DNA of 60,058 nt from an uncultured Bacilli bacterium. Its GTDB lineage: Bacteria; Bacillota_I; Bacilli_A; RF39; UBA660. The position numbers and the translations under genes were made by a program. Below the pieces are notes generated by a model. It was not told the origin of the DNA. It did not search any database and was given only the letters and a program-made list of their open reading frames with translations. The stretch spans positions 1 to 60,058 of the forward strand of contig CANQBF010000001.1 in the NCBI GenBank assembly GCA_947588895.1, in the 5' to 3' direction. This document shows positions 1-60,058 of the stretch, piece by piece; within the stretch, counting starts at the first letter, position 1; each line of letters begins with the position of its first letter.

Positions 1-77
1 TGCTAATATAAAAATGTAGGTTTTCCTACATAATTATATTAGCCAAAACCTACATTTTTATATTGACATTATCAACT
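1..77. repeat. Left copy of a 77-bp terminal inverted repeat; hairpin-rich, resembling an IS200/IS605 end or a PATE
   Basis: 1..77 is the exact reverse complement of 59980..60056, and identity stops at 78/59979. It contains nested inverted repeats: AAAATGTAGGTTTT/AAAACCTACATTTT, TGTAGG-TTTT-CCTACA and GCTAATATA/TATATTAGC. Confidence 0.85.
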
Positions 78-233
78 CCCCTTCATTATATTTATTTCCA
101 TGCTATTGCAACTTTGTCTTATTATTTCTCTACATCTTTCCGCTATTCTACCTTCTAATACTCTATATCTATATTTTGTTGTCCATACTAAATGATATTC
201 TATTTCATATTGTACGTGACTTCCTTTTCTCAT
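72..233 (-). pseudogene. tnpA: IS200/IS605-family Y1 transposase (TnpA), N-terminal fragment of 53 codons, truncated before the HUH motif
   Basis: Manual translation gives MRKGSHVQYEIEYHLVWTTKYRYRVLEGRIAERCREIIRQSCNSMEINIMKGS*. The YHLVWTTKYR-x-VL motif is the conserved TnpA N-terminus. The ORF ends at a TGA inside the 77-bp repeat, where intact homologs continue (KGHVS..DHVH). An RBS (GGAGGG) lies upstream, with an extended -10 (TGCTATAAT) on the minus strand at 265..273. Confidence 0.8.
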
Positions 234-488
234 TTTACTTTTCCCTCCAGTTTTTTTGCTTTCTATTATAGCATCTTTTTACTTACATGCGGCAATAAAT
301 TGCCTCTAAATCCTGGAAGGATTTACGTGCTAAAGCACGTGGCCTGAACCTGTTGCTGAAACTTCGGGTCAATATTTTGTTGAAAATTTACAATTTGCAA
401 ATTAATTTGACTTCAGTTAAATGAAAGACCTCAAGCTGCTTTAAAATATCCCACTTCTAGTCAATTTAAACATTTTCATTATAACAAA

Positions 489-521
489 GGGGATTAATTT
501 CTTAATTCCCCCAATTTTTTT
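489..521 (+). terminator. Intrinsic-terminator-like hairpin: GGGGATTAA..TTAATTCCCC followed by a T7 run
   Basis: A G/C-anchored stem at 489..512 is followed by AATTTTTTT. The T-run is better on the plus strand; the minus strand has only TTTGTT. It sits between the IS200 remnant and prmC. Confidence 0.5.
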
Positions 522-696
522 AAATTTTTGTACACTTTCTCTTGACTAATGCAAATTGACATGATTAAATTATCTTTTCAAGATAGTAAAGAATTATATT
601 AATGAGAAAAAATGTGGAAAATGAAATAATAAGAATGGTAGGTTGATAATATTAATAAAAGATACCTAAATTGATATCTTTTCTCATATTTAATAT

Positions 697-1416
697 TTAT
701 ATATTGTTATTACTTATAAATACATATCTTTCATAATTATTATAATCTTTTTCTATTTTTATCTTATCATTAGGTAAATATTTATTAACTAAATCTTTTA
801 TTAATTTTCCCTCTTTATCATCTATTTCAAATGCAATTAAATGATTAGAATTTAAATTATTATGTAATTTTTCTAATATTATTCGATAATAATATATTCC
901 ATCTTCAGGAGCAAAAATAGCATTTTGTGGTTCATATTTAGTTTTCTTATCGACTACTTTATTATATGAAACATAGGGAGGATTACTTATAATAACGTCA
1001 TATTTCTGAGTAGTATTAAATGTATTAATATCATTAATTATAAAATTTATATTAGTATTATTTAATTTAGCATTAGATTTAGCTACCTCAATAGCTTTTT
1101 TGCTAATATCTATAGCATCAATTTTACAATCAATATTCTTTTTTAAAGCAATACTTATACAACCACTACCAGTACCAATATCTAATATTTTAGGATTATT
1201 TATATGCAAATATTTTAAATATTTAATTGTTTTATCAACTAAATATTCTGTTTCAAATCTTGGAATTAAAACATTTTTATTAACATTAATAAGACAATTA
1301 TAAAATTCAACATTACCTATAATATATTGTACTGGTTCGTCATTTTGTAATCTTTTTAAACCATTTTCATATTCTTCTTTAGTTAAATATTTTCTTAATA
1401 ACTCTTCATCAGTCAT
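697..1416 (-). CDS. prmC: Release-factor glutamine N5-methyltransferase PrmC (HemK)
   Basis: 239 aa with the SAM motif ILDIGTGSGCI and the catalytic NPPY motif (SNPPYV). It lies 1 nt downstream of prfA. Confidence 0.93.
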   Translation of the reverse strand: MTDEELLRKYLTKEEYENGLKRLQNDEPVQYIIGNVEFYNCLINVNKNVLIPRFETEYLVDKTIKYLKYLHINNPKILDIGTGSGCISIALKKNIDCKIDAIDISKKAIEVAKSNAKLNNTNINFIINDINTFNTTQKYDVIISNPPYVSYNKVVDKKTKYEPQNAIFAPEDGIYYYRIILEKLHNNLNSNHLIAFEIDDKEGKLIKDLVNKYLPNDKIKIEKDYNNYERYVFISNNNI

Positions 1417-1417
1417 T

Positions 1418-2485
1418 TTATAAGCTTTCTTTATTACCTTCTAATTTTCTTCTTAAATCTTCAGTAATTAAGGCTTCAATAATTGGAGATAAATTACCAT
1501 CCATAACTCTATCTAATTCCATAATTGAAAAATTAATACGATGGTCAGTAACTCTATTTTGAGGATAGTTATAAGTTCTTATTTTTTCTGAACGGTCACC
1601 GGTACCAATTTTACTTTTTCTTTCAGCACCAATTTCTTGTTCTTGTCTTTGTTTCATTTCATCATGTAATTTTATTTTTAATAAACGCATAGCATTTTCT
1701 TTATTTTTTAATTGACTTCTTTCCGTTTGACAAGCTACTACTACTCCAGTTGGAATATGGGTTATACGAACTGCTGAATTTGAAGTATTTACTGATTGTC
1801 CACCAGCTCCACTTGAATGGTAAACATCTATTTTTAAATCACTTTCTTTAACATCAATATCAACATCTTCGACTTCCGGCATAACTAAAACCGTTGCAGT
1901 TGATGTATGAACTCGACCTTGAGTTTCAGTTTCAGGTACTCTTTGAACACGATGAGAACCACTTTCATATTTCAATTTTGAATATACATTGTCTCCTTTA
2001 ACCATATATTCAATTTGAGAATATCCCCCACTTGCACCTTCAATCGAATTTAATACTTCAATTTTCCAACCATTTTCTTCAGCATAATAAGAATACATTC
2101 TAAATAAATCACCAGCAAAAATATTGGCTTCATCTCCACCAGCAGCTCCCCTTATTTCCATAATAACATTCTTACCATCATTTTCATCTTTAGGAACTAA
2201 TAATATTTCTAATTCACTATTAATTTCTTGTAATTTTTCGGATAATGTTGATACTTCTCCTTCAGCAATTTCTTTAAATTCTGGATCATTAATTAATGAT
2301 TCAGCTTCATCTAAAGCTTTTTTTGTTGCTTTATATTCTTCATATTTATTAACAATTTCTTCTAAATCACTTTGTTCTTTTGATAACTTTCTTAATTTAT
2401 TATAATCAGTTAATACTTCTTCTTTTGTTAATTCTTCTTTTAGCTCTTCATATTTTTTTACTATATTATTTAATCTTTCAAACAT
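1418..2485 (-). CDS. prfA: Peptide chain release factor 1
   Basis: 355 aa with the GGQ motif (SGAGGQSVN) and an RF1-type region, RVQRVPETETQGRVHTS. Confidence 0.96.
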   Translation of the reverse strand: MFERLNNIVKKYEELKEELTKEEVLTDYNKLRKLSKEQSDLEEIVNKYEEYKATKKALDEAESLINDPEFKEIAEGEVSTLSEKLQEINSELEILLVPKDENDGKNVIMEIRGAAGGDEANIFAGDLFRMYSYYAEENGWKIEVLNSIEGASGGYSQIEYMVKGDNVYSKLKYESGSHRVQRVPETETQGRVHTSTATVLVMPEVEDVDIDVKESDLKIDVYHSSGAGGQSVNTSNSAVRITHIPTGVVVACQTERSQLKNKENAMRLLKIKLHDEMKQRQEQEIGAERKSKIGTGDRSEKIRTYNYPQNRVTDHRINFSIMELDRVMDGNLSPIIEALITEDLRRKLEGNKESL

Positions 2486-2555
2486 AATATCACTCTTTCG
2501 TTAAAAATTATATCATTTATATTTTATGCATGCAATTAAAACGATATATTAAAAA

Positions 2556-3203
2556 CTATTTATGTCTAGTTAATTTATAATTTCCTACGATATCATTAGT
2601 TTCATTTTCAGTTATTTGAATATCAATATCTTTCTCATTAAATGTATAAGAAATAGCATATTTAGTATCTTTTACTGTTTCCGTTAAATCATTTACATTT
2701 TCAACATCTTTATCTTCTTCTCTTTTTAATTCTAAAGTAGCTCCTTTTAATAGATTAGAAACATATTGTAAATAAAGATTATTTTTTTCGTATTTATTAT
2801 TATTAATATTACCTAAAATTGTATTAGAAATACCAATAGTTAATGATAAAAGTGTAGATATAGCTAAAATTATACTAGGAATTTTTAATGCAAAAATTGC
2901 TGATAATATAAATATACCTGTTAAATATAATGTAATATTCCAATATTTATTAGAATTACCTGCATTCTTCATTACTTTTTCATCATAAATAGTATGGTTA
3001 TAAATTAAAACTGCTAATTGATTTACTAAAATATTTATTTTGTCTCTTAAATTAAGATTTTCATCATCAAAATAACTATTTGTAATTACATCACTATATA
3101 ATTCAATAACTTTATCTAAGCTAGCATTTTTATAATCTTTATTTAATTCTTCTTCTGCTTGTTTATTAACTTTATTAAATGCATCTATTTTTTCTTGTTT
3201 CAT
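2556..3203 (-). CDS. Hypothetical 2-TM membrane protein (helical N-terminus, TM hairpin, charged C-terminus); paralog of 3215..3808
   Basis: 215 aa with two adjacent hydrophobic helices, WNITLYLTGIFILSAIFAL and IILAISTLLSLTIGISNTIL. After TM2 it shares the motif NNK-YEK..Y with the neighbouring gene. Confidence 0.65.
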   Translation of the reverse strand: MKQEKIDAFNKVNKQAEEELNKDYKNASLDKVIELYSDVITNSYFDDENLNLRDKINILVNQLAVLIYNHTIYDEKVMKNAGNSNKYWNITLYLTGIFILSAIFALKIPSIILAISTLLSLTIGISNTILGNINNNKYEKNNLYLQYVSNLLKGATLELKREEDKDVENVNDLTETVKDTKYAISYTFNEKDIDIQITENETNDIVGNYKLTRHK

Positions 3204-3214
3204 AAAATTACTCC

Positions 3215-3808
3215 CTATCTTTTGTTTCTCTTTCTGGTAAATGATTTTTCATTATCTATAAACAAATTATCTTTTACTAAATCATAATCAAAATCATCAT
3301 CAATAATATTTTCTTCAATATAATCTTTATCTTTTACTTCATCATTTATTAATAATAATTCTTTTTCTAAAGAACAACTTTTAAAAAAGATATTATAATA
3401 TATAGCTTTATCTTTTTCATATATTGATTTATTATTATAGATAATTTCTAAAGATTTAGCTATTATACTAAAGCTAGTATTAATAACTGTTATAAAAGCA
3501 AAAATATTTGCTATATAAACACTATTAAATAATTTAGCTACTACTAATGTTAAAATTAAACTTATAAAAGCTGCAACCATTTTATAAAAGGCATAATAAC
3601 TATTACTTCTACTTTTAACATCATATTCTTTATGTTTATCAGTACATATTTCAGCTTGTATAGATGTATAATCTATTTTTTCATCGAGATTTTTTATTTT
3701 AAATATTTCTTTATCAATAAATACTTTATCATAAACTTGTTTTAAATCATTTAATCTTAAGTTTTTATTAATTACTTCATTATTTAAATTATTTAAACTT
3801 TTTTTCAT
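3215..3808 (-). CDS. Hypothetical 2-TM membrane protein; paralog of 2556..3203
   Basis: 197 aa with the same architecture: TM1 YKMVAAFISLILTLVVAKL, TM2 IANIFAFITVINTSFSII, then YNNKSIYEKDKAIYY. The ATG is preceded by AAAGGGA, which is embedded in a TCCCT..AGGGA hairpin. Confidence 0.65.
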   Translation of the reverse strand: MKKSLNNLNNEVINKNLRLNDLKQVYDKVFIDKEIFKIKNLDEKIDYTSIQAEICTDKHKEYDVKSRSNSYYAFYKMVAAFISLILTLVVAKLFNSVYIANIFAFITVINTSFSIIAKSLEIIYNNKSIYEKDKAIYYNIFFKSCSLEKELLLINDEVKDKDYIEENIIDDDFDYDLVKDNLFIDNEKSFTRKRNKR

Positions 3809-3865
3809 AAAAAAATCCCTTTCTTTTAGGGAATATTTTAATACTATTTATTATTACTTGTCAAT

Positions 3866-4741
3866 TTATTTTTCATTAGGTATAACTTTAATATTAATAT
3901 GTTTTACTAATTTAAATTTTTTCTCTATTTTATCATGTATTTTAACTCTTTCTTTATCTACTTTTTTAAGTGGTGTATTACCATCCATTGATATAATTAA
4001 ATCAATATATATTTTACTACCAAACATTCTTGTTTTTAAATCAATTACTTGAATATTTTTATTACTATCAATTATTGTTTTTAGTATTTCATCTTCCGTT
4101 TCTTTATCACATGCTGTATCAAGCATACCACTTAGAGCACTAACAAATATATCAACTGCTGTTTTAATTATTAAAATACATATTAATAAACATACTATTG
4201 AATCTAAAGCAGTAAATCCAAAATGAGCTCCTAAAATACCAATTAGAGAACCAACGGAAGATATGGCATCACTTCGATGGTGCCAAGCATCTCCCTTAAG
4301 TGCTGGTGAATTAAGTTTTTTAGCAATTCTTATAGTATATTGAAACATAACTTCTTTAACTATAATCGAAATTATCGCACCGATTAATCCAATTAAACTA
4401 GGAGTAACAATATCTTTAGTATGAATTATAGCTAATATGCCTTCATATCCAATATAAAGACCAGTCATTAAAAGAATAAATGCTAAAATAATAGCAAATG
4501 CACTTTCAATTCGTTCATGACCATAAGGATGATTTTCATCAGCTTCTTTACTAGATATAATAAAACCAAATATTACTATAATTGTTGTAAATACATCACT
4601 TAATGAATGAATAGCGTCAGATACTAAAGCTTTAGAATGCCCAATTAACCCTAAAATTAATTTAATTATAAATAATCCAAGATTAACTATAATTGTTATT
4701 ATACTAGTTTTTATGGCTATACTTTTAAATAATTTTTTCAT
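3866..4741 (-). CDS. Cation diffusion facilitator (CDF) family divalent-metal efflux transporter
   Basis: 291 aa with about 6 TM helices. CDF signatures HSLSDV (TM2) and HHRSDA (TM5) are present, plus a C-terminal cytoplasmic domain. Confidence 0.88.
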   Translation of the reverse strand: MKKLFKSIAIKTSIITIIVNLGLFIIKLILGLIGHSKALVSDAIHSLSDVFTTIIVIFGFIISSKEADENHPYGHERIESAFAIILAFILLMTGLYIGYEGILAIIHTKDIVTPSLIGLIGAIISIIVKEVMFQYTIRIAKKLNSPALKGDAWHHRSDAISSVGSLIGILGAHFGFTALDSIVCLLICILIIKTAVDIFVSALSGMLDTACDKETEDEILKTIIDSNKNIQVIDLKTRMFGSKIYIDLIISMDGNTPLKKVDKERVKIHDKIEKKFKLVKHINIKVIPNEK

Positions 4742-4826
4742 AACTCTCCTTAAGAAAAAAAGGAAACTATTTAGTTTCTCTTATTTTAATTTATGCTTAT
4801 AATCAAATAAATTAAATTATAAATAC

Positions 4827-5267
4827 CTATTCTTGTAAATTTTCTTCTTCATCAATAATAACTAAATCTTTAAGGTCATCATCTTCATCATCAGTATCAT
4901 CTAAATCATCATAGAAAATATCGTCATCTTCATCAGTTTCTTCTTCAATATCTTCTTCGCTATCATCTTCTAATTCTTCACTATCTATTTCTTCATCTTC
5001 TTCAACAACAATATCTTGTTTATGATTAATTGCTAAATCCCAATAACCATTTTTTAATAATATAAATTTTTTATTAATTGATAATAACTCAAAAAAATCG
5101 GCAATTCGATCTTCAACTGTTTGCTCAGGTAATTCTAAAACTTCACAAACTTTTTTAAATAAATCTAGTAATTTCATTTTTTTCTTGTTATTTTCAAGCA
5201 CTAAATAGGCTATTTCATCATATCCCATAGTTTGTAATTCTTCTTTTGATATATCTTTTAAATTCAT
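4827..5267 (-). CDS. rpoE: DNA-directed RNA polymerase delta subunit
   Basis: 146 aa. A HARE-HTH-like N-terminal domain (MGYDEIAYLVLE...NGYWDL) is followed by a long poly-Asp/Glu tail, the hallmark of Firmicute RpoE. Confidence 0.88.
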   Translation of the reverse strand: MNLKDISKEELQTMGYDEIAYLVLENNKKKMKLLDLFKKVCEVLELPEQTVEDRIADFFELLSINKKFILLKNGYWDLAINHKQDIVVEEDEEIDSEELEDDSEEDIEEETDEDDDIFYDDLDDTDDEDDDLKDLVIIDEEENLQE

Positions 5268-5317
5268 TATTATTCTCCTCTTTTCAAAAACATTATATGC
5301 AATATATATGTATTAAT

Positions 5318-5653
5318 TTAGTATAAATGTATTACTATTTTTTTAATTTCATCATCTATACTATAAATTAATATAATATCGGCTTCTTTTTTTATACTAC
5401 AAGTTGTTAAATTATGCAATATACTTTTATTAATATCTTTTAAAATATATGTAAATTTTTCAGTATTAAAATCAACTTTAAATAAATATTCATCATTTTC
5501 TCTTGTATAAATATTTTTATTTAAATCAATTTTATTTAAACAATCATTTTCTTTATATTCAATTATATTATTATTTATTTCACATTCTACTTTTTCTTTA
5601 TTAATAACTATTTCATTATTATTATATAAAGTCCAATCTATTATTTTTTTGAT
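5318..5653 (-). CDS. Hypothetical protein of about 111 aa with an apparent non-canonical ATC start; not in the ORF track
   Basis: This is a 112-codon open frame found by manual translation: IKKIIDWTLYNNNEIVINKEKVECEINNN...ILIYSIDDEIKKIVIHLY*. A consensus SD, AAGGAG (5661..5666), lies 7 nt upstream of ATC (5651..5653). There is no in-frame ATG/GTG/TTG until codon 82. It fills an otherwise empty 480-bp gap. Confidence 0.5.
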   Translation of the reverse strand: MKKIIDWTLYNNNEIVINKEKVECEINNNIIEYKENDCLNKIDLNKNIYTRENDEYLFKVDFNTEKFTYILKDINKSILHNLTTCSIKKEADIILIYSIDDEIKKIVIHLY

Positions 5654-5751
5654 ATAATCACTCCTTTATTCCTAAAAACTATAACATATACTATATATAA
5701 ATTCAACATAAAAATAAAATTTTTTTACATAATAATTTTAGGTGATTTAAA

Positions 5752-7671
5752 TTGCGTATAATAAAATGGTTATATAAATTATTTAGCTTTTGTGTTTTTA
5801 CCTTTATTATTGGTTATATAGGGATTAATATTTATGCTTTAATTACTCCTAAATTAAATATTACTAATAATGGTACTTATTATTTATATGATAATAAAGA
5901 TAATTTAGTATATCAAGGAAGTAGTACAAGTAAATGGGTTAATTTAGAAGATATAAGTAGTAATTTAACTAATGCTGTTATATCTATTGAAGATAAAAAA
6001 TTTTATGAACATCATGGATTTGATATTCTTAGAATTGTTAAAGCAATGAGTAATAATATTAAAAATGGACATATTGTTCAAGGAGCTTCAACGATTACAC
6101 AACAATTAGTTAAAAATTTATATTTAGATTTTGATACTAGTTGGAAAAGAAAAATTAAAGAAGCTTTTTTAACAATAATTGTAGAAATACAATATGATAA
6201 AGATGAAATTTTAGAAGCATATTTAAATACAATTAATTATGGTAATGGTAACTATGGAGTTAGTAATGCTTCAATGTATTATTTTAATAAAGATGTTAAA
6301 GATTTAAATATAGAAGAAGCAATTATTTTAGCTGGTATTCCCAAGAGTCCTAATAAATTTAATCCAGTTTCTAATAAAGAAGAATCTTTAAAAAGGTCAA
6401 GAGTTGTTGCAGCATCTTTATTAAATAATAAATTTATAACTAAAGATGAATATGATAATTTAAATTTAGAAGAAGTTCCTATTTATGGTAAAGTTAATGA
6501 ACAACATTTACAAATGCTTATGTATTATCAAGATGCTGTTTATCATGAGTTAGAAAGTTTAGGAATTAGTAAAAGTGCTTTAGAAAAAGGAATGCTTAAA
6601 ATATATACTAATTTAGATATGGATAAACAAAAAGCTTTAGAAGAAAAAATTTTACTAAATATGGAAGGGGAAAAAGAAATGCAAGTATCTAGTATTATTG
6701 TTGACCCTGAAACAGGTAAAATTGAAGCTTTAACGGGTGGTATTGATTATGGTATTAGTGAATATAATAGAGCTATTTCATCTAAAAGACAAGTTGGCTC
6801 TACGATGAAATCTTTTTTATATTATGCTGCTTTAGAAAATAATTTGGTTTCATCTAGTTTATTTAAAAGCGAATTTACTATTTTTAATACTTCCGATAAA
6901 CAAACATATGCACCAATTAATTATGGTAATAAATACGCTAATAAAGATATAACTATGGCTGCTGCTATTGCATTTTCAGATAATATATATGCTGTTAAAA
7001 CAAATTTATTTTTAGGTAGTGATGAATTAGTTAAAACTGCTAAAAGAGCTGGAATTAAAGAAGATTTACCTTCTATTCCATCACTTGCTTTAGGTACTAA
7101 AGAAATAAATATCATTGATTATGCCACTGGTTATGCAACACTGGCAAGTGGTGGTTATCAAAAAGATTTATATTTTATAAGAAAAATAGAAGATAGTAAT
7201 AATAATGTTATTTATATTAAAGATGAACAAAAAAAATTAGTTCTTAATCCCAATTATGTTTATATTTTAAATGAATTATTAAGTAATACTTCTAATTCAA
7301 TTTTTAAAGATTATACTGTGGCAACAGCTTCGACTATTGCTTCAAAATTAAGCCGTAAATACGCAATTAAAACAGGAACAACAGCAACAGACCATTGGGC
7401 AGTTGGATATAATAAAGATGATTTAATGTTAGTATGGATTGGTTATGATGATAATCGGGAATTAGAAAAAAATTATAGTTATATTACTAAAAATATTTGG
7501 GCTGATACAATGGAAACAATTCAAAAAGATTATACTGATAATTGGTATGATACTCCCAAAGATGTAGTAGGTGTAATACTTGATGCTATTACAGGAAAAC
7601 CAACGAATGATGCTAGTAAAGCTTCTATTTTCTATTATTTAAAAGGAAGTGAACCAATAATAAGTAATTAA
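5752..7671 (+). CDS. Class A penicillin-binding protein (GT51 transglycosylase + transpeptidase)
   Basis: 639 aa with an N-terminal TM helix. GT51 motifs: EDKKFYEHHGFD and GASTITQQL. Transpeptidase motifs: STMKS (SxxK), SDN and KTGTT. It has a TTG start 6 nt after AGGTGA. Confidence 0.92.
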   Translation: MRIIKWLYKLFSFCVFTFIIGYIGINIYALITPKLNITNNGTYYLYDNKDNLVYQGSSTSKWVNLEDISSNLTNAVISIEDKKFYEHHGFDILRIVKAMSNNIKNGHIVQGASTITQQLVKNLYLDFDTSWKRKIKEAFLTIIVEIQYDKDEILEAYLNTINYGNGNYGVSNASMYYFNKDVKDLNIEEAIILAGIPKSPNKFNPVSNKEESLKRSRVVAASLLNNKFITKDEYDNLNLEEVPIYGKVNEQHLQMLMYYQDAVYHELESLGISKSALEKGMLKIYTNLDMDKQKALEEKILLNMEGEKEMQVSSIIVDPETGKIEALTGGIDYGISEYNRAISSKRQVGSTMKSFLYYAALENNLVSSSLFKSEFTIFNTSDKQTYAPINYGNKYANKDITMAAAIAFSDNIYAVKTNLFLGSDELVKTAKRAGIKEDLPSIPSLALGTKEINIIDYATGYATLASGGYQKDLYFIRKIEDSNNNVIYIKDEQKKLVLNPNYVYILNELLSNTSNSIFKDYTVATASTIASKLSRKYAIKTGTTATDHWAVGYNKDDLMLVWIGYDDNRELEKNYSYITKNIWADTMETIQKDYTDNWYDTPKDVVGVILDAITGKPTNDASKASIFYYLKGSEPIISN

Positions 7672-7680
7672 AAAAGATTG

Positions 7681-9219
7681 CTACTCTTCTTCTTCGCAAT
7701 CTTCTTTTTTTATAATTATTGTATATTTTAATTCTTTTGTGTCATCTTCTTCTGTAAATATTGTTGAATAATTGTATTCTCTTAATTCTTTCTTTAATTT
7801 ATCAAATAATTCAAATGCTTTATCCATATCATAATTTTTTTCTTCATTGTTTTTTTCAGTTTTATCATTTATTTCTTTTTCTTCTTCATCATCATTTGAT
7901 TCTTCTGGTATTTCTTCATTTTCGGTAATAGTCGTTTCTATTTTTTCATCTTCATGAGAATTATCATCCTCAACTTTTTCAATTAATCCTAAGTTAGCTA
8001 AAGCTTCTTCAACTGACATCTCACCAGAGTTAGAACTATTATCATTATTTATTGGCTCTACACTTGGTATTACATTATTTATAATTTCATCTGGTGATGG
8101 AGAACTTAATCCTACTTCAGGAATTACTGGGCTAATATCAGGTACAGCAACAGGTTCAGCAATTACTGGTGGTTTTTCCGGTATATAATTTAACATTTCA
8201 ATCGAATCATTAAAACCAGTAGCTTTTTTCTTTCTTTCTACTTTCATATTAGCTTGTTCATCTTCTAAGAAATTGAAAAATTTATTAGGAATTGGTTTTT
8301 CTTCAATACCTAAATCTATTGTATTTGAATTATTTATAGGTTCTATATTAGTTGGAGATTCAACATTGTTATTTACTACATCTATATTAACTGGTGGTTC
8401 AACTAAATTATTGTTTATTACATCTAAATTTGTTGGTTGTTCTACCACATTATTATTAACAGTATCTAAATTAGTAATAGTTGGTGGTTCAAGTGACATA
8501 CCAACTAAATCAGGAATACTATTTGTGGGAACATTATTAACATTATTATTTTCCATAACATTATTTAATTCAACTGGTGGTTCCATAACATCATTAACTT
8601 TTGGTTCTTCTTTTTTAGTTAAACCTTTTAATCTATTATCTAATTCTTTAACAGTAATTCTTTCATCTAAAATAACTTTTAACCAATTATTTTGTTCTTC
8701 TTCCGTTTTTAATTGAAGCAAACTACGAGCATGTCTTTCGGAAATTTTACCTTCCATTAAAGCATCTTTTACGCTTTCTGATAAAGATAATAATCTTAAT
8801 TTGTTAGCTACAGCTGATTGACTTAATCCCATTTTTTTAGCTAATTCTTCTTGAGTCATACCTTTACTTAATAAGGTTTCATAAGAACGAGCTTCTTCAA
8901 TCGGATTTAAATCTTTTCTTTGAATATTTTCCACAATAGCTACTTCAGCACTTTGCTTATCATCCATTTCAGTTATTATTGCAGGTACGGAAGTAAGACC
9001 GGCCATTTTCGCAGCTTTATATCTTCTTTCGCCAGCAATTATTTCGTACTTTTCTCCTATCTTTCTAACGACTAAAGGCTGAATAATACCATGTTCTTTA
9101 ATTGATAAAGATAATTCATTTAATGCACTTTCATCAAACTTCAAACGAGGTTGAAAACGATTAGGAATAACATCTTCAATTGGTAAATTTAAAACTTGCG
9201 AATTTGTATTCACACTCAT
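7681..9219 (-). CDS. noc: ParB-family protein of the Noc (nucleoid occlusion) type, with a long internal low-complexity repeat insertion and an acidic region
   Basis: 512 aa with the ParB N-domain (IPNRFQPR, GIIQPLVVRK, IIAGERRYKAAK). The HTH region QSAVANKLRLLSLSESVKDALMEGKISERHARSL resembles my recollection of B. subtilis Noc (QSTIANKLRLLKLP..ITERHARAL), not Spo0J (RPHIANHLRLLTLP..LSMGHGRTL). The gene lies directly downstream of rsmG, the position noc occupies in Bacillus. An in-frame stop 4 codons upstream of the ATG rules out an N-terminal extension. Confidence 0.8.
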   Translation of the reverse strand: MSVNTNSQVLNLPIEDVIPNRFQPRLKFDESALNELSLSIKEHGIIQPLVVRKIGEKYEIIAGERRYKAAKMAGLTSVPAIITEMDDKQSAEVAIVENIQRKDLNPIEEARSYETLLSKGMTQEELAKKMGLSQSAVANKLRLLSLSESVKDALMEGKISERHARSLLQLKTEEEQNNWLKVILDERITVKELDNRLKGLTKKEEPKVNDVMEPPVELNNVMENNNVNNVPTNSIPDLVGMSLEPPTITNLDTVNNNVVEQPTNLDVINNNLVEPPVNIDVVNNNVESPTNIEPINNSNTIDLGIEEKPIPNKFFNFLEDEQANMKVERKKKATGFNDSIEMLNYIPEKPPVIAEPVAVPDISPVIPEVGLSSPSPDEIINNVIPSVEPINNDNSSNSGEMSVEEALANLGLIEKVEDDNSHEDEKIETTITENEEIPEESNDDEEEKEINDKTEKNNEEKNYDMDKAFELFDKLKKELREYNYSTIFTEEDDTKELKYTIIIKKEDCEEEE

Positions 9220-9261
9220 CAGGCCCCTTTACCTCTATAATTAATTCTATCTTATTTGTAC

Positions 9262-9969
9262 TTATTTTACAAGTGGCTTTTTTAAAATTTTATCATAATT
9301 TCTTAAATCTTCTTTTTTAAAATTTGCATAATTTTTTATACAAATTATATTTCTAATACCTTCATCTTTATATAAATTAAAAGTTATAATATTTTCAATA
9401 CGACAATTTAAATAATTAATGGTCTTTTTAGCTTCTTCTAATTCTTTTTCAATATTACCTTTCATACTAATAAATAAACCATCTTTTTTAACTAAAGGAA
9501 TAGCTAATTCACATAGTATTCTTAAATTAGCTACTGCTCTTCCAGTTACTACATCAAATTTATTTAAATTATCTTTAGCATAATCTTCTACTCTAGCATT
9601 AACAATATTAAATTCTATATTTAATTTTTGAGCTAAACTTTCTAAAAATTTTGTTTTCTTATTATTAGAATCAATTAATGTTACATTAAGATGGGGAAAA
9701 AATATTTTTATTACCATTCCTGGTAAACCGGCGCCACTTCCAATATCAAGCAAATTATTAATATTATTAAAATTAATAATTTTTACAATAGTTAAAGAAT
9801 CATAAAAATGTTTTAAATAAATATCATTATCATCAATAATTCTAGTTAAATTAGTATGAGTATTATATTCTTTTAAATATTCTTTATATATTTCTAATTT
9901 ATCTAACATAGCAGTATCATAATTTATTTTTAACTCATCTAAAGCTTTAATAAATTCTTCTTTAGTCAT
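9262..9969 (-). CDS. rsmG: 16S rRNA (guanine527-N7)-methyltransferase RsmG (GidB)
   Basis: 235 aa with the SAM motif LLDIGSGAGLPG. It overlaps the end of mnmG by 8 nt, which is the canonical position. Confidence 0.93.
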   Translation of the reverse strand: MTKEEFIKALDELKINYDTAMLDKLEIYKEYLKEYNTHTNLTRIIDDNDIYLKHFYDSLTIVKIINFNNINNLLDIGSGAGLPGMVIKIFFPHLNVTLIDSNNKKTKFLESLAQKLNIEFNIVNARVEDYAKDNLNKFDVVTGRAVANLRILCELAIPLVKKDGLFISMKGNIEKELEEAKKTINYLNCRIENIITFNLYKDEGIRNIICIKNYANFKKEDLRNYDKILKKPLVK

Positions 9970-11821
9970 TATTGTACTCCTTTTTTAAATATATTGATAA
10001 AATTGTAATATCACTTGGATTAACACCACTTATTCTTGATGCTTGAGCAATCGTTCTAGGTCTTATTTCACTTAATTTTTGTCGTGCTTCACTAGCTAAA
10101 TTTTTAACTTTTGAATAATCTATATCTAATGGTATTTCTTTTTCTTCTATTTTTTTTAATTTATCACTTTCTTTTATTGCTTTATTTATATATCCTTCAT
10201 ACTTAGTTAATATTTCTACTTGTTCTAATACATCTTTATCATATTCAAAGTTATGGTATTTATTTAAAAATTCAAAAGTTATTTCAGGTCTTTTTAATAA
10301 TTCTTCGTAAGATAAGTTTCTTAAAGGAATACTAAAATTATGATTTATAAAATCATTTTTAATTTCATTATTTAATTCTAACTTATTATTTTTTATTTCA
10401 TCAATTAATTTAGCAATATTTTCTTTTTTTAATTGTAATCTTTTATATTGTTCATCATTAATTGTATGATATTTATAAGCAATATCTCGAAGTCTTAAAT
10501 CAGCATTATCATGTCTTAATATTAAACGGAATTCTGCTCTACTTGTAAGCATACGATAAGGGTCTTTTATACCTTTAGTTACTAAATCATCTATTAAAAC
10601 ACCAATATAAGCTTCATTTCTTTTTAATACTAAAGCATCTTTTTGAAGAATTTTTTGAACTGCATTAATACCAGCGATTAAACCTTGACCAGCAGCTTCT
10701 TCATAACCACTTGTACCATTAATTTGACCGGCAGTAAATAAATTACTAATAATTTTATTTTCTAAAGATGGATACATTTGTAATGGATTAATTGCATCAT
10801 ATTCAATAGCATAAGCATATTTAGTTATTTTAGCATGTTCTAATCCTTCTAAACTATGAACTAATTTTTCTTGAACATCGATTGGCATACTAGTGGAAAA
10901 ACCTTGTAAATACCATTCATCATAATAAATACTTTCCGGTTCTAAAAATAATTGATGTCTTTCTTTATCACTAAATCTAACTATTTTATCTTCAATAGAT
11001 GGACAATATCTAGGACCAGTTCCTGTAACATAACCACCATACATTGCTGATTTAGTTAAATTATCTTTAATTATTTGATGAGTATTAGCATTTGTATATA
11101 AAAGATAACATTTTTGTTGTTTATTTATATCATATACTGGTTTAATATCATGACTAAATGTATAATAAGTATCATCTCCAAGTTCTTCTTTTAATTTACT
11201 AAAATTAATACTATCTTTAGCTATTCTAGGGGGAGTTCCAGTTTTTAATCTAATTATTTCTAATCCATATTCTTTTAATTTATCACTTAGTTGATTACTT
11301 CTACCTTCACCATGTGGTCCTTCATCTTTTTTTGAACTTCCCACAAGAATTGAAGCTTTTAAATATGTACCAGTTGTTAATATAACTGTTTTACTATATA
11401 TTTTAGTATTATCACTTAAAATAACACCTTTTACTATATTATTTTCAATTATTAAATCTTCCACTAAAGCTTCTTTAATTTCTAAATTAGGATTACTTTC
11501 TAAATATTCAAGCATTACTTTAGGATATACTCTTTTATCAGCTTGACAACGTAAACTTCTTACCGCAGGACCTTTTGAATTATTAAGCATTTTTATTTGA
11601 AAATGACTTTTATCAGCCACTATACCCATAAGTCCACCAAGAGCATCTATTTCTCTTACAATTATGCCTTTAGCAACACCACCAATGGAAGGATTACATG
11701 GCATATCAGCAATATTTTTTTTATTCATGGTTAAAAGAAGTGTCTTCATTCCTAGTTTGGCACTTATATTTGATGCTTCACAACCAGCATGTCCTCCTCC
11801 TACTACTATTACATCATACAT
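9962..11821 (-). CDS. mnmG: tRNA uridine 5-carboxymethylaminomethyl modification enzyme MnmG (GidA)
   Basis: It has the FAD motif MYDVIVVGGGHAGCEA and the conserved MnmG core. I moved the start to the ATG at 11821, because the ORF-track start (11845) overlaps the mnmE stop and adds 8 non-conserved residues. Confidence 0.95.
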   Translation of the reverse strand: MYDVIVVGGGHAGCEASNISAKLGMKTLLLTMNKKNIADMPCNPSIGGVAKGIIVREIDALGGLMGIVADKSHFQIKMLNNSKGPAVRSLRCQADKRVYPKVMLEYLESNPNLEIKEALVEDLIIENNIVKGVILSDNTKIYSKTVILTTGTYLKASILVGSSKKDEGPHGEGRSNQLSDKLKEYGLEIIRLKTGTPPRIAKDSINFSKLKEELGDDTYYTFSHDIKPVYDINKQQKCYLLYTNANTHQIIKDNLTKSAMYGGYVTGTGPRYCPSIEDKIVRFSDKERHQLFLEPESIYYDEWYLQGFSTSMPIDVQEKLVHSLEGLEHAKITKYAYAIEYDAINPLQMYPSLENKIISNLFTAGQINGTSGYEEAAGQGLIAGINAVQKILQKDALVLKRNEAYIGVLIDDLVTKGIKDPYRMLTSRAEFRLILRHDNADLRLRDIAYKYHTINDEQYKRLQLKKENIAKLIDEIKNNKLELNNEIKNDFINHNFSIPLRNLSYEELLKRPEITFEFLNKYHNFEYDKDVLEQVEILTKYEGYINKAIKESDKLKKIEEKEIPLDIDYSKVKNLASEARQKLSEIRPRTIAQASRISGVNPSDITILSIYLKKEYNND

Positions 11822-11829
11822 AAAATCAC

Positions 11830-13170
11830 TTACTTTCCTACACAAAAATTACTAAATAGAATATCTAATAATTCATCTTGATAAACTTCACCAATTATTT
11901 CTCCTAAATTATTCCATGCATTATTAATATCTATTTCTACCATATCTATTGGCATAGAATTTAAATTAAGAATTGCACTCTCAATGTTATTAAGAGCTTT
12001 TTTTAATAAATCTATTTCTCTTATATTAGACATATATGTCATATCATTAACCATAATATTATCTAAATTTAATTTTTCTTTTATTGCTTTTTTTAAACTA
12101 TCTATACCATTATAATCAATAGTATTTCCTAAAATATATTCTTTTTTTAATTCTAATTTATTGTCTAAATCATTTTTATTAACAAAGATAATTCTTTTAT
12201 TTTCAGGAACTAAATTAATTAATTCTTCATCTTCTTGAGTTAATTTTTCATTATTATTTAATATTACTATAACAATATCAGCACTCTTAGTTGCTTGTTT
12301 ACTCTTTTCTACCCCAATTTTTTCGACTACATCACTTGTTTCTCTTATTCCTGCTGTATCAATAAAATTAATTTCAAAACCATCTAAAGTTATACTTCCT
12401 TCAACAATATCTCTTGTTGTTCCTGGTATATTAGTTACAATCGCTTTTTCTTCATCTAAAAACTTATTTAAAATACTACTCTTTCCAGTATTTGGTCTAC
12501 CTATTAAAGCTATATTTATTCCATTATTAATAAGTTTAGCATTCTTAGTATTATTTAAGATTATTTCTATTTCTTCTTTTATCTTATTTAATTTTGGTTT
12601 TAATATTTTATTAGTTATTACTTCAATATCTTCATATTCAGGATAATCAATATTTACTTCAATATTAGCCATTAATTCTCCAATATTATTTCTTAATGAT
12701 TTTATTTTATTATATAAATTTCCTTTTATATTATTTAATGCTACTTTTCTTGCTATATCACTCTTTGCATTAATTAAATCATTAACGGCTTCAGCTTTAG
12801 TTAAATCTATTCTACCATTTAAAAATGCTCTTTTAGTAAATTCTCCTGGTTCAGCAAGTCTTGCTCCTTGTTCTAAAACCAATTCTAATATTTTATTAGT
12901 TGTATTTATTCCACCATGAGAATTAATTTCAACAATATCTTCCATTGTATATGTTTTTGGTGCTTTTAATATACTTACTAATACTTCATCAATTAATTCA
13001 TCTTTATCATAAATATAACCATAATTAATCGTATTACTTTCTACTTTATTTAAATCTTTTCCTTTATATATTTTATTTATAATTTTAAATGCATCTTTAC
13101 CACTTATTCTAATTATTGAAATTGCTCCAACTCCTTTAGCTGTTGAAATTGCACATATAGTATCTTCCAT
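11830..13170 (-). CDS. mnmE: tRNA modification GTPase MnmE (TrmE)
   Basis: 446 aa with G1 GRPNTGKSS, G3 DTAGIR, G4 NKND and the C-terminal FCVGK motif. Confidence 0.96.
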   Translation of the reverse strand: MEDTICAISTAKGVGAISIIRISGKDAFKIINKIYKGKDLNKVESNTINYGYIYDKDELIDEVLVSILKAPKTYTMEDIVEINSHGGINTTNKILELVLEQGARLAEPGEFTKRAFLNGRIDLTKAEAVNDLINAKSDIARKVALNNIKGNLYNKIKSLRNNIGELMANIEVNIDYPEYEDIEVITNKILKPKLNKIKEEIEIILNNTKNAKLINNGINIALIGRPNTGKSSILNKFLDEEKAIVTNIPGTTRDIVEGSITLDGFEINFIDTAGIRETSDVVEKIGVEKSKQATKSADIVIVILNNNEKLTQEDEELINLVPENKRIIFVNKNDLDNKLELKKEYILGNTIDYNGIDSLKKAIKEKLNLDNIMVNDMTYMSNIREIDLLKKALNNIESAILNLNSMPIDMVEIDINNAWNNLGEIIGEVYQDELLDILFSNFCVGK

Positions 13171-13252
13171 AGATAACCACCCGGCAATATATTAGCACAA
13201 ATTACATTTATTTGCATTAAAAAATAGTAACTTAATTACTATTTTAACATTT

Positions 13253-13789
13253 TTATAATTTAATTATTTCTCTATTTCTTACTAAATTATTTTTACTTTT
13301 AGTTTTTATATCTTCTATCATCTGATATATTATATCTATATTATGTTCTTCATTGAATTTAGAAATATCTACATTAAAATTTTCTAACGTTCCATTTTGT
13401 AAATCAAACTTCGATACACTTAATTCTTTAATATTAAGTAAATCTTCTGTAGCATTAATTTCAAATTGATATAAAATATCACCCTCTATATATTTCACAC
13501 CAAATTTAGGAAATAAACCACTTTCTATAGTTACATGTTCATTTTTAAACATAAAATTTAATGAACAACAATATTTTTCTCTAAACCAAGAAGTTACATT
13601 ACAATTATCAAAATATAAATAAACATATATATTATGGTAATCATCATATTTTAATTCAATATTTTTTAAATTATAATCATCTTTTAAAAAAAATGATAAA
13701 TATAAATTTAAATTATAATTAATCATTTCTTTATAATCATCGTATTTTAAATTATCATTTATATAATTTTTTAATTTTTCTAAATACAT
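13253..13789 (-). CDS. Hypothetical cytoplasmic protein (178 aa)
   Basis: A long ORF with no motif I recognise. It is co-oriented with 13801..14484 and separated from it by 11 nt. Confidence 0.6.
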   Translation of the reverse strand: MYLEKLKNYINDNLKYDDYKEMINYNLNLYLSFFLKDDYNLKNIELKYDDYHNIYVYLYFDNCNVTSWFREKYCCSLNFMFKNEHVTIESGLFPKFGVKYIEGDILYQFEINATEDLLNIKELSVSKFDLQNGTLENFNVDISKFNEEHNIDIIYQMIEDIKTKSKNNLVRNREIIKL

Positions 13790-13800
13790 AACTAATCCTT

Positions 13801-14484
13801 TTAATATTTTTTTAATTTTAATTTAATTTCATCAAAATTATTATTTAACTTATTATCAAATGTTTCTATATTCATAATATTTTGATTAATAGCATTATCT
13901 CTAGCATTTAATATATTTGAAACTTCTTCAATATTCGTTTGTTCTTGATTTAATAAGTTTTGTATTTCTTCTTTTAAAGATTCTATATTAGTTAATTTTT
14001 GTTCTTTTTTTATTGTTAAAGATTTAATATCATCATCAATAGTTTTTAACATATCTTCTAATTCTTCTTTAGTATAATCGCTATCTATAAATTTCTTTTT
14101 ACAAAGATAATAACCTGGAATAGTAGCTGCTAAGAAAACTAATTGAAGAAGTAAACTCAAAAATAAAATTTCTTTTAAAGACACTAGGCTTTCAGATAAT
14201 ATAACTCCGATAAGATTAACAAATATTAATCCACCAACAAATGCAAAAGCATGAACTATTAATAAAACTTCAACTAATTTTTTATGATTTTTTTTATAAT
14301 TTTTTAATTTAGATAGTTTATTATTTATTCTTTCTCTATCATTTTTTGTTTCTATTAATTCACTATCTATTATATTAATTTTATTTTCTTCATCTTTTAT
14401 ATTTTTTTCAATTTCTCTAACTCTTTTTAAGTTATCTATATTTTCCTCTAATATATCTATACTTAATTTTGTATAATTATCCAT
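13801..14484 (-). CDS. Hypothetical membrane protein: coiled-coil, 2-TM hairpin, coiled-coil
   Basis: 227 aa with heptad-like K/E/N-rich flanks and two central hydrophobic helices (LVEVLLIVHAFAFVGGLIFVNLIGVIL and ILFLSLLLQLVFLAATIPGYYL). Confidence 0.6.
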   Translation of the reverse strand: MDNYTKLSIDILEENIDNLKRVREIEKNIKDEENKINIIDSELIETKNDRERINNKLSKLKNYKKNHKKLVEVLLIVHAFAFVGGLIFVNLIGVILSESLVSLKEILFLSLLLQLVFLAATIPGYYLCKKKFIDSDYTKEELEDMLKTIDDDIKSLTIKKEQKLTNIESLKEEIQNLLNQEQTNIEEVSNILNARDNAINQNIMNIETFDNKLNNNFDEIKLKLKKY

Positions 14485-14503
14485 AAACCCTCCTTGTTGT
14501 TTA

Positions 14504-15112
14504 CTATTCTGGTTTAATAATTACATGTCTATTTGGTTCTTCACCTTCACTAATTGTACTTACTCCTTTAAAGTTAGTTAAAGCATTATGGATTATTCTT
14601 CTATCATAAGCATTCATATTTTCTAAATGAACTTCAACATTCGTTCTAACAACATCTTTAGCTAAATTTTTAGCGAGTCTTTCTAATCTTCTTTGTTGTT
14701 TTTCACGATAATCTTCAACATCTAAACAAATATAAGGACGAACATTAAATGCTGTATTTAATTTTTGTCTAACTATTACTTCTAAAGCTTTTAAAGTATT
14801 ACCACCTTTTCCAATAATGATTGGATTATTATCAGAATAAATTTTAATATACATACTATCTTCACGCATTTTAGTTTCAAAATTAACTTTTAATCCCATA
14901 TTTGTAAATAATTCTTCTAAATATTCTTTAGTGTATTCTAATAAATCTTTTTTTAAATATGCGCTAACTTCGATAGTTGTATTTTTATTAAATAAACCAT
15001 TTTTCTTTTCCGTATAATGATAATAGAAATCATCTTTTGTAACATTGTATTCATTACAAATTGTTTCTAAAACTTCTTCTAATTCTTTTCCTTCTTTAAT
15101 TATTATTTCCAT
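14504..15112 (-). CDS. jag: Jag/KhpB RNA-binding protein (Jag_N + KH + R3H)
   Basis: 202 aa with a KH motif (IIGKGGNTLKALE) and an R3H motif (YDRRIIHNAL). It lies downstream of yidC. Confidence 0.9.
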   Translation of the reverse strand: MEIIIKEGKELEEVLETICNEYNVTKDDFYYHYTEKKNGLFNKNTTIEVSAYLKKDLLEYTKEYLEELFTNMGLKVNFETKMREDSMYIKIYSDNNPIIIGKGGNTLKALEVIVRQKLNTAFNVRPYICLDVEDYREKQQRRLERLAKNLAKDVVRTNVEVHLENMNAYDRRIIHNALTNFKGVSTISEGEEPNRHVIIKPE

Positions 15113-16145
15113 ACTTAAGACCTCTTTTAATTTCTAATTTTTCCTTTATATTCTTTTTATTTTTTCCATTTTTATTACTTTTCTTTGACTCTCCAAGTAA
15201 CCTTTTAAATATATATGTTTGGACAGCAATAAATGCATAAGTAACAATCCAATAGAATGATAATGCAGTTGATAATGAGAATGAAGTAAGTGTTATGATT
15301 ATAACCATTATTGTTGTCATTGAACTCATTTGATTTGCCATTTCTTTATTATCAGTCATTTGTGCCGTTGAATTCATTGTGTATTTAAATGAAAAATATG
15401 TAGATAAAGCAATTAAAACTATTAATAATAAATATAAATAATTTCCTTTAGTAAGTCCAACATATGGTGTCATACCTAAGTTAAATCCAAGAAGTTTATC
15501 TTCAAATATTGCCGGTACACGATTTATTGCTTGTAAGAAAGCAAAAAACACAGGTAATTGTAAGAATGATATTAAACATCCAGACATTGGTTTAACATTA
15601 TGTTTTTTATAAACCGCCATCATTTCTTGACTTTTCATCATCATACTATCACGGTCTTCACGTCCTCGATATTTATATTCAATTTTTTGCATTTCTTGTT
15701 GAACTTTTTGCATATTCTTACTTTGTTTTTGTGTATTATATGAAAATGGTAATAAGACAATTCTTATTAAAAGTCCGACAATAATTAGGGATATACCCAT
15801 GTTCCCTACAACTTTTCCTAATTTTAATATTAAATAGGCAAGTGGTTTTACGAAAATCATTTCCCAAAGACCAGATGATTTATTAGAATTTAATTTAAAT
15901 GTACTACATGTTGGTAATTTACTTAATGGAATTTTTAATTCTTTATCATATTGTTCATATACTTTATATAATTCTGTATTAGGTTCTGGTTTGCATAATA
16001 TATTGTTTGGTAAATTTTGACCAGTTTCTTTATATTGAACAATTTTTTTATCTTTATCTTTGATGTAGTCGTTCGCCCCACATCCACTTGTTAATAAAAC
16101 CATTATTACTAAAACTATTGCTAATATCTTATTTTTGCTTTTCAT
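15096..16145 (-). CDS. yidC: Membrane protein insertase YidC/SpoIIIJ (lipoprotein)
   Basis: 349 aa with a lipobox (LLTSGC), a multi-TM Oxa1/YidC core and a basic C-terminal tail. Confidence 0.92.
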   Translation of the reverse strand: MKSKNKILAIVLVIMVLLTSGCGANDYIKDKDKKIVQYKETGQNLPNNILCKPEPNTELYKVYEQYDKELKIPLSKLPTCSTFKLNSNKSSGLWEMIFVKPLAYLILKLGKVVGNMGISLIIVGLLIRIVLLPFSYNTQKQSKNMQKVQQEMQKIEYKYRGREDRDSMMMKSQEMMAVYKKHNVKPMSGCLISFLQLPVFFAFLQAINRVPAIFEDKLLGFNLGMTPYVGLTKGNYLYLLLIVLIALSTYFSFKYTMNSTAQMTDNKEMANQMSSMTTIMVIIITLTSFSLSTALSFYWIVTYAFIAVQTYIFKRLLGESKKSNKNGKNKKNIKEKLEIKRGLKYGNNN

Positions 16146-16476
16146 AAATATCTCCTTTATTTTTTAATAAATTGCTAAATTCATCTTCCATTTCTTGATA
16201 AGATAAATTTAATACCTCTTTCTTACATATTATAATATAATTATGATAATTTGGAAATAGATTATAGTTATTTGTAATAATATTTCTTAATTGTCTTTTC
16301 ATTTTATTTCTAACAACAGCATTACCAATTTTTTTACCAACTGCAATACCATAATTATTTTTTATAAAATCTTTCTTTAATCCACATATTATAAAATATT
16401 TATTATTTATTCTTAATCCTTTAGCAATTATTTCATTAAATAATTCATTAGATTTTACTACATCTCTTTTTTTCAT
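16129..16476 (-). CDS. rnpA: Ribonuclease P protein component
   Basis: A 115-aa basic protein located between rpmH and yidC. Confidence 0.9.
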   Translation of the reverse strand: MKKRDVVKSNELFNEIIAKGLRINNKYFIICGLKKDFIKNNYGIAVGKKIGNAVVRNKMKRQLRNIITNNYNLFPNYHNYIIICKKEVLNLSYQEMEDEFSNLLKNKGDIYEKQK

Positions 16477-16498
16477 AATTAAAAAAACCCGTAAGAAA

Positions 16499-16621
16499 TT
16501 ATTTTGTTAATTCCTTACGACCTTTCTTTCTTCTTGAATTTAAAACTTTTGATCCCTTACGTGCAAAGAAACCACATGTTTTAGCTTTTTTTCTTTTATT
16601 TGGTTGATAAGTTCTTTTCAT
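16499..16621 (-). CDS. rpmH: 50S ribosomal protein L34
   Basis: Manual translation gives [40 protein letters not shown] (40 aa), which carries the L34 signature MKRTYQP. It is too short to appear in the ORF track. Confidence 0.93.
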
Positions 16622-17074
16622 TTAGCATACACCTCTTTCTTCAAGTGCTATTATTATAATATTAAAAATATAACAATGTCAAGAAATTTAAGTCATTTGA
16701 TTTATCTCAACCTTATTATATATATATTATATATTTTTTTATTTATGTTACTAACTCTATACTTTTCAACACTTTTTTCTTTTTAAAAATAGTTTTTAAC
16801 ATCATTTTGTGGAAAATTATTATTAATTTACTTAGATTATACCGATATTTTTTCTATTATTAACATTTTCAACATTTTAAGAGTTTGAATTTATTTGTTA
16901 ATTTGTTGATAAGTTAAAAACTTTTTGTTGAAAGTGTTAAAAAAAGTGTGTATTATAGATACTGTCTCAAAAAAGTTATGTTGAAAGTTTTGTTGAAAAA
17001 AATTTTTTCTTGTAATAAGAGATTATTTAAGTTAAAATGAAATTGGGATATAAATTTGTATTGTGGGGTGAGGT
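16622..17074. other. oriC, upstream DnaA-box cluster (rpmH-dnaA spacer)
   Basis: At least 8 DnaA-box-like 9-mers. TTTTCAACA occurs at 16763..16771 and 16866..16874. TGTGGAAAA occurs at 16808..16816 and TGTTGATAA at 16904..16912. TGTTGAAAG occurs at 16926..16934 and 16979..16987, and TGTTGAAAA at 16991..16999. Extremely AT-rich tracts lie around 16680..16760. Gene orientation switches here. Confidence 0.85.
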
Positions 17075-18439
17075 ATGGAAACGCACGAATTTTTCAAACA
17101 ATTTTTAACATTAATTAGTGAAAAAGTAAGTTCGGGCTCTTATTCGGTTTGGTTTAGTAATTTAAAAATATTACAAATAACTGATAAAGAAATTATTATT
17201 CAAGTTCCACTTCAAGCTCACAAAACAATGTTAAAACAACAATATATGGATATTATAGATGATGTTACTATTTCACTTTTAGGTAAAGAATATGAATATA
17301 TATTTTTAACTGAAGATGAAGCGAATGATAGTGATATACTTCATAACAAAAAAAATGAAGAAACAAATATAACTAAAGAAAAAGAACAAGAATGGGAAAC
17401 AAACTTAGATCCTTCAATGAATTTTGATAATTTTATTATTGGAGAATCTAATAGGTTAGCTTTTGTTGCAGCGATGGATGTTGCTCAATCTCCATGTACA
17501 ATTAATAATCCCTTATTTATATATGGAAGAAGTGGCATTGGTAAAACCCATTTAATGTATGCAATAGGTAATTATATTCATGAACATTCTGATAAAAAGG
17601 TTTTATATACAACTAGTAATGATTTTAGAGATGATTATGTTGAAATTTCGAAAAAAGAAAAAGGTAAAGAAGTATTAGAATACGCTAATAATTTTAAAAA
17701 TAAATATCGAAATGTTGATGTACTTATAATTGATGATATTCAGTTTTTAGTAGGAAATGAGGGAACACAACAAGAATTTTTCCATACTTTTGAAGCATTA
17801 CATAAAGCTAATAAACAAATAATTATATCAAGTGATAGAAGTCCTGATGATTTAAAGAAAATCGAAGATAGACTTAGAAGTAGATTTACAATGGGCCTAC
17901 CTGTTGATATTTATCCACCTGATTTCACACTTAGATGTGATATCATAAAGCAACATTTAGAAAATACTAGTATTAAAAATAAAGTTAATAAAGATGTTAT
18001 TGAATATATTGCTAATGCTTGTCCAAATGATATAAGACATATTATTGGTACAATAAGAAGATTACTAGCTTATACAGCAATGATGCGACCTCAGGTAATT
18101 AATTTAGATTTTGCAGTTGAAGCTTTAAAAGACTATATAACTGTTAATATTTATCAAGAAAATACAATATCGCATATTCAAAAAGTAGTTGCTGATTTTT
18201 TCAAGATAACAGTTGAAGATTTAAAAAGTAAAAAGAGAAGTAATAATATTGCTTGGCCAAGACATATAGCAATGTATTTATGTCGAGCTGAAACGGAGGA
18301 AAATCTAGCTAAAATCGGCTTTGAATTTGGTGGTAGAGACCATTCAACTGTCGTTGCAAGTTGTGATAAAATCAAAAGTGAGTTAATAACTAATGAAACT
18401 TTAAATGATACAATTAAAGAAATAAAAGCTAAGTTATAA
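17075..18439 (+). CDS. dnaA: Chromosomal replication initiator protein DnaA
   Basis: 454 aa with Walker A (GRSGIGKTHL), Walker B (LIIDDIQFL) and a C-terminal DNA-binding domain (GGRDHSTV). Confidence 0.97.
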   Translation: METHEFFKQFLTLISEKVSSGSYSVWFSNLKILQITDKEIIIQVPLQAHKTMLKQQYMDIIDDVTISLLGKEYEYIFLTEDEANDSDILHNKKNEETNITKEKEQEWETNLDPSMNFDNFIIGESNRLAFVAAMDVAQSPCTINNPLFIYGRSGIGKTHLMYAIGNYIHEHSDKKVLYTTSNDFRDDYVEISKKEKGKEVLEYANNFKNKYRNVDVLIIDDIQFLVGNEGTQQEFFHTFEALHKANKQIIISSDRSPDDLKKIEDRLRSRFTMGLPVDIYPPDFTLRCDIIKQHLENTSIKNKVNKDVIEYIANACPNDIRHIIGTIRRLLAYTAMMRPQVINLDFAVEALKDYITVNIYQENTISHIQKVVADFFKITVEDLKSKKRSNNIAWPRHIAMYLCRAETEENLAKIGFEFGGRDHSTVVASCDKIKSELITNETLNDTIKEIKAKL

Positions 18440-18564
18440 AAATGTTAATAATTATATAGTTTTCAACACTAATTTTTACTAGATTTTAAGGCAAATAAAA
18501 AATTATTAACATTTTCAACACTATAATAATAATCAATATAAAATATAAAGAAAGAAGGAAAGAT
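18440..18564. other. oriC, downstream DnaA-box pair (dnaA-dnaN spacer)
   Basis: TTTTCAACA occurs at 18460..18468 and 18512..18520. This gives the bipartite oriC layout typical of Firmicutes. Confidence 0.7.
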
Positions 18565-19683
18565 ATGAAATTTGTTATTGATAAAAATATTTTATTAGAA
18601 GCTCTTACAAATGTTTCTAGAGCTATTGGAACAAGAACGACTATTCCTATATTAAATGGAATAAAAATGGATTTAACTTTAGATGGATTAAGTTTAATGG
18701 CTAGTGATTCAGAATTAACAATAAGAGAATTTATACCTGAAAAAGAAATAAAAAGTATAGAAAATCCAGGAAAAGTAATTATTCAAAGTAAATATATATT
18801 AGATATTATTAGAAAAATGCCTACTGATATAATATATTTTGAAATGGAAGAAGAAAATAAATTAAAAATATATACTGATAATAATAAGTTTGATTTAAAT
18901 TGTTATGATATCAATGATTATCCAAATATAACATTAGATGAAAGTAAAGAACCAATTACGATATCAGCTGAAATATTAAAAAATATTATAAATGAAACAT
19001 CATATGCTGTATCAACACAAGAAGTAAGACCACTTTTAACTGGTGTTAATTTAAAAATAATGGGAGATATATTAGAGTGTATTGCCACTGATTCTTATCG
19101 TCTTTCTAAAAAGAATATTAAATTAAATTCAATGATTAATAATGCAATTAATATTGTAATACCAGGAAAAAGTATAATAGAACTTGAAAAAATGCTTGAT
19201 AATGAAGATGATGTAATAATGCATATATTTACTAATAAAGTATTATTTAAATATCGAAATATTGAATTTCAAACTAATTTATTAAGTGGTACTTATCCAG
19301 ATACAAGTAATTTTATACCAAATGAATTTGCATATATGATTAATTTAGATTTAAAAGCATTTAATGATGCCGTAGATAGAGCTTCATTACTTGCTATAAA
19401 TAAAGATAAAAATTTTGTTAAAGTTATAATTAATAATAAAACTATGGTAATATCATCATCTTCAAGTGAAATAGGAACAACTGAAGAAAAATTAAATATT
19501 GAATGTAGTAATAAAGAAAAGTTAGAAATAGCATTTAGCTCTAGATATATGCTTGAAGCATTAAAAGTTATTAAAGAAGAAAGTATTTTATTGTTAATAA
19601 ATAGTGATGATAAACCTATTTTAATAAAACCAGTTAATGATGAATCATTAGTAGAGCTTATTTTACCAGTAAAAACATATTAA
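18565..19683 (+). CDS. dnaN: DNA polymerase III beta sliding clamp
   Basis: 372 aa with three-domain clamp pattern, immediately after dnaA. Confidence 0.95.
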   Translation: MKFVIDKNILLEALTNVSRAIGTRTTIPILNGIKMDLTLDGLSLMASDSELTIREFIPEKEIKSIENPGKVIIQSKYILDIIRKMPTDIIYFEMEEENKLKIYTDNNKFDLNCYDINDYPNITLDESKEPITISAEILKNIINETSYAVSTQEVRPLLTGVNLKIMGDILECIATDSYRLSKKNIKLNSMINNAINIVIPGKSIIELEKMLDNEDDVIMHIFTNKVLFKYRNIEFQTNLLSGTYPDTSNFIPNEFAYMINLDLKAFNDAVDRASLLAINKDKNFVKVIINNKTMVISSSSSEIGTTEEKLNIECSNKEKLEIAFSSRYMLEALKVIKEESILLLINSDDKPILIKPVNDESLVELILPVKTY

Positions 19684-19708
19684 GTTAGTGAAAAAACTAA
19701 CTTTTTTT
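19682..19708 (+). terminator. Intrinsic terminator after dnaN
   Basis: The hairpin AAGTTAGT-GAAAAA-ACTAACTT is followed by TTTTT. Confidence 0.7.
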
Positions 19709-19782
19709 AATTTTATAAGATAATTAGACAAAATTTTTAAGTTTAGTGTGCTATAGTAGACCATAAATTTTTGGAGGAAAGT

Positions 19783-20235
19783 ATGGAAAATTATATAATA
19801 AATGAAAATACTGTAGCAATTTTAAAAAAATATAATGAAATTATTATTTATAATGTTGATAAAGAAGAAGTTTTCAACACGAAAATTAAAAAAATTATTA
19901 ATACAAGTTGTTTAGTATATGGAAGTAATCTTTTAGGAAGAAAAGAATATGCTAAAAAATATTTAAATATTAAATATAAAGTACCAATTATAATATCTGA
20001 GAATAAAAATATTATTTTGTTACAAATAAATAATTTTCGGGATGAAGAATGTTTATGTATTGTGGGAAATAAAATATTAAATTATCAAGAAAAAGATAAT
20101 AAATTAATAATAAAATGTATAAATAATCAAGAATTTTCCACAAATATATCTAAGTATAGTTTTGAAAAAATACTTTTAAATTATTTAAAATTAAATAATT
20201 ATATTAATTATCAAAATAGTTTGAAATTTCTTTAA
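19783..20235 (+). CDS. ComK-family protein (competence transcription factor-like)
   Basis: By eye it matches ComK hallmarks: NTVAIL.., IINTSCLVYGSNLLGRK (compare IVDRSCRFFGSSYAGRK), KVPIIISENKNIILL, and C-x-I after a short gap. I set the start at the ATG at 19783, 5 nt after GGAGG; the ORF track uses the TTG at 19771. Confidence 0.65.
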   Translation: MENYIINENTVAILKKYNEIIIYNVDKEEVFNTKIKKIINTSCLVYGSNLLGRKEYAKKYLNIKYKVPIIISENKNIILLQINNFRDEECLCIVGNKILNYQEKDNKLIIKCINNQEFSTNISKYSFEKILLNYLKLNNYINYQNSLKFL

Positions 20236-20325
20236 AATATGTCTATTTTGTGATATAATTGTAAATAGGTATGGGAGTATTAACTTACCTCATTTGTTTA
20301 ATATTGACTAAAAGAAGGCTATATT

Positions 20326-21411
20326 ATGAAATTAAACTCATTAAAACTCTCTAATTTTAGAAATTATGAAAGACTAGAATTAAAATTTAATGATGCTCTT
20401 AATATTATTTATGGTTCAAATGGTGTTGGAAAAACTAATTTAGTGGAAGCAATTTATTTACTTGCTATAACTAAGTCATTTCGAACTAATAATGATAAAA
20501 ATTTAATAAAAGATGGGGAAGTTAGTACCAAAATAGAAGGTGAGGTCGAAACAAACACAACTAATGATTATGAAGTTGTAATAAATAAAGAAGGAAAAAA
20601 AGTAAAAATAGATAAAGATATAATATCAAAATTAAGCGATTATATAACTAATATTAATGTTGTTGTATTACAACCTAATGAACAAGTATTATTTGAAGAA
20701 AGTCCATCAGAAAGAAGAAAATTATTAAATGTTGAAATTTGTGGTATTAAAAAAGAATATTTAATATATCTAAATAATTATAATAAATTACTTAAACAAA
20801 GAAATTTTTATTTAAGAGAGTTATATATTAATGGTAATGCTAGTTATGATTATTTAGATATTATTACTAAAAAATTAATAGATTATGGTAAGAAAATATA
20901 TGATTATCGTAAAAAGTTTATTGATGATATTAATGAATATATAAGTATAAAATATAAAAATGTATTTGAAAATGGAGAATTAGCTATTAAATATAATTCT
21001 GATTATAATAAAAGTGAAGATGAAATATTTAATAATTATAAAAAAAATTATAATAAAGAAATAACAATAGGTAAGACATTATATGGAATACATCATGATG
21101 ATATTGTTTTTTTACTAGATAACAAAGATATAAATAATAGAGGAAGTAATGGACAAAAGAAGAATGCTATATTTGCTTTTAAATTAGCTTTAATTGAGTT
21201 AATATACAATGAAAAAGGTAGTTATCCAATCCTTATATTAGATGATTTATTTAGTGCATTAGATAATAAAAAAATAACTAATATATTTAAATTATTATCT
21301 GATAATATACAAACATTTATTACAACAACTGATTTAGATAAAATTGATAATACATTAATAGAAAAAGCCAAAGTATTAAAAGTAATAGATAGTGGTGTTT
21401 TGGAGGAATAA
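20326..21411 (+). CDS. recF: DNA replication and repair protein RecF
   Basis: 361 aa with Walker A (GSNGVGKTNLVEA) and Walker B (ILILDD), in the conserved dnaN-recF-gyrB position. Confidence 0.93.
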   Translation: MKLNSLKLSNFRNYERLELKFNDALNIIYGSNGVGKTNLVEAIYLLAITKSFRTNNDKNLIKDGEVSTKIEGEVETNTTNDYEVVINKEGKKVKIDKDIISKLSDYITNINVVVLQPNEQVLFEESPSERRKLLNVEICGIKKEYLIYLNNYNKLLKQRNFYLRELYINGNASYDYLDIITKKLIDYGKKIYDYRKKFIDDINEYISIKYKNVFENGELAIKYNSDYNKSEDEIFNNYKKNYNKEITIGKTLYGIHHDDIVFLLDNKDINNRGSNGQKKNAIFAFKLALIELIYNEKGSYPILILDDLFSALDNKKITNIFKLLSDNIQTFITTTDLDKIDNTLIEKAKVLKVIDSGVLEE

Positions 21412-21464
21412 AATGAATAAATTAAGTAATTTAGTAGTGAAAAATATAGAAGAAGGTGATAGGT

Positions 21465-23390
21465 ATGAATGAAAATAATATGCATTATAATGAAAATGAT
21501 ATTCAAGTTTTAGAGGGATTAGAAGCAGTTAGAAAAAGACCTGGTATGTATATTGGTACAACTGATGTAAAAGGACTTCATCATTTAGTTTGGGAAATTG
21601 TAGATAATGCCATTGATGAAGCTTTAGCAGGTTTTTGTAACCATATAGAAGTAGTTATTAATAAAGGTAATTCAATAACTGTAAAAGATAATGGACGAGG
21701 AATACCAGTAGGAATCCATCCTAAAACAGGAGTATCAACAGTTGAAACCGTTTATACCGTATTACATGCTGGTGGTAAATTTGGTGGAGGCGGATATAAA
21801 GTAAGTGGTGGACTTCATGGTGTTGGTGCATCAGTTGTTAATGCTTTATCTAAATGGGTTACTGTTACTGTTTATAAAGATGGTAAAATATATGAAACTA
21901 AGTTTGAAAATGGTGGCAAAACTGTTCAAAAATTAACTGAAATAGGAACATGTGAAGAAAATAGAACAGGTACAACAGTTTCATTTAAACCAGATCCTGA
22001 AATATTTGATACTGATATATACGATTATGAAACTTTAAAGGTAAGAATAAGAGAATTAGCATTTTTAAATAAAGGATTATCATTAACTATTCGTGATGAT
22101 AGAGATATGGAAGATACAACTGGGGAAACATTCTTATATGAAGGTGGTATTTCAGAATATGTTAAATTCTTAAATGTTAGTAAGACACCAATTCATGATG
22201 AAATTATTCATTTAGAAGGCGAAGAAGATGGGATATTCTTTGAAGTAGCAATGCAATATAATTCAGGTTATAATGATAGTATTTATTCATTTGTAAATAA
22301 TATTAATACACATGATGGTGGTACACATGAAGAAGGTGTTAGAAGAGCTCTTACAAGAGTAATTAATAATTATGCTAGAAAAGCTAATATATTAAAAGAA
22401 AAAGATGAATCTTTAACTGGAGATGATGTTAAAGAAGGTCTAACAATGATTATTTCGTGTAAACATCCTAATCCTCAATTTGAAGGTCAAACTAAAGGTA
22501 GATTAGGTAATAGTGAAGTAAGAAAACTTGCAGATAATGTATTCTCAGCTGGTTTTGAAAGATTCTTAATGGAAAATCCTAAAGAAGCAAGAATTATAAT
22601 TGAAAAAACAGTTAATGCTTCAGTAGCAAGAATTGCTGCCCGAAAAGCAAGAGAAAGCACTAGAAGAAAAGGCGATTTAGATGTCATTAATTTTGGTGGA
22701 AAGCTTGAAGATTGTAAAGAAAAAGACCCATCTGTTTGTGAGTTATTTATAGTCGAGGGAGATAGTGCTGGTGGTTCTGCTGTAAAAGGTAGAGATGCTA
22801 TGACACAAGCAATATTACCATTAAGAGGTAAAATATTAAATGTTGAAAAAGCTAGAGTTGATAGAGCATTATCTAATGAAGAAATAAGAACTATTATTAC
22901 AGCATTTGGTACTGGTATTGGTGATGCATTTGATTTAAGTAAACTTAGATATAATAAAATTATTATCATGACTGATGCCGATGTTGATGGTTCACATATT
23001 AGAGTATTATTATTAACATTATTTTATCGTTTCTTTAAACCTATTGTTGAAGCAGGACATGTATATGCTGCACAACCTCCGTTATTTTGTATTAAACATG
23101 GTAAAACAATAAAATATGTATTAAATGAAGAAGAAAGAGATACGTATATAGCGTCATTAAATCCTAATACAAAATATGATATATTTAGAATGAAAGGTTT
23201 AGGAGAAATGGATGCTGAAGAATTAAATGAAACAACTATGGATATTAATAAACGAATTCTTAGAAAAATAACTGTTGATGATGCCATTGCAGCTGATGAA
23301 GCATTTTCACTTTTAATGGGCGAGGAAGTAGAACCACGTCGTAAATTTATTGAAGAAAATGCTAAATATGTTGAAAATTTAGATATATAG
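21465..23390 (+). CDS. gyrB: DNA gyrase subunit B
   Basis: GHKL ATPase motifs ([29 protein letters not shown]) and Toprim motifs ([16 protein letters not shown]). The start is set at the ATG after GAAGGTGA. Confidence 0.97.
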
Positions 23391-23399
23391 GAGGGTTTT

Positions 23400-25904
23400 A
23401 TGGATCATAGTAGAGATAGATTAGAAGAAAATAACATTGTAAATGAAATAAAATCATCATTTATTGAATATTCAATGAGTGTTATTGTTTCAAGAGCATT
23501 ACCTGATTTAAGAGATGGTTTAAAGCCTGTTCATCGTAGAATTTTATGGTCAATGTATGAATCTGGTTATACTCCTGATAAACCTCATAAAAAGTCAGCT
23601 AGAATAGTTGGAGACGTTATGGGTAAATACCATCCACATGGTGATTCAAGTATATATGAAGCAATGGTTAGAATGGCACAAGATTTCAATTATCGATATA
23701 CGCTTGTTGATGGACATGGTAACTTTGGTAATATAGCTGGTTCTGGAGCTGCAGCAATGCGTTATACCGAATCAAGATTATCAAAAATGTCACTAGAATT
23801 ATTAAGAGATATTGGTAAAGATACAGTTAATTTTGTACCTAACTTTGATGAATCTGAAAGAGAACCAGAAATATTGCCATCAAGATTTCCAAATATTTTA
23901 GTAAATGGTACAATGGGTATTGCTGTAGGTATGGCAACAAATATTCCACCACATAATTTAGGTGAAGTTATTGATGGATGTGTGGCCTATATTGATAATG
24001 AAAATATTGATACTGAAGGATTAATGCAATATATTAAAGGACCTGATTTTCCAACTGGTGGTATTATTTTAGGTAATAGTGGAATAAAAAAAGCATATGA
24101 AACTGGAAGAGGTACTATTACTATTAGAAGTAAAGCTACTATTGAAGAAAAAAATGGTAAAAATTATATTATTGTTGATGAAGTTCCATATGGTGTTAAT
24201 GTATCAGAATTAAAGGCAAAAGTTGCTGAACTAGTACATAATAAAATAATTGATGGGATAGCAGATTATCATACTGATTTAAAAGATGGTGTAAAAATTA
24301 CAATAACATTAAAAAATAATGCCAATCCTCAAGTTGTACTTAATAATTTATATAAACATACACAATTTCAAACAACATATGGTATTATTTTCTTAATGAT
24401 TGATAATCAAGTACCTAGAACATTAGGATTAAGAGATATAATAGCTAAATATATAAATTATCAAGAAGAAGTTATTATAAGAAGAACTAAGTATGAATTA
24501 GATAAAGCAGAAAAAAGAGTTCATATTTTAGAGGGGTATAAAATAGCTTTAGATAATCTTGATGATTTTATTAAAATTATTAGAGAATCAGAAACTGATA
24601 TAATTGCTAAAGAAAAATTGATTAGTAAATATAGTTTAACTGAAATTCAAGCTGATAGTATCTTAGAATTAAAATTACGTCGTTTAACAGGCTTAGAAAG
24701 AGCTAAGATTGAAGAAGAATTAAAAGAATTATTAGCTAAGATAGAAGAATATAAAGCTATATTAGCATCAAGAGAGAAAATATTAGAAATTATCAAGAAT
24801 GAACTTCTAGAAATTAAAGAAAAATATGGAGATGACCGTCGTACCAAGATTGATATGACTGCAATTGAATATATTGAAGATGAATCTTTAATTCCAGAAG
24901 AAGATATAATGGTAATGCTTACAAATAAAGGATATATTAAGAGAACAAAAAATGATACTTTCAAAGTTCAAAATCGTGGCGGAGTTGGAATCAAGGGATT
25001 AACAACTAATGATGAAGACTATGTTGAACAATTAATTAATTTATCAACTCACGATTATATAATGTTCTTTACAAATAAAGGAAAAGTATATCGTTTAAAA
25101 GGATATGAAATACCAGAATTTAGTAGGCAATCTAAGGGTCTTCCAGTAATTAATTTATTACAAATTGAAAAAGACGAAAAAATTAATGCTGTAATTAAAG
25201 TTTCTAATGATGATGAAGCAAAATATTTAATGTTTGCGACAAAACAAGGTATTGTTAAGAAAACTGACATTAAAGAATTTGAAAATATAAGAACATCAGG
25301 TAAATTATGTATTAATTTAAAAGATGATGATGAATTAATTGCTGTTAAGAAGACTAATGGAAATAATATAATCTTACTTGGAAGCAGTAATGGTAGAATG
25401 GTTAAATTTGATGAAAATGAAATTAGAGCTATGGGTAGAACTGCAACGGGAGTAAGAGGAATTAATCTTGGCGATGGAACATGTATTTGTTGTGAAGTTG
25501 CAAAAGAAGAAGATATGTTGTTACTAGTTACTGAAAAAGGTTATGGTAAGAGAACTAAGATAAGTTATTTTAGACAAACTAGACGTGGAAGTAAAGGTGT
25601 TTTGGCACTTAATGTCACTGAAAAAAATGGTAATTTAATAGCTTCTAAGTTAGTGGAAGAAGATAAAGATGCTGTTTTAATGACTAATGTTGGTATAACA
25701 ATTAAATTACCAGTAGAACAAATTTCAATTTTAGGTCGTGTTACTCAAGGTTTAAGACTTATATCATTACGCGATAATCAAACAGTAGCTACAGTAAGTA
25801 TTGTAGATAAAGTAAATGATGAAGAAAATAGTGAAAAGCCTGATAATACTATTGAAAATAACAATTTAGAAAGCAATTTAGTTGAAAATAATGAAGAAAG
25901 TTGA
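23400..25904 (+). CDS. gyrA: DNA gyrase subunit A
   Basis: 834 aa with the catalytic region AAMRYTE, a QRDR-like [13 protein letters not shown] and C-terminal beta-pinwheel repeats. Confidence 0.97.
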
Positions 25905-25926
25905 TAAAAATAATCAACTTTTTTTA
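25898..25926 (+). terminator. Intrinsic terminator after gyrA
   Basis: The hairpin AAGTTGAT-AAAAATA-ATCAACTT is followed by TTTTT. The gyrA stop codon lies in the stem. Confidence 0.7.
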
Positions 25927-25932
25927 TGAATT

Positions 25933-25950
25933 TTATTTCCCGGGAAATAA
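25933..25950. promoter_or_regulatory. Perfect Noc-binding-site (NBS) palindrome
   Basis: TTATTTCCCGGGAAATAA is an 18-bp perfect palindrome. Its core, ATTTCCCGGGAAAT (25935..25948), equals the B. subtilis NBS consensus as I recall it. Confidence 0.7.
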
Positions 25951-26023
25951 TTGGTTTACATAATATTATAATAAACACAAATATATGTTCGTGTAGTATT
26001 TTAAAGTTATTTAAAATTATGTT

Positions 26024-26049
26024 TTAAATGTTTCACGTGAAACATTTAA
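26024..26049. promoter_or_regulatory. parS site 1 (perfect consensus)
   Basis: The core TGTTTCACGTGAAACA lies at 26029..26044 inside a 26-bp perfect palindrome. Confidence 0.85.
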
Positions 26050-26208
26050 CATTTAATAGATTAAGCAAATGTAAAAATTTGTTATATATAGTCTATTTAA
26101 AATTCAAACATGATTATTGATTGCATAATAAATATTTAAAAATTCAATTAATATTAAATGATTTTGAAACGTTTTAAAATTTTTATAAATATTTTTCAAA
26201 AAAATTTC

Positions 26209-26228
26209 AATGTTTCACGTGAAACATT
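26209..26228. promoter_or_regulatory. parS site 2 (perfect consensus)
   Basis: The core TGTTTCACGTGAAACA lies at 26211..26226 inside a 20-bp perfect palindrome. Confidence 0.85.
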
Positions 26229-26382
26229 ATTTAAGTTCATTATTTTAATGTCCTAAATATTAACAATTAATTATAAATAAATAATATATCTTATAAATTA
26301 TATAATAAATTGTAATTATTCAATGTTATATGAATAGCTTTGATACTTTATACATTTAATTGTTTTTAAAAAATAAAACAAC

Positions 26383-26402
26383 TATGTTTCACGTGAAACA
26401 TA
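26383..26402. promoter_or_regulatory. parS site 3 (perfect consensus)
   Basis: The core TGTTTCACGTGAAACA lies at 26385..26400 inside a 20-bp perfect palindrome. Confidence 0.85.
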
Positions 26403-26410
26403 TAAGAAAT

Positions 26411-26440
26411 TTGACAAAGAAAAAAGTAATATGATAACAT
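26411..26440 (+). promoter_or_regulatory. Sigma-A-type promoter for the SRP RNA
   Basis: TTGACA (26411..26416), an 18-nt spacer, then the extended -10 TGATAACAT (-10 hexamer at 26435..26440). The predicted TSS is near 26447. Confidence 0.5.
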
Positions 26441-26446
26441 TAATAT

Positions 26447-26527
26447 GCACAACAAATATATTGTAACCTGGTCAGAGTTGGAAGACAGCAGCCACATCAA
26501 TCCCTATTTGTGTGTGCTTTTTTTTAT
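26447..26527 (+). ncRNA. ffs: Small (4.5S-like) signal recognition particle RNA
   Basis: It contains the conserved SRP domain IV: CCUGGUCAG-AGUU-GGAA-GAC-AGCAGCC (compare E. coli GGUCAGGUCCGGAAGGAAGCAGCC). The closing helix pairs GCACAACAAAUA with UAUUUGUGUGUGC and is followed by a U-run. It sits next to tadA-dnaX, where scr is found in Bacillus. Confidence 0.75.
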
Positions 26528-26539
26528 AGGAGAAAAAAG

Positions 26540-26956
26540 ATGACTGAATATTTTAATATAGCAATTAAAGAAGCAAAAAAAGCATATAAGGCAAATGAAA
26601 TTCCAGTTGGTGCTGTAATGGTATCTAATAATAAAATAATTGCTAAAGCACATAATAATAGGCAAAAAAAATATAGTGTTTTAGGACATGCGGAAATCAT
26701 TGCAATAACTAAAGCAGAAAAGAAATCAAAAGATTGGCGATTAGATAATTGTGTTTTATATGTAACGTTAGAACCATGTGATATGTGTGCTACTATAATT
26801 AAAGAATCTAGAATAAAAGATGTATATTATTTAATAAAAAATAATAGCAATTCAGCGAACAATAGTTTTGTACAAACAAATGTACATAATCAACAATATG
26901 AAGAATATCAAAAAATGTTAAAAAATTTTTTTGATAAATTAAGAAATAAAACTTAA
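26540..26956 (+). CDS. tadA: tRNA-specific adenosine deaminase TadA
   Basis: It has the deaminase zinc motifs HAE and PCDMC. The start is at the ATG after TAGGAGAAAAAAG; the ORF-track extension (26510) overlaps the SRP RNA. Confidence 0.92.
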   Translation: MTEYFNIAIKEAKKAYKANEIPVGAVMVSNNKIIAKAHNNRQKKYSVLGHAEIIAITKAEKKSKDWRLDNCVLYVTLEPCDMCATIIKESRIKDVYYLIKNNSNSANNSFVQTNVHNQQYEEYQKMLKNFFDKLRNKT

Positions 26957-27004
26957 ACTTAGTATTCAGACGTGTTATAATATTTTATGAAAGGAATTAT
27001 CAAC

Positions 27005-28609
27005 ATGAATTATAAAGTGCTATATCGAAAATATCGTCCTGATACATTTGAAAATATTATCAGCCAAGACTATATAATAACTACGTTAAAAAATTCAATA
27101 AAAAACAATGCTATTTCACATGCCTATATATTTTCAGGTCCAAGAGGAACTGGTAAAACAACAACTGCTAAAGTATTTGCTAAAGCAATTAATTGTTTAA
27201 ATCCTGAAAATGGCTCTCCATGTGGTAAATGTAAATTTTGTTTGAATTTTAAAGAAAATCCGGATATTATCGAAATAGATGCTGCTTCAAATCGCGGTGT
27301 TAATGAAATAAGATTATTAATTGATAATGTTAAATTAACTCCCACTAATGGTAAATATAGAGTGTATATAATTGATGAAGTTCATATGTTAACTAAAGAA
27401 GCTTTTAATGCTCTTTTGTTAACACTTGAAGAACCTCCATCTCATTCTGTGTTTATTTTAGCTACAACTAATGTTGAAAATGTACCTATTACAATCCTTT
27501 CTAGATGTCAAAGATTTGATTTTCAAAAGATTAAAGTAAATGATATTGTTACTGCATTATTGAAAATTTGTAATGAAGAAAAAATCTTAATAGATGAAGA
27601 TGCATTAACGGAAATTGCTTATTTAGCTGAAGGTGGAATGCGTGATGCTTTAAGTCTATTAGACCAATTATCCAAAAATGGCGAAAAGATTACTTTAGAA
27701 TTAATTGAATCAGAGATAAAAACAGTTTCATTAAAAACGATAACTGATTTACTTGATTATATTGAGAATGAAAATGTTGACAAATTCTTAGATTTGTTAA
27801 ATGAATTAAAAAATAGAGGGGTAGATTATAAATCATTAATAAAAAAAATAATCGAAGTTTCTTCAAAAAGAGCTTGTACGATTAAGAAAAATGGTAATAT
27901 TAAACGTTTAAATTTTGATGATTATCGTAATATTATTTTACAATTATCGGATACATTATCTAAAATTAATGTTAATGTTGATAGTTATACAATTTTAGAA
28001 ATGGATTTGTTACAATATTTTAATTTAAATAATACAATTGTACCTGAGAATAATCAAAATAATCAAGATAAAACTGATAATAATTTAAAATCTAAAATTA
28101 ATACATCCAATAGTAAAAAACAAGATGAAAATTTGGTTAATGAATCAATTAATAAGCAAGATATTACTGATAATTTTGTTAATATAAGAATAAATAATTG
28201 CTTTGTCGATGCCCAAAAAATGTATTTAGAAAAGGCAAAAAAAGAAATTGATAAATATAAAGATAGTATTAATTTAGATGGAAAAATAAAAGCAATTATT
28301 CAAGATAGTAATGTAGTGGTTGCTTCATCAAAATATTTGATTTTTACTTGTAATAATAGCCATAATGTTGATTTAGCTAATAAAATGTTAAATGATATAG
28401 AAAATTCACTTAAAGATGAAATTAATGTTGAATATAAAATAGTATTTTTAAAAAATGAAAGATGGCAACAAGAAAAAGAACAATATATCAAAAATTTAAA
28501 AGAAAATAAGAAATATGAGTATATAGAAGAAGAAAAAAATGATAAAATAAAAGAAGAAAAAATTTCAATTAATGATGTTTTTGATGCATCAAAAGTTGAA
28601 ATTGTATAG
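27005..28609 (+). CDS. dnaX: DNA polymerase III subunit gamma/tau
   Basis: Walker A (GPRGTGKTT), zinc module (CGKCKFC), IIDEVHML and the SRC motif (LSRCQRF). The start is at the ATG after AAAGGAA. Confidence 0.94.
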   Translation: MNYKVLYRKYRPDTFENIISQDYIITTLKNSIKNNAISHAYIFSGPRGTGKTTTAKVFAKAINCLNPENGSPCGKCKFCLNFKENPDIIEIDAASNRGVNEIRLLIDNVKLTPTNGKYRVYIIDEVHMLTKEAFNALLLTLEEPPSHSVFILATTNVENVPITILSRCQRFDFQKIKVNDIVTALLKICNEEKILIDEDALTEIAYLAEGGMRDALSLLDQLSKNGEKITLELIESEIKTVSLKTITDLLDYIENENVDKFLDLLNELKNRGVDYKSLIKKIIEVSSKRACTIKKNGNIKRLNFDDYRNIILQLSDTLSKINVNVDSYTILEMDLLQYFNLNNTIVPENNQNNQDKTDNNLKSKINTSNSKKQDENLVNESINKQDITDNFVNIRINNCFVDAQKMYLEKAKKEIDKYKDSINLDGKIKAIIQDSNVVVASSKYLIFTCNNSHNVDLANKMLNDIENSLKDEINVEYKIVFLKNERWQQEKEQYIKNLKENKKYEYIEEEKNDKIKEEKISINDVFDASKVEIV

Positions 28610-28628
28610 AAAATTGGAGGTGATTTTA

Positions 28629-28928
28629 ATGAATATGCAAAACTTATTAGCACAGGCACAAAGAATGCAAAGGGATATTACATCAAAAAAAGAAGAATTA
28701 GAAAAGATGGAATTTACTGGTAAATCTGAATGGGTAGAAATAGTTTTTACCGGAGGAAGAGTTATAAAAAGTGTAAAAATTATTAAAGAAGGCGCTATAT
28801 CAGAAGATGATAAAGAAATTCTTGAAGATATGATACAAATTGCTACAAAAGATGCATTTGTACAAATTAATAAAGCAATGACTGATAAATTAGGTCAATA
28901 TGCTGGCGCATTGGACGGATTAATGTAA
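28629..28928 (+). CDS. ybaB: Nucleoid-associated protein YbaB/EbfC
   Basis: About 99 aa, beginning MNMQNLLAQAQRMQRDI. It lies between dnaX and recR, and the start is 8 nt after GGAGGTGA. Confidence 0.92.
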   Translation: MNMQNLLAQAQRMQRDITSKKEELEKMEFTGKSEWVEIVFTGGRVIKSVKIIKEGAISEDDKEILEDMIQIATKDAFVQINKAMTDKLGQYAGALDGLM

Positions 28929-28929
28929 T

Positions 28930-29532
28930 ATGATTTATCCAGAGTTGTTACAAAAATTAATTAATTATTTTAAAAAATTTCCTACTGTTGGTGAAAAATC
29001 TGCAGAAAGAATGGCTCTTGCTACTTTAGGTTTAAAAGAAGAAGAAATTCAAGATTTTGCTAAAGTATTAGTAGATTGTAAAAAAAATCTTAAAAAATGT
29101 AGTATATGTGGCCATTTAACTGAAAATGATATTTGTGATATTTGCGCAGATGAAAAGAGAAATCATAACTTAATTTGTGTAATTGAAGATTATAAAAGTG
29201 TTTTTTCATTTGAAAAAGTTGGTAGATATAATGGTGTTTATCATGTTTTAAATGGATTAATATCACCAATGGATAGTATTGGCCCTGAAGATATAAATAT
29301 TTCATCTTTAGTCAAAAGAATAGAAAAACTAGATAATCCAGAGTTAATTTTAGCATTAAAATCATCTATTGAAGGCGAAACCACTACTTTATATATTAAA
29401 AAAATTTTAGAAAATAAAAATGTTAAAATTTCTAGATTATCATATGGTTTACCTATTGGAGCAGAAATTGATTATTTAGATATAATTACATTAGATAAAG
29501 CTTTAGAAGATAGAAAAATAATTAAAGAATAA
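28930..29532 (+). CDS. recR: Recombination protein RecR
   Basis: 200 aa with an HhH domain, a C4 zinc finger (CSICGHLTENDICDIC) and a Toprim domain. Confidence 0.95.
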   Translation: MIYPELLQKLINYFKKFPTVGEKSAERMALATLGLKEEEIQDFAKVLVDCKKNLKKCSICGHLTENDICDICADEKRNHNLICVIEDYKSVFSFEKVGRYNGVYHVLNGLISPMDSIGPEDINISSLVKRIEKLDNPELILALKSSIEGETTTLYIKKILENKNVKISRLSYGLPIGAEIDYLDIITLDKALEDRKIIKE

Positions 29533-29570
29533 ATATAACTATTAAAAATATAATTTTAATGGTGATAAAA

Positions 29571-29756
29571 ATGAAAAAACTAGGTTGGCTTTTAAAAAAA
29601 TTAGTATTTGCTTTTGGTATAATTTATGGTATTAATTTAATTTTAAATAAAGTAGGAATTTATTTACCAATAAATGTTACAACCCTAAGTATTACTACTT
29701 TTTTAGGAGCACCTGGTTTAATTTCATTATTTACTATTCTTTATATTATTAACTAG
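29571..29756 (+). CDS. bofA: Pro-sigma-K processing inhibitor BofA-like small membrane protein
   Basis: About 61 aa with 2 TM helices. The segment GIYLPINVTTLSITTFLGAPGLISLF resembles BofA GLHIPINIVTVLVSGFLGIPGI, and the gene lies downstream of recR as in Bacillus. An alternative start is at 29559. Confidence 0.7.
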   Translation: MKKLGWLLKKLVFAFGIIYGINLILNKVGIYLPINVTTLSITTFLGAPGLISLFTILYIIN

Positions 29757-29765
29757 GAGGATAAT

Positions 29766-30626
29766 ATAGAAAGTATTGAATTAGAAAAGTTAATAACATA
29801 TTATAAAGAAAAAAAATTAGCACATGCATACTTAATTTCTACTAATAATATGAATAAATGTTATCAAGTTCTTTTAAATGTTATAAAGAACATTTTTTGC
29901 ATTCAAGAATATAATGATAATTGTAATAAATGCTCTTTATGTCATTTAATTGATATAAATAGTTTACCTAGTTTAAAAGTAATTGAGCCCATAGATAGTA
30001 TAATTAAAAAAGAGCAAATAATTGAATTAAAAAATTTATTTGCTAAAGAATCACAATATACTAAAGAATCAATTTATATTATTAAAGAAGCTGAAAAAAT
30101 GAATAAAGAGTCAGCAAATACCATGTTAAAATTTTTAGAAGAACCAGAAGGTAATGTAATTGGCTTTTTTATAACTAATAATATTGAAAATATATTACCA
30201 ACAATTCAAAGTAGAACTCAGCATATTGAAGTATTATATTCAAATACTGATTATGAAGATTTAGGTTTAGATAATGAAGAATATACCAAATATTTAAAAC
30301 TTACCTTAGATTATATTGAAAAAGTAGAAATAGAAAAAAAAGATTTAATATTGTATAATAAAGAATGTTTAGATGAATTAGAAAAAACACAAATAATTAT
30401 AGTATTAAAAATAATGTTAAATATTTATAAAGATACATTAGAAAGTAGTATTTTAAATAAAAAAATTAAATATGAATTTTTAAAACATCTAAATAAAAAT
30501 AATTTAAATAAAAAAGTAAATTTAATTATTAATACTTTAAAAAAGATTAGTTATAATGTCAATGTAGATTTACTTATGGATAGTTTTGTATTAGAGATGG
30601 AGGCAATAAATAATGAAGTTATATAG
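29766..30626 (+). CDS. holB: DNA polymerase III delta-prime subunit (HolB), with a probable non-canonical ATA start
   Basis: The ORF-track start (29850) removes 28 in-frame upstream codons (IESIELEKLITYYKEKKLAHAYLISTNN) that encode the conserved HolB LAHAYL motif. AGGAGG (29755..29760) lies 5 nt before ATA (29766). An in-frame TAG lies at 29754. The SRT/SRC-like motif QSRTQHI is present. Confidence 0.75.
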   Translation: MESIELEKLITYYKEKKLAHAYLISTNNMNKCYQVLLNVIKNIFCIQEYNDNCNKCSLCHLIDINSLPSLKVIEPIDSIIKKEQIIELKNLFAKESQYTKESIYIIKEAEKMNKESANTMLKFLEEPEGNVIGFFITNNIENILPTIQSRTQHIEVLYSNTDYEDLGLDNEEYTKYLKLTLDYIEKVEIEKKDLILYNKECLDELEKTQIIIVLKIMLNIYKDTLESSILNKKIKYEFLKHLNKNNLNKKVNLIINTLKKISYNVNVDLLMDSFVLEMEAINNEVI

Positions 30627-31389
30627 TGTAGAATTTAAAGAACATGGTAAAAGATATCATTTTGTTGGTGATGATAATTATGAAATAAATAATAATGTAA
30701 TTGTTGAAACTGAAAAAGGACTACAATATGGCAAAATTTGTGAAATTGCTGAGTGTAAAGATAATACTAATAAATATAAAAAAATAATTAAGATTGCTAA
30801 TGAAGAAGATAGAGAAACTTATTTAAATTTATTAAAAGATAATAAAATAGCTTTAGAAAAATGCAAAGAATTAGTCCAAAAGATGAATTTAAATATGACT
30901 GTTATTAGTGCTGATTTTAATTTTGATAAATCACAGTTACTATTTGGCTTCTTAGCTGATGAAAGAATTGATTTTCGAGAACTGGCTAAAAAACTAGCAA
31001 GTATATATCATACAAGAATTGAACTTAGACAAATTGGAGTAAGAGATAAAGCTAAACGTATTGGTGGTGTTGGTGTTTGTGGCGAACAATTATGTTGTTC
31101 AAGATTTCTAAATCATATCGATACCATTTCTATGAATATGGCTAAAAATCAAAATTTAGCTTTGAATCCGGCAAAAATAAACGGTTTATGTGGTCGTCTT
31201 CTTTGTTGTTTACAATATGAAGATGAAAACTATTTAGAATGCAGTAAAGGTATGCCAAGTATTGGTGATACCATAAAAACTAAAAATGGCGAAGGAGAAG
31301 TAGTCAGTGTTGATATATTAAATCGTAAATGCAAAGTTTTAATTGGAAGTAATAAAGAAGAAGTAGATATAGATAAATATGAAAAATAA
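30613..31389 (+). CDS. yaaT: PSP1-domain protein YaaT/RicT (stage 0 sporulation)
   Basis: 258 aa with the Cys-rich PSP1 C-terminal region (GVCGEQLCCSRFL, GLCGRLLCCLQYE). It lies downstream of holB. Confidence 0.9.
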   Translation: MKLYSVEFKEHGKRYHFVGDDNYEINNNVIVETEKGLQYGKICEIAECKDNTNKYKKIIKIANEEDRETYLNLLKDNKIALEKCKELVQKMNLNMTVISADFNFDKSQLLFGFLADERIDFRELAKKLASIYHTRIELRQIGVRDKAKRIGGVGVCGEQLCCSRFLNHIDTISMNMAKNQNLALNPAKINGLCGRLLCCLQYEDENYLECSKGMPSIGDTIKTKNGEGEVVSVDILNRKCKVLIGSNKEEVDIDKYEK

Positions 31390-32098
31390 AGAATTAAATG
31401 ATTTATATGATTACTATAATTTAAAAATATATCAATATAGTAATGATTTTAAATTTTCCATCGATTCAATTTTATTGGCTGAATACGTTAAATTATCAAC
31501 TAAAACTAAAAATATTTTAGATTTATGTACAGGAAATGCTGTTGTACCTTTAATATTAACAACTAAAACTAAAGCTTTAATTGATGCTTTTGATATTCAA
31601 AATGATATATATAAATTAGCTAAAGAAAGTATTTTATATAATAAAAAAGAAAAACAAATAAATGTATATAATGCTGATATTAAAGAAATAAATAATTATA
31701 TTGGAAATAAAAAATATGATATAATTACTTGTAATCCCCCATATTTTAAAGTAAGCAATCAAAAATATATTAATGATAATGTTAATTTAGCAATTTCAAG
31801 ACATGAAATTAAAATAACTTTAGAAGATATATTTCAAATTGCATCAAGTCATTTAGATAATAAAGGAGAATTTTATTTAGTACATCGAGTAACTAGATTA
31901 GATGAAATTATTATTTATGGTAATAAATATAATTTGAATGTTAAAAATATTTGTTTAATAAAAACTAAAGAAAATGCTCAACCATATATCGTTTTAGTTC
32001 GATGTATAAAAGGTTCTAATATGGGAGTAAAAGTTAGTGATGTAATAAATATAGAGAATAGGAAAACATATCAAGATATGTTTAAGGAGGAATTATGA
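31379..32098 (+). CDS. SAM-dependent methyltransferase, YabB/TrmN6-like
   Basis: 239 aa with the catalytic motif CNPPYF. It ends at a TGA that overlaps the pth ATG (ATGA). Confidence 0.8.
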   Translation: MKNKELNDLYDYYNLKIYQYSNDFKFSIDSILLAEYVKLSTKTKNILDLCTGNAVVPLILTTKTKALIDAFDIQNDIYKLAKESILYNKKEKQINVYNADIKEINNYIGNKKYDIITCNPPYFKVSNQKYINDNVNLAISRHEIKITLEDIFQIASSHLDNKGEFYLVHRVTRLDEIIIYGNKYNLNVKNICLIKTKENAQPYIVLVRCIKGSNMGVKVSDVINIENRKTYQDMFKEEL

Positions 32099-32637
32099 AA
32101 CTAGTTGTGGGATTAGGAAATCCTGGTAGAGAATATAAAAATACAAGACATAATGTTGGATTTATGGTTGTAGATAATTATTTAGGAAAAGTAAGTTGGA
32201 AAAATAAAATGGAAAGTTACTTTTATATATCTGATGATAAAGAAGTAATATTTATTAAACCTCAAACATATATGAATTTATCAGGCCTTGCTGTAAGTAA
32301 AATAGTTAAATTTTATAAAATAGAAAATGATGATATTTTAGTTATCCAAGATGATTTAGATATGGAAGTAGGTAGTTTTAAATTAAAGAATAATAGTTCT
32401 GCTGGTGGTCATAATGGAATTAAGTCCATAATTTCCGAGCTTAATAGCGATGCTTTTGGTAGACTTAAAATCGGAATTGGTAAAGATAATAGAATTTCTG
32501 TAGATAGATATGTATTAAGTAAACTTCCAAAAGAAGATATTGATAAAATTAATGCTAATACTTCTGAATTTAATAAAATAATAGATATGTTTATTAAGAA
32601 TGGATTTGAATATACTAAACAAAGATATAAGGAGTAA
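32095..32637 (+). CDS. pth: Peptidyl-tRNA hydrolase
   Basis: 180 aa with GLGNPGREYKNTRHNVGF. Confidence 0.95.
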   Translation: MKLVVGLGNPGREYKNTRHNVGFMVVDNYLGKVSWKNKMESYFYISDDKEVIFIKPQTYMNLSGLAVSKIVKFYKIENDDILVIQDDLDMEVGSFKLKNNSSAGGHNGIKSIISELNSDAFGRLKIGIGKDNRISVDRYVLSKLPKEDIDKINANTSEFNKIIDMFIKNGFEYTKQRYKE

Positions 32638-32639
32638 TA

Positions 32640-35600
32640 ATGGATTTAAATAGTTATTTTAATTATTCAAAAAATAGTATTACATATGGGTTAACTGATG
32701 AGTTAATCGCTTTTTACGTTGATAACTTATTTAAAAAAGAAAATAAAAATATTATTTTAGTAACTAGTAATTTATATGAAAGTAATAAATTATATAATAC
32801 AATTAAATTACATAATGAAAATACTGATATCTTTTTAATGGATGATTTTATTACATCAAAAGTAGTTGCAGTATCTCCGGAATTTACCTTAGGTCGATTA
32901 AATGTTTTAGAAAATTTAAAACATAAAAATGAAATAATTGTTACTAATTTAATGGGATATTTAAAATATTTACCAAATAAAAATGAAATTAATAGTATTT
33001 CTTTAACTAAAGGAATGGATATTAAAAGAAATGAATTAATTGAAACATTAACCAATTATGGTTATAATCGAGAATCTATGGTAACTACGTCAGGGGAATT
33101 TTCCATAAGAGGTTTTATAATTGATATTTATATTATTAATGAAGTTCATCCAATTAGAATTGAATTATTTGGTAATACCATTGAAAGTATTAGATATTTT
33201 GATGAAAATACGCAAAGAACAACAAATGAAATAGATAAAATAGAAATATTACCATTTAATGAAATTAAAACAACCTCTAATAGTAGTCTTTATGATTATA
33301 TAAATGATGGTATAGTTATTTATTTAAATAAAAATCAAATTGATGTTGCTTATAAAAAATTATGTGAAGAAATATATGAATATAATATTGATAAAAATAT
33401 TAATGAAAAATATATGTATGATTTAAATGAAATTAATCCAAGTTATGAATTATATATTGATACTATTTCTAATAAAAGTGATATTACTGCTAGTGAAGTA
33501 CCAGCTTTTAATGAAAATTTTGAATTATTAAAAGATAATTATAATAAATGGTTAAAAGAAAAAAAAGATATTTATTTTTATTTATCTAAAAGTAGTGAAA
33601 TTAAAACTATTAAAGAATTAATACCGGGAGCTAAAATAATTCATCAAGAAATTAGTAAAGGATTTATAATAGGTAATATAGTATGTATTTCAGAACATGA
33701 TATTGGTATTCATAGTACAATTCAAAATAAATATAAGAATAATTTACATATAGGTACAAAAATTAAAAATTATAATGATTTAGAAAAAGGTGACTATATA
33801 GTTCATCCAATGCATGGTATTGGTATTTATAATGGTTTAGTAACTTTAACTAAAGAAGGAATAGCTAAAGATTATATTCAATTATTATATGAAGGTAATG
33901 ATAAAATATATATTCCAGTTGAAAAAATAAATAATATTTATAAATATAGTAGTAAAGATGGTGTTGCTCCAAAAATTAATAAACTTAATTCTCCTAGTTG
34001 GAATAAAACTAAAAATTATATTAAAAGTAAAGCTGAAGATATTTCAAAAGAGTTATTAGCATTATATGCTAAAAGAGCAGAAGTTAAAGGTATTCCTTAT
34101 AAAGATTATGAAGAAGAAGCTTTATTTGCTAGTTCTTTTGCATATACAGAAACGCGTGACCAAGCTAAAGCTATATATGAAATAAGTAAAGATTTAAATA
34201 ATGTAAGACCAATGGATAGATTATTATGTGGTGATGTTGGTTTTGGTAAAACTGAAGTTGCAATGCGTGCTATATTTAAAACTGTTATTAATAATATGCA
34301 AGTTATGTATTTATGTCCAACAACTATTTTATCTAAACAACAATATAATGTTATTAAAGAAAGATTTAAAGATGTACCAGTAGAAATAAAATTATTAAAT
34401 AGATTTACTTCACCTAAAGAAACTAAAGAGATATTAGATAAATTAAGTAAAGGTTCTATTGATATTTTAGTTGGTACTCATCGAATTTTAAGCGATGATA
34501 TTAAACCTAGCAAGCTTGGGTTACTTGTAGTAGATGAAGAACAAAGATTTGGGGTCAAACATAAAGAAAAAATAAAAGAATTTAAAAATGATGTTAATGT
34601 TTTAACTTTATCAGCAACACCTATTCCTAGAACTTTAAAAATGGCTTTATCTGGTTTAAGAGATTTATCAATTATTGATACTCCACCAGTTAATAGATAT
34701 CCAGTTCAAACTTATGTTATTGAAGAAGATGATTTACTTGTTAAAGATGCTATCTATAAAGAACTGGGAAGAAAAGGACAAGTATTTATTCTTTATAATA
34801 GAGTTGATAAATTAGAAAATTTAGTTGATAAAATTAAATCTTTAGTTAAAGAAGCAAGAATATGCTATGCTCATGGCCAAATGGCAAAAGAAGAACTTGA
34901 AAATATTATGGATTCATTTGTTAATTATGAATATGATATCTTAATTTGTACAACAATTATTGAAAATGGTATTGATATAGCTAATGCTAATACTTTAATT
35001 GTTTATGATGCTGATAATTTTGGCTTATCGCAACTATATCAAATAAGAGGTAGAGTTGGAAGAAGTGATAAAGTAGCTTATGCATATCTTCTTTATGATA
35101 AAAAGAAAATGCTTAATGATGTAGCAATTAAAAGATTACAAGCAATTAAAGAATTTACAGCCTTAGGTAGTGGTTATAAAATTGCAATGCGAGATTTATC
35201 TATTCGTGGGGCTGGTAATATTTTTGGTAGTAATCAAGCTGGTTTTGTTGATGCTGTAGGACTTTCTTATTATATGAAATTAATTGAAGATGAAATGGCT
35301 AAAGCTAAAGGGGAAGAAGTAAAAGAAGAAGATTTATCTAATAAAAACTTAATTGAAGTTTCTACTCATATTAAAGATAATTATGTCGAAGATGAAGATA
35401 TTAAAATAGAAATTCATCAAAAAATTAATGAAATTGATTCTTTAGAAAAATTGAATTTAGTTAAAGAAGAATTAGAAGACCGTTTTGGTAAAATAGATGA
35501 AGATATGGAAATATATATGTATGAAGAATGGTTTACTAATATGTGTGAAGAATTAAATATTAAAGAAGTTGAAAAAAATAATCGTACTATTGATATTGCT

Positions 35601-35795
35601 CTTCCTGAAGAATTATCTTGTACAATTGCCGGCGATAAATTATTATTAGAAACAATGAGTATAACAAATAGATTTAATATTAAATATCATAATAAACAAA
35701 TTATAATTAGTTTACTATACAATAATTTAGACAAACATTATGTTTATTATTTAGTAAAATTGTTATTAGCAATTAAAGAATGTGTCAAGAATTAA
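32640..35795 (+). CDS. mfd: Transcription-repair coupling factor Mfd
   Basis: 1051 aa with a CarD/RID-like domain (GDYIVHPMHGIG), SF2 helicase motifs (GDVGFGKTEVA, DEEQRFG, SATPIPRT) and a TRG region. Confidence 0.95.
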   Translation: MDLNSYFNYSKNSITYGLTDELIAFYVDNLFKKENKNIILVTSNLYESNKLYNTIKLHNENTDIFLMDDFITSKVVAVSPEFTLGRLNVLENLKHKNEIIVTNLMGYLKYLPNKNEINSISLTKGMDIKRNELIETLTNYGYNRESMVTTSGEFSIRGFIIDIYIINEVHPIRIELFGNTIESIRYFDENTQRTTNEIDKIEILPFNEIKTTSNSSLYDYINDGIVIYLNKNQIDVAYKKLCEEIYEYNIDKNINEKYMYDLNEINPSYELYIDTISNKSDITASEVPAFNENFELLKDNYNKWLKEKKDIYFYLSKSSEIKTIKELIPGAKIIHQEISKGFIIGNIVCISEHDIGIHSTIQNKYKNNLHIGTKIKNYNDLEKGDYIVHPMHGIGIYNGLVTLTKEGIAKDYIQLLYEGNDKIYIPVEKINNIYKYSSKDGVAPKINKLNSPSWNKTKNYIKSKAEDISKELLALYAKRAEVKGIPYKDYEEEALFASSFAYTETRDQAKAIYEISKDLNNVRPMDRLLCGDVGFGKTEVAMRAIFKTVINNMQVMYLCPTTILSKQQYNVIKERFKDVPVEIKLLNRFTSPKETKEILDKLSKGSIDILVGTHRILSDDIKPSKLGLLVVDEEQRFGVKHKEKIKEFKNDVNVLTLSATPIPRTLKMALSGLRDLSIIDTPPVNRYPVQTYVIEEDDLLVKDAIYKELGRKGQVFILYNRVDKLENLVDKIKSLVKEARICYAHGQMAKEELENIMDSFVNYEYDILICTTIIENGIDIANANTLIVYDADNFGLSQLYQIRGRVGRSDKVAYAYLLYDKKKMLNDVAIKRLQAIKEFTALGSGYKIAMRDLSIRGAGNIFGSNQAGFVDAVGLSYYMKLIEDEMAKAKGEEVKEEDLSNKNLIEVSTHIKDNYVEDEDIKIEIHQKINEIDSLEKLNLVKEELEDRFGKIDEDMEIYMYEEWFTNMCEELNIKEVEKNNRTIDIALPEELSCTIAGDKLLLETMSITNRFNIKYHNKQIIISLLYNNLDKHYVYYLVKLLLAIKECVKN

Positions 35796-35851
35796 GAATA
35801 ATTAATTTTAAATAAAATAGTGAAATGTTATACTAAAGTTAGAGGTGTAGT

Positions 35852-36247
35852 ATGAAAAGTTTATTTGTGATATCAAAATTTATAATTTCAGTTATTCAAT
35901 TTATAAATTCTGTGTTAATGATTATGGCAATGGGTTCACTTTCAGTATTAGCATTGTCTTTTGGTTCAAAAAATGCAGTAAATATGACTACCACTGCTTA
36001 TATTTATATAATTTTTTGTATTTTATTTTCAATATTATTTATATTGAATATTGTATTGTTAGTGAAGTATTTTAAAGGAAAAAATATTTTAAAATTAAAT
36101 AATATTACTAGCATTATAAGTATAATAATTAGTTTGATATTAATACTTATAGAAAAAGAAGCTAATAATATAATAGATATTGCATTTGTTTCAATAATAA
36201 TTAATACAATTTTGTTATTTATATTCAATAATAAGAAAGAAGTTTAA
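35852..36247 (+). CDS. Hypothetical 4-TM membrane protein (tandem paralog 1)
   Basis: 131 aa. It shares LLVKYFK..LKLNNITSIISII..IIINTI.LFIFN with the next gene, and the two have identical 5-prime leaders (TAAAGTTAGAGGTGTAGTATGAAAA). Confidence 0.7.
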   Translation: MKSLFVISKFIISVIQFINSVLMIMAMGSLSVLALSFGSKNAVNMTTTAYIYIIFCILFSILFILNIVLLVKYFKGKNILKLNNITSIISIIISLILILIEKEANNIIDIAFVSIIINTILLFIFNNKKEV

Positions 36248-36270
36248 AATATTAAAGTTAGAGGTGTAGT

Positions 36271-36639
36271 ATGAAAAATATAGTTATGATTTCAAAAATG
36301 TTAATAACATTGATTCAATTTGTCTGTACTTTAGCAATGTTTATATTTGTAGGATTTTTTGAGTTATTTTTAAGCAAATTTACATATTCTTCTAAATTAA
36401 TAATCTTTATTATATCATTTTTAATATTACTTATATTGGATATTGTATTGTTAGTTAAATATTTTAAGAAAAAAGAATTTTTAAAATTGAATAATATTAC
36501 TAGTATTATAAGTATAATAGTTAGTTTACTATTTATGTTTATATTAGGTTTTGAAAATGATTTAACTCTTTTTGCTGTTATTGCAATAATAATTAATACA
36601 ATTTCGTTATTTATATTTAATATTAAGAATAAATCTTAA
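36271..36639 (+). CDS. Hypothetical 4-TM membrane protein (tandem paralog 2)
   Basis: 122 aa; see 35852..36247. Confidence 0.7.
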   Translation: MKNIVMISKMLITLIQFVCTLAMFIFVGFFELFLSKFTYSSKLIIFIISFLILLILDIVLLVKYFKKKEFLKLNNITSIISIIVSLLFMFILGFENDLTLFAVIAIIINTISLFIFNIKNKS

Positions 36640-36675
36640 AATATTACTCACACTATAAAAAGGAGTGTGTAGTAT

Positions 36676-37182
36676 ATGATAAAAAGTGGAATTACTAGAA
36701 GAATTGACGAATTAGGAAGAATTGTAGTTCCCAAAGAAATAAGATATAACCTAGGTATAAGAGATGGAGAACCATTAGAAATATATACTAGTGATAATTC
36801 AATTATAATTAAGAAATTTTCCCAAGTTGAAAATATAAAAAATATTAGTTCAGTCTTATGTGAAATATTTAGTCAAATATGTGGAGTAGATGTCATAATA
36901 ACAGATAGAGAAAAAGTTATAGCTACTGATTCAAATAATTTAAATTTAATAGATTTTAAACTTAGTGATAAATTGAAAAATTTAATTGATAATAGAGAAA
37001 ATTTTATAAGTGATAAAGAAGATAATTTGTTTGATAAAATGGGTTACTTTGTTATGTTACCTATTATAACATCAATAGATTCAAGTGGTTTAGTAATTGT
37101 GTATAATAAAAATAGTAGTAATGAAAATTTAAAATATGCAAAATTAATTCAAAAATTATTAATTCAAAAACTAGATATATAA
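36676..37182 (+). CDS. spoVT: Stage V sporulation protein T (AbrB-type N-terminal domain + GAF-like domain)
   Basis: 168 aa with the SpoVT/AbrB swapped-hairpin motif GITRRIDELGRIVVPKEIR. The length and its position after mfd match SpoVT rather than AbrB. Confidence 0.88.
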   Translation: MIKSGITRRIDELGRIVVPKEIRYNLGIRDGEPLEIYTSDNSIIIKKFSQVENIKNISSVLCEIFSQICGVDVIITDREKVIATDSNNLNLIDFKLSDKLKNLIDNRENFISDKEDNLFDKMGYFVMLPIITSIDSSGLVIVYNKNSSNENLKYAKLIQKLLIQKLDI

Positions 37183-37187
37183 GTTAT

Positions 37188-37224
37188 GGCAAATCCGGAG
37201 TGCATTCCGAATTTGCCGTTTTTT
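37188..37224 (+). terminator. Intrinsic terminator after spoVT
   Basis: GGCAAATCCGGA pairs with TTCCGAATTTGCC (with bulges) and is followed by GTTTTTT. Confidence 0.65.
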
Positions 37225-37230
37225 GACTTT

Positions 37231-37278
37231 TTCGGAATTGATTCCGAATTTGACAAATAATAAAACAAATGGTATTAT
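37231..37278 (+). promoter_or_regulatory. Promoter (TTGACA-17-TATTAT) with an abutting palindromic operator-like site, TTCGGAAT-TG-ATTCCGAA
   Basis: The -35 lies at 37250..37255 and the -10 at 37273..37278. The perfect 8-bp inverted repeat lies at 37231..37248. The half-site ATTCCGAATTTG also occurs inside the spoVT terminator (37204..37215). Confidence 0.5.
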
Positions 37279-37295
37279 TTAAGTAGGTGATGGCA

Positions 37296-38498
37296 ATGAA
37301 CTATAAAAGAAACATTGAAAAAGTTTTTATGGAATACAATAAAATGTTTAAAGTAGTATTATTAACAGGACCTAGACAAGTTGGAAAAACAACATTTTTA
37401 AAATCAATTAAAGAAAAAAATCGAAAATATATTACTTTAGATGATTTAGAAATTAGGAAATTAGCTAATGAAAATCCTAAAGAATTTTTAGATATTTATT
37501 CTCCACCAGTAATTATTGATGAAATACAATATGCTCCTAAACTTTTATCTTATATAAAAATAATATGTGATAATTCAAAAGAAAAAGGCTTGTTTTGGTT
37601 AACTGGTTCGCAAAAAATTGAGGTAATGAAAGGTGTTAGTGAGTCTTTAGCTGGTCGAATGGGAGTATTAGATATGAGTTCTTTTTCGTATCGAGAAATA
37701 ATAAAAAGTAAATATCCTCCTTTTGATTTTTTAGAATTTACTAATAGAGATAAATTAATGCAAGATACAATTATGCAAAACATATTAAATGGTGGTATGC
37801 CAGAATTTATTGTAGAACAAACAAAAAGAGAATATTTTTTCAAAAGTTATGTTACTCTATATTTAGAAAGAGATATTAGAGAATTAAAGCAAGTAGCTGA
37901 TTTAAATGATTTTTATACATTTATCGTTTCTGTAGCATCGAGAGCTTGTCAGGTATTAAATTATTCTAGTATTGCTAAAGATTGTAAAAAAGATGATAAA
38001 ACAATTAGGTCATGGATTAGTATTTTAGAAGCAACTGGTATTATAAAATTGATTTATCCATATCGAAGGGATGAATTAAAAAGAATTACTTCATCTCCTA
38101 AAATAATTTTTATGGATAGTGGTTTATGTACTTATTTACTAGGTTTAAATAGTAAAACAGCTTTAGAAAATTATACTAATTTTGGATTTTTATTTGAAAA
38201 TTATATTATTTCTGAAATGATAAAAACAAATTTGAATTATAGTTTAGGTAATAATTTTTATTATTATAGAGATAAAGATGGTAATGAAATAGATTTAGTT
38301 ATTGTTGATTATGATAATATAATTCATTTATTTGAAATTAAATATCGAAATAATGTTAATATAAGTATGATAACTTCTTTTAAAAAAATGATGAATTTAA
38401 AAAATATTGGAAAAAGTGGAATTATTTGTAATGAAGATATAGTTAAAAATTTAACAAATACTTGTGATATTATTCCAATTTCTAGTATTTTAACTTAA
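37296..38498 (+). CDS. AAA-family ATPase with a DUF4143-like C-terminal domain (accessory gene)
   Basis: About 400 aa with Walker A (LLTGPRQVGKTT) and Walker B (VIIDEIQY), the typical architecture of the AAA_14/DUF4143 family. The start is at the ATG after AGGTGA. Confidence 0.8.
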   Translation: MNYKRNIEKVFMEYNKMFKVVLLTGPRQVGKTTFLKSIKEKNRKYITLDDLEIRKLANENPKEFLDIYSPPVIIDEIQYAPKLLSYIKIICDNSKEKGLFWLTGSQKIEVMKGVSESLAGRMGVLDMSSFSYREIIKSKYPPFDFLEFTNRDKLMQDTIMQNILNGGMPEFIVEQTKREYFFKSYVTLYLERDIRELKQVADLNDFYTFIVSVASRACQVLNYSSIAKDCKKDDKTIRSWISILEATGIIKLIYPYRRDELKRITSSPKIIFMDSGLCTYLLGLNSKTALENYTNFGFLFENYIISEMIKTNLNYSLGNNFYYYRDKDGNEIDLVIVDYDNIIHLFEIKYRNNVNISMITSFKKMMNLKNIGKSGIICNEDIVKNLTNTCDIIPISSILT

Positions 38499-38534
38499 AA
38501 ATATTGCTAAAAAAAATAAGTTATGATAAACTAA

Positions 38535-38745
38535 ACTTAATTAACGGGGAATAAGTATTATAATTAGGAAATATTATAGAGAGTTAATGGTTGGTGGAAA
38601 TTAATATAGGAACTAATTAGGTATGGACTTAGGAGTTAAAGCGCATGATGAGCGTTATGCATTAAAGTGTATGATTAATTCATAAATAAAGGTGGTACCA
38701 CGGGTTATCTCGTCCTTTACCTTATTTATGAATTTTTATTTTTAG
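38535..38745 (+). promoter_or_regulatory. T-box riboswitch leader, probable Met (AUG) specifier
   Basis: The T-box sequence AAAGGTGGTACCACGGG lies at about 38687..38704. A terminator (TTCATAAATAAAGGT / ACCTTATTTATGAA followed by TTTTTATTTTT) competes with it. Stem I folds by hand as follows: base helix TAAGT/ACTTA; a specifier loop with AUUA on the 5-prime side and GGUAUGG on the 3-prime side, with AUG at 38623..38625; a 7-bp helix TAATTAG/CTAATTA; a GAGAG bulge (AG bay); and a distal loop GGUUGGUGGAA. Confidence 0.8.
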
Positions 38746-38753
38746 GAGGCAAG

Positions 38754-39374
38754 ATGTTAAAAGCTATTATATTTGATTTAGATAATACTTTAATTGATTG
38801 GGATTTAATTTATCTTAAACAATTAGAATTAGTATTAAAAGATTATAATTTTTCTAAAGAAACTATATTAAAAATAGATGATATATTAGGTATGCATACA
38901 ACGATTGATGAAACCCTTAATATAAATAAGCTTGTAGATTATATTAATGCTAAGTTAAATTTAAATTTGCCAGCTGAATTTCTAATTCAATTAAGTATAG
39001 CACAACAAGATTGCTATAAAGATAATCCTGAAGTGAATGATGTAATAAAATATTTAGCTTCTAAATATGATTTATATGTTTTAAGTAATTGGTTTACTGA
39101 AACGCAAAAGGGAAGATTAAAAAATATGGGAATATTAAAGTATTTTAAAGAAGTTATTGGAGGAGACCAAAATTATTATAAACCGGATAAAAGAGCTTAT
39201 CAGTTTATCTTAGAAAAATATAAACCTAATGAATGCCTTTTTATTGGTGATGATATAGAAAAAGATATTATACCAGCTTTAGAATTGGGGATGCAGGCTA
39301 TATGGAAAAATAATGAAAAATCTAATAATTATCAAACCATAAATGAAATAAAAGAATTAAAAAGAATATTATAA
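38754..39374 (+). CDS. HAD-superfamily hydrolase
   Basis: 206 aa with motif I (IIFDLDNTLIDW), motif II (SN) and motif IV (GDDIEKD). Confidence 0.85.
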   Translation: MLKAIIFDLDNTLIDWDLIYLKQLELVLKDYNFSKETILKIDDILGMHTTIDETLNINKLVDYINAKLNLNLPAEFLIQLSIAQQDCYKDNPEVNDVIKYLASKYDLYVLSNWFTETQKGRLKNMGILKYFKEVIGGDQNYYKPDKRAYQFILEKYKPNECLFIGDDIEKDIIPALELGMQAIWKNNEKSNNYQTINEIKELKRIL

Positions 39375-39392
39375 TAGAAAGAAGGATATATA

Positions 39393-40949
39393 ATGAATAA
39401 TAAATATTTTATAACTACTGCGATTGCTTATACATCAGGTAAACCTCATATAGGAAATACTTATGAGATAGTTTTAGCGGATGCTATAGCAAGATATAAA
39501 AGATTAAAGGGATATGATGTATTTTTTCAAACAGGTACTGATGAACATGGGGAAAAAATTGAATTAAAAGCAAAAGAAGCGGGTCTTAGCCCTCAAGAAT
39601 TTGTTGATAATGTTTCTAATGAAATTAAACGTATTTGGGATGTAATGAATACAAGTTACGATAAATTTGTAAGAACTACTGATAAACATCATGAAGAAAT
39701 AGTTCAAAAAATATTTAAGAAAATGTATGATAAAGGAGATATTTATTTAGGCGAATATAAAGGACTTTATTGTACACCATGTGAATCTTTTTGGACAGAA
39801 AAAGAATTAGTGGATGGTAAATGCCCTGACTGCGGACGAGAAGTTAGTGAAAAATGTGAAGAAGCTTACTTTTTTAGATTATCAAGATACCAAGATAAAT
39901 TAATTGAATATATTGAAAGTCATCCAGAATTTATACAACCTGAGGCTAGAAAAAATGAAATGATTAATAATTTCTTAAAACCTGGTTTACAAGATTTATG
40001 TGTATCAAGAACATCTTTTAAATGGGGAATACCAGTAACATTTAATGATAAACATGTAGTTTATGTATGGCTTGATGCTTTAACTAACTATATAACTAAT
40101 ATTGGATATGACCCAGATAAAGAAAGTGTTGAATTTAATAAATGGTGGCCAGCTGATTTGCATTTAATAGGTAAAGATATAATTAGATTTCATACTATTT
40201 ATTGGCCATGTTTCTTAATGAGTTTAGACTTACCTTTACCAAAACAAGTTTTTGGTCATCCTTGGCTTTTAATGAATGATGGTAAAATGAGTAAAAGTAA
40301 GGGTAATGTTATTTATGCTGATGATTTAGTTAAATATTTTGGTGTTGATGCCGTTAGATATTATTTACTTCATGAAATACCTTTTAGTACGGATGGCGTT
40401 ATCTCTCATGAATTATTAATTGAGAGAATTAATAGTGATTTAGTAAATATTTTAGGTAATTTAGTTAATAGAACAATTACTATGGGTATTAAATATTTTG
40501 AAGGAAAAGTAGAAAATAAAAAAGTTTCTAGTGATGTTGATAATAGTTTAATTAGACTTATTAATAATTTAGATAAGAATGTTGAATTAAAAATGGATAA
40601 ATTAGAAATAGGTAGTGCAATAGACCAAATATTTGAAGTATTAAGAAGTAGTAATAAATATATTGATGATACTACACCTTGGGTTTTAGCTAAAGATGAA
40701 AGTAATAAAGATAGACTGGAAACAGTTATTTATAATTTACTTGAAGCAATAAGGGTATGTGCTGTTTTAATTAAACCATTCTTACCAGATACTAGTGATA
40801 ATATTTTAAATCAATTAAATATTAAAGATAATTCATTTAAATTTAATGAAAATAATAAATATGAACTTAATAATCCAACCATATTATTTCAAAGAATTGA
40901 TATGGTAAAAAAATCACAAGAAATAGAAGATGAAAAAAAGTATGCTTAA
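39393..40949 (+). CDS. metG: Methionine--tRNA ligase (short form, no C-terminal tRNA-binding domain)
   Basis: 518 aa with the HIGH-type motif (GKPHIGN), KMSKS and a zinc knuckle (CPDCG). Confidence 0.96.
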   Translation: MNNKYFITTAIAYTSGKPHIGNTYEIVLADAIARYKRLKGYDVFFQTGTDEHGEKIELKAKEAGLSPQEFVDNVSNEIKRIWDVMNTSYDKFVRTTDKHHEEIVQKIFKKMYDKGDIYLGEYKGLYCTPCESFWTEKELVDGKCPDCGREVSEKCEEAYFFRLSRYQDKLIEYIESHPEFIQPEARKNEMINNFLKPGLQDLCVSRTSFKWGIPVTFNDKHVVYVWLDALTNYITNIGYDPDKESVEFNKWWPADLHLIGKDIIRFHTIYWPCFLMSLDLPLPKQVFGHPWLLMNDGKMSKSKGNVIYADDLVKYFGVDAVRYYLLHEIPFSTDGVISHELLIERINSDLVNILGNLVNRTITMGIKYFEGKVENKKVSSDVDNSLIRLINNLDKNVELKMDKLEIGSAIDQIFEVLRSSNKYIDDTTPWVLAKDESNKDRLETVIYNLLEAIRVCAVLIKPFLPDTSDNILNQLNIKDNSFKFNENNKYELNNPTILFQRIDMVKKSQEIEDEKKYA

Positions 40950-41712
40950 TTATTTTACGGATAGTCATTGTCATATATATAGTGAATATTATGAAAATAT
41001 TGATGATATTATTAAATTAGCTATGCAAAATAATGTTAAAAGATTTATTAATAATGGTACTTCTAGAAATTCAAATATCGAAGTATTAAGTTTAATTAAT
41101 AAATATCCCAATATGTATGGAGCGATTGGAATTCATCCCGAAAATGTTAATGATTATACGATGGAAGATATTAATTTTATTGAAGATAATTTAAAAAATA
41201 AAAAAATAGTTGCTATTGGAGAGATTGGTCTTGATTATCACTATACAAAAGATGATAAAGATAAACAAATTAAATTATTTGAATTACAATTATCTTTAGC
41301 AGAAAAATATAATATACCAGTAATTGTTCATAGTAGGGATGCAACATTAGATACAATTAATACTTTGAAAAAATATCATGTAAAAGGCATAATTCATTCT
41401 TTTTCTGGTAGTATTGAAACAGCAAGAGAATATATAAAAATGGGTTATTTACTGGGAATTAATGGAGTTATAACATTTAAAAATGCTAATTTAAAAGATG
41501 TTTATAAAGATATTGATTTAAGTAATATTGTACTTGAAACGGATGCTCCATATTTAACTCCTGAACCTTTTAGGGGTAAACAAAATAATTCAAGCCACAT
41601 CTTAGATATAGCAACATTTGTTGCCACTTTAAAAGATATTAGTTTAGATGAGTTAGCAAAGATAACAAATAATAATTTAGAAAGAGTATTTAATTTTAAT
41701 GTTGATAACTAA
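40930..41712 (+). CDS. tatD: TatD-family metal-dependent DNase/hydrolase (YabD)
   Basis: 260 aa with DSHCH, EIGLDYH, VHSR and ETDAPYL motifs. It follows metG as in Bacillus. Confidence 0.92.
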   Translation: MKKSMLNYFTDSHCHIYSEYYENIDDIIKLAMQNNVKRFINNGTSRNSNIEVLSLINKYPNMYGAIGIHPENVNDYTMEDINFIEDNLKNKKIVAIGEIGLDYHYTKDDKDKQIKLFELQLSLAEKYNIPVIVHSRDATLDTINTLKKYHVKGIIHSFSGSIETAREYIKMGYLLGINGVITFKNANLKDVYKDIDLSNIVLETDAPYLTPEPFRGKQNNSSHILDIATFVATLKDISLDELAKITNNNLERVFNFNVDN

Positions 41713-41732
41713 TAAGTTTTCAACATTTTTAT

Positions 41733-41762
41733 TTGACATGATAAAATAGCTTATGTTAGAAT
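41733..41762 (+). promoter_or_regulatory. Sigma-A-type promoter (TTGACA-18-TAGAAT)
   Basis: The hexamers lie at 41733..41738 and 41757..41762, upstream of 41809..42291. A DnaA-box-like TTTTCAACA lies just upstream. Confidence 0.5.
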
Positions 41763-41808
41763 AGCATTTAATTACAAAAGGGATTAATTCTGTAAAAAAG
41801 GTGGATTT

Positions 41809-42291
41809 ATGAAAATTTTAGATAAAATAAAAAAGATTGAAGAAATAAAAGAAAAGTTATATGCAGTAAAAAATGAGATACTTAATCATTATGAAGAACT
41901 AAAAGAAGATTTTATTGAAGAATATATTGATGAGAAAAAATCGATTGTTGATAATAATATTAGTGTTGATATTTCTAATGAAGTCCTTGATAATTATGAT
42001 TATTTTTTAAATAGTTTTGATAAATGGGATTTTGAATTCGAGTTTAAAAAATTAACAAATGCTACCTTAAGTATTCCTTTAACCAAATTAAAGGATAGAA
42101 AAGCTTTAGAGGTACTTATTAATAAATTTTTAGTTAATAATGAATTAGGAATGATAACATTTTCTAGTATATCTTATAATGAAAATAAAAATTATAAATT
42201 AACTTTCATTGTTGATTTTAAACATAATATAAATAAAGAAGATATTTTAAAAGCATTAGATAATGAAAAAGCATTAGTTAGAGTAAAATAG
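41809..42291 (+). CDS. Hypothetical protein (160 aa)
   Basis: A long ORF with a good RBS (AAAGGTGGA) and its own promoter. I recognise no motif. Confidence 0.65.
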   Translation: MKILDKIKKIEEIKEKLYAVKNEILNHYEELKEDFIEEYIDEKKSIVDNNISVDISNEVLDNYDYFLNSFDKWDFEFEFKKLTNATLSIPLTKLKDRKALEVLINKFLVNNELGMITFSSISYNENKNYKLTFIVDFKHNINKEDILKALDNEKALVRVK

Positions 42292-42296
42292 TAATT

Positions 42297-42325
42297 TTGA
42301 CAAATCTTTATAACTTTTGTATAAT
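42297..42325 (+). promoter_or_regulatory. Consensus sigma-A promoter (TTGACA-17-TATAAT)
   Basis: The -35 lies at 42297..42302 and the -10 at 42320..42325. Confidence 0.6.
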
Positions 42326-42349
42326 TTTATTTAGATAGGAAGATAAGTT

Positions 42350-42883
42350 ATGAAGTGGTATATTAATGTTTTTGTTAAAACTTTAATTATAATATTATTT
42401 ATTGTTATATCAAGTACATATGTTAATACTATTGAAAATAAAACTTTTAGTAATAATATAAATAAAAATATTAATTTATCAACAATGGCAATGAAATTAG
42501 ATGAATTTATTGAAAATGATATATATAGTGCTAAAGATACATATACTGGAGATTTAACTGGTTATGTTTATAATTGTCCTTTATGTGGTGGACATTTAGG
42601 TTGTATGTATAATTATGATATTACTGATGGTAAAAATACTTATCCTGATGAAACTTATGGAACAGTTAATATAGTCGCGTCATCATTAAATTTACCCTGT
42701 GGAACAATTGTTAGATTTGAAAACAAAAAAATATCAAATGAACCGGTTATAGCTATTGTTCTTGATCGGGGTGTTCGTGGTAATGCACTGGATTTCTTAA
42801 GTCCTGATTTAGATTATGCTTTAAATTTAGGAAGAAGTATTGTTACTTATGACATACTTAGAACTGGATGGGGTAATAAATAA
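42350..42883 (+). CDS. 3D-domain (RlpA/MltA-like double-psi beta-barrel) cell-wall protein, YabE-related
   Basis: 177 aa with an N-terminal TM helix or signal. The segment LTGYVYNCPLCGG...GTIVRFEN...AIVLDRG...LDF is typical of 3D domains, and the gene sits in the yabE slot between yabD and ksgA. Confidence 0.7.
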   Translation: MKWYINVFVKTLIIILFIVISSTYVNTIENKTFSNNINKNINLSTMAMKLDEFIENDIYSAKDTYTGDLTGYVYNCPLCGGHLGCMYNYDITDGKNTYPDETYGTVNIVASSLNLPCGTIVRFENKKISNEPVIAIVLDRGVRGNALDFLSPDLDYALNLGRSIVTYDILRTGWGNK

Positions 42884-42885
42884 AA

Positions 42886-43656
42886 ATGGAAGCAAAAAAA
42901 AGTTTAGGCCAAAATTTTTTAATAGATAATAATGTTTTAAATAATATAGCTAATGTTATAAATGTTAGTGAAGATGATTTAGTAATTGAAATAGGACCTG
43001 GACAGGGAGCTTTAACAAAATATTTAAAAAACAAAAATTGTTATTTATTATGTTATGAAGTTGATAAAGATTTAACAAAATATTTAGATAATTTAGAAAA
43101 TAATAAAACTAAAATAATATATCAAGATATATTAAAAAGTAATATAAAAGAAGATATAAAAGATATTAAATATAATAATTTATTTATAGTAGGTAATTTA
43201 CCATATTATATAACTACCCCTATAATTAAATATTTAATAAGTCAAAATTTAAATATTAAAGAAATGATTTTTATGGTTCAAGAAGAAGTAGCAAATCGTT
43301 TTTCCGCTAAACCTAATTCAAAAGATTATGGTAGTATTACTTTATACTTACAATATTATTTTAATATAACTAAATTATTTAAAGTTAGTAAATATGCTTT
43401 TAATCCAGTACCTAAAGTAGAGAGTGCAATTATAAAATTGGAAAAGAGAAATAAAATATTAGATGTTAATAAAGATAAATATTTTAAATTAATAAATGAT
43501 AGTTTTAACCAAAAAAGAAAAACTTTAAAAAATAATTTAAAAGATTATGATTTTAACAAAATTTTAGATGTTTTAGAAAAATATGATTTACATGAAAATG
43601 TAAGAGCAGAAGAAATTAGTGAAGAAATATTTGTAAATATATGTAATATTTTATAA
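42886..43656 (+). CDS. rsmA: 16S rRNA (adenine1518/1519-N6)-dimethyltransferase RsmA (KsgA)
   Basis: 256 aa with KSLGQNFL, EIGPGQGALT and GNLPYYITTPI. Confidence 0.95.
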   Translation: MEAKKSLGQNFLIDNNVLNNIANVINVSEDDLVIEIGPGQGALTKYLKNKNCYLLCYEVDKDLTKYLDNLENNKTKIIYQDILKSNIKEDIKDIKYNNLFIVGNLPYYITTPIIKYLISQNLNIKEMIFMVQEEVANRFSAKPNSKDYGSITLYLQYYFNITKLFKVSKYAFNPVPKVESAIIKLEKRNKILDVNKDKYFKLINDSFNQKRKTLKNNLKDYDFNKILDVLEKYDLHENVRAEEISEEIFVNICNIL

Positions 43657-43719
43657 GTATTTATAAAATTTCACAAAATCTTCACAATTCAATGTTAATT
43701 TTATAGTAGGAGGTACGTT

Positions 43720-44214
43720 ATGAAAGATGGAAGAAATATCATAATTGCGGCTTTATTAGTAGCAGTATTAACGATGTCTATTGGTTATGCAGCATTTGCA
43801 ACAACACTTAATATCAATGGTAATGCTGAAATTACAGGTACTTGGGATGTAAAAATTACTGGTATTGAAGCTACTAAAACAACTGGGGATGCTGATGGTG
43901 GCGAACCAACATTTACTAATACAAGTGCAAAGTTTGATGCTGAATTAACTAAACCAGGTGATTCAGTTGTTTATACTATTACTGTTCAAAATAATGGCTC
44001 AATTGATGCAACTTTGACTACTTTTCAACTAACACCACAAGTAGATGGTTCAGAAGCAATTAATTATGAATATACTGAGCCTGAAAAAAATTTAACAGCA
44101 GGTTCATCTACAACTTTTACAGTTACTGTAACATATGATTCTAGTGTTACTGAGATGCCAGATGTATTAACTAGATCTGCAACTGGAATAGTTGAATATT
44201 CACAAGCTGAATAA
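43720..44214 (+). CDS. Secreted beta-sandwich protein with a SipW-type (TasA/camelysin-like) signal peptide
   Basis: 164 aa. The signal is IIIAALLVAVLTMSIGYA|AFATTLNINGNAEI; compare TasA GGGTWA|AFND. The mature part is T/S/G-rich with alternating beta-strand patterns (PGDSVVYTITVQNNGSIDATL). It has a strong RBS (AGGAGG). Confidence 0.7.
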   Translation: MKDGRNIIIAALLVAVLTMSIGYAAFATTLNINGNAEITGTWDVKITGIEATKTTGDADGGEPTFTNTSAKFDAELTKPGDSVVYTITVQNNGSIDATLTTFQLTPQVDGSEAINYEYTEPEKNLTAGSSTTFTVTVTYDSSVTEMPDVLTRSATGIVEYSQAE

Positions 44215-44253
44215 ATTTTGCATTAATAAATAATTTAAAGTGGGTGTTTTATT

Positions 44254-45156
44254 ATGAGAAGGAAAACAATTAGAAAAATCAAAAGAGTCTTTAATTATAA
44301 AACGTTGTTTACCTTTTTATTAATTATAATACCTGCTTTTTTATTTATAATGACTGGTTATGGATTATTTTCAACTAGACAAAATATAAATGGCACTGCA
44401 AAAATAAAGAATAATACAGGAAAAGATGAAGAAGATATAAATGATATTTGTCATATAGAAATAAATTGGGATATTGCTTCTAGTTGGTCAAATAATTATA
44501 TAGTTGATATAACTTTGACTAATCATTCAAATGATGATATTCATACTTGGGTTATTAAATTTCCCAATGTTCCAAATGTTGAAATCACATCACAACATGG
44601 TACTGTAACTGAATCAAATAATCATAAATATATTCATGCTTTAGATTGGAATGGTAAAATTTTACTTGAAGAAAGTTTAACTTTTCAAGCACAATTTACT
44701 ACTTCTGAAGATATCACGAATATTTTAAATAATATCGTAATAACCAATTGTGGTCGTGTAACAACTGATGAAGATGATGAAATAGGTTCAGGAAATGCAA
44801 AATTGGAACTTCTATATGGTGAGGTTGAACTTGACGCTAGTTTAACTCTTATTGCAGGTGGCGATTGGGGTGGTCAAGTTAATCGATATACCTTGACAAT
44901 TACTAATAATACTGAATTTGATATAGTTGAATGGCGTGGAATAGTTTATTTTGGAAAGAAATCAACTAATCCATCGCAATGTACGATATATGAAGCAACG
45001 TTAACTGATAAAGCTGATACACACTTTTATTTTGAAGATAATGGTGGAAATAATACGATAAAGGCTGGAGAATCATTGGAAATGAATTTAGTTATATATA
45101 CTAATGATGCCAAATATTTTCCTCAAGTTACAGTTGCTGGATTGAAAGCTGATTAA
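44254..45156 (+). CDS. Secreted or anchored protein with a related signal (TGYG|LFSTRQNINGTAKI) and two CBM2-like beta-sandwich repeats
   Basis: 300 aa. It has two repeats of the pattern W..(N/G)..V.(I/L)T(L/I)TN.....I..W.(V/I).F. Confidence 0.65.
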   Translation: MRRKTIRKIKRVFNYKTLFTFLLIIIPAFLFIMTGYGLFSTRQNINGTAKIKNNTGKDEEDINDICHIEINWDIASSWSNNYIVDITLTNHSNDDIHTWVIKFPNVPNVEITSQHGTVTESNNHKYIHALDWNGKILLEESLTFQAQFTTSEDITNILNNIVITNCGRVTTDEDDEIGSGNAKLELLYGEVELDASLTLIAGGDWGGQVNRYTLTITNNTEFDIVEWRGIVYFGKKSTNPSQCTIYEATLTDKADTHFYFEDNGGNNTIKAGESLEMNLVIYTNDAKYFPQVTVAGLKAD

Positions 45157-45157
45157 G

Positions 45158-46324
45158 ATGAATTTAAATAATATTAAAGAAAAAAAATTATTAATACTAA
45201 TTATTAGTTATTTAATTATAACTATTCTTTTATCATTTAACTATTATCATTTATATATAAATACAATTAATCCTTTATTTTTTTTGATAATTATATTTTA
45301 TTCTATATATGAATTAAAAAAGAGTTATATACGTTTTAAAGATAGTAATAATTATAATTTTAAAATGTTTATTATCGTTATTATATATTTGGTATTCTTA
45401 TTTAATTTAGGATTTATTATTGGATATGCTAGAAGCCCTTACTCTCATACTATAAGAGGTATTATAAAAAATATTTATCAATTAGTTATACCGATAATAG
45501 GTATTGAATTAATAAGAGGAATATTAATAGTAAAAAATAGAAATAATAAAGGTTTAATTTTTCTAATTACTTTGATTCTAATTTTATTAGAAGTAAATTA
45601 TTGGGCATTATTTTCAAATATAAATAATCCTGAACGTTTTTTTCAATATTTTTGTTCTACAATTTTACCACTGATTTTTTCAAGTTCAGTTTATTCATAT
45701 TTGTGTTATCATACATCATATAAATTACCATTAATTTTTCGGATTTTTGAAATAGCTTTTCAATTATTATTACCAATATATCCTAATATAAATTGGTTTG
45801 TTACGGGTTCAATTGGTATAATCGTTCCAATAATAATATTCTTTTTATTTAAATATCGTTATTTTAAAATTAAAAACAATGATAGAAAAATGAAAAGTAA
45901 TAAATTTGGAATGGCTTTTTCAATAATTTTTGCTATCTTTTTAGTAGCGTTTATGTTAGGGTTTTTTAAGTATGAAATGGTAGCAATTCTTTCTAATAGT
46001 ATGTATCCTTCATATGAACGTGGAGATATAGTTATTTATGAAAAAATTAATGATTTAGAATTGCAAAATATACCAAATAATTCTATAATTGTATATACTA
46101 TTGGAAATCAAATAATTGCACATCGAATTGTAGATGTTGTTGAAGAAAATGGCACAATAAAATATAGGACAAAGGGTGATTACAATAACGCTCCAGATTC
46201 TAGATTAGTTTCTTTGGAGCAAATAAAAGGCGTATATGTTTTACATATAAAATATTTAGGATTTCCAGCAGTATGGTTAAATGAATTTTTCAATAAAGAA
46301 GAAGCTGTTGTGGAAACAAAATAA
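45158..46324 (+). CDS. Fusion of a polytopic membrane domain (about 7-8 TM) with a SipW/archaeal-ER-type signal peptidase I (S26B)
   Basis: 388 aa. The C-terminal roughly 115 aa carry S26B motifs: LSNSMYP (Ser nucleophile), IIAHRIV (His) and RTKGDYNNAPD. The N-terminal roughly 265 aa are hydrophobic helices with no motif I recognise. Confidence 0.8.
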   Translation: MNLNNIKEKKLLILIISYLIITILLSFNYYHLYINTINPLFFLIIIFYSIYELKKSYIRFKDSNNYNFKMFIIVIIYLVFLFNLGFIIGYARSPYSHTIRGIIKNIYQLVIPIIGIELIRGILIVKNRNNKGLIFLITLILILLEVNYWALFSNINNPERFFQYFCSTILPLIFSSSVYSYLCYHTSYKLPLIFRIFEIAFQLLLPIYPNINWFVTGSIGIIVPIIIFFLFKYRYFKIKNNDRKMKSNKFGMAFSIIFAIFLVAFMLGFFKYEMVAILSNSMYPSYERGDIVIYEKINDLELQNIPNNSIIVYTIGNQIIAHRIVDVVEENGTIKYRTKGDYNNAPDSRLVSLEQIKGVYVLHIKYLGFPAVWLNEFFNKEEAVVETK

Positions 46325-46342
46325 AAAGGAAGGTAGGCTAAT

Positions 46343-47413
46343 ATGAAGAAGAAAGGAGAAAACAAAAAAATTAAATTTGTAGTTTTTTTGGTACCTTTTT
46401 TCATTATTGTTGGTCTATTTTTAATTTATTTCAATTTACCAAAAAAAGAAATTGATAAACCAAATATGGCTATTTTATTTAGTTATACTGCTAATAAAAA
46501 AGACCATTATTTTGTACATTTAAAACCTAATCCATTTTATAAAGAAGAAGTTCTTTCTGAAGGATTAGAATATGCATCTAGTGCAATAGATAAGGTTGTA
46601 GTAAATTTTGATTATAATATAAAAAGTTCTAGTAAAGCAAACTTTAATTATACTTATGATATTAAAGCAGAATTAACAGCTAAACCAAAAAACATTGAAG
46701 GCAGTAGTGATATATGGAAAAGAGATTTTGCACTTCAAAACCAAAGAACTGATCAATCATTAAATGTTGATAGTTATTCATTAAATGAAGAGGCAGAAAT
46801 AGATTATAGTTATTATGCTGATTTAGTAAGAAATTATGAATTAGATTATGGTTTAGCTATTAATGCTGTTTTAAAAGTTAAATTTAATATTGCTACAACT
46901 GTAACATTTGATAATCAATCTGAAATATATAATGATGTGATTGAATTGGATATACCAATAAACAATACAGTAACTAAATTTAGTAAAAATTATGAAGCTA
47001 ATAAAATTAAGTACATTTATGAGCAACCTAAAAATATAGTAAATGATGATAAAACTCCAAATTACTTCTTGTTAAGTATAGGAATTTCATTAGTAGTTTT
47101 AAGTATTGCATTCCTAATTTATTATTATAGTAATACAACAATTAATTATAAACAAAAATATCATAAAAATATTAATTATGTTTTAAAAGAATATGCTGAA
47201 TTAATTGTAACTGTTACAAATAAACCAAATTTAGGTAAGTTGAAAAAAATGCATTTGAATATATTAGATGATTTAATAGATGTAGCAGAACAACAACATC
47301 AAAATATTATTCACTGGGAGAAAGAAAAAGATAAAGAAAGTGATTTATATGTAATAACTAATGATTATGTATACATATTTACAGTTACTTCCAAAGAGTT
47401 AAGAGAAAAATAA
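46343..47413 (+). CDS. Bitopic membrane protein (TM, about 220-aa ectodomain, TM, about 90-aa cytoplasmic tail); possibly DUF5305-like
   Basis: 356 aa with TM1 FVVFLVPFFIIVGLFLIYF and TM2 YFLLSIGISLVVLSIAFLIYYY. It is the last gene of the cluster and is followed by a strong terminator. Confidence 0.7.
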   Translation: MKKKGENKKIKFVVFLVPFFIIVGLFLIYFNLPKKEIDKPNMAILFSYTANKKDHYFVHLKPNPFYKEEVLSEGLEYASSAIDKVVVNFDYNIKSSSKANFNYTYDIKAELTAKPKNIEGSSDIWKRDFALQNQRTDQSLNVDSYSLNEEAEIDYSYYADLVRNYELDYGLAINAVLKVKFNIATTVTFDNQSEIYNDVIELDIPINNTVTKFSKNYEANKIKYIYEQPKNIVNDDKTPNYFLLSIGISLVVLSIAFLIYYYSNTTINYKQKYHKNINYVLKEYAELIVTVTNKPNLGKLKKMHLNILDDLIDVAEQQHQNIIHWEKEKDKESDLYVITNDYVYIFTVTSKELREK

Positions 47414-47416
47414 TTG

Positions 47417-47459
47417 ACAAATAAGTTAAATAAGTTGATTTTACTTATTTGTTTTTTTT
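47417..47459 (+). terminator. Intrinsic terminator closing the SipW cluster
   Basis: ACAAATAAGT pairs with ACTTATTTGT and is followed by a T8 run. Confidence 0.75.
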
Positions 47460-47511
47460 ATGTAGAATTCTATTCTTTTTTTATTGGCATATAATTTAGT
47501 GGTGATTTATT

Positions 47512-48285
47512 TTGGAAATTAATTTGGGGGATTATGTAACAAGAAAAAGTTATAATAATGATACAGTTTTTAAAGTAATTAATATAAAAGATGGTATATA
47601 TTATTTAAAAGGTGCTGAAGTAAGATTATATGCTGATAGTGTACTAAGTGATTTAGTTAAATGTGAAAAACCAAAGGAAGAAGAAATAAAAAATGATATT
47701 AGAAGTGTCGATATAACTGATAAAGATTATTTCTTCTTACCAGCAAAGATTGTTCATTTAGATTCGGATGGTGAATTTTTAGATAAATGTTTAAAATATT
47801 ATAAAAATGCTGGAGTACATGCGATTGGTAAAAAAATAAAAGAAGAAGATATGTTTGAACAAGTAGGATTATTATTAAATGAATATAGACCTGATATATT
47901 AATAATAACGGGTCATGATGCTTATTATAAGAAAAAAGGAAATATTAAAGATAATGATAATTATAAAAATACTAAAAATTTCATAAGAGCGATTAAAGAA
48001 GCTAGAAAATATGAAAAAAGTCATGAAAAATTAGTTATTATTGCTGGTGCTTGTCAAAGTAATTATGAAGAATTAATTAAAGCTGGTGCTAATTATGCTT
48101 CTAGTCCTAAAAGAGTTAATATTCATGCTTTAGATCCAGCTATTATTGCAGTCACTATTGCCTTAACTGAAAGAAATAAAGAAATAGATTTAAAAAGTTT
48201 ATTAGAAAAAACTAAATATGGTAAAGAAGGCATGGGTGGCATTATGGGTAATGGACTTATGTATGTGGGGTATCCAAGACAATGA
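47512..48285 (+). CDS. yabG: Sporulation-specific protease YabG (peptidase U57)
   Basis: 257 aa. GDYVTRKSYNNDTVFKV, ILIITGHDAY, IIAGACQSNYEELIKAGANYASSPKRVNIHALDP closely parallel B. subtilis YabG. It has a TTG start after GGTGAT. Confidence 0.9.
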   Translation: MEINLGDYVTRKSYNNDTVFKVINIKDGIYYLKGAEVRLYADSVLSDLVKCEKPKEEEIKNDIRSVDITDKDYFFLPAKIVHLDSDGEFLDKCLKYYKNAGVHAIGKKIKEEDMFEQVGLLLNEYRPDILIITGHDAYYKKKGNIKDNDNYKNTKNFIRAIKEARKYEKSHEKLVIIAGACQSNYEELIKAGANYASSPKRVNIHALDPAIIAVTIALTERNKEIDLKSLLEKTKYGKEGMGGIMGNGLMYVGYPRQ

Positions 48286-48494
48286 ATATTGATATAGTTA
48301 AAAATAAAATAGAAAGTAATTTAAATAAAAAAGTTGTAGTTACTGTATATGGACTGCGTAATAAAATAAATAGATATGAAGGTGTGCTTTATAAAACTTA
48401 TCCTAATATTTTTACTATTTTAGAAAATGGTATAGAAAAAAGTTTTTCATATAATGACTATATAATTGGTGATGTAAAAATAAAATTTATTTAA
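48282..48494 (+). CDS. veg: Veg protein
   Basis: 70 aa. The pattern ..RYEGVLYKTYPNIFTI......SFSYNDYI matches the Veg pattern, and the gene follows yabG as in Bacillus. Confidence 0.85.
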   Translation: MNIDIVKNKIESNLNKKVVVTVYGLRNKINRYEGVLYKTYPNIFTILENGIEKSFSYNDYIIGDVKIKFI

Positions 48495-48562
48495 AAATAG
48501 TTGAAAAATATTGTTTTATGTTTTACAATTAAGATGTGAAATCAAGATAAGGAGTGATAGTA

Positions 48563-48847
48563 ATGGAAATTACAAACGTACGTGTTCACAAAATTGATAA
48601 GGAAGGGTCAAGACTTAGAGGTTACGCTACTGTAACTATTGACAATTGCTTTGTAGTTAGCAATATTAGAATTATTGAAGGAGAAAATAGATTATTTTGC
48701 GCTATGCCTAGTCGTAAAGTAAATGATGAAAAATTTGAAGATATCGTTCATCCAACTAATTCAGAAACTAGAGAAATGTTCGAATCTAAAATTTTAGAAG
48801 AATATAATAATCCAACTAATGTTGAAAAAACACAAGAAGAAGAGTAA
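48563..48847 (+). CDS. spoVG: Septation/sporulation protein SpoVG
   Basis: MEITNVRVHKIDKEGSRLRGYATVTIDNCFVV..IRIIEG...FCAMPSRK is the canonical SpoVG N-terminus. The start is after AAGGAGTGA. Confidence 0.95.
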   Translation: MEITNVRVHKIDKEGSRLRGYATVTIDNCFVVSNIRIIEGENRLFCAMPSRKVNDEKFEDIVHPTNSETREMFESKILEEYNNPTNVEKTQEEE

Positions 48848-48853
48848 TTTATA

Positions 48854-48882
48854 AAATAGTACGTTTTGTACTATTTTTTTTT
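48854..48882 (+). terminator. Intrinsic terminator after spoVG
   Basis: ATAGTAC-GTTTT-GTACTAT is followed by a T-run. Confidence 0.7.
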
Positions 48883-48912
48883 AATTTTCATATTCTTTAT
48901 TGGGAGGACTAT

Positions 48913-49203
48913 ATGGAAAGTATATTGGATACAACAAGTTATGGTAGTCATGAAATAAAGATAACTGATAGAAGTATAATAAGTTTAAGTGGTATAAATA
49001 AGATTAGTAGTTTTGATGACCAAGAATTTTTAATGGAAAGTACAATGGGTATAATTCTTCTTAAAGGAGAAGGATTAGAAATAGTAAAATTAGATACACA
49101 TGATGGGAATGTTAAAATAAAAGGAAAATTAATAAGTTTTGCATATATTGAAAATGTTAAAAAAGGAAAAGAAGAAAGTTTACTTTCTAAATTGTTTAAA
49201 TAA
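48913..49203 (+). CDS. yabP: Sporulation protein YabP
   Basis: 96 aa. The pattern HEIKITDRSIISLSGINKISSFDDQEFLMESTMGIILLKGEGLEI matches the YabP pattern. Confidence 0.88.
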   Translation: MESILDTTSYGSHEIKITDRSIISLSGINKISSFDDQEFLMESTMGIILLKGEGLEIVKLDTHDGNVKIKGKLISFAYIENVKKGKEESLLSKLFK

Positions 49204-49505
49204 TGACTAGTAATATGCAGTTATTAACATTATTTATATCTTTTTTATATGGTATATTTTTTTATTATTTAACTTGTCTTAATTTTAAATTAATAGATAA
49301 TATAAAAATTATTATAAAACATGTAATAACTTTTATATATGTATTAGATATAGCTATTATTTATATAATTATTTTATATAAATTAAATAAAGGTTATTTT
49401 CATATTTACTTTATTGGAATGGTATTTGTTGGTTTTTTTACAGGTTACATAATAAGACAAAATATACTTAGTAAAATTCATGTAAAATGCATTTTTAAAC
49501 ATTGA
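49203..49505 (+). CDS. yabQ: Spore cortex biosynthesis protein YabQ
   Basis: A 100-aa membrane protein with 3 TM helices, translationally coupled to yabP (TAATG overlap). Confidence 0.8.
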   Translation: MTSNMQLLTLFISFLYGIFFYYLTCLNFKLIDNIKIIIKHVITFIYVLDIAIIYIIILYKLNKGYFHIYFIGMVFVGFFTGYIIRQNILSKIHVKCIFKH

Positions 49506-49558
49506 AAATTAAATGGTAGTGTGGTACTCTAACAATAGAGTATAAAGGAAAGATATAA

Positions 49559-49849
49559 ATGCGAACTAAAAAGACAAATAGGGAAAGATTTCGACTTTTT
49601 TTAATTGCTACTACTATGATATGTTTAGTAGGTATTTTAGTTGTCAGTGTTTATAGTGATTGGAAAAAAATATTAGCTAATCAAAAGTTAGAAGTAGAAT
49701 TAAATCAAAAATATGAGTATTTACAAGATGAAGAAGAAAAGTTAAATGATGAAATAGATAAACTTGGTGATGATAGTTATTTAGCCAGATATGCTAAAGA
49801 AAAATATATGTTATCAAGTGAGGGAGATACTATAATTAAGATGAAATAA
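49559..49849 (+). CDS. divIC: Septum formation initiator DivIC/FtsB family
   Basis: 96 aa with an N-terminal TM helix followed by a coiled coil. It follows yabP-yabQ. Confidence 0.85.
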   Translation: MRTKKTNRERFRLFLIATTMICLVGILVVSVYSDWKKILANQKLEVELNQKYEYLQDEEEKLNDEIDKLGDDSYLARYAKEKYMLSSEGDTIIKMK

Positions 49850-49851
49850 TA

Positions 49852-49877
49852 AAAAAAGTGTTGAAAAACACTTTTTT
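49852..49877 (+). terminator. Intrinsic terminator after divIC
   Basis: AAAAAGTGTT-GAAA-AACACTTTTT. Confidence 0.75.
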
Positions 49878-49958
49878 ACATTTATTTTTCTTTATTTTAA
49901 TGTTATAATCATGTTGAATTGAGAAGTCCATCTATGGGCTTTTGGAGGTGTATCCTTT

Positions 49959-52709
49959 ATGGTCGGAGAAATATATAAATTATTAGTTACTTTATTTTTA
50001 AGGATAGATAGTATAGTATACGGAATTATAAGTGTTTTATATCAAGTATTTATTGCTGTTGCTTCGTTAAAAATGTTTAATGATGGAATATATAGTAGAA
50101 TTGAAAATATGGTATATATGATTGTGGGAGTTTTTGCCTTATTTTTAATTGCTTATAATTTATTAAAACACATGATTGATGCAGATTTATCTAAAAGTGC
50201 TACTGATGTAAAAAAGGTAGTTCTTAATTTAGTTACATCTATGTTTATGATAATGTTAATTCCTATAACTTTTAATTTATTATTTTCAGTACAAAATGCT
50301 ATTTTAAAACAAGACTTAATAGGAAAATTATTTCAGCCATATACAACGGATTTTGAAAATAGTGAGCATTTAAGTAGTTGTCTCGATTCTAGAGTTATTG
50401 TTTATCAAGAAGATAGCGATAGTTATGTACAAACTGATGATTCACAAGCAGTTAATGATGTAAAATTAAAGTGTTATGGTAATTTAGCTGCATTACAAAT
50501 GTTTCAAGGGTTCTTTTATCCTGCAATTGTAAATGATCCAGAAAATATTCAAAATTATCAAAATGGTACTAGTTTAACAAATACATTAAATGAAGCTGCG
50601 GCATCTGTTCATCCTGAAGATTCGACAGCATTAGAAAAACTTGGAAGTGCTGTTAAATGGTTATTTGAACCATTACCAATGAAAGTTTTTGATATTGTAA
50701 ACGCGTTTAGAAATTCTGATGAAAATGATAATTCTGATTTTTCATTGGCGGATGCATATGATGTTGCTGTTGCTTCTGGTGATTTTGCTATATTTGAGCT
50801 GTTTACTGAAAATGTAGAAAGCGGTGAAATTAAATATACATTCTTAGCGTCAACGATTGCTGGTGGATTTGCTTGTTATGTATTATTATTATATTGTTTA
50901 GATGTTGCTGTAAGAGCAGTAAAACTTGCGTTTTATCAAATGATTGCACCATTCCCAATAATGATGAGAGTAGTACCTAAAAAAGGAACAGAAATATTTA
51001 ATAATTGGCTCAAATGTGTAAGTACAACTTATTTTGAAATATTTTCAAGGCTTGCTATACTATATTTTGGAATGTTTTTTGTATCAAATATATTTACTTT
51101 AATGGGTGAAGGATTAAGTAGTAAGAATATTGGTTATAATTTGATGTCTGGTAGTTTATTTGGTGTAGGTGTTTGGCTTTTAGTGAAAGCTGTAATAATT
51201 TTAGGAATTTTTGCTTTTATGAAAAAACTTCCAGAATTATTAAAACAAATTGTACCATCTTCTGATAAATTCTCATTAAAATTATGGGATCATTTAAAAG
51301 ATTCATTTGCTATACCTGCAGCAATTGGCGGATTTGCTGGTGGAATGGTTGCTAGTGGTGGTAATCCATTAGCAGGAATTAGAGCAGCTGGTAAAGGTTG
51401 GAAAGATAGTTCATTAGCTGGTATTGGTGCTGAACATAAAAGACGGCTTGCAAAACTAGAAGCGGATAAAAAATCTAGAGCTGCTGGTCAATCAACTACT
51501 GAAAGAATGGCACATCGAATGTTAGAAAGAGGAAGAGGATATTTAGGACTTGATTCAGGTGTAGATGAACTTAATAGAAAGATAGATAGAGGCGAAGGGT
51601 TAAGAAAAGGTACAACAATTACTGCAATTAATGATTCAATGGATAATATACAATTATTGGATAGCGAATCTCATCATATTGGTACTATTAATCGTGGAGA
51701 TACTAGAATTTATGATAAAGATACTAAAACTAATGCTGAAACTAGTCTTGAAATGTGGAAAAGAAGACAATCTGATATTAAAGAAATTGCTAATAAATAT
51801 GATGAAACTGCTTCAGGTATGAGAGCAGTTGCTAGTAGTGCTAAAGCTTTTGATGATGTTATGGAATCCAAATTATTAAAAGGAGATTCAAAATATACAT
51901 TGCAATACTCAATGTTTAAAGATAATCAAGGAAAATATCATGTTGTTTATGGTGTAGATGAAAATGATTTCAAAAATAATTTAAGAGCAAAATTAAATGA
52001 GTTAGGTTATGCAGATGGAGACCAAAAAGATGCCTTAATTAACTCTCTATCAGAGTCAAGTTCAATAGGTAATTTAAGTACATTCCAAAATTATACGGCT
52101 GGTTTCTTAAGAAAGCATGATGGTGAAGATTTAGGTAATTCATATGATGAAATTAACCAATCTGGTACAAAAGCTATGGATGCATTAAAGAAACTTGCAG
52201 AAAGAGAATTAATATTAGGTGATGACAATGGTACTGGTAGAATGATTAAAGCTGGTCAAGGTAGTCTAAATACATTAATAAATAATATAGTTGCTGGTAA
52301 ATTATTAGAACTTCAAGCAACAAGAGATGTTGATGGTACTATTACTAGCGCTACTTTAGATAGATTAAGTAATATTCAAGTGGGTTCTTATACTTTAGAT
52401 TTAACTGCGCCTGGTTTTGAATCAAGATTACAAGCTGCTCTAAGGAATGGACAATTCACAGCTGATGAATTAATTTCAGCTTTGAAAAATTTAGAAACTG
52501 CCGCTACTAATGTTGAAACTGAAAAGACTAGTGATGCTGGTAAGATTAATCAAAGATTAAATGAAGCAGATTCTCAAGTTAAAGCTCATACAAGATTCAT
52601 TGAAACTGGTAATAAAGCTATTGATATTGAAAAAAGAGGAAATGTATATACTGCACAACAAGCTACCACGGATTATATTAATAAAACAAAAGGCGGTAAT
52701 AGTCAATGA
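49959..52709 (+). CDS. Large polytopic membrane protein (916 aa) with an extracytoplasmic loop of about 180 aa and an alpha-helical C-terminal domain of about 450 aa; function unknown
   Basis: It has a GGAGGTG RBS and about 8 predicted TM helices. The helix-rich segment VAVRAVKLAFYQMIAPFPIMM is followed by a Gly-rich TM helix (IGGFAGGMVASGG). The soluble parts are visibly less K/N/I-biased than neighbouring genes. Confidence 0.8.
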   Translation: MVGEIYKLLVTLFLRIDSIVYGIISVLYQVFIAVASLKMFNDGIYSRIENMVYMIVGVFALFLIAYNLLKHMIDADLSKSATDVKKVVLNLVTSMFMIMLIPITFNLLFSVQNAILKQDLIGKLFQPYTTDFENSEHLSSCLDSRVIVYQEDSDSYVQTDDSQAVNDVKLKCYGNLAALQMFQGFFYPAIVNDPENIQNYQNGTSLTNTLNEAAASVHPEDSTALEKLGSAVKWLFEPLPMKVFDIVNAFRNSDENDNSDFSLADAYDVAVASGDFAIFELFTENVESGEIKYTFLASTIAGGFACYVLLLYCLDVAVRAVKLAFYQMIAPFPIMMRVVPKKGTEIFNNWLKCVSTTYFEIFSRLAILYFGMFFVSNIFTLMGEGLSSKNIGYNLMSGSLFGVGVWLLVKAVIILGIFAFMKKLPELLKQIVPSSDKFSLKLWDHLKDSFAIPAAIGGFAGGMVASGGNPLAGIRAAGKGWKDSSLAGIGAEHKRRLAKLEADKKSRAAGQSTTERMAHRMLERGRGYLGLDSGVDELNRKIDRGEGLRKGTTITAINDSMDNIQLLDSESHHIGTINRGDTRIYDKDTKTNAETSLEMWKRRQSDIKEIANKYDETASGMRAVASSAKAFDDVMESKLLKGDSKYTLQYSMFKDNQGKYHVVYGVDENDFKNNLRAKLNELGYADGDQKDALINSLSESSSIGNLSTFQNYTAGFLRKHDGEDLGNSYDEINQSGTKAMDALKKLAERELILGDDNGTGRMIKAGQGSLNTLINNIVAGKLLELQATRDVDGTITSATLDRLSNIQVGSYTLDLTAPGFESRLQAALRNGQFTADELISALKNLETAATNVETEKTSDAGKINQRLNEADSQVKAHTRFIETGNKAIDIEKRGNVYTAQQATTDYINKTKGGNSQ

Positions 52710-53050
52710 TTTTCTTTCTAATATTTATCATATCTTTTGTTATATATTTTCTAGTAGATTATATTATATTAAAACATTCTAAAAAGTTACAAATAAATGA
52801 ATTTAAATATTTAAAGAAAAGATTTAAATATTCCAAGAAATTTGAAGAAACAAATAAAATAAAAGTGACTTGTAGTTTATTAAATGCATTAATTATGAGT
52901 GTTGTATGTACGGTAATGGTATATTGTAATTTTAAAGTTTATATATCATTACCTCTTGCATTTGTTTTATTAATATTACTTATATATAGTGTTTATGGTA
53001 TATATGGTAATATATTAAAAAAGGTTGATGAAAATGAAAAAAATAAATAA
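52706..53050 (+). CDS. Small membrane protein (114 aa, about 3 TM)
   Basis: Its start overlaps the stop of the 916-aa gene (ATGA), which suggests translational coupling. Confidence 0.65.
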   Translation: MIFFLIFIISFVIYFLVDYIILKHSKKLQINEFKYLKKRFKYSKKFEETNKIKVTCSLLNALIMSVVCTVMVYCNFKVYISLPLAFVLLILLIYSVYGIYGNILKKVDENEKNK

Positions 53051-53225
53051 AAAGGAAAAAACAATATCAACTAAAAAAAGTTTAATCGAATCATCATTAT
53101 TCTTCGTTTTCTTTTTAATACTAATAGTTATTTATCCTAGTTTGGGTGGTTTTATCTTTTTATTATTTAGTGGAATATTGATGTTAATATTTGCAATAAG
53201 ATATATAAATGAAAATAAGGACTAA
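53025..53225 (+). CDS. Small membrane protein (66 aa, 2 TM)
   Basis: It overlaps the preceding gene and is the last gene before a bidirectional terminator. Confidence 0.55.
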   Translation: MMKMKKINKKEKTISTKKSLIESSLFFVFFLILIVIYPSLGGFIFLLFSGILMLIFAIRYINENKD

Positions 53226-53240
53226 CGCAGTCCTTATTTT
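53217..53240. terminator. Bidirectional terminator hairpin between convergent genes
   Basis: AAGGACT-AACGC-AGTCCTT spans both stop codons (53223..53225 and 53234..53236). Confidence 0.6.
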
Positions 53241-53806
53241 ATTATTTCATCAATTAAACCATAATCTAATGCTTCTGAAGCGTCCATAAAATTATCTCGC
53301 TCAGTATCATTTTCAATTGTTTTTAAGTCTTTTCCTGTTACATTAGATAAAATAGAATTTAATTTATTTTTAATTTTTATAATTCTTTCTGCTGCTATTT
53401 TAATGTCAGTAGCTTGACCTTGAGTACCTCCAAGTGGTTGATGAATCATTATTTCAGAATTGGGTAAACTACATCTTTTACCTTTTGTACCATTTGCTAA
53501 TAAGAATGCTCCCATACTTGCAGCAAGACCAATACAAATAGTTCTAACATCACTTTTAATATAATTCATTGTGTCATAAATTGCCATGCCACTTGTTATA
53601 CTTCCACCGGGTGAATTAATATATAAATATATTTCATTATGATTTAAACTATCTAAATATAGTAATTCTGATACAACAATACTGGCTAAATTATCATTAA
53701 TTTCGCCATTGACAAAAACTATACGATCATTTAATAACCTAGAGTATAAATCATAAGCATATTCTTTATTACTGCTTTTTTCAATAACTGTTGGAATTAT
53801 ATTCAT
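53234..53806 (-). CDS. clpP: ATP-dependent Clp protease proteolytic subunit
   Basis: 190 aa with the catalytic Ser context [11 protein letters not shown], a His in MIHQP and the conserved ClpP core. Confidence 0.96.
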
Positions 53807-53900
53807 TTTCTCACCTATAATTATAATATAAAAAATAGTAAGTTTTTATTCAAAAAATGTAAAAAATATGATACAATTTTTATGGTAAAGGGTTGGCTGT

Positions 53901-55547
53901 ATGGAAAACATTATAATTACACTTACAAATGGTGCAAAAAATGAATTTGTTAAGAATACAACTTACTATGAAATTAGTAAGGAGTTTGGCTTGGGAAAAG
54001 AAATTTTAGGTGCTAAAGTTAATAACCAATTTGTTCCTTTAAATAAAAAGGCTACAACAAGTGAAATCGTTCAATTTGTAGACGTAACAGATGTTACCGG
54101 TAATAAGGTTTATAAAAGTGGGTTGAAATTTATTTTTGAAGTAGCTTTAAAAGAAGTATTTCCTACTTTAGAAATTACTTATCAACATAGTGTTCCAAAA
54201 GGTTTTCTTGGAGAAATTATTGGCGATAAAATGATTACTCAAGAAGATTTAAAAAAGATTAAAGTGGTAATGAATAAAATAATTGATGAAGATATACCAA
54301 TTAAAAAGTTTACTGTAAAAAATAAAGAAGCAATTGATTTTTATAAAGAAAGAAATGGCTTAGAAAAAGCTTTAAATATTCAAAATATTTCAGACTCAGT
54401 TGTTACTTTATATGAGCTTAGAGGTAGATATAATTATTTTTATTCAGATATGCCTTATTCAACTGGTAGTATAAAAGATTATGATATTGTTTTTTTAGGA
54501 AGAAATAGAGTTGTATTTGTTGTGCCTAGTAAAGAAACTAATGGGGAATTACCGGAATATGTTCATTATGATAATATTATTAATTCATTTTTAGTTGGTA
54601 AGACATGGCTTGAAACATTAGATATGCAATATGTTACAAGTATTAATCAAACTATTGGAAGTGGCAAGATAAAAGAATTTATAAAATCTTGTGAATTAGT
54701 ATTTAATATGAATATTTCTAAAGTAGTTGATGATATTAGTAATAATAGGAATATTAAATTTGTTTTGATTGCTGGACCTTCTTCTAGTGGTAAAACTACT
54801 ACCACAAAAAGATTATCACAATATTTTTTAGCTAAAGGGTTTGACCCAATATGTTTATCTATTGATGATTACTTTTTAGAAAGAGTAGATTCACCAAGAG
54901 ATGAATATGGTAATTATAATTTTGAATGTTTAGCAGCTATAGATATTAAATTATTTAATAAAGTATTAAAAGGATTATTAAATAATGAAGACGTATCATT
55001 ACCAACATATAATTTTGTAACTGGTAAAAAAGAATATAATAATCAAGTTGTTCATTTAAAAGAAAATAGTATTATATTAATTGAAGGATTACATGCTTTA
55101 AATGATGAATTATTACCAGAGATTGATAATAAATTAAAATATAAAATATATTTAAGTCCGTTTATACCTCTTAATATAGATAAACATAATTATATTTCAA
55201 CCATTGATTTAAGATTAATAAGAAGAATAATAAGAGATAATCGAACAAGAAATATATCGGTTAATGAAACCATTGATTTATGGCAGAGCGTTAGAAAGGG
55301 TGAAGAATTATATATATTCCCATTTATTCATCAAGCTGATACCATAATTAATACAGCTTTACCATATGAACTAGGGGTTTTAAAAGTGTATATTGAACCA
55401 CTTTTAAGAAGTGTTAATATTGATAGTGATTATTATGAAGAAGCTAAAAGATTATTAAGCTTTTTAAAAGTGTTTTATCCAATAACAAGTGAATACGTTA
55501 ATAAAGATTCGATACTAAGAGAATTTATAGGAGGAAATGATGATTAG
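53901..55547 (+). CDS. Fusion protein: ThrRS-like TGS/second-additional-domain N-terminus + uridine/nucleoside kinase domain
   Basis: 548 aa with a P-loop (AGPSSSGKTTT) in the C-terminal half. The N-terminal roughly 250 aa show the TGS-SAD pattern known from clostridial udk-like proteins. Confidence 0.75.
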   Translation: MENIIITLTNGAKNEFVKNTTYYEISKEFGLGKEILGAKVNNQFVPLNKKATTSEIVQFVDVTDVTGNKVYKSGLKFIFEVALKEVFPTLEITYQHSVPKGFLGEIIGDKMITQEDLKKIKVVMNKIIDEDIPIKKFTVKNKEAIDFYKERNGLEKALNIQNISDSVVTLYELRGRYNYFYSDMPYSTGSIKDYDIVFLGRNRVVFVVPSKETNGELPEYVHYDNIINSFLVGKTWLETLDMQYVTSINQTIGSGKIKEFIKSCELVFNMNISKVVDDISNNRNIKFVLIAGPSSSGKTTTTKRLSQYFLAKGFDPICLSIDDYFLERVDSPRDEYGNYNFECLAAIDIKLFNKVLKGLLNNEDVSLPTYNFVTGKKEYNNQVVHLKENSIILIEGLHALNDELLPEIDNKLKYKIYLSPFIPLNIDKHNYISTIDLRLIRRIIRDNRTRNISVNETIDLWQSVRKGEELYIFPFIHQADTIINTALPYELGVLKVYIEPLLRSVNIDSDYYEEAKRLLSFLKVFYPITSEYVNKDSILREFIGGNDD

Positions 55548-56544
55548 AGTAGCGATTAATGGATTTGGAAGAATAGGAAGAATAGCATTTAGGGAGATGA
55601 TTACAGGTACTGATTTTAATATTGTGGCAATTAATGATACTTCAAATGCTGAAGAATTATGTCATTTATTAAAATATGATACTATACATAGGTCATTCCA
55701 TGAAAATGAAATAACATTTGAAGGTAATGAAATAATAATTAAAGGTCAAAAAAGAATTAAAGTATATTCTGAATTAGACCCAATTAATTTACCTTGGAAA
55801 GATTTAAATGTTGATTTAGTTTTAGAATGTACTGGTGCATTTACTGATTATGATGGTGCTCATAAGCATATTGAAGCTGGTGCTAAAAAAGTATTAATTT
55901 CAGCTCCTGGTAAAGGAAATATGAAAACTATAGTATATAATGTTAATGATAATATTTTAGATGGTAGTGAACAAATTGTTTCTAGTGCATCTTGTACAAC
56001 AAATTGTTTAGCTCCAGTATTAAAAGTAATTGAAGATGCTTTTGGAATTGAAAAAGGTTTTATGAGTACCATTCATGCATTTACGAATGACCAAGCAACA
56101 CTTGATATAACTCATAAAAAAGGAATATATGCAAGACGTGGTAGAGCTGCTAGCCAAAATATTATTCCAGCATCAACTGGTGCTGCTTCAGCTATTGGTT
56201 TAGTAATACCTTCATTACAAGGTAAGATGGATGGTGGAGCATTTAGAGTACCTGTTTGTGATGGCTCACTTATTGATGTCACTTTAGAATTAAAAAGTAA
56301 TCCAACTGTAGAAAATATTAATGATTTATTTAAAAATAAACAAAATGAAACATTAAAGTTTACGACTGACCCTATTGTATCAAGTGATATTATTGGTAAA
56401 AGATGTGGTGCTTTAGTTGATGGACTTCTTACAAATTGTGTAGAAGTAGATGGTAAAAAATTATATAAAATTGTTGCATGGTATGATAATGAACTTGGTT
56501 ATACTGTACAAATGTTAAGAACTGCTAAAGTTATGTTCAAATAA
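55537..56544 (+). CDS. gap: Type I glyceraldehyde-3-phosphate dehydrogenase
   Basis: 335 aa with NGFGRIGR and the active site SCTTNCLAP. Asp in AINDTS suggests NAD preference. It overlaps the upstream gene by 11 nt. Confidence 0.95.
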   Translation: MMIRVAINGFGRIGRIAFREMITGTDFNIVAINDTSNAEELCHLLKYDTIHRSFHENEITFEGNEIIIKGQKRIKVYSELDPINLPWKDLNVDLVLECTGAFTDYDGAHKHIEAGAKKVLISAPGKGNMKTIVYNVNDNILDGSEQIVSSASCTTNCLAPVLKVIEDAFGIEKGFMSTIHAFTNDQATLDITHKKGIYARRGRAASQNIIPASTGAASAIGLVIPSLQGKMDGGAFRVPVCDGSLIDVTLELKSNPTVENINDLFKNKQNETLKFTTDPIVSSDIIGKRCGALVDGLLTNCVEVDGKKLYKIVAWYDNELGYTVQMLRTAKVMFK

Positions 56545-56637
56545 AAACCCTTAACTAAGGGCTTTTTTATGATATTAATAAATATTAATTATTTAACTAT
56601 ACAATCTAAAAGAAAAATTAAGGAGAAGTAAAAAATA

Positions 56638-57123
56638 ATGAATAATGATATTCAATTTGAAAAAAACAATATAGTTTTTAATTATAGAGTAGCTATAGTT
56701 ATAAGAAATGGTGAAAAAATATTAATACAAAAAGATGATAGAGCTAGTCATTATACATTGCCTGGTGGAAGATGTGAATTAGGTGAAAATTCTATTAAAG
56801 CTGGAATGAGGGAATTTAATGAAGAAGCAGGTATTGATATTACATTAAAAAAGAAAATTGGTATGATAGAGAACTTTTTCGTTTCTAGTTTTAATGGTAA
56901 AAATTATCATGAAATATTACTAATTCATGAATACGAATTTAATGATTATAATTTATATAGTAAATCATCAATAAATAATATTGAAGAAAAGAAGAAAGAC
57001 CATTTAACTTATATATGGTTAAATACCTCTGAATTAAAAGAAGCAAATTTTAAACCTGAAATAATTTTGCAAATGATAGAGAATGAAGAATTTCAACATT
57101 ATATATTTGATAAAGAGTTATAG
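56638..57123 (+). CDS. NUDIX hydrolase
   Basis: 161 aa with the Nudix box GGRCELGENSIKAGMREFNEEAGI. Confidence 0.88.
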   Translation: MNNDIQFEKNNIVFNYRVAIVIRNGEKILIQKDDRASHYTLPGGRCELGENSIKAGMREFNEEAGIDITLKKKIGMIENFFVSSFNGKNYHEILLIHEYEFNDYNLYSKSSINNIEEKKKDHLTYIWLNTSELKEANFKPEIILQMIENEEFQHYIFDKEL

Positions 57124-57269
57124 TTAATAACACAAATTCTATATGTATGTAGATTTGTAAATAGAAATAATATTAAATACATATTAAAAGAAGCAAAATT
57201 TAATTGAAATTATAGTAAATAAAGCCTATATATTATTAATAAGATATTGTAAAGAGGCTTTTTTATAAA

Positions 57270-58052
57270 TTAATTTCTTGATACTTTTAAAGTATTACTT
57301 GTATAATAAGTTCTATTTACTTCTTCACTATGAACTGGTATTTGATATAAATTAGATAAATAATCAAAATTAAAATCAATTTGTTTAACATTATTAATAT
57401 CAATAATACCTAAATCATTAATTGCAGGTACATATGAGCCATTTTCTAAAGTAACTGGATTTGTTGAATCAAATAAAACTAGAGTATTGTTTTTCATTTT
57501 AAAAATGTTATAAGCATGTGTTTCAGTTTCATTATCAGCAGATAGTTTTCCAAAAATTATATAACTATTTAAACCAACTAGACTAGCTAAATTTTGGACA
57601 GTAGCACTTCTTTCAGAACATAAAGCTGAATTATTATGATAGAAATTTTTAATAGATATGTTTTTTTCATCTTTATTAGATAAGTAAATATTAATACGTT
57701 TTTGATAATCTCCTTTATAATCAAAAGTTTCTATTATATAATTTTGTAATGTACTAATAAGACTCATAATGCCATTGATATTTTTTGATTTAATAACTTT
57801 AATAAAATTAATATATAAATCAATATCATTTAGACAAAATGGATTAACCATGTTTGATGTTATAATAGATGAATTAGAATTTATATAACCATTATAAATA
57901 GTATTAGTACCATCATAATTATTAATTGTTGTTGGAGGTGTATTATTTTCTAAAATACTTAATCTATTTTTAACAAAATTAATAATATCTTCATCAGTGT
58001 TTAAATTATTTATTTCATTTAATGAATCTCTTAAATTAAACATTTTTATCAT
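57270..58052 (-). CDS. Hypothetical protein, possible transglutaminase-like cysteine peptidase fold
   Basis: 260 aa. The spacing in ALCSERSATVQNLASLVGL....ETHAYNIF....LFDSTNP resembles a Cys-His-Asp transglutaminase core. It overlaps the upstream GT-C gene by 17 nt. Confidence 0.5.
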   Translation of the reverse strand: MIKMFNLRDSLNEINNLNTDEDIINFVKNRLSILENNTPPTTINNYDGTNTIYNGYINSNSSIITSNMVNPFCLNDIDLYINFIKVIKSKNINGIMSLISTLQNYIIETFDYKGDYQKRINIYLSNKDEKNISIKNFYHNNSALCSERSATVQNLASLVGLNSYIIFGKLSADNETETHAYNIFKMKNNTLVLFDSTNPVTLENGSYVPAINDLGIIDINNVKQIDFNFDYLSNLYQIPVHSEEVNRTYYTSNTLKVSRN

Positions 58053-59616
58053 CCTTTACTTCAAATAAATATATATAATATTTTCTATCTTCATATACTT
58101 GACGAGATTTTTTAATTATTTTGTAATTTTTAAATAATAATGGTTCTTCTTCTTTTAACATTGGTTCACTATATTTAGTTATATAAACAATATGAGTTGT
58201 TGTTTTATTTTTAATATATTTTTTAAAAGAATCAATATTAGCAGGAAATTGTCGATATGAGAAATTATGCTTTTGAAAGAAATATGTAGTAGGTACCATA
58301 TCAGTAACTGTATATAAACCACAATCTAAGAATCCCATATTAACTAAAGTAGCATTATCATAATCTTCAAGTATTTTAGCATATTCATATTGATAAAAGT
58401 AATCTTTACCTTTAAATAAGTAATCTTTATAATTAGCATTATCATAAGCAAATAAGTTAATTAACATAATAATAATTGCTAATATGATTGTATAAATTTT
58501 CCAAGGTATATTTTTAATAAATTCATCATATAAATTGAATATTGTAAGTAATGATATAGAACCAAATAATAAGATGATAAGTACATAATAACGATAGAAT
58601 TTAAGCCCCCAAAAAGCTCCTAAAATAGTAATTAAGATAATTAATAAAAATAATAATTTAGTTCTTTTATTACAATCTAGTTTCCATATTAAAATTGGTG
58701 TTGATAATAATAAATAAAACATAATTGGATTAGTATATAAACTATTAAAGAATCCATCAAATAATTCATGTATTTTTTCTAAGAAAGTTAATTTATTATC
58801 AGAATAAGAAGTTATATTAATAATAAAGTAATTTTTAAAAAATGCTATAAAACCATGATTAATAAGAAAATAGATACTAAATATACCGAATGGAATAAAC
58901 ATACCTAATAAAAGAATTAATGGATATATAATAGCGTTTTTCCAATCTTTTTTTAATAAGTAATCAATAAAAATACTAAAAGTAAATCCTATCCAAAAAC
59001 CTAATAAAGTATATTTACTTAATAAGACTAAACCAGCAATAATACCATTAATAAACATTTCTTTTTTAGTTAAATTTTGTACTTTAAAGTGTTTAAAAAA
59101 GTAATATAGAGAAATAAAAAAGAATGCTAAACATAATTCTTCAACGCTACCACCATGAGTAAATGCTTTTGATGTTGTTAAGATGGCAGTAAATAATGGA
59201 AGAATTATTAATGATGATTTAGTGCTTATAAATATTGTTAATGTTTTATATAAATAATATAAACCTATAGTAAAAACAATTAATTCAATAATAAATATAC
59301 CTAAAAAAGATTTATGTGATATTAAATAACCTATTCCATATAATAAATATAAGAATGGTCCTTTTTGTTCAAATATATCTTTGTATGGTATTAATCCATG
59401 CATCATACTTTTTCCAACAGTAAAAAAAGCATTAGCGTCCATCCAATCATTAAAAGCATATAATGGTGAGTTTTTAGTTGTTAATAATAAAGTAATTAAA
59501 GTTGTCAAAAAACAATATAGTATTATATATTTTTGAGATTTATTCTTCAAAACACCACGCCCTAACACTAAAATAATTATATTACTAGTATAAAAAATGT
59601 GCAATATTTTATCCAA
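58036..59616 (-). CDS. GT-C fold glycosyltransferase (family 39 / ArnT/PMT-like), polytopic membrane protein
   Basis: About 12 TM helices. The first periplasmic loop, DWMDANAFFTVGKSMMHGLIPYKDIFEQKGP, is typical of the ArnT/PMT_2 family. The start is uncertain: a TTG at 59616 with no RBS, while an internal TTG or GTG about 20 codons downstream is plausible. Confidence 0.75.
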   Translation of the reverse strand: MDKILHIFYTSNIIILVLGRGVLKNKSQKYIILYCFLTTLITLLLTTKNSPLYAFNDWMDANAFFTVGKSMMHGLIPYKDIFEQKGPFLYLLYGIGYLISHKSFLGIFIIELIVFTIGLYYLYKTLTIFISTKSSLIILPLFTAILTTSKAFTHGGSVEELCLAFFFISLYYFFKHFKVQNLTKKEMFINGIIAGLVLLSKYTLLGFWIGFTFSIFIDYLLKKDWKNAIIYPLILLLGMFIPFGIFSIYFLINHGFIAFFKNYFIINITSYSDNKLTFLEKIHELFDGFFNSLYTNPIMFYLLLSTPILIWKLDCNKRTKLLFLLIILITILGAFWGLKFYRYYVLIILLFGSISLLTIFNLYDEFIKNIPWKIYTIILAIIIMLINLFAYDNANYKDYLFKGKDYFYQYEYAKILEDYDNATLVNMGFLDCGLYTVTDMVPTTYFFQKHNFSYRQFPANIDSFKKYIKNKTTTHIVYITKYSEPMLKEEEPLLFKNYKIIKKSRQVYEDRKYYIYLFEVKDDKNV

Positions 59617-59703
59617 GAAACGATAGGAAATAGATGTAAAATTAAGAAGTTTTTAAGAATTTTTGTGTCGAAAAATTAGAACGTTTGTCGAAAGACTTGA
59701 AAA

Positions 59704-59985
59704 ATGGAAAAAAGAATATTAATATCGAGTCTTCGAAAGGAGACAATTAAGATAAAAAATAATTATTTAAAATACGATAAAATATTCAAAAGTATAATAG
59801 TAAATAGATATGATACGAGATACATGAATAAATTATTAAGTGATATTTTAGAAAGAAAAGTAGAAGTTAAAGAATATTTGGATTTAGAATTAAAAGTAAA
59901 AAATAAAAATGAAAGAGCCAAGAGATTAGATGTAATATTAAAGACGAAAGATGATGACATAATAATAATGGAACTAAATAGTTGA
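59704..59985 (+). pseudogene. PD-(D/E)XK nuclease-family transposase-like (Rpn/YhgA-like) N-terminal fragment
   Basis: 93 aa. The pattern ...YMNKLLSDILE...VKEYLDLELKVKNKNERAKRLDVILKTKDDDIIIMELNS matches the N-terminal nuclease core pattern (D...E.K). It ends at a TGA inside the 77-bp repeat, whereas full-length relatives are about 300 aa. Confidence 0.6.
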
Positions 59986-60058
59986 TAATGTCAATATAAA
60001 AATGTAGGTTTTGGCTAATATAATTATGTAGGAAAACCTACATTTTTATATTAGCAAA
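59980..60058. repeat. Right copy of the terminal inverted repeat (extends 2 nt further to the window edge)
   Basis: 59980..60056 is the reverse complement of 1..77. Confidence 0.85.

Follow-up and report, generated by a model that had tools for sequence, protein, structure and literature searches.

The single ParB-family gene in a 60,058-nucleotide stretch of DNA from an uncultured Bacilli bacterium (the whole stretch is called the window below) probably encodes an NBS-specific protein of the Noc clade, one that carries short conserved motifs in a long disordered linker, and not a protein that binds both NBS and parS. Its homologs make up a large, previously unreported Noc branch from uncultured gut bacteria. 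On the reading we favor, the gene would be the version of noc possessed by a large clade of uncultured gut Bacilli of low GC content, and its product would nucleate on canonical NBS through its HTH domain (by means of Q134 and R162, with K140 permissive), bind CTP by its GERR and ENxQR motifs, which are intact, close into a sliding clamp like other ParB and Noc proteins, and dimerise via a Noc-type C-terminal domain. We infer the nucleation, the CTP clamp and the dimerisation from the sequence, from published mutagenesis and from the presence of NBS in the genome. Contact with the membrane may possibly be made by a tether in the linker (motif M1) instead of an N-terminal helix, and in that case a linker of several motifs, one of them amplified five-fold, could set the reach and the valency of that tether.

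Noc links DNA with the cell's membrane and halts division over the chromosome; it is a paralog of ParB, not a replacement for it. In B. subtilis the N-terminal helix (residues 1-10) is needed for Noc function. To our knowledge, Noc is the only protein with CTP-switched membrane binding.

Gene and genomic context

The sequence-only reading of this DNA had named the gene as the sole member of the ParB family in the window and had placed it right after rsmG, and both statements stand (Table 1). A scan of all six frames of the 60-kb window for a second ParB or a ParA finds none (no deviant Walker A, no second GERR), and phmmer searches with Soj and Spo0J queries yield no further match there. The same reading saw the soj-spo0J pair as replaced by a divergently oriented penicillin-binding protein (PBP) gene; the window indeed holds no soj-spo0J, but the PBP gene is convergent with the noc-like gene, tail to tail. 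The order rsmG, noc-like gene, convergent PBP gene is conserved among relatives: of 78 related loci, 60 have rsmG immediately 5' on the same strand and 46 have the convergent downstream PBP gene. The contig itself is origin-proximal and 60 kb long.

Table 1. Coordinates of the features discussed (positions in the window; residues are those of the noc-like protein)
Feature	Position	Strand	Remark
Class A penicillin-binding protein gene	5752..7671	+	Pfam Transgly and Transpeptidase; convergent with the noc-like gene
noc-like gene, 512 aa, ATG start	7681..9219	-	only ParB-family ORF in the window
Noc-type C-terminal dimerisation domain, residues about 463-508	7696..7833	-	one helix, then two strands; AF2 pLDDT 81-94
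Acidic tract, residues 417-462	7834..7971	-	composition
Disordered linker, residues 206-460	7840..8604	-	AF2 pLDDT 40-58
Motif M2, degenerate SIEMLNY, residues 339-345	8185..8205	-	family consensus EEIEMLDF
Motif M1, PIPNKFFNFLEDEQANM, residues 309-325	8245..8295	-	candidate relocated membrane-targeting helix
Five degenerate repeats, residues 213-225 and 244-297	8329..8583	-	Tandem Repeats Finder
N-terminal CTP-binding domain and HTH DNA-binding domain, residues 8-205	8605..9198	-	Pfam; AF2 pLDDT >90
Recognition region: Q134, K140, S145 (in GLSQSAVANKLRLLSL), R162 (in SERHAR)	8725..8829	-	aligned to Noc structures 7NG0, 7NFU
ENIQR	8917-8931	-	within residues 8-205; invariant in family
GERR	9022-9033	-	within CTP-binding domain; invariant in family
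rsmG	9262..9969	-	Pfam GidB; directly upstream, same strand
Perfect 16-bp NBS, TATTTCCCGGGAAATA	25934..25949	.	predicted target of the Noc-like protein of the window
Three perfect 16-bp parS, TGTTTCACGTGAAACA, at 26029, 26211, 26385	26029..26400	.	predicted target of a canonical ParB encoded outside the window

A Pfam search assigns residues 8-100 to ParB_N (E 7e-35) and residues 102-199 to HTH_ParB. The CTP-binding residues G63-E64-R65-R66 and E97, N98, Q100 and R101 show no variation in 108 family members. In front of LNLPIEDV, the first strand, stands a stub of 9 residues (MSVNTNSQV), not of the 11 counted originally, and the in-frame stop that had been reported 4 codons 5' of the ATG is there, a TAA. 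This short N-terminus without an amphipathic helix is common to the whole family.

Classification as a Noc-type protein

The search gave more than 260 homologs, among them 149 that represent clusters at 50% identity, and every one has the short N-terminus. Their hosts are uncultured low-GC gut Bacilli, with metagenome-assembled genomes deposited as "Bacilli", "Tenericutes" or "Mollicutes bacterium"; the proteins are currently annotated with the generic name "ParB/RepB/Spo0J". Pattern matching finds Q-K-x-R at the specificity positions in 234 homologs, x being mostly S, N or T. The protein had been regarded as an oddity of one genome and as unusually long. It is neither: its architecture, its Q-K-[S/N/T]-R pattern and its synteny are common to the family, and its 512 residues fall within a family range of 242-982 aa, the length of the linker being highly variable.

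A tree of 76 sequences over 196 columns (built by neighbour-joining, the only tree method used, with 200 bootstraps, six ParB sequences, and canonical Noc from Bacillaceae only) separates the family plus canonical Noc from Spo0J plus other ParB proteins with 94.5% bootstrap support. In a profile comparison of C-terminal domains, the family domain matches the canonical Noc domain over 48 columns (hhalign probability 97.9%, E 3.4e-13) and has no profile match to the Spo0J C-terminal domain (hhalign probability 0.07%). The Noc-like identity first proposed by eye is thus supported by alignment and phylogeny, which place the protein on the Noc side and not within canonical Spo0J.

When the score for TIGR00180 (generic ParB) is subtracted from that for TIGR04285 (Noc), family members come out at +89 to +106 bits; two Spo0J proteins give about +30, and B. 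subtilis Noc gives +154. On TIGR04285 itself the window protein scores 272.9 bits, below the cut-off of 315, its match covering model positions 1-201 of 255; five other family members score 271-292 and B. subtilis Noc 373. The raw Noc HMM score was dropped as a classifier because the two Spo0J proteins also reach 231-258 bits. Per-residue identity over the core is likewise close on the two sides, 45-49% to canonical Noc, barely above the 42-47% to ParB proteins.

DNA-binding specificity

The four specificity positions had been read by eye as Q, K, S and R, and a HMMER alignment to PDB 7NG0 agrees: Q134, K140, S145 and R162 match the Q, K, K and R of Geobacillus Noc. Q134 and R162 take the positions of R173 and G201 in parS binders, and the window protein has one permissive lysine (K140) against two in canonical Noc, position 184 being S. 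Published mutagenesis shows that Q173 together with R201 switches specificity to NBS (Jalal et al. 2020, PMC7383237), that a single K at 179 or 184 is enough, and that 184 tolerates any residue; in the deep mutational scan R173 is invariant among parS binders, and dual binders have mostly T or S at 201 (PMC7383237). The combination QKSR is not listed in the supplements of the mutational-scan paper (PMC7383237). Since Q173 and R201 decide for NBS and one K suffices, QKSR predicts NBS-only binding and no intermediate state, and so the suggestion that these residues mark an intermediate or permissive stage of the specificity switch is not supported.

The window contains both kinds of site. It has been proposed that a single ParB/Noc of relaxed specificity serves the NBS and the three parS sites after loss of soj-spo0J, with segregation and occlusion merged in one protein. 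We consider this very improbable. It would agree with the lack of a ParA or a second ParB in this origin-proximal 60-kb contig, with the lack of either within 10 kb of the gene in 157 of 160 related loci, with the packing of the NBS and all three parS sites into 470 bp, and with S instead of K at position 184. Against it, Q173 and R201 are both present where parS binders keep R173 and dual binders mostly have T or S at 201, and any residue is tolerated at 184 (PMC7383237). The sites themselves are pure: no NBS/parS hybrid occurs in the window and the first 80 related loci (1.33 Mb), where four control palindromes also have no match. Perfect 16-bp NBS number 48 in the window and the 160 related loci taken together, 47 of them in the loci. 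Nor does the N-terminus (MSVNTNSQV) contain the LG[KR]GL peptide that stimulates ParA.

The relatives supply a further argument. In 80 species genomes from GTDB and 80 contigs from metagenomes, soj-spo0J was sought up to 10 kb from the Noc-like gene. Only three loci (L070, L074 and L079) have it; about 8 kb from a QKSR-type gene they encode a canonical Soj together with a Spo0J whose HTH is of the R..G type and whose N-terminus bears an LGKGL peptide. (The Spo0J of L079 reads KALGKGLEELF and has an adjoining soj.) None of these three loci has a clear M1. With the L079 Spo0J as query, the 120 matches listed are all variants at least 98% identical, from one very common gut species. The gene-content paper on RF39, RFN20 and ML615J-28 has no presence table for soj, spo0J or parB in the text or supplement examined. 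Three perfect parS sites in the window argue for a ParB, and since these relatives possess a separate soj-spo0J, the parS sites of the window most likely have as their reader another, canonical ParB whose gene lies elsewhere in the genome. It would appear that the Noc-like protein serves the NBS only; the existence of Soj and Spo0J in the three relatives and the lack of hybrid sites tell against one protein for both.

The linker region

A long, repeat-bearing insertion ahead of the C-terminal domain and an acidic stretch after the repeats, both described from the letters alone, are confirmed. The linker has about 255 residues, 56 of them acidic and 14 basic, is rich in N, E, P and V, and is predicted to be disordered in the AF2 models of two family members. 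Its five repeats have a unit of 11-16 aa of the form E-P-P-x-x-N-x-D-x-V-N-N-N-x-V. They occupy the columns of the family alignment that hold the motif D[IV]PLVxxxPxI[ED]xIKxxAxDI, and to judge from this position they look like amplified copies of it.

Tandem Repeats Finder reports 2.3-2.6 copies at a 42-nt period with 72-75% matches, and such repeats, in a region of low complexity, raise the question of whether the insertion arose through mis-assembly of a repeat (as the sequence-only reading allowed) or the gene a decaying pseudogene. Either is extremely improbable. The repeats, at 72-75% identity, are too diverged for mis-assembly, and linkers of similar or greater length recur in homologs from many independent assemblies. 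The frame stays open for 512 codons, through M1 and M2 and into a conserved, confidently folded C-terminal domain, which makes an artefact unlikely.

A candidate membrane anchor in the linker

The membrane helix that defines Noc had been called absent. This is correct for the N-terminus; inside the linker, however, there is an invariant motif that resembles the Noc helix. Canonical Noc proteins begin MKHPFSRFF[G/S/N][L/F]GEKEQEEM, and M1, in the form PNKFFNFLEDEQANM, resembles their membrane helix, RFFNFGEKEQEEM. M1 columns P311-M325 are invariant in the close family, while the full motif occurs in only about one third of the 50%-cluster representatives. The pattern [KR]FF is present in the linker of 73 representatives out of 141, where 3.5 would be expected. 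When run without gaps along 261 family linkers, a scoring matrix made from the canonical Noc N-termini lands on M1, in register, in 69 of them, with scores above the 99th percentile of shuffles. Profile comparison with hhalign aligns M1 to the Noc N-terminus over 22 columns at 45% identity (P 0.0045, probability 7.7%), a modest similarity whose empirical P from column-shuffle controls is 7/300 (about 0.02). A short HMM of the canonical helix, a test of low power, gives best scores of 1-6 bits over the family linkers, overlapping those of shuffled sequences. The hydrophobic moment of M1 is 0.59, that of the Noc helix 0.43-0.49, and acidic residues follow M1 as an acidic stretch (GEKEQEE) trails the canonical helix.

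M1 with its acidic follower may, on the strength of these resemblances, be the displaced membrane helix of Noc, so that DNA and membrane would be bridged by way of a linker tether; we put this forward tentatively. More doubtful still is the wider proposal that the whole membrane module of Noc has moved and not been lost, and now resides within the disordered linker as M1 plus M2. The module so moved would comprise two helices, the amphipathic one and the acidic one that comes second, and might include a vestige of the first strand's beginning.

It may instead be that membrane binding has truly been lost and that the motifs of the linker are docking sites for partners, which would turn the NBS-bound clamp into a hub for recruiting proteins; we think this unlikely, though it accounts for a number of observations. 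Several distinct, conserved short motifs in a disordered linker are typical of protein-binding linear motifs (M0, M1 and M2 would belong to the set, as would NPNNKFFTP and FDPMSLL in some subfamilies). AF2 models of two family members show neither a helix at M1 nor its docking on the N-terminal domain, with pLDDT of 54-58, and the acidic flanks of M1 disfavor anionic membranes. The NBS sites of relatives cluster 4-8 kb from dnaA, and Noc of Staphylococcus aureus is reportedly a controller of replication initiation; components of the divisome, of replication initiation, or of SMC would be the candidate partners. We know of no partner protein for the linker motifs, however, and M1 occurs in no non-ParB ORF of the window and the first 80 related loci (1.33 Mb). 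Also against docking, M1 is similar, in register, to the Noc membrane helix together with the acidic helix that follows it, and has a hydrophobic moment no lower than the Noc helix has. As for the acidic flank, the canonical helix has such a follower too, and its hold on membranes is weak by design (PMC4331003).

Comparison with known systems

Spo0J/ParB proteins (B. subtilis Spo0J, PDB 6SDK and 5NOC; Thermus 1VZ0) share with the window protein the N-terminal and DNA-binding fold and the CTP-binding motifs, at the core identity given above. They differ from it in having the invariant R173 and G201 where it has Q and R, in the LG[KR]GL peptide and the adjoining ParA that it lacks, and in a C-terminal domain that is unrelated by profile.

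The membrane-targeting helices of MinD and FtsA offer a functional analogy only. They too are short amphipathic segments of the [KR]-x-F-F or L-F kind on a flexible tether, with a weak affinity per copy that becomes effective through multimerisation, and M1 is a candidate for a segment of this sort. Theirs are C-terminal, whereas M1 is internal, with disorder on both sides and acidic residues after it.

The closest comparison is with Noc itself, represented by the proteins of B. subtilis and Geobacillus thermoleovorans (PDB 7OL9, 7NFU, 7NG0, 6Y93; NCBIfam TIGR04285). Like Noc, the window protein has a CTP-binding domain with GERR and ENxQR, an HTH with the equivalents of Q173, K179 and R201, a Noc-type C-terminal domain, and a sister position in the tree; its gene follows rsmG directly, and its genome contains a perfect canonical 16-bp NBS. 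Unlike Noc, it has 9 residues before the first strand where Noc has about 28, with no amphipathic helix, acidic second helix or loop there; position 184 has S where Noc has K (relatives have N or T); and a disordered, acidic linker of some 255 residues stands in place of the short basic linker KPKPRRK. Short conserved motifs are found in that linker, and one of them is similar to the missing helix. The protein falls under the TIGR04285 cut-off, and no soj-spo0J adjoins its gene.

The current model of the CTP switch requires a membrane helix at the N-terminus: in canonical Noc this helix is packed against the N-terminal, CTP-binding domain, and the CTP-driven engagement of that domain frees it. 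A helix located in the linker, if that is indeed where it has gone, would therefore have its membrane binding uncoupled from the CTP gate, or re-coupled to it in a new way. The family retains the CTP motifs, a C-terminal domain of the Noc type and, as predicted from its residues, the recognition of NBS, all without the N-terminal helix, and so provides a test of how far the switch depends on the position of the helix. It extends the range of Noc well past the Bacillales-type sequences by which the protein was defined, into widespread uncultured gut bacteria with small genomes, and its naturally occurring Q-K-[S/N/T/A]-R variants can be set beside the results of the published deep mutational scan. 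What is new relative to the known systems is the presence of conserved short motifs in a Noc-like linker, one of them similar in sequence to the Noc helix, and with it the possible relocation of a membrane anchor from the N-terminus to the interior of the protein.

The Noc-like gene and its setting

The window is a complete contig (60,058 bp, ~24% G+C). A replication origin lies within it: the GC skew switches sign around 16-17 kb, with dnaA at 17075. The observation made from the sequence alone, of a single ParB-family gene directly after rsmG, is confirmed with small corrections. Besides the Noc-like ORF, neither Pfam nor a motif scan of all frames finds a ParB-like ORF or a ParA on the contig; the frames contain no KGGxGK[ST] Walker A motif of a ParA and no second GERR of a ParB, and phmmer searches with Soj and Spo0J queries return nothing on the window beyond the Noc-like ORF. 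The PBP gene, described as divergent, is convergent. The in-frame stop four codons before the ATG is indeed there, a TAA, and rsmG lies at 42 nt; with both so near, a longer N-terminus is impossible. Nine residues, not 11, precede the N-terminal box LNLPIEDV, and the N-terminal membrane helix is absent as claimed. In four relatives examined, khpB adjoins mnmE across a gap with a Noc-binding site (NBS), and the two ORFs present there in the window look like a 1.2-kb insertion.

Features of the window and of the Noc-like protein
Feature	Position	Strand	Remarks
Class A PBP gene	5752-7671	+	convergent with Noc-like ORF
Noc-like ORF	7681-9219	-	512 aa
ParB_N	residues 8-100		Pfam, Noc-like ORF
HTH_ParB	residues 102-199		Pfam, Noc-like ORF
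Five repeats	residues 213-297		E-P-P-x-x-N-x-D-x-V-N-N-N-x-V; in M0 alignment columns
M0			linker motif, D[IV]PLVxxxPxI[ED]xIKxxAxDI
M1, intact	residues 309-325		linker motif, PNKFFN[F/Y]LEDExANM
M2			linker motif, family consensus EEIEMLDF; degenerate in window protein, SIEMLNY
Acidic tract	residues 417-462		precedes C-terminal domain
Antisense ORF	8273-8716	+	147 aa, entirely within repeat-rich linker-coding region
Gene order		-	rnpA, yidC, khpB, two ORFs, mnmE, mnmG, rsmG, Noc-like ORF
Two ORFs	13253-14484	-	178 and 227 aa, no Pfam match, between khpB and mnmE
ComK-family ORF	19771-20235	+	PF06338, E 4e-20, between dnaN and recF
gyrA to SRP RNA gap	25905-26438		534 bp
Perfect 16-bp NBS	25934-25949		in gyrA-SRP RNA gap
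Small SRP RNA	26439-26528	+	52 bits, immediately after parS cluster
T-box leader	38538-38720	+	100 bits, upstream of ORF at 38754

The Noc-like protein is no one-off; it is one of a large family. A protein database search gave 119 close homologs (319-449 aa), all from uncultured Bacilli, and when residues 1-205 were searched exhaustively against 1.84 billion cluster representatives, 149 further representatives matched (242-982 aa, 50-73% identity over the query region). Among species-representative genomes the gene is carried by MAGs under the labels "Bacilli", "Tenericutes", "Mollicutes" and "Mycoplasma sp.", and also by CAG:605, CAG:460, and Ca. Onthocola, Ca. Ventrenecus and Ca. Coprovivens, named genera that NCBI places in Bacilli incertae sedis. 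About 16 residues precede PNRFQPR in nearly all homologs, compared with about 38 in B. subtilis Noc. Since rsmG lies immediately upstream in 60/78 loci and a convergent PBP gene immediately downstream in 46/78, what had looked like a missing soj-spo0J pair replaced by a PBP gene is a clade-wide arrangement.

Placement with Noc

Five independent lines of comparative evidence (switching residues, C-terminal domain, tree, HMM score excess and NBS sites) place the family with Noc rather than Spo0J, as the sequence-only reading had it. Neighbour joining on the N-terminal plus DNA-binding domains (196 columns, 200 bootstraps) gave a tree of 49 family members, 21 canonical Noc (all Bacillaceae), four Firmicute Spo0J and the ParB of Thermus and Myxococcus, a thin ParB sampling; it splits family plus Noc from Spo0J plus ParB in 189/200 bootstraps; the family is monophyletic in 188/200 and canonical Noc in 200/200. 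By profile comparison the family C-terminal domain matches that of canonical Noc (probability 97.9%, E 3.4e-13, 48 columns) and shows no similarity to that of Spo0J. For six family members the Noc model TIGR04285 outscores a generic ParB model by 89 to 106 bits; the margin is about 30 bits for two Spo0J proteins and 154 bits for B. subtilis Noc. Raw values separate less: core identity is 45-49% to Noc and 42-47% to ParB proteins, barely apart. Two formal marks of Noc are lacking: the Noc-like protein has no N-terminal helix, and its raw score of 273 bits to the Noc model lies below the curated cut-off of 315 (Spo0J proteins score 231-258).

DNA specificity and the sites near the origin

Aligned by HMMER to the structure of Geobacillus Noc, Q134, K140, S145 and R162 fall at the four specificity positions, occupied by Q/K/K/R in Noc and by R/T/A/G in Caulobacter ParB. 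This QKSR combination had been taken for an intermediate or permissive state, a reading not supported by the rules of Jalal et al. 2020 (PMC7383237). There, the switch residues are Q173, which reads NBS adenine 1, and R201, which reads cytosine 6; one lysine, at 179 or 184, suffices to license binding, and any residue is tolerated at 184; R173 is invariant among parS binders, and most dual-specificity variants have T or S at 201. These rules predict that QKSR is NBS-specific rather than intermediate; QKSR itself does not appear in the supplementary text searched. Pattern matching finds a Q-K-x-R HTH in 234/269 sequences (in three of the other 35 the second residue is L, R or T, and 32 do not match the pattern); as third residue 122 have S, 71 N, 24 T and 8 A, with K in a single sequence.

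The best available evidence for the prediction that this QK[S/N/T]R family binds NBS is its co-occurrence with the canonical site. The identical perfect 16-mer occurs in 47 copies in 32/160 related loci (2.2 Mb). Across the window and the first 80 loci (1.33 Mb), NBS 12-mer cores all lie within the full 16-mer; both NBS/parS hybrids are absent, as are four control palindromes. Most sites in relatives lie between khpB and mnmE or where mnmE meets mnmG, at 4-8 kb from dnaA; the window has no NBS at either place. It is at these two places, ~2.7 and 4.1 kb upstream of where the noc-like gene starts, that sites recur (L047, L065, L134, L135 and other loci).

The gap that holds the NBS of the window holds three perfect 16-bp parS sites too, spaced 182 and 174 bp apart. 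From this adjacency a single protein serving both kinds of site had been proposed, which we consider very improbable. Three perfect palindromes would not persist in intergenic DNA of 24% G+C without a reader, and the Q and R residues argue against the Noc-like protein in that role; most likely, then, the parS sites would be read by a canonical ParB encoded elsewhere in the genome. Three related loci (L070, L074 and L079) have a canonical Soj and an adjacent Spo0J, whose N-terminus carries the LGKGL peptide and whose HTH is of the R..G type, ~8 kb from the Noc-like family gene; L079 is from "UMGS610", a very common species with a genome of about 1.15 Mb. The other 157 loci have no ParA and no second ParB within 10 kb, and no parS is seen in them, their span stopping short of the window's parS region. 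The Noc-like proteins of L070, L074 and L079 have no clear M1 motif in the linker, and NPNVYTQT[E/D/K]N[V/K/I]DF[V/I]NI in its stead; L078 (4 kb of locus) has this same variant motif. In the window the NBS is only 79 bp from the first parS, and the parS sites sit within 48-nt direct repeats, 69-75% identical. A Noc site directly beside a cluster of centromere sites could serve as the boundary separating sliding clamps of two kinds.

The linker and a candidate membrane anchor

An AF2 model (108-sequence alignment) gives pLDDT above 90 for residues 8-205, the N-terminal and DNA-binding domains, and a confident C-terminal domain of one helix (466-481) and two strands (485-492 and 497-504). Residues 206-460, the insertion, are predicted to be disordered (pLDDT 40-58), and a 334-aa relative gives the same picture. 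Family alignments show conserved short motifs in the linker, with variable-length stretches between. In M1, F315, N316, L318 and E319 are invariant in 108/108 sequences, and conservation is 90% or higher at P311, N312, K313, F314, D320, E321, N324 and M325. Some subfamilies (e.g. L022-L024, L029, L035, L047, L051) have a second KFF motif, NPNNKFFTP, and FDPMSLL ahead of the C-terminal domain. The repeat-rich insertion is real, and its five repeats look like a local amplification of M0. An assembly artefact is unlikely because identity between the copies in DNA is only 72-75% and the reading frame stays open as far as the conserved C-terminal domain. The antisense ORF is probably a by-product of biased composition. 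Linkers several hundred residues longer occur in P0243 (982 aa), P0253 (821 aa) and P0150 (647 aa).

We suggest tentatively, at somewhat less than even confidence, that the membrane anchor may have moved into the linker as M1. The N-terminus of canonical Noc is MKHPFSRFF[G/S/N][L/F]GEKEQEEM (120 Bacillaceae sequences), and in B. subtilis F5, F8 and F9 are each required (PMC4331003). As an example, RFFNFGEKEQEEM of canonical Noc can be set beside KFFNFLEDEQANM of M1. In 69 of 261 family linkers a matrix made from positions 4-19 of the canonical N-terminus scores above the 99th percentile of shuffles matched for composition, and each of these hits is M1 in register. Using hhalign, the M1-M2 segment aligns to the canonical N-terminus over 22 columns (45% identity, P 0.0045, homology probability only 7.7%; empirical P 0.023 against 300 column-shuffled controls), pairing KFFNfLEDE with RfFglGEKe and the EEI that starts M2 with EEV ahead of the first strand. 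IPNKFFNFLED is the sole strongly amphipathic segment of the linker (its hydrophobic moment is 0.59; the Noc helix has 0.43-0.49). The linkers of 73/141 cluster representatives contain [KR]FF where 3.5 are expected, and full M1 is detectable in 56/78 species-level proteins and 46/146 cluster representatives. The main alternative is that the linker motifs dock partner proteins. M1 is net acidic and its similarity to the Noc helix is modest, both of which count against relocation, and AF2 does not make M1 helical in the window protein or the 334-aa relative. Binding by the B. subtilis helix is weak by design, and some other, unrelated amphipathic helix can stand in for it (PMC4331003). In apo Noc this helix and the next, acidic one pack on the N-terminal domain, and release by CTP is thought to occur (PMC8429893).

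The Noc-like protein is best described as the probable Noc of a large uncultured clade, a predicted NBS-specific clamp of the ParB/Noc family with a rearranged architecture.

Follow-up and report, generated by a model that had tools for sequence, protein, structure and literature searches.

The spacer between gyrA and the small SRP RNA gene in an uncultured Bacilli genome carries one perfect Noc-binding site (NBS) and three perfect parS sites. We interpret this spacer as a dedicated composite centromere about 9 kb from oriC, at which ParB would load at parS and a Noc-family clamp at the NBS, and we put the probability of this reading at roughly 80%. The window, that is, the whole stretch of DNA analyzed, is a complete metagenome-assembled contig of 60,058 bp, and all coordinates refer to it. 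The cassette occupies a common position in related gut Firmicutes, about 180 genomes and contigs in all, and both site types are present in 31 of the 60 genomes compared at the species level.

The initial annotation had described four perfect palindromes in this spacer, and sequence matching recovered all four, each perfect and at the same coordinates. The centre-to-centre distances were also reproduced, at 95 bp from the NBS to the first parS and then 182 and 174 bp between successive parS sites. The spacer was further described as free of ORFs, and all of those found were of 44 aa or less. The features on which the argument is built are as follows, with a strand given where one applies.

25891 to 25927, plus strand: gyrA 3'-end hairpin; the stem is 15 bp long and its 3' arm contains a T-run
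25908 to 26438: gyrA–SRP RNA spacer holding the whole cassette, 531 bp, non-coding
25934 to 25949: NBS, perfect 16-bp TATTTCCCGGGAAATA, within an 18-bp palindrome at 25933–25950
26029 to 26044: parS 1, perfect TGTTTCACGTGAAACA
26211 to 26226: parS 2, perfect TGTTTCACGTGAAACA
26385 to 26400: parS 3, perfect TGTTTCACGTGAAACA, followed after 10 bp by the −35 hexamer of the putative SRP RNA promoter
26411 to 26440, plus strand: SRP RNA promoter-like site, TTGACA, 18-bp spacer, TG-n-TAACAT
26439 to 26528, plus strand: small SRP RNA gene, right border of the cassette (Rfam RF00169, 52 bits)
7681 to 9219, minus strand: Noc-family ParB paralogue gene, 512 aa, directly after rsmG
17075 to 18439, plus strand: dnaA, with the GC-skew sign change beside the gene

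The NBS 16-mer TATTTCCCGGGAAATA is identical to the NBS of Jalal 2020 (PMC7383237), and the three parS copies match the 16-bp palindrome TGTTNCACGTGAAACA perfectly. No fourth parS was found in the contig with up to three mismatches allowed, and the number of parS matches expected there by chance at up to two mismatches is 0.01. One other NBS-like match, a poor one, was obtained at 41446 with up to three mismatches. The gap between the NBS and the nearest parS is 79 bp, and no tight pair is formed in the window. The sequences on either side of the parS copies had been called unrelated, and this holds, as they are mutually 69–75% alike, the level given by AT-rich composition. Tandem duplication as the source of the three units was ruled out on the same ground.

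Given these palindromes, the cassette could conceivably be a dispersed or tandem element of the REP, MITE or CRISPR-like kind, unlinked to ParB, and strictly tandem arrays do occur in two relatives (L061 has 14 copies spaced every 40 bp, L036 has 8 spaced every 64 bp). However, the window parS copies are confined to the spacer and share no flanking sequence, both 16-mers are identical to experimentally defined consensus sites, and a search for an Rfam or CRISPR-like feature found none. The 16-mers have no further copies in the 60 kb, and in the relatives a single parS lies outside the spacer in 1.19 Mb. We give the repeat explanation next to no credence.

Both edges of the cassette carry putative transcription signals. 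The gyrA stop codon ends at 25907, and the hairpin that overlaps it folds at −13.9 kcal/mol (z = −6.35), with 0 of 200 shuffles folding as well. It is probably an intrinsic terminator that would keep gyrA transcription out of the cassette. On the other side, the SRP RNA promoter-like site has 10 of 12 hexamer matches and an extended −10 element, as judged by consensus match. With a probable terminator before the NBS and a promoter 10 bp after the last parS, the cassette may constitute a transcription-free landing pad.

The GC skew switches sign at 16–18 kb, beside dnaA, which places the cassette about 9 kb from the origin, in agreement with the distance originally proposed. The origin region is of the Firmicute type, with rnpA-yidC-jag-mnmE-mnmG-rsmG-'noc' on one strand and dnaA-dnaN-comK-like-recF-gyrB-gyrA on the other. 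The relatives (80 loci, DnaA identity 55–83%) are labeled as uncultured gut Bacilli, Tenericutes or 'Mycoplasma sp. CAG:472'. The contig has a GC content of 23.9% and uses the standard genetic code; an alternative code (TGA = Trp) was suspected from the 24% GC and the 'Mycoplasma' labels, and it was rejected when conserved genes, given proper starts, proved to have no in-frame TGA. As a separate observation, the lineage encodes PBP1A, SpoVT and a ComK-family gene, and its relatives carry SpoIIR and SpoIID, despite the 'Mycoplasma' and Tenericutes labels.

Conservation was assessed with a DnaA-anchored scan that took one genome per species and yielded 80 syntenic loci, with about 21 kb seen per relative. 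Spacer counts refer to the 60 sources in which both gyrA and tadA were present (59 relatives and the window). The homologous gyrA–tadA spacer ranges from 257 to 1919 bp in these sources, and parS is present in it in 59 of the 60 species. When parS was counted with up to one mismatch, the spacers, which total 53.6 kb, contained 253 of the 254 copies, against one copy in the 1.19 Mb outside. They also contained 71 of the 96 NBS, with 25 in the 1.19 Mb outside, or about 1 per 48 kb. The density of NBS is thus about 60-fold higher in the spacer than outside, and the outside sites near the origin indicate that the NBS protein probably has dispersed sites too, like ordinary Noc. Array size varies from 2 to 14 sites per genome, and the SRP RNA gene ends the spacer in all seven relatives checked.

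The 60 genomes comprise 28 with parS alone, 31 with both site types and one with NBS alone; since 28 are parS-only, the NBS is no obligatory part of the cassette. Where both types occur, the NBS can precede or follow the parS array, flank it on both sides or be interleaved with it. The even spacing emphasized in the initial annotation is real in the window (182 and 174 bp) and does not extend to the relatives, in which parS–parS distances vary between 36 and 553 bp around a median of 132 and show no helical phasing across site spacings. Given this variable and unphased spacing, the regularity of the window carries no general meaning.

Additionally, a metagenome scan for an NBS followed by a parS within 5–35 bp returned at least 120 stretches. 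Among the matches listed, about 118 of 120 had the context gyrA–cassette–tadA–dnaX–ybaB–recR in DNA of 19–31% GC, and GyrA identity to the window was 44–79%. Conservation of the spacer cassette, on which the initial annotation had staked its interpretation, is established for 59 of 60 species-level genomes and at least 120 metagenome contigs. Two of the loci depart from this context. In L168 (GC 0.49), a Q-K-Q-R noc gene, frameshifted in the assembly, is followed by a spacer of 950 bp that contains a single NBS and four sites of the parS type, and then by soj and an R..G spo0J. Mixed parS/NBS clusters therefore also exist where both paralogues are encoded side by side. The other, L178 (GC 0.38), was set aside as uninformative, as its cassette stands beside a gyrA fragment and unrelated genes and the contig is probably rearranged or chimeric.

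The conserved position of the NBS bears on whether it belongs to the cassette at all. The CCCGGG-centred palindrome might be incidental, either a part of the gyrA terminator or a restriction-type palindrome, and the cassette would then consist of parS alone. In the window the NBS is single and starts 6 bp past the terminator hairpin, and 17 of 100 shuffles gave at least one match to the NBS 14-mer at up to two mismatches, all of which would fit such a reading. Nevertheless, a perfect 16-bp NBS is expected at about 2e-10 per position at 24% GC, as estimated from base composition only. Furthermore, 12 of the closest relatives have a defined spacer, and in 11 of these a perfect NBS starts within about 10–60 bp of the gyrA end (115 bp in L002). 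Together with the 60-fold enrichment and the NBS-type protein encoded 17 kb away, these observations make an incidental palindrome highly improbable.

The two kinds of site form two discrete classes. Among the 305 spacer sites fitting a joint degenerate pattern, 245 were pure parS, 59 were pure NBS and one was a hybrid. When 12-bp palindromes in the spacers were counted blind, only three classes recurred. The parS core was present 205 times across 53 loci and the NBS core 60 times across 32 loci, and the third class, TTCCACGTGGAA, with 23 occurrences across 9 loci, corresponds to parS carrying C at its known degenerate position 5. Two discrete site classes imply two readers. In the unbiased species set, 10 of 50 heterotypic neighbours had a gap of 24 bp or less (minimum 7 bp), versus 3 of 181 parS–parS neighbours (minimum 20 bp; Fisher p = 1.7e-5, not corrected for phylogeny). 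This excess of close heterotypic pairs suggests that juxtaposition has been selected.

The location of the cassette next to the SRP RNA gene invites another explanation, in which bound ParB-family proteins regulate or shield SRP RNA or gyrA and any role in segregation is secondary. In the window, as in five of seven relatives, about 40–55 bp separate the last site from the 5' end of the SRP RNA, the exceptions being L047 (about 90 bp) and L026 (about 133 bp). In Pseudomonas, moreover, ParB is reported to repress promoters adjoining parS (PMC5521831). However, 2–14 sites in spacers of 257–1919 bp far exceed the needs of a promoter and operator, and the site nearest the promoter is a parS in some genomes and an NBS in others. 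The canonical parS sequence and the origin-proximal place are, in addition, hallmarks of a centromere. Control of transcription as the primary function is thus unlikely, and the composite centromere remains the preferred reading.

The predicted cognate reader of the NBS is encoded on the same contig. The protein of 7681–9219 is the one ParB-family protein found there, it matches ParB_N and HTH_ParB, and its gene stands in the rsmG–noc order known from Bacillus. Against the NCBIfam Noc model TIGR04285 the protein reaches 272.9 bits, versus 184 on generic ParB; the Noc score is below the cut-off of 315 because only model positions 1–201 of 255 match. Its best relatives of solved structure are Geobacillus Noc (7ng0 and 7nfu, 197 bits), followed by Thermus Spo0J (182 bits), B. 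subtilis Noc (173 bits) and B. subtilis Spo0J (171.5 bits).

Binding specificity was read from four residues mapped in the Caulobacter ParB scaffold, at positions 173, 179, 184 and 201, where a switch from RTAG to QKKR distinguishes ParB from Noc (Jalal 2020, PMC7383237). In the deep mutational scan of the same study, parS-specific variants had an invariable R173, and NBS-specific variants mostly carried Q173, R201 and K or R at 179 and 184 (Jalal 2020, PMC7383237). The window protein has Q-K-S-R at these positions. Across the family, as collected from two databases, 262 of 269 members have Q-K-x-R and none has R..G. The identification of the 16-mer as an NBS, previously made from the palindrome, thus gains a Noc-family gene on the same contig whose specificity residues are of the NBS type.

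The protein may also retain the ParB/Noc clamp mechanism, since residues G63, E64, R65, R66, E97, N98, Q100 and R101, which make up the GERR and ENxQR boxes of the CTP-binding motifs, are invariant in 69 aligned orthologues; CTP clamping is accordingly a plausible property of the family. In the AlphaFold model, residues 5–205, corresponding to the CTP-binding N-domain and the HTH, are confidently folded, residues 206–460 form a disordered linker of about 255 aa, and residues 461–505 form a small C-terminal domain. Two linker motifs are conserved in the family, IPNKFFNFLEDExANM, in which F314, F315 and N316 are nearly invariant, and EIEMLDF. An amphipathic helix at the linker motif was considered and was not accepted as confident, as the AlphaFold pLDDT there is only about 59.

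The N-terminal helices alpha1 and alpha2 are absent from this protein. The alpha1/alpha2 membrane-targeting element has been described as specific to the Noc family (PMC8429893). The window protein has 17–18 residues before PNRFQPR and the family median is 16, versus 39 in B. subtilis Noc, and in the alignment with Geobacillus Noc its residue 26 is matched by residue 7 of the window protein. In none of 48 orthologues did the upstream reading frame leave room for a longer N-terminus. With no membrane-targeting helix, a role in nucleoid occlusion cannot be assumed, and we therefore classify it as a ParB paralogue of the Noc family with NBS specificity and not as a nucleoid occlusion protein.

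The protein and its sites covary. Six genomes (L046–L051, among them 'Mycoplasma sp. CAG:472') carry V, L or E at position 173, and their 21-kb loci contain zero NBS and keep perfect parS arrays. At least one NBS is present in 28 of 41 genomes with Q173 (Fisher p = 0.0025 versus L046–L051), although the six form one subclade and the covariation effectively represents one or two events. A new palindrome that might serve the altered Noc-like protein was sought in L046–L051, and none common to them was found beyond parS.

A parS-type ParB was searched for with phmmer and hmmsearch in the contig ORFs, the 80 dnaA-centred loci and the 120 cassette-centred loci, and none was found except in L168. 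Likewise, no ParA/Soj homologue was detected at E < 1e-3 in the contig or the 80 dnaA-centred loci, and none among the 120 cassette-centred loci except the soj of L168. The 10 kb beyond noc in L201–L204 encodes PBP1A, prfA, prmC, spoIIR, murA, rpmE and spoIID, with neither ParA nor ParB. A search of 50%-representative proteins added 150 further Noc-like family members and zero R173 proteins. When an AT-rich consensus Spo0J was designed and used as query, the hits came from Halalkalibacter, Thermoanaerobacter, B. pumilus and other Bacillaceae and Clostridia, with nothing linkable to the clade. One contig ORF (59701–59985) gave a weak hit at E = 0.03, which is noise; judging from its sequence, it looks like a truncated nuclease-like ORF. 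A system with Noc and ParB and without ParA exists in S. aureus (PMC5540599).

These results raise the question of whether the Noc-family protein could be the sole ParB-family member and bind both NBS and parS. A single ParB-family gene was seen across about 200 loci, and dual-specificity variants exist, accounting for 82 of 362 NBS binders in the mutational scan (Jalal 2020, PMC7383237). However, that gene count covers a small part of each genome, and Q173 is found in all 262 typical members, against the invariable R173 of parS-specific scan variants. A promiscuous reader would not keep classes so sharp that 1 hybrid occurs among 305 sites, and the subclade that lost Q173 lost its NBS and kept perfect parS. 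A single reader for both site types is therefore very unlikely. Because 245 canonical parS are kept in one spacer across the clade and the only visible paralogue carries Q173, we infer that a canonical parS-specific ParB is encoded elsewhere in the genome.

Under the composite-centromere reading, parS-specific ParB/Spo0J CTP clamps would load at the three parS sites, spread from the cassette and, by analogy with Bacillus, load SMC onto the origin region. The Noc-family clamp of 7681–9219 would load at the NBS on the gyrA-proximal edge. Both clamps would thus be loaded within one stretch of about 470 bp, and in relatives the sites are often 7–24 bp apart, flanking or interleaved. With loading so confined, the two nucleoprotein domains would have to abut. 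The abutting clamps may collide, as the initial annotation proposed, and may either limit how far the other spreads or assemble into a single mixed complex at the origin. Given that the protein combines the lack of a membrane helix with a long disordered linker bearing short motifs, recruitment of a partner to the origin or centromere seems likelier than membrane-based nucleoid occlusion. A more specific proposal is possible but doubtful, and we offer it tentatively: the Noc-family protein of this clade may be a second obligate component of the centromere and not an occlusion factor, loading at NBS that surround parS or lie 7–24 bp from it and thereby bounding ParB spreading or co-assembling with ParB, with the linker (IPNKFFNFLEDE and EIEMLDF) recruiting a substitute for ParA and the membrane-less form being ancestral to Bacillus-type Noc.

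The cassette can be compared with several known systems. With the ParB/Spo0J–parS system of B. subtilis and other species it shares the identical 16-bp palindrome, including T or C at position 5, and multiple origin-proximal sites consistent with CTP-clamp loading and SMC recruitment. The parS sites of B. subtilis number about 10 across hundreds of kilobases, often lie inside genes and are often imperfect. In contrast, the sites detected in this clade are perfect or near-perfect and are packed in one non-coding spacer, at 2–14 per genome. The ParB gene, moreover, is not beside noc and rsmG, and ParA was not seen near the origin in the loci searched.

With the Noc–NBS systems of B. subtilis and S. 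aureus, the clade shares the NBS 16-mer, the Q/K/R residues, the position of the gene after rsmG, the retained CTP motifs and Noc as the best match among solved structures. Published maps place NBS at dispersed points of the origin-proximal chromosome: in S. aureus a region of about 1.4 Mb carries them at 41 loci (PMC5540599), and in B. subtilis they are 'scattered around the chromosome' (PMC8429893), whereas in this clade they are concentrated inside a parS centromere. The protein also differs from Noc in having no alpha1/alpha2, in scoring under the NCBIfam cut-off and in carrying a disordered insert of about 255 aa.

Clustered or tandem centromeres are known from the parS clusters of Caulobacter and Corynebacterium and from sopC of plasmid F. 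A four-parS cluster near oriC is also described for Pseudomonas. Many bacteria have such origin-proximal clusters, and the presence of three parS in a single spacer is therefore unremarkable by itself. The cassette resembles these systems in placing several ParB sites in a short stretch near the origin, and the 40-bp tandem array of L061 resembles the sopC type. However, each of those centromeres serves one ParB, whereas the clade cassette mixes two paralogous specificities, often as pairs 7–24 bp apart. The initial annotation's view of the cassette as unusual must accordingly be divided: it fails for tight parS clustering, which is common outside Bacillus, and it stands for the systematic co-clustering of NBS.

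A possible functional analogy exists with RicO, RacA and RocS, which are likewise site-specific DNA binders with sites concentrated near oriC (bioRxiv 10.64898/2026.03.06.710092). Those proteins, in contrast, have a MerR-like HTH, a coiled coil and an amphipathic helix at the C-terminus, and their motif is ricS; they belong to a family unrelated to the NBS protein, in which a membrane element is not demonstrable. A non-exhaustive literature search did not find a description of a mixed NBS/parS cassette or of a Noc without these helices.

The reading of the initial annotation is thus upheld in its essentials. The co-clustering of NBS and parS is a new feature, a variant of the ParB/parS and Noc/NBS systems that extends across a large clade. 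As a compact, sequence-defined dual-label cassette, it is relevant to ParB/Noc locus-tagging tools. ParB and Noc are textbook paralogous CTP-switch clamps that diverged in their sites and their jobs, and their sites have hitherto been described as separate. The clade therefore offers a natural system for asking how two sliding clamps interact when they are loaded side by side, and it provides a candidate for an intermediate step by which Noc evolved from ParB.

In the gyrA-tadA spacers, non-coding cassettes that carry parS and Noc-binding sites (NBS), an NBS and a parS are often tightly paired, 7–24 bp apart, and the gaps between neighbouring parS copies are always at least 20 bp, across both the syntenic loci of relatives (L001–L080) and the cassette-centred metagenome loci (L081–L200). 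Among the metagenome matches listed, at least 120 stretches selected for an NBS followed by a parS within 5–35 bp, the NBS-parS gaps were concentrated at 6–14 and 16–23 bp, with no pair at 15 bp. Strictly tandem parS arrays, which resemble the repeat centromeres of the plasmid sopC type, were present in two relatives:

L061, 18992–19529: 14 parS copies, one per 40 bp
L036, 19431–19898: eight parS copies, one per 64 bp

Single perfect NBS also recurred in relatives at the same intergenic positions around oriC, and an overlapping one-and-a-half NBS, ATTTCCCGGGAAATATTTCCCGGAATTT, was found in five loci. The solitary sites were located as follows:

dnaN-comK gap, at ~12.6 kb: L003, L005, L007, L014 and L080
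mnmE-jag gap, at ~7.4 kb: L058, L060, L063, L069, L072, L074, and L052 and L078, the last two without a defined gyrA-tadA spacer
mnmG/mnmE region: relatives

The Noc-family protein of the window (7681–9219, minus strand) contains a long disordered linker at residues ~206–460, whose length differs greatly among relatives, with total protein lengths of 227–982 aa; two short conserved motifs, IPNKFFNFLEDExANM and EIEMLDF, lie within it. In the L046–L051 subclade, which includes 'Mycoplasma sp. CAG:472' (FR899409), the Noc-like protein carries V, L or E at the recognition-helix position occupied elsewhere by the NBS-type specificity residue Q173. NBS were absent from the loci of this subclade, its parS arrays were intact, and a search of these loci for a replacement palindrome found none. 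Both paralogues are encoded in one metagenome contig (GC 0.49):

L168, 630–4110: classical noc-soj-spo0J locus

Four parS-type sites and a single perfect NBS lie in the 950 bp between noc and soj. As assembled here, noc carries a frameshift; its N-terminus (MRFRREKPAGK...) is short as well.

Further features of the window were identified:

19768–20235: ComK-family ORF between dnaN and recF (Pfam, 72.6 bits)
35843–36247 and 36262–36639: neighbouring ORFs whose hydrophobic N-termini, MKSLFVISKFIISVIQF and MKNIVMISKMLITLIQF, resemble each other
36676–37182: SpoVT gene
38538–38720: T-box leader (Rfam hit of 100 bits) that precedes an ORF at 38679–39374, with metG after it
59701–59985: short ORF at the contig end

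The neighbouring ORFs seem to have arisen by tandem duplication of a gene for a small membrane protein. Judging from its sequence, the terminal ORF looks like a truncated nuclease-like gene, and it may mark a repeat at which the assembly broke. The ComK-family ORF, also present between dnaN and recF in relatives, occupies the position held by yaaA in Bacillus. SpoIIR, SpoIID and PBP1A genes are present in relatives (the additional loci L201 and L203); taken with SpoVT in the window, they make the lineage look like a Firmicute that has a cell wall and possibly forms spores, although it is labelled 'Mycoplasma' and 'Tenericutes'.

Follow-up and report, generated by a model that had tools for sequence, protein, structure and literature searches.

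Which function can be assigned to the four genes that separate rsmA from yabG in the genome of an uncultured Bacilli bacterium? The window, i.e., the whole stretch of DNA that was analysed, comprises 60,058 nucleotides of contig CANQBF010000001.1, and in it four open reading frames follow one another on a single strand, coding for proteins of 164, 300, 388 and 356 amino acids (Table 1). The cassette is flanked by RrnaAD/rsmA (E 1.2e-61) and by the YabG peptidase U57 (E 5.4e-89), the latter followed by Veg, SpoVG and YabP; rsmA lies directly beside yabG, without the cassette, in at least 8 related genomes, which supports the insertion proposed in the original prediction. The cassette is probably an operon complete in itself, the product of which would be an extracellular protein fibre on the cell surface, belonging to the TasA superfamily; its organisation is that of an AbpX-type locus. 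It had been considered an uncharacterised kind of system; this view is no longer tenable, since Bacillota loci combining a subunit, a ten-helix signal peptidase I and a DUF5305 protein were described bioinformatically in January 2026 (bioRxiv 10.64898/2026.01.04.697558). The cassette type is widespread, was first described in that preprint and, in bacteria, is known from bioinformatics.

Table 1. Features of the cassette and of its borders (positions in the window)
Feature	Positions	Strand	Basis and remarks
Two TTCACAA copies, 11 bp apart	43670..43687	+	Read from sequence; within the 63-bp rsmA/gene 1 spacer
AGGAGG ribosome-binding site	43708..43713	+	Read from sequence; 6 nt ahead of gene 1 ATG
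Gene 1, putative major fibre subunit	43720..44214	+	AF2 model, Foldseek, family profile, hhalign
Gene 2, accessory protein	44254..45156	+	Pfam CBM_2 x2, CBM2 PDB matches
Gene 3, long-form S26B signal peptidase I	45158..46324	+	TIGR02228, hydropathy, catalytic residues
Gene 4, DUF5305 protein	46343..47413	+	Pfam DUF5305, hydropathy, gene order
Intrinsic terminator	47417..47461	+	AT-rich hairpin ACAAATAAGT...ACTTATTTGT (47417-47452), then T8; inverted repeat I23; RNAfold dG -12.1

The cassette had been described as bounded by terminators, and this is correct at the 3′ end, where the hairpin is missed by a GC-biased scanner; on the other side, no convincing terminator was found in the 63-bp spacer that separates rsmA from gene 1. 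The two TTCACAA copies in this spacer do exist, but their interpretation as a response-regulator site was not supported, as the heptamer occurs no more often than expected (10 found vs 14.2 expected) and is absent from the upstream regions of all other related loci examined. They may represent weak -35-like hexamers; a scan of the + strand called no sigma-70-type promoter in this region upstream of gene 1. The consensus ribosome-binding site of gene 1 is present as predicted. Gene 1 is also richer in G/C than the window (0.333 vs 0.239); however, its GC3 (0.091) is similar to that of its neighbours, and the excess results from a Thr/Ala/Gly-rich composition and not from codon choice, so that its reading as a sign of high expression is not supported.

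Gene 3 is, judging from its sequence, an ER/archaeal-type (S26B) peptidase and not a plain SipW. The predicted archaeal-type assignment is confirmed by a score of 76.5 bits with TIGR02228, the model for the archaeal-type signal peptidase I (cut-off 51.85), the best PDB matches are SEC11C/SEC11A (approximately 1e-12), and the catalytic residues S281, H322, D341 and D347 are invariant in four orthologues. An assignment to SipW proper is not supported: the score with the SipW equivalog model is below cut-off, and approximately 250 residues of polytopic membrane domain precede the peptidase fold, with about 9-10 hydrophobic helices over residues 1-279, as indicated by hydropathy, and a catalytic domain at 253-375. 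The gene 4 product matches Pfam DUF5305, one of the models suggested for the search (E 1.9e-16; 60.6 bits vs a cut-off of 29). It comprises a first helix (residues 7-34), an extracytoplasmic domain, a second helix (238-264) and a cytoplasmic C-terminal domain; having two hydrophobic helices in the hydropathy profile, it is not bitopic, as had been assumed. Gene 4 may encode a partner of the gene 3 peptidase, a role that has been proposed in the literature.

The gene 1 product consists of a signal anchor (residues 1-24) and an acidic beta-sandwich core; cleavage is predicted at GYA24|A25F, and the mature protein has a pI of 4.05 and a D+E content of 14.3%. In the AF2 monomer model (pLDDT 88), a helix at 2-25 is followed by an unstructured segment (26-43) and then by a six-strand sandwich, in agreement with the beta-sandwich that was anticipated. 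The family is large (868 clusters at E<=1e-30), and in many metagenomic relatives the subunit domain is fused to adhesin-type domains, e.g., BspA LRR, DUF285 and Flg_new. The best Foldseek match of the model is the TasA fibre 8aur_A (prob 1.0, E 1.4e-3), with a TM of 0.41 that is weak in absolute terms; the list also includes chaperone-usher pilins and the Sulfolobus thread. When the family profile was compared with PDB sequences, only AbpX (9sj2 and 9rhp) was matched at E<0.1, the best hit being 9sj2_C with a marginal E of 0.0016. Alignment by hhalign with a verified Peptidase_M73 (TasA/camelysin) alignment gave 86% and E 4.9e-6, pairing GYAAF with GTFAYF and KPGD..N.G.lD with its counterpart block. 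The original prediction had stated that the substrates do not resemble TasA beyond the signal; for gene 1 this has to be revised, because the alignment extends over the KPGD...N.G.lD block and the top fold match is the TasA fibre. No cassette protein passes with the curated TasA, SipW, TapA or SipW-cognate signal models, which are either silent or below cut-off; TIGR04088, in particular, matched neither gene 1 nor gene 2, whereas a control TasA-like protein was matched. Profile and model comparisons indicate that gene 1 is a remote member of the TasA superfamily.

The top Pfam matches of gene 1 are with generic sandwich families (DUF7507, CARDB and DUF11), all at or below cut-off, and its profile also matches giant multi-repeat surface proteins; DUF11/CARDB-type sandwiches occur in non-polymerising surface proteins as well. 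These findings, together with the weak fold matches and with the presence in gene 2 of CBM2 modules, which are typical of secreted glycan-binding proteins, would fit a cassette that exports a small Ig-like/DUF11-type protein unable to polymerise and a carbohydrate-binding protein, without any fibre; a specialised peptidase would then be needed because of the unusual signal anchors. We consider this unlikely, since the segment past the predicted cut is a conserved, alternating hydrophobic strand that is left unpaired in the gene 1 monomer model, the top fold match is TasA in its fibre state, and the sole significant PDB sequence matches are with the fibre protein AbpX. Moreover, all the studied systems with a subunit and a dedicated S26-family peptidase (TasA, Tafi and AbpX, two of them with DUF5305) form donor-strand filaments.

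The same segment connects gene 1 with gene 2. BLASTP of the two proteins aligns the N-terminal segment alone (E 2e-4), and the motif M-[AS]-[VI]-G-Y-[AS]-A-[FL]..L.[IL]NGTA.I.G.W[DN] is kept in 45 gene 1 relatives, with a variant in 8 CBM2-type proteins; the common N-terminal motif that had been proposed is thus substantiated. It would represent both a cleavage context and a donor strand, A25-I38 being the candidate strand in gene 1.

The N-terminus of the gene 2 product contains a K/R-rich stretch, a membrane helix, the TGYG37|L38F site, the donor-strand-like LFSTRQNINGTAKI and an acidic linker, after which two CBM2-type beta-sandwiches are found (approximately 66-166 and 185-300). These two repeats had been foreseen and are confirmed by Pfam CBM_2 (two stretches, E 1.9e-9, over cut-off) and by the matches of the family profile with solved CBM2 modules (3ndy_E, 5e-9; 6bt9, 1.5e-8; 1exg, 3.5e-6). 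AF2 gave a poor model (pLDDT 57.8), and no pilin-type domain was detected in the protein. The notion that the cluster has no TapA-like gene is correct in terms of homology, but in terms of function it is probably wrong: the donor-like N-terminus, the two beta-sandwich modules and the lack of a pilin-type domain suggest for gene 2 a TapA-like role, as a putative nucleator, anchor or adhesin. TapA provides TasA with its N-terminus; since TapA has a complete fold, it is unlikely to be found in the filament past initiation (PMC10151520).

Comparison was extended to 42 distinct long-form peptidases from uncultured gut Bacillota with tiny and very AT-rich genomes, and to 40 short or partial peptidase loci. 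A subunit gene accompanies the long form in 36/42 loci, sometimes in 2-4 copies, and DUF5305 lies directly downstream of it in 38/42; both partners are present in 33, confirming the expected co-occurrence, and the order subunit(s), long peptidase, DUF5305 is constant throughout, as is the strand. Six of the nine long-form loci short of one partner (e.g., L009, L012, L014 and L036) have a contig end <=6 kb from the peptidase. Only 3 of the 40 short or partial loci carry subunit genes, and all three resemble fragmented long forms. A CBM2-type gene was found in 8/42 long-form loci, and in 8 loci the gene 2 orthologue is placed as in the cassette. The N-terminal motif is found repeatedly in CBM-bearing proteins (e.g., in L081), which, together with the recognisable ligand-binding modules of gene 2, would be compatible with gene 2 being the functional product, a membrane-anchored or released glycan-binding protein, and with gene 1 as a chaperone-like or minor partner. 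This appears extremely unlikely, given the frequency of gene-1-type genes compared with the CBM2-type and the fact that gene 1 comes first in the operon and has a consensus ribosome-binding site.

The location of the cassette among yabG, veg, spoVG and yabP/Q could also suggest a spore-surface appendage or coat-associated fibre, expressed in sporulation, which would explain this position; the neighbours are sporulation-linked, a second lineage has the cassette between spoVIF and spoIVA, and upstream of the cassette the window is without a called sigma-70-type promoter. However, the rsmA-yabG region is an ordinary block that is conserved near the origin, and the position of the cassette is not conserved: in other relatives it is found beside LytR/CSD/VanZ and an ABC transporter, between a H+-PPase and a cation ATPase, or after divIC. 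A near-consensus sigma-70 promoter is present at a fixed distance in 14 of 34 distinct upstream regions (2.6 expected), which indicates vegetative expression, and no sporulation-sigma motif was identified; thus, a spore appendage is very unlikely. A dedicated peptidase with two substrates and a probable fibre, on the other hand, are retained from the original prediction, on the basis of the co-occurrence, of the fold and profile links with TasA and AbpX and of the published work on related loci (bioRxiv 10.64898/2026.01.04.697558; PMC11821415).

In the proposed extracellular fibre, the gene 1 and gene 2 products would be exported via Sec with signal anchors that look uncleaved, and gene 3, probably working with the DUF5305 membrane protein, would cut after G-Y-(A/G), at A24|A25 in gene 1 and at G37|L38 in gene 2. 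The cut would release an amphipathic N-terminal strand from gene 2 and from gene 1; the latter (AFATTLNINGNAEI) would enter the open beta-sandwich of the neighbouring subunit, itself a gene 1 product, by donor-strand complementation, with the consequent formation of a non-covalent polymer. Gene 2 would be restricted to one fibre end, as a TapA-like nucleator or cap, because it has a strand to donate but lacks a pilin-type domain that could receive one; through its CBM2 modules, this end would be bound to a polysaccharide, either the wall of the cell itself or an external glycan.

In the chaperone-usher pili of Gram-negative bacteria (Fim, Pap and CFA/I), an N-terminal strand likewise completes the Ig-like fold of the neighbour, and their pilins are found among the gene 1 fold matches; however, there is no sequence relationship, and the cassette is devoid of chaperone, usher and outer membrane, processing being assigned to an ER/archaeal-type peptidase. 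The Tat-fimbriae of haloarchaea (Tafi; TafA/E pilins) are also donor-strand pili; their locus encodes TafD, a dedicated peptidase of the S26 family whose requirement for pilin processing was shown genetically, together with a conserved DUF5305 partner (TafG) and variable tip or adhesin proteins. Tafi pilins carry Tat signals, while the cassette N-termini are Sec anchor-like and gene 1 has no twin arginines; furthermore, TafD has four helices, and the Tafi locus includes a transcription regulator, TafB, that has no equivalent in the cassette.

The Bacillus subtilis tapA-sipW-tasA operon shares with the cassette a dedicated S26B peptidase between or beside its substrates, a cleavage context made of a small residue, an aromatic and A | A-F, the N-terminal donor strand, the sandwich with the KPGD...N.G.lD block in the major subunit, and a second substrate with a donor-like N-terminus and without a pilin-type domain (TapA and gene 2, respectively). 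Besides the failure of the curated models, the differences concern gene 1, which is about 100 residues shorter than TasA, gene 3, with its polytopic extension, the presence of a DUF5305 partner, and gene 2, which is CBM2-type and not TapA-type.

AbpX-like loci (AbpX of Pyrodictium abyssi and its archaeal and Bacillota homologues) include the best solved-sequence match of the gene 1 family, although this match is marginal. Like the cassette, they encode a small acidic subunit (pI of about 4, approximately 15% D/E), the mature form of which has an aromatic second residue and an N-terminal strand that is amphipathic. They also encode a signal peptidase I of the TIGR02228 type, with about 10 membrane helices, an adjacent two-helix DUF5305 protein, and a variable accessory protein formed by a donor strand and an anchoring or tip module; in Bacillota, strand donation is the predicted way in which these anchor/tip proteins enter the fibre (bioRxiv 10.64898/2026.01.04.697558). 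The acidic donor-strand residue at position 4 of AbpX is replaced by T, Q or S here, and at the sites of its calcium ligands D46, D48 and E52 gene 1 has T64, T66 and A70, so that calcium-triggered assembly is not indicated. Finally, the anchors of AbpX-like loci are SLH or LPXTG, whereas gene 2 carries tandem CBM2-type modules, and the cassette resides in different hosts, the uncultured, tiny-genome, very AT-rich gut Bacillota.

The four genes of the cassette are closely spaced, all on the + strand, and are flanked by RrnaAD/rsmA upstream and by the genes for the YabG peptidase, Veg, SpoVG and YabP downstream. The same window contains dnaA, dnaN, recF, gyrB and gyrA, which places the cassette close to the replication origin of a very AT-rich genome (GC 0.239). 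In at least eight related genomes yabG directly follows rsmA; this finding bears out the original prediction of an insertion between these two genes and indicates that the insertion is specific to the lineage of the window. Around the cassette no direct or inverted repeats marking a mobile element were found, the only matches being AT-rich and of low identity. The cassette had also been described as terminator-bounded, which holds for its 3' side, where folding and an inverted-repeat search revealed an AT-rich hairpin with a U run, a plausible terminator, but not for its 5' side: the 63-bp spacer ahead of gene 1 contains no terminator, and read-through from rsmA may thus occur. A consensus terminator scan of the region found none, the 3' hairpin having been missed because such a scan needs GC-rich stems, and Rfam identified no RNA element in or beside the cassette.

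Features of the cassette and of its surroundings in the window
Feature	Position	Strand	Description
dnaA, dnaN, recF, gyrB, gyrA	17075-25904
SRP RNA	26439-26528
T-box leader	38538-38720
ORF	41809-42291		160 aa
ORF	42350-42883		177 aa
Gene 1	43720-44214	+	ORF, 164 aa; putative fibre subunit
Gene 2	44254-45156	+	ORF, 300 aa; CBM2-type accessory
Gene 2, second module	44800-45156
Gene 3	45158-46324	+	ORF, 388 aa; long-form signal peptidase
Short ORF	46180-46404	-	74 aa
Gene 4	46343-47413	+	ORF, 356 aa; DUF5305 protein
Short ORF	46871-47026	-	51 aa
Candidate terminator	47417-47461		AT-rich hairpin and U run
ORF	49959-52709		916 aa

The short - strand ORFs, which overlap genes 3 and 4, are probably chance ORFs of AT-rich sequence. 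No Pfam match at E<=0.001 was obtained for the two ORFs located between tatD and rsmA, the longer of which has homologues in relatives at the equivalent position, or for the ORF found right after a divIC-like gene, whose N-terminal half is hydrophobic and whose long C-terminal half is polar. The T-box leader lies 5' of a 206-aa ORF and a 518-aa ORF, the latter possibly a tRNA synthetase, to judge from its N-terminus.

Gene 1 gave only weak Pfam matches, to the generic sandwich families DUF7507 (CLIPPER_2 in newer Pfam), CARDB and DUF11. A word-index search returned 53 homologues of the same size, and an alignment of 28 of these was used for an AlphaFold2 model (pLDDT 88), in which a signal helix (residues 2-25) and an unstructured stretch (26-43) precede a six-strand sandwich. 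The modelled core is of the TasA-like Jelly-roll/Ig-like type: in a Foldseek search of the PDB, 8aur_A, a TasA fibre, was its best match (probability 1.0, E 1.4e-3, TM only 0.41), and chaperone-usher pilins and the Sulfolobus 0406 thread were also among the matches. Sequence comparisons place gene 1 in the TasA superfamily as well. The family profile, run against PDB sequences, gave two matches at E<0.1, both of them to AbpX, the fibre protein of the archaeon Pyrodictium abyssi (9sj2_C, E 0.0016; 9rhp_A, E 0.013); moreover, hhalign aligned the family (86%, E 4.9e-6) with a TasA/camelysin reference alignment, built from genes beside sipW in Bacillaceae loci and confirmed as Peptidase_M73 (E 3.6e-83), pairing GYAAF with GTFAYF and LTKPGDSVVYTITVQNNGSID with NLKPGDVIYREFELINDGSLD. 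The direct Pfam match of gene 1 to Peptidase_M73 is under the cut-off (E 0.076). An exhaustive HMM search of 1.84 billion representative proteins recovered 868 clusters at E<=1e-30, a figure that rises to 6,394 at E<=1e-10; in many members the subunit domain is N-terminal (residues 1-167) and is followed by BspA-type LRR, DUF285, DUF6273, Flg_new or HINT domains, the fusions to the first four being adhesin-like as judged from their domains. The metagenomic relatives P0069-P0211 include giants in which the core sandwich is repeated up to 31 times.

Gene 2 resembles gene 1, in a BLASTP comparison, in the N-terminal segment only. It is composed of a K/R-rich start, a membrane helix, TGYG/LFSTRQNINGTAKI (the slash marking the predicted cut), an acidic linker and two CBM2-type modules; the latter had been proposed as CBM2-like repeats, and their assignment was upheld by Pfam CBM_2, found in two stretches (E 1.9e-9, 38.2 bits vs a threshold of 24), and by matches of the family profile to the solved CBM2 modules of EngD, ChiA74, Cex and ChiC (5e-9 to 7e-5; PDB 3ndy_E 5e-9, 6bt9 1.5e-8, 1exg 3.5e-6). 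The flanking Cys66/Cys166 pair is kept. In CBM2a modules cellulose or chitin is bound by a planar triad of aromatic residues, W17, W54 and W72 in Cex; in a profile alignment counted by hand, gene 2 has W78 and W132 opposite W17 and W72, and Q114 opposite W54. Word-index searches with gene 2 returned almost nothing, and its orthologues were obtained from the locus analysis described below. The AlphaFold2 model of gene 2, built on a seven-sequence alignment, was poor (pLDDT 57.8) and was discarded, as were its Foldseek matches to generic tandem sandwiches (integrin, transglutaminase). The second module has a weak profile match, below significance, to archaeal FlaF (4p94, E 0.037), an S-layer-binding sandwich.

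The segment common to the two proteins is well defined. Its consensus is M-[AS]-[VI]-G-Y-[AS]-A-[FL]-[AS]-x-x-L-x-[IL]-N-G-T-A-x-I-x-G-x-W-[DN] among 45 subunits, and [TS]-G-Y-[AGS]-[LF]-[LF]-x-x-x-L-x-[LI]-[NS]-G-x-[AT]-x-I among the CBM2-type proteins; G at -3 and A/G at -1 would fit type I cleavage after GY[AGS]. TasA is cut within TWA/AFND, in agreement with the hhalign pairing. Conservation runs about 14 residues beyond the predicted cut, in an alternating pattern of hydrophobic residues (F26, L30, I32, A36 and I38 in gene 1; F39, I45, A49 and I51 in gene 2), and residues 26-43 of gene 1 are unpaired in the monomer model. A conserved alternating segment left unpaired in the monomer is as expected of a donor strand, such as those solved for TasA and AbpX; these features suggest that the shared motif may represent both a cleavage context and a donor strand.

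The product of gene 3 scores above the cut-off of the archaeal-type signal peptidase I model TIGR02228 (76.5 bits vs 51.85), with the match limited to residues 253-375, and is thus assigned, as originally predicted, to the ER/archaeal type (MEROPS S26B), an assignment consistent with its putative catalytic set, Ser/His/Asp instead of Ser/Lys. S281, H322, D341 and D347 are invariant among four orthologues, and its nearest relatives of solved structure are human SEC11C and SEC11A (~1e-12), with SxSM, HR and GDNN motifs common to both sides. The first ~250 residues contain about nine hydrophobic segments ahead of the peptidase anchor helix, giving ~9-10 in all by hydropathy. Gene 4 is a DUF5305 protein (PF17231; E 1.9e-16, 60.6 bits vs 29, full profile coverage), whose two hydrophobic helices (7-34 and 238-264) bracket an extracytoplasmic domain that is followed by a cytoplasmic one.

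The long peptidase was used to scan 185,579 species genomes, yielding 80 loci, in which ORFs were called and searched with HMMs built on the window's four genes plus relatives. Among 42 distinct long-form peptidases, a subunit gene was found with 36, DUF5305 with 38, both with 33 and a CBM2-type gene with eight; for 40 distinct short or partial peptidases the corresponding figures were three, two, two and zero. In gene 3 the cassette encodes a dedicated signal peptidase I, as expected of the TasA superfamily. Subunit genes at long-form loci share the strand of the peptidase gene and lie within 6 kb of it; DUF5305 follows immediately 3' of the peptidase, and seven loci carry two to four subunit paralogues. 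Nine long-form loci are without one partner; in six of them (e.g. L009, L012, L014, L036) the contig ends at most 6 kb from the peptidase gene and may simply not reach the absent one. Where a short-form peptidase is accompanied by a subunit gene (three loci), the locus resembles a fragmented long form. An archaeal locus, L053, had been considered as AbpX comparator and was dropped, since its peptidase is of the short form and it lacks a related subunit.

The full-length relatives all derive from MAGs of uncultured gut Bacillota (rabbit, human, ruminant), and the position of the cassette varies: it is found beside LytR/CSD/VanZ, in the H+-PPase/cation ATPase gap, in the spoVIF/spoIVA gap or after divIC. 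In one locus (L081:7235-11387) a cassette of subunit, long peptidase and DUF5305 genes follows divIC and precedes a gene for a 442-aa protein with a SVGYASINS.. N-terminus and a C-terminal CBM49/CBM_2 module; on its predicted domains, this would be a second, independent pairing of the fibre type with a CBM2-class domain. The NCBI label of this locus, 'Candidatus Scybalousia' (under Bacteroidales), was set aside, as it conflicts with its sporulation genes. In other relatives rsmA and yabG are adjacent and a different cassette is located between a 3D-domain gene and rsmA (L072:5630-10439 and L071:6456-9851; also L058, L073, L077, L079 and L080); in it, genes for two or three small, secreted proteins whose N-termini read ..SFA[AM]Y.. 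are joined by those for a SipW-type peptidase of the short form (210-260 aa) and for two membrane proteins. This neighbourhood near the origin appears to be a hot spot for SipW-type cassettes.

Three of the proposals on expression and role found no support. The direct repeat of TTCACAA was rejected as a regulator site, since the heptamer is not enriched and is conserved in no related upstream region. The GC richness of gene 1 had been considered a sign of high expression; the excess is confined to codon positions 1 and 2, and GC3 equals that of the neighbouring genes, so that it was rejected as a sign of either high expression or foreign origin. For a role in sporulation, the neighbourhood is all that speaks. 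Of 34 distinct upstream regions of relatives, 14 (2.6 expected) contain a sigma-70 promoter that is close to consensus and sits at a fixed distance; no clear promoter was found upstream of the cassette in the window itself.

The original observation was correct, and the reading of the cassette as a fibre system is largely right; the cleavage of the gene 1 and gene 2 products and the polymerisation of gene 1 are steps that we infer. Both products would be exported by Sec and cleaved by gene 3, probably jointly with gene 4; gene 1 would then polymerise through strand donation. Gene 2, which has a donor-like strand and lacks a pilin-type domain to accept one, would be restricted to one end of the fibre, where it may act as a TapA-like nucleator or cap, its CBM2 modules binding polysaccharide; it may be either the cell-wall anchor of the fibre or a distal adhesin. 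TapA gives its N-terminus to TasA, and was judged unlikely in the filament beyond initiation, its own fold being complete (Roske et al., PMC10151520). In the AbpX loci of Bacillota, proteins bearing SLH or LPXTG are predicted to enter the fibre by strand donation (bioRxiv 10.64898/2026.01.04.697558). In Tafi, deletion of the co-encoded peptidase abolished both pilin processing and pili. A bolder and rather unlikely proposal sees in the fibre an adhesion pilus that reduced-genome gut Bacillota would build without sortase, with the CBM2 end module of gene 2 binding dietary plant or fungal polysaccharide (cellulose, xylan, chitin), and with the ten-helix domain of gene 3 and DUF5305 forming, beyond mere processing, a membrane assembly platform, the Gram-positive counterpart of the usher; if true, it would constitute a previously unrecognised way for uncultured gut Bacillota to attach to fibre particles.

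In Bacillus biofilms the protein scaffold consists of TasA-type donor-strand fibres, as was recently shown for several archaeal biofilms too; the cassette shows TasA-type machinery in very AT-rich, uncultured gut Bacillota, and its compact four-gene form is such that the whole of it could be transferred to a tractable host. Since the gene 1 family is large and has almost no annotation, one tested example would give a name to thousands of hypothetical proteins; it would also provide a first handle on the function of the ten-helix signal peptidase and DUF5305, and on the anchoring or targeting of fibres through carbohydrate-binding modules.

The cassette is not a tapA-sipW-tasA operon of the B. 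subtilis kind in the strict sense. The gene 1 and gene 2 N-termini, which had been likened to SipW-cognate signals, gave no match to TIGR04088 at E<=10, a model to which a control TasA-like protein scored 43.3 bits (cut-off 19); the equivalog models for TasA (NF046066, 15.2 vs 450 bits) and SipW (NF046067, 68.6 vs 190 bits) failed, and none of the cassette proteins matched the TapA model TIGR04087. Control TasA-like and TapA-like proteins did pass.

With the calcium-responsive AbpX clade, gene 1 shares an acidic mature protein (residues 25-164; pI 4.05 and 14.3% Asp/Glu, vs ~4 and ~15% in the clade) and a locus containing a peptidase with about ten helices and DUF5305. Numbering the donor strand on the assumption of cleavage at A24/A25, position 2 is aromatic (F26; F in 28/45 relatives and L in 16/45) and position 4, acidic in the clade, is T28 (family consensus Q/T/S). 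As to the AbpX calcium ligands (D18, D46, D48, E52, E142), D18 corresponds to D43 of gene 1, and D46, D48 and E52 to T64, T66 and A70; the triple calcium site appears not to be conserved, a provisional result given the weak hmmsearch alignment. These differences at position 4 and at the three ligands place the cassette outside the clade as defined. With the AbpX-like loci (bioRxiv 10.64898/2026.01.04.697558) the locus agrees point by point: the subunit is small and acidic, the signal peptidase I has ten helices, DUF5305 is the partner, and the accessory with the donor strand is variable. The system is best filed as a member of this locus type of the TasA superfamily, recently described and marked by a long signal peptidase and DUF5305, the local peculiarity of the cassette being its CBM2-type donor-strand accessory.

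Follow-up and report, generated by a model that had tools for sequence, protein, structure and literature searches.

Extended VirB6 proteins of type IV secretion systems (T4SSs) are defined by about five or more hydrophobic helices combined with large hydrophilic central or C-terminal domains (PMC12857230). The extended VirB6 proteins of MPF-FA systems are 700–900 aa long and, besides several N-terminal transmembrane (TM) helices, contain additional domains that are poorly structured (PMC12857230). The product of gene 49 of pLS20, a 'putative extended-VirB6' of 906 aa, is encoded in the same gene order as the family described below (PMC8557374). The Southlakia system, which represents the chromosomal relaxase-less T4SS of Patescibacteria, is covered in a review (PMC12857230).

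Here, we describe a three-gene operon of an uncultured Bacilli bacterium (assembly GCA_947588895.1, 83% complete and fragmented), located between divIC and clpP and encoding proteins of 916, 114 and 66 aa. The analyzed window of 60,058 nucleotides is the whole of contig C1 (CANQBF010000001.1). We propose, with a probability of about 0.7, that this operon provides, in trans, the VirB6 module for the chromosomally encoded T4SS of this bacterium.

Layout and signals of the divIC-clpP operon

The upstream flank of the insertion is divIC (96 aa; 49559..49849, plus strand), which is recognized by Pfam DivIC (E 1.3e-11); family searches place yabP-yabQ-divIC next to the operon. The terminator hairpin of divIC, followed by a T run (49852..49877, plus strand), folds at -10.4 kcal/mol (z -3.5), and none of 200 shuffled sequences folds as well; it is absent from the consensus terminator scan, since the rule demands at least three G-C pairs and the hairpin has fewer. 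An extended -10 promoter element, TGTTATAAT, was read from the sequence at 49901..49909 on the plus strand, without a convincing -35. All four operon-carrying lineages, the proteins of which share only 45–69% identity, have an unchanged AATGnTATAATC block.

The VirB6-like 916-aa gene (49959-52709, plus strand) has GGAGG 9 nt upstream of its ATG. It consists of a conserved part (49959..51443), comprising the membrane domain (aa 1 to ~430) plus the first stretch of the tail, as far as a DNA breakpoint at aa ~495, and of a replaced C-terminal tail cassette (51444..52709, aa ~496-916). Its stop codon and the start of the 114-aa gene (52706..53050, plus strand), which encodes a 3-TM protein, overlap in an ATGA, and the start of the 66-aa gene (53025..53225, plus strand; TTG at 53025, or ATG at 53028 or 53034) lies inside the 3' end of the 114-aa gene. 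The operon and the convergent clpP, the downstream flank of the insertion (53234..53806, minus strand; 81–92% identical to clpP of congeners), have a common two-way terminator at 53212..53240, which was found by the terminator scan and folds at -13.3 kcal/mol on the plus strand (z -6.5) and -13.2 kcal/mol on the minus strand (z -4.9). Both the open reading frames and the folding calculations agree with the original prediction of three overlapping genes with their own extended -10 promoter and flanking terminators. The 66-aa product, which had been described as a 2-TM protein, is a small membrane protein in which only one segment (aa 40-58) passes the hydropathy threshold.

Family and topology of the 916-aa protein

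Hydropathy analysis predicts six TM helices in the 916-aa protein, at residues ~8-40, 48-73, 87-116, 296-321, 361-383 and 403-421. The loop at residues 117-295 (179 aa) is acidic, with 30 D/E vs. 10 K/R, and contains two Cys, and the last helix is followed by a hydrophilic tail of ~490 aa. Thus, the three N-terminal helices, the Cys-containing loop of ~180 aa and the tail stand as first described; however, the later helices number three instead of four to five. The supposed glycine-zipper TM helix (~455-478) is not hydrophobic enough for a TM segment and is bordered by K/R-rich stretches at either end, so the predicted layout is 3 + 3 TM helices with a cytoplasmic tail. Six helices together with a large hydrophilic loop and tail correspond to the extended-VirB6 topology, which requires at least about five. 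The motif AVRAVKLAFYQMIAPFPIMM, already singled out in the original prediction, is the best-conserved block across the whole VirB6-like family, and every family-invariant residue (F62, P102, F105, Q112, R319, P331, and F420) is present in the 916-aa protein. An AF2 model built from 89 sequences has a mean pLDDT of 72.7, with 85–95 over the TM helices; an earlier model, based on 11 sequences, had a low pLDDT of 46.6 and was set aside.

The 916-aa protein itself has no match in Pfam, NCBIfam, PHROGs or PDB sequences, with no TrbL in Pfam even at E<=1, and the same collections returned nothing usable for the 114-aa and 66-aa proteins. Foldseek with the full-length model, aimed at a fold like that of a solved VirB6 (TrwI of R388), found nothing in PDB at E<1. 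Searching PDB sequences with a profile likewise yielded no hit below E 0.02; its matches were noise caused by the Gly-rich helical tail. In 72,556 plasmids, tblastn with the 916-aa protein and its homologue P0011 detected no match, and a second, word-based homologue search with the family alignment added nothing new. The link to known families is provided by homologues: phmmer connects the 916-aa protein to P0010 and P0011 with E 1e-21 to 2.8e-25 (1.0e-21 for P0011), and P0011 passes Pfam TrbL_4 with 32.2 bits against a cut-off of 27. The VirB6-like family comprises 4,033 clusters at E<=1e-3; among 60 representatives, 20 match TrbL_4 (E<=0.01; best E 1.8e-9), two match TrbL (PF04610), and nine match T4SS_pilin in their N-terminal part. 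Homology to TrbL/VirB6 is therefore indirect, by way of P0011 and of the family members that match TrbL models. Homologues also match the NCBIfam models Mbov_0396 (NF045889) and MMCAP2_0566 (NF045848) over the TrbL-like core with 16–33 bits, below the curated cut-offs of 70 and 90, whereas the 916-aa protein itself has no match; these hits agree with the suggested kinship to membrane proteins of Mollicutes ICEs. The 916-aa protein belongs to a subfamily without a curated model. These sequence comparisons support its assignment as a divergent VirB6/TrbL-like protein of the extended kind, like TcpH and pLS20 gene 49.

The gene context of the homologues supports the VirB6/TrbL/TcpH-like character that the original prediction had proposed. 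In 72 of 80 related genomes, the VirB6-like gene lies directly upstream of the genes for PrgI/VirB3-like, TraC-like and VirB4 proteins, and the order VirB6-like, PrgI-like, TraC-like, VirB4 was also found in eight congeners, L003 and L006. The gene for the 916-aa protein is unlinked to VirB3-like and VirB4 genes, although the family is usually linked to them.

The contig C7 cluster and its VirB6 slot

Contig C7 carries an intact Tad-like and T4SS gene cluster that includes VirB4 and VirD4, with all frames intact. The absence of VirB4, a coupling ATPase and a relaxase nearby, as first reported, thus holds for the window, since contig C1 has no VirB4, VirD4 or relaxase, but not genome-wide. It encodes PrgI/VirB3-like, TraC-like, VirB4, hydrolase and VirD4 proteins, as well as four products with a common pilin-like C-terminal part. 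The C7 VirB4 is 88–94% identical to that of congeners in eight out of nine cases; the VirB4 of congener G006 is 91.5% identical. The VirB6 gene is missing from the C7 cluster: only 16 bp separate a 147-aa gene from the PrgI-like gene, and the C7 sequence is continuous across this slot. In G006, the cluster has the same gap, and the divIC-site operon is the only VirB6-like match. The proposed trans-encoded VirB6 module is supported because the C7 cluster lacks VirB6 and the divIC-site operon would supply one, and likewise in G006; at the genome level, the initial description of the operon as stand-alone had to be abandoned.

A second VirB6-like gene, partial (first 308 aa) and very divergent, is located on the 2.8-kb contig C75 together with a pilin-like C-terminal fragment and a secreted Cys-rich protein in a cluster-like order. 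Because of this gene, the divIC-site copy is not provably the sole candidate partner of the C7 machine, and the cluster-like order would agree with the C75 paralogue being the true VirB6 of the C7 cluster and the divIC-site gene being a spare or a part of a second system. We consider this unlikely: C7 is continuous over the VirB6 slot, so that C75 cannot belong there; no second VirB4, VirD4, PrgI-like or TraC-like gene was found in the assembly; no copy of this kind is present in G006, where the genes are split in the same way; and the C75 protein, at most 30% identical to anything in the genus, may be mis-binned or mobile. The possibility that C75 is the excised in-cluster VirB6 was rejected, given the continuity of C7 and the lack of a close relative of C75 in the genus.

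It is similarly unlikely that, once relocated, the protein acquired a function of its own in the envelope, division or sporulation near divIC, with the C7 machine operating on a different VirB6 or on none. Such a role would be in line with the separate promoter and terminators apart from the cluster, the novel tail without a homologue, the adjacent yabP-yabQ-divIC genes, and the finding of the SpoIIE PP2C domain (PF07228) in none of 42 genus genomes. This domain has no Pfam match in the 916-aa protein either, as the original prediction had stated. However, the protein retains all residues that are invariant in the T4SS-linked family, G006 has no other VirB6-like match, and VirB6 is considered a conserved component of T4SSs (PMC12857230). 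Moreover, the divIC-site operon was found in only two of the 25 genus genomes searched and SpoIIE is absent from all 42, therefore the operon cannot be a general SpoIIE substitute. Replacement of SpoIIE was rejected on these grounds and because 72 of the 80 homologues lie in T4SS clusters; the proposal of a sporulation factor in the SpoIIE slot has no support, divIC and clpP simply abutting in four congeners.

Spread and evolution of the operon

The operon occupies the same divIC-clpP site in four lineages, namely this species, G006 and two metagenome contigs, whereas the site is empty in G017, G020, G013 and G018, where the divIC stop lies 8–28 bp from the clpP stop. Its genes are under purifying selection, with dN/dS of 0.27 for the 916-aa gene (vs. 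the closest relative), 0.10 for the 114-aa gene and 0.24 for the 66-aa gene. The conserved VirB4, the invariant residues, these dN/dS values and the kept promoter argue that the operon is still in use. On the VirB6 tree, a long stem (1.86) leads to the divIC clade, which falls outside the main genus clade, in conflict with the VirB4 tree. G017 has the closest VirB4, but its VirB6 does not form a sister group with the divIC-clade VirB6; the apparent relocation of VirB6 may therefore really be a replacement by a foreign allele.

The long stem, the conflicting trees, the insertion relative to four congeners and the GC content of the large gene (24–37%, with ~30–33% in the tail, vs. ~24% for contig C1) could also be read as signs of a foreign mobile-element remnant, an ICE or a plasmid, between divIC and clpP that is functionally unconnected to the C7 machine. 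We regard this reading as very unlikely, since none of three relaxase queries (PF03432, PF02486, and pLS20 MobL) has a match in the assembly, no T4SS ATPase is present on contig C1, four lineages retain this arrangement and the promoter despite the divergence of their proteins, dN/dS remains at 0.1–0.27, and VirB6 is missing from the resident cluster in precisely those genomes that carry the operon. The ICE remnant envisaged in the original prediction is thus disfavored, and the synteny check proposed with it returned a conserved site.

The DNA encoding the tail of the 916-aa protein has no similarity to that of the closest relative, L146, while the two flanks show 79% and 88% identity; the stretch without homology extends to 52702, and the VirB6-like stop is at 52709. 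Protein identity to L146 is 80–100%, falling to 5–30% past aa ~557, and the unrelated portion corresponds to the last ~360–420 residues. The tail is G/A/T/D-rich, and a search with the tail alone against 5.8 billion proteins found only the 916-aa protein itself. An origin of the new tail by frameshift was rejected, as tblastx gave no out-of-frame similarity to the relative's tail. The tail would be a swappable cassette, replaced in this species, with a putative role in the docking of ATPases or substrates. Given the exchanged tail and the disagreement of the VirB6 tree with the VirB4 tree, VirB6 seems to be the part of the machine that evolves fast and can be exchanged.

The 114-aa gene family is genus-wide, normally single-copy and usually found before leuS. 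Strong homologues (39–65% identical) are confined to positions immediately after VirB6-like genes located outside the cluster, and in every case in which VirB6 is no longer in the cluster, a 114-like gene follows it. Weaker single-copy homologues precede leuS in five out of five such loci inspected (in four congeners), lying between a GH31-like gene and leuS where that flank is in view. The slot before leuS is empty in G001, G007 and G009. Open-frame homologues of the 66-aa protein were found only in G006, G001, G007, G009 and G055, always behind a 114-like gene. The VirB6-114-66 trio is inverted at the cluster edge in G001 and is also present in G007, G009 and G055; the three genes travel together.

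Under the proposed VirB6-module reading, the operon would encode the VirB6-type membrane subunit of a relaxase-less Tad-like and T4SS machine, plus two small membrane partners, with expression driven by a separate promoter at a locus apart from the other machine genes. The 916-aa protein, with its acidic outer loop of ~180 aa, would join the PrgI/VirB3-like, TraC-like, VirB4, hydrolase and VirD4 proteins of C7 as a translocon. In an ancestor of this species, G006 and the two metagenomic lineages, a VirB6 gene would have arrived in the divIC-clpP interval and the cluster would have lost its own copy, either by a move or by replacement with a diverged allele; the 114-aa gene would have left its place before leuS and joined the VirB6 gene. 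Small entry-exclusion genes follow traG in F (traG-traS-traT) and in SXT (traG-eex). By analogy, it is conceivable, though improbable, that the trio forms a portable specificity module of a domesticated T4SS, in which the fast-changing outer loop and exchangeable tail, together with small proteins resembling entry-exclusion partners, would set which neighboring cells are engaged.

Thus, an orphan 916-aa protein without a database match can now be named as a probable part of a machine. The locus offers a natural experiment in which a VirB6 gene appears to have been removed from a T4SS operon that is otherwise strongly conserved, and to have gained a promoter of its own. Candidate unrecognized T4SS accessory subunits in a large group of uncultured gut Bacilli are the 114-aa protein, because a membrane protein normally encoded elsewhere travels with VirB6, and possibly the 66-aa protein. 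An exchangeable VirB6 also bears on the open question of the function of extended-VirB6 domains (PMC12857230).

Comparison with known systems shows both common and distinct features. The TrbL_4 (PF19597) and TrbL/VirB6 (PF04610) families have in common with the 916-aa protein a polytopic core with a conserved D-x3-R-x2-KLA...P-x-P block; however, the 916-aa protein is threefold larger than classical VirB6, has a large loop and tail, and itself matches neither model. Likened by description, TcpH of Clostridium perfringens pCW3 and the MPF-FA VirB6 proteins are of the same size class and likewise have N-terminal TM helices. The C-terminal domain of TcpH is cytoplasmic, as predicted for the 916-aa protein, and TcpH carries a VQQPW motif. 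The Bacillus subtilis pLS20 gene 49 product (RefSeq pLS20_p028 family, NF045890), of ~900 aa, resembles the 916-aa protein in its N-terminal TM helices and long hydrophilic C-terminal part. The usual order in the family is that of pLS20 (VirB6-like, a ~105-aa two-TM protein, a ~190-aa protein, and VirB4), and both arrangements include a TadA-type ATPase and VirD4. In contrast to gene 49, the 916-aa gene is chromosomal and lies away from the cluster, with no relaxase found. NF045890 has no match to the 916-aa protein and scores homologues at 12–34 bits against a cut-off of 150, and hhalign of the family with pLS20 p028 gives 25% probability over the N-terminal helices only. The chromosomal relaxase-less T4SS of Patescibacteria is of the monoderm type, occurs in small-genome hosts and has an array of divergent VirB2-like pilin genes (PMC12102498), comparable to the four C7 genes with a common pilin-like C-terminal part; it belongs to another phylum, whereas here a Tad-like module is joined to the system and the VirB6 gene is encoded elsewhere. 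The rvh T4SS of Rickettsiales, which are diderm intracellular bacteria with tandem VirB6 paralogues, is similar by description: its genes are distributed over several loci and its VirB6 proteins carry large, strain-variable C-terminal extensions (PMC7648143, PMC3556328).

Organization and distribution of the divIC-site operon

The operon between divIC and clpP in the source genome (G000, GCA_947588895.1) comprises three confirmed ORFs for proteins of 916 aa (positions 49959-52709), 114 aa (52706-53050), and 66 aa (53025-53225). The stop codon of the first gene overlaps the start codon of the second within ATGA, and the third gene starts inside the 3' end of the second. The unit lies between a hairpin with a T run 3' of divIC (49852-49877; -10.4 kcal/mol, z -3.5) and a two-way hairpin common to the operon and the convergent clpP gene (53212-53240; -13.3 and -13.2 kcal/mol), and the promoter element TGTTATAAT is found at 49901-49909. 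The original description of three coupled genes was borne out in gene order, overlaps and signals. AATGnTATAATC is unchanged across the four operon-carrying lineages whose proteins are just 45-69% identical. Comparison with the closest relative shows purifying selection on each of the three genes (dN/dS 0.27, 0.10, and 0.24 for the 916-aa, 114-aa, and 66-aa genes, respectively). In the 114-aa gene region (window 52703-53298 vs the relative's locus L146), dS is 0.19 at 88% DNA identity, far below the dS of divIC (0.54) and of the VirB6 membrane domain (0.65); this low divergence possibly reflects recent recombination or a constraint that acts on the DNA or RNA itself.

The operon occupies the same site in two metagenomic lineages (represented by proteins P0002 and P0004) and in the congener G006 (GCA_947632205.1, "uncultured Bacilli bacterium", with a rabbit-gut-type MAG name), where the gene order is divIC, 863-aa, 114-aa, 69-aa, clpP. 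It is absent from four congeners (G017, G020, G013, and G018), in which divIC and clpP are convergent and 8-28 bp apart. In another congener (G001, contig C1, locus L050), two other small ORFs of 102 and 100 aa lie on the minus strand at this junction, where insertions may therefore have occurred repeatedly.

Family assignment of the 916-aa protein

The suggested VirB6/TrbL affinity is supported through the relatives but not by curated models in the protein itself, which gave only noise in the Pfam search and no match in NCBIfam, PHROGs, or PDB sequences. The homologue search produced 10 relatives, three sharing the membrane domain at 45-69% identity and seven at 25-40%; one relative, P0011, exceeds the gathering cut-off of Pfam TrbL_4 (32.2 vs 27 bits), and three further relatives score 20-23 bits. 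With E<=1e-3 as the limit, a full HMMER scan with a family profile collected 4,033 cluster representatives. Among the 60 representatives taken into a Pfam scan, TrbL_4 matched 20 (best E 1.8e-9), TrbL/VirB6 PF04610 matched two, and T4SS_pilin matched the N-terminal helices of nine. Family members also match the conjugation membrane families pLS20_p028, Mbov_0396, and MMCAP2_0566 of NCBIfam below threshold.

A homologue is located directly upstream of PrgI-like, TraC-like, and VirB4 genes in two loci (L003 and L006), in eight congeners, and in 72 of another 80 genomes; VirD4 follows VirB4 wherever the examined stretch extended far enough, and the PrgI-like protein (~105 aa) matches PF12666 at 24.5 bits. 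The same order is formed by genes 49-52 of pLS20 (PMC8557374; RefSeq annotation), of which gene 49 is a "putative extended-VirB6" of 906 aa (PMC8557374), and extended VirB6 proteins of 700-900 aa, bearing additional domains with little structure, have been reported as typical for MPF-FA systems (PMC12857230). Based on this context, gene order, and size class, we filed the 916-aa protein as a predicted extended-VirB6-type protein of an unmodelled subfamily; curated-model matching fails and fold comparison is uninformative, and it is the gene context of the homologues that settles the assignment. The T4SS context in those 72 genomes also argues against the proposed role as a sporulation factor. 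No SpoIIE PP2C domain (PF07228) turned up in G000 or its 41 congeners (42 genomes), yet Spo0A is encoded on contig C40, yabP, yabQ, spoVG, and yabG are present in the window, and spoIID is present in G006 (locus L001).

In the hydropathy profile, three TM helices precede an acidic loop of 179 aa that contains two Cys; three further TM helices, in place of the predicted four to five, and a ~490-aa hydrophilic tail follow. The glycine-zipper segment is flanked on both sides by K/R-rich sequence, from which we infer, by the positive-inside rule, that the protein crosses the membrane six times with both termini inside (N-in, C-in), so that the tail would be cytoplasmic.

A chromosomal secretion cluster with an empty VirB6 slot

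The G000 assembly (1.1 Mb, 81 contigs, 83% complete, ~24% GC, with the window as the entire contig C1) contains on contig C7, between proS and rhodanese/RmuC, a Tad-like set (RcpC-like protein, T2SSE ATPase, two TadB/C-sized membrane proteins, small pilins, and a 322-aa protein) and a T4SS part (PrgI-like, TraC-like, VirB4, hydrolase, 277-aa protein, and VirD4), all with open reading frames. Four consecutive genes of the same block at 14149-17342 of C7, for proteins of 120, 267, 460, and 147 aa and likewise with open frames, have a common pilin-like C-terminal part of two helices. Just 16 bp separate the end of the 147-aa gene from the PrgI-like start, leaving an empty VirB6 slot; the PrgI ribosome-binding region is identical in G017, which has an 836-aa VirB6-like gene in between. 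G006 shows the same pairing, with a 20-bp gap at the expected position and no VirB6-like match beyond its divIC-site gene. The operon is therefore not stand-alone as first described, and we propose that it is probably the trans-encoded VirB6 module of the C7 cluster. The C7 VirB4 is 88-94% identical to those of the eight congeners and 91.5% identical to that of G006, so the machine is under strong constraint. No relaxase was found in the assembly with PF03432, PF02486, and pLS20 MobL as queries.

Contig C75 (2.8 kb; 2,824 bp) encodes, besides a pilin-like fragment, a Cys-rich secreted protein (~560 aa) with a pilin-like C-terminal part and, downstream of the latter, the first 308 aa of a highly divergent VirB6-like protein with no close relative within the genus and no partner ATPases in the G000 assembly; this contig may be mobile or mis-binned. 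A second gap copy (glyceraldehyde-3-phosphate dehydrogenase; C74:3-770), 59% identical to the window gap gene at 55537-56544, represents a paralogue or else DNA that was mis-binned.

Tail exchange and gene recruitment

DNA identity to the closest relative (L146, the locus encoding P0002) is 79% up to window position 51443 and 88% from 52703, and the intervening 1.26 kb has no similarity in any frame; at the protein level, identity falls from 80-100% to noise past ~aa 557. The P0002 tail is homologous to those of P0003 (from G006) and P0004 (42% identity over ~410 aa), so the tail that was replaced is that of G000, not that of P0002. A search of 5.8 billion proteins found no homologue of the G000 tail. 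P0005 and P0006 are likewise mismatched (83% identity in the N-terminal domain, 31% in the tail). In the VirB6 tree, the four divIC-site proteins group together with support 100; their clade has a long stem and falls outside the genus's main clade. In the VirB4 tree, G000 and G006 group with G017, and the VirB6 encoded in the G017 cluster shares only ~27% identity with the 916-aa protein. The gene may thus not simply have moved; a diverged allele may instead have replaced it.

Homologues of the 114-aa protein occur in 40 of 41 congeners and fall into two groups. The strong ones (39-65% identity) are found only directly behind VirB6-like genes outside the cluster: in G006; in G001, where a VirB6-125-74 trio is inverted at the cluster edge; behind the second VirB6 copy in G011; and in G007, G009, and G055, where the VirB6-like gene is presumed to lie outside the cluster as well. 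Weaker matches (30-41% identity, 130-160 aa) are mostly single-copy; each of the five inspected (in G008, G013, G023, G046, and G005) lies directly upstream of leuS, with a GH31-like gene ahead of it wherever the sequence extended that far. The leuS slot is vacant in G001, G009, and G007, in which the GH31-like gene and leuS are ~85 bp apart. In G000 and G006 another gene lies upstream of leuS, and G000 has no second copy of the family. The simplest reading is that the gene moved from the leuS slot to join VirB6. The 66-aa protein has open-frame homologues only behind the relocated 114-like genes.

The G000 leuS itself (C26:8564-10978) is 95% identical to that of G006 and 46-74% identical to those of congeners, unlike clpP and VirB4 (~90%), and its neighbourhood (ligA, 174-aa gene, leuS) differs as well; leuS may be a replaced gene.

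The novel features are a VirB6 operon split off from its T4SS cluster with a matching empty slot, the apparent recruitment of the 114-aa gene to VirB6, and the tail swap. Within the cluster, the four pilin-like genes of C7 resemble the array of divergent VirB2-like pilins in the T4SS of Patescibacteria (PMC12857230).
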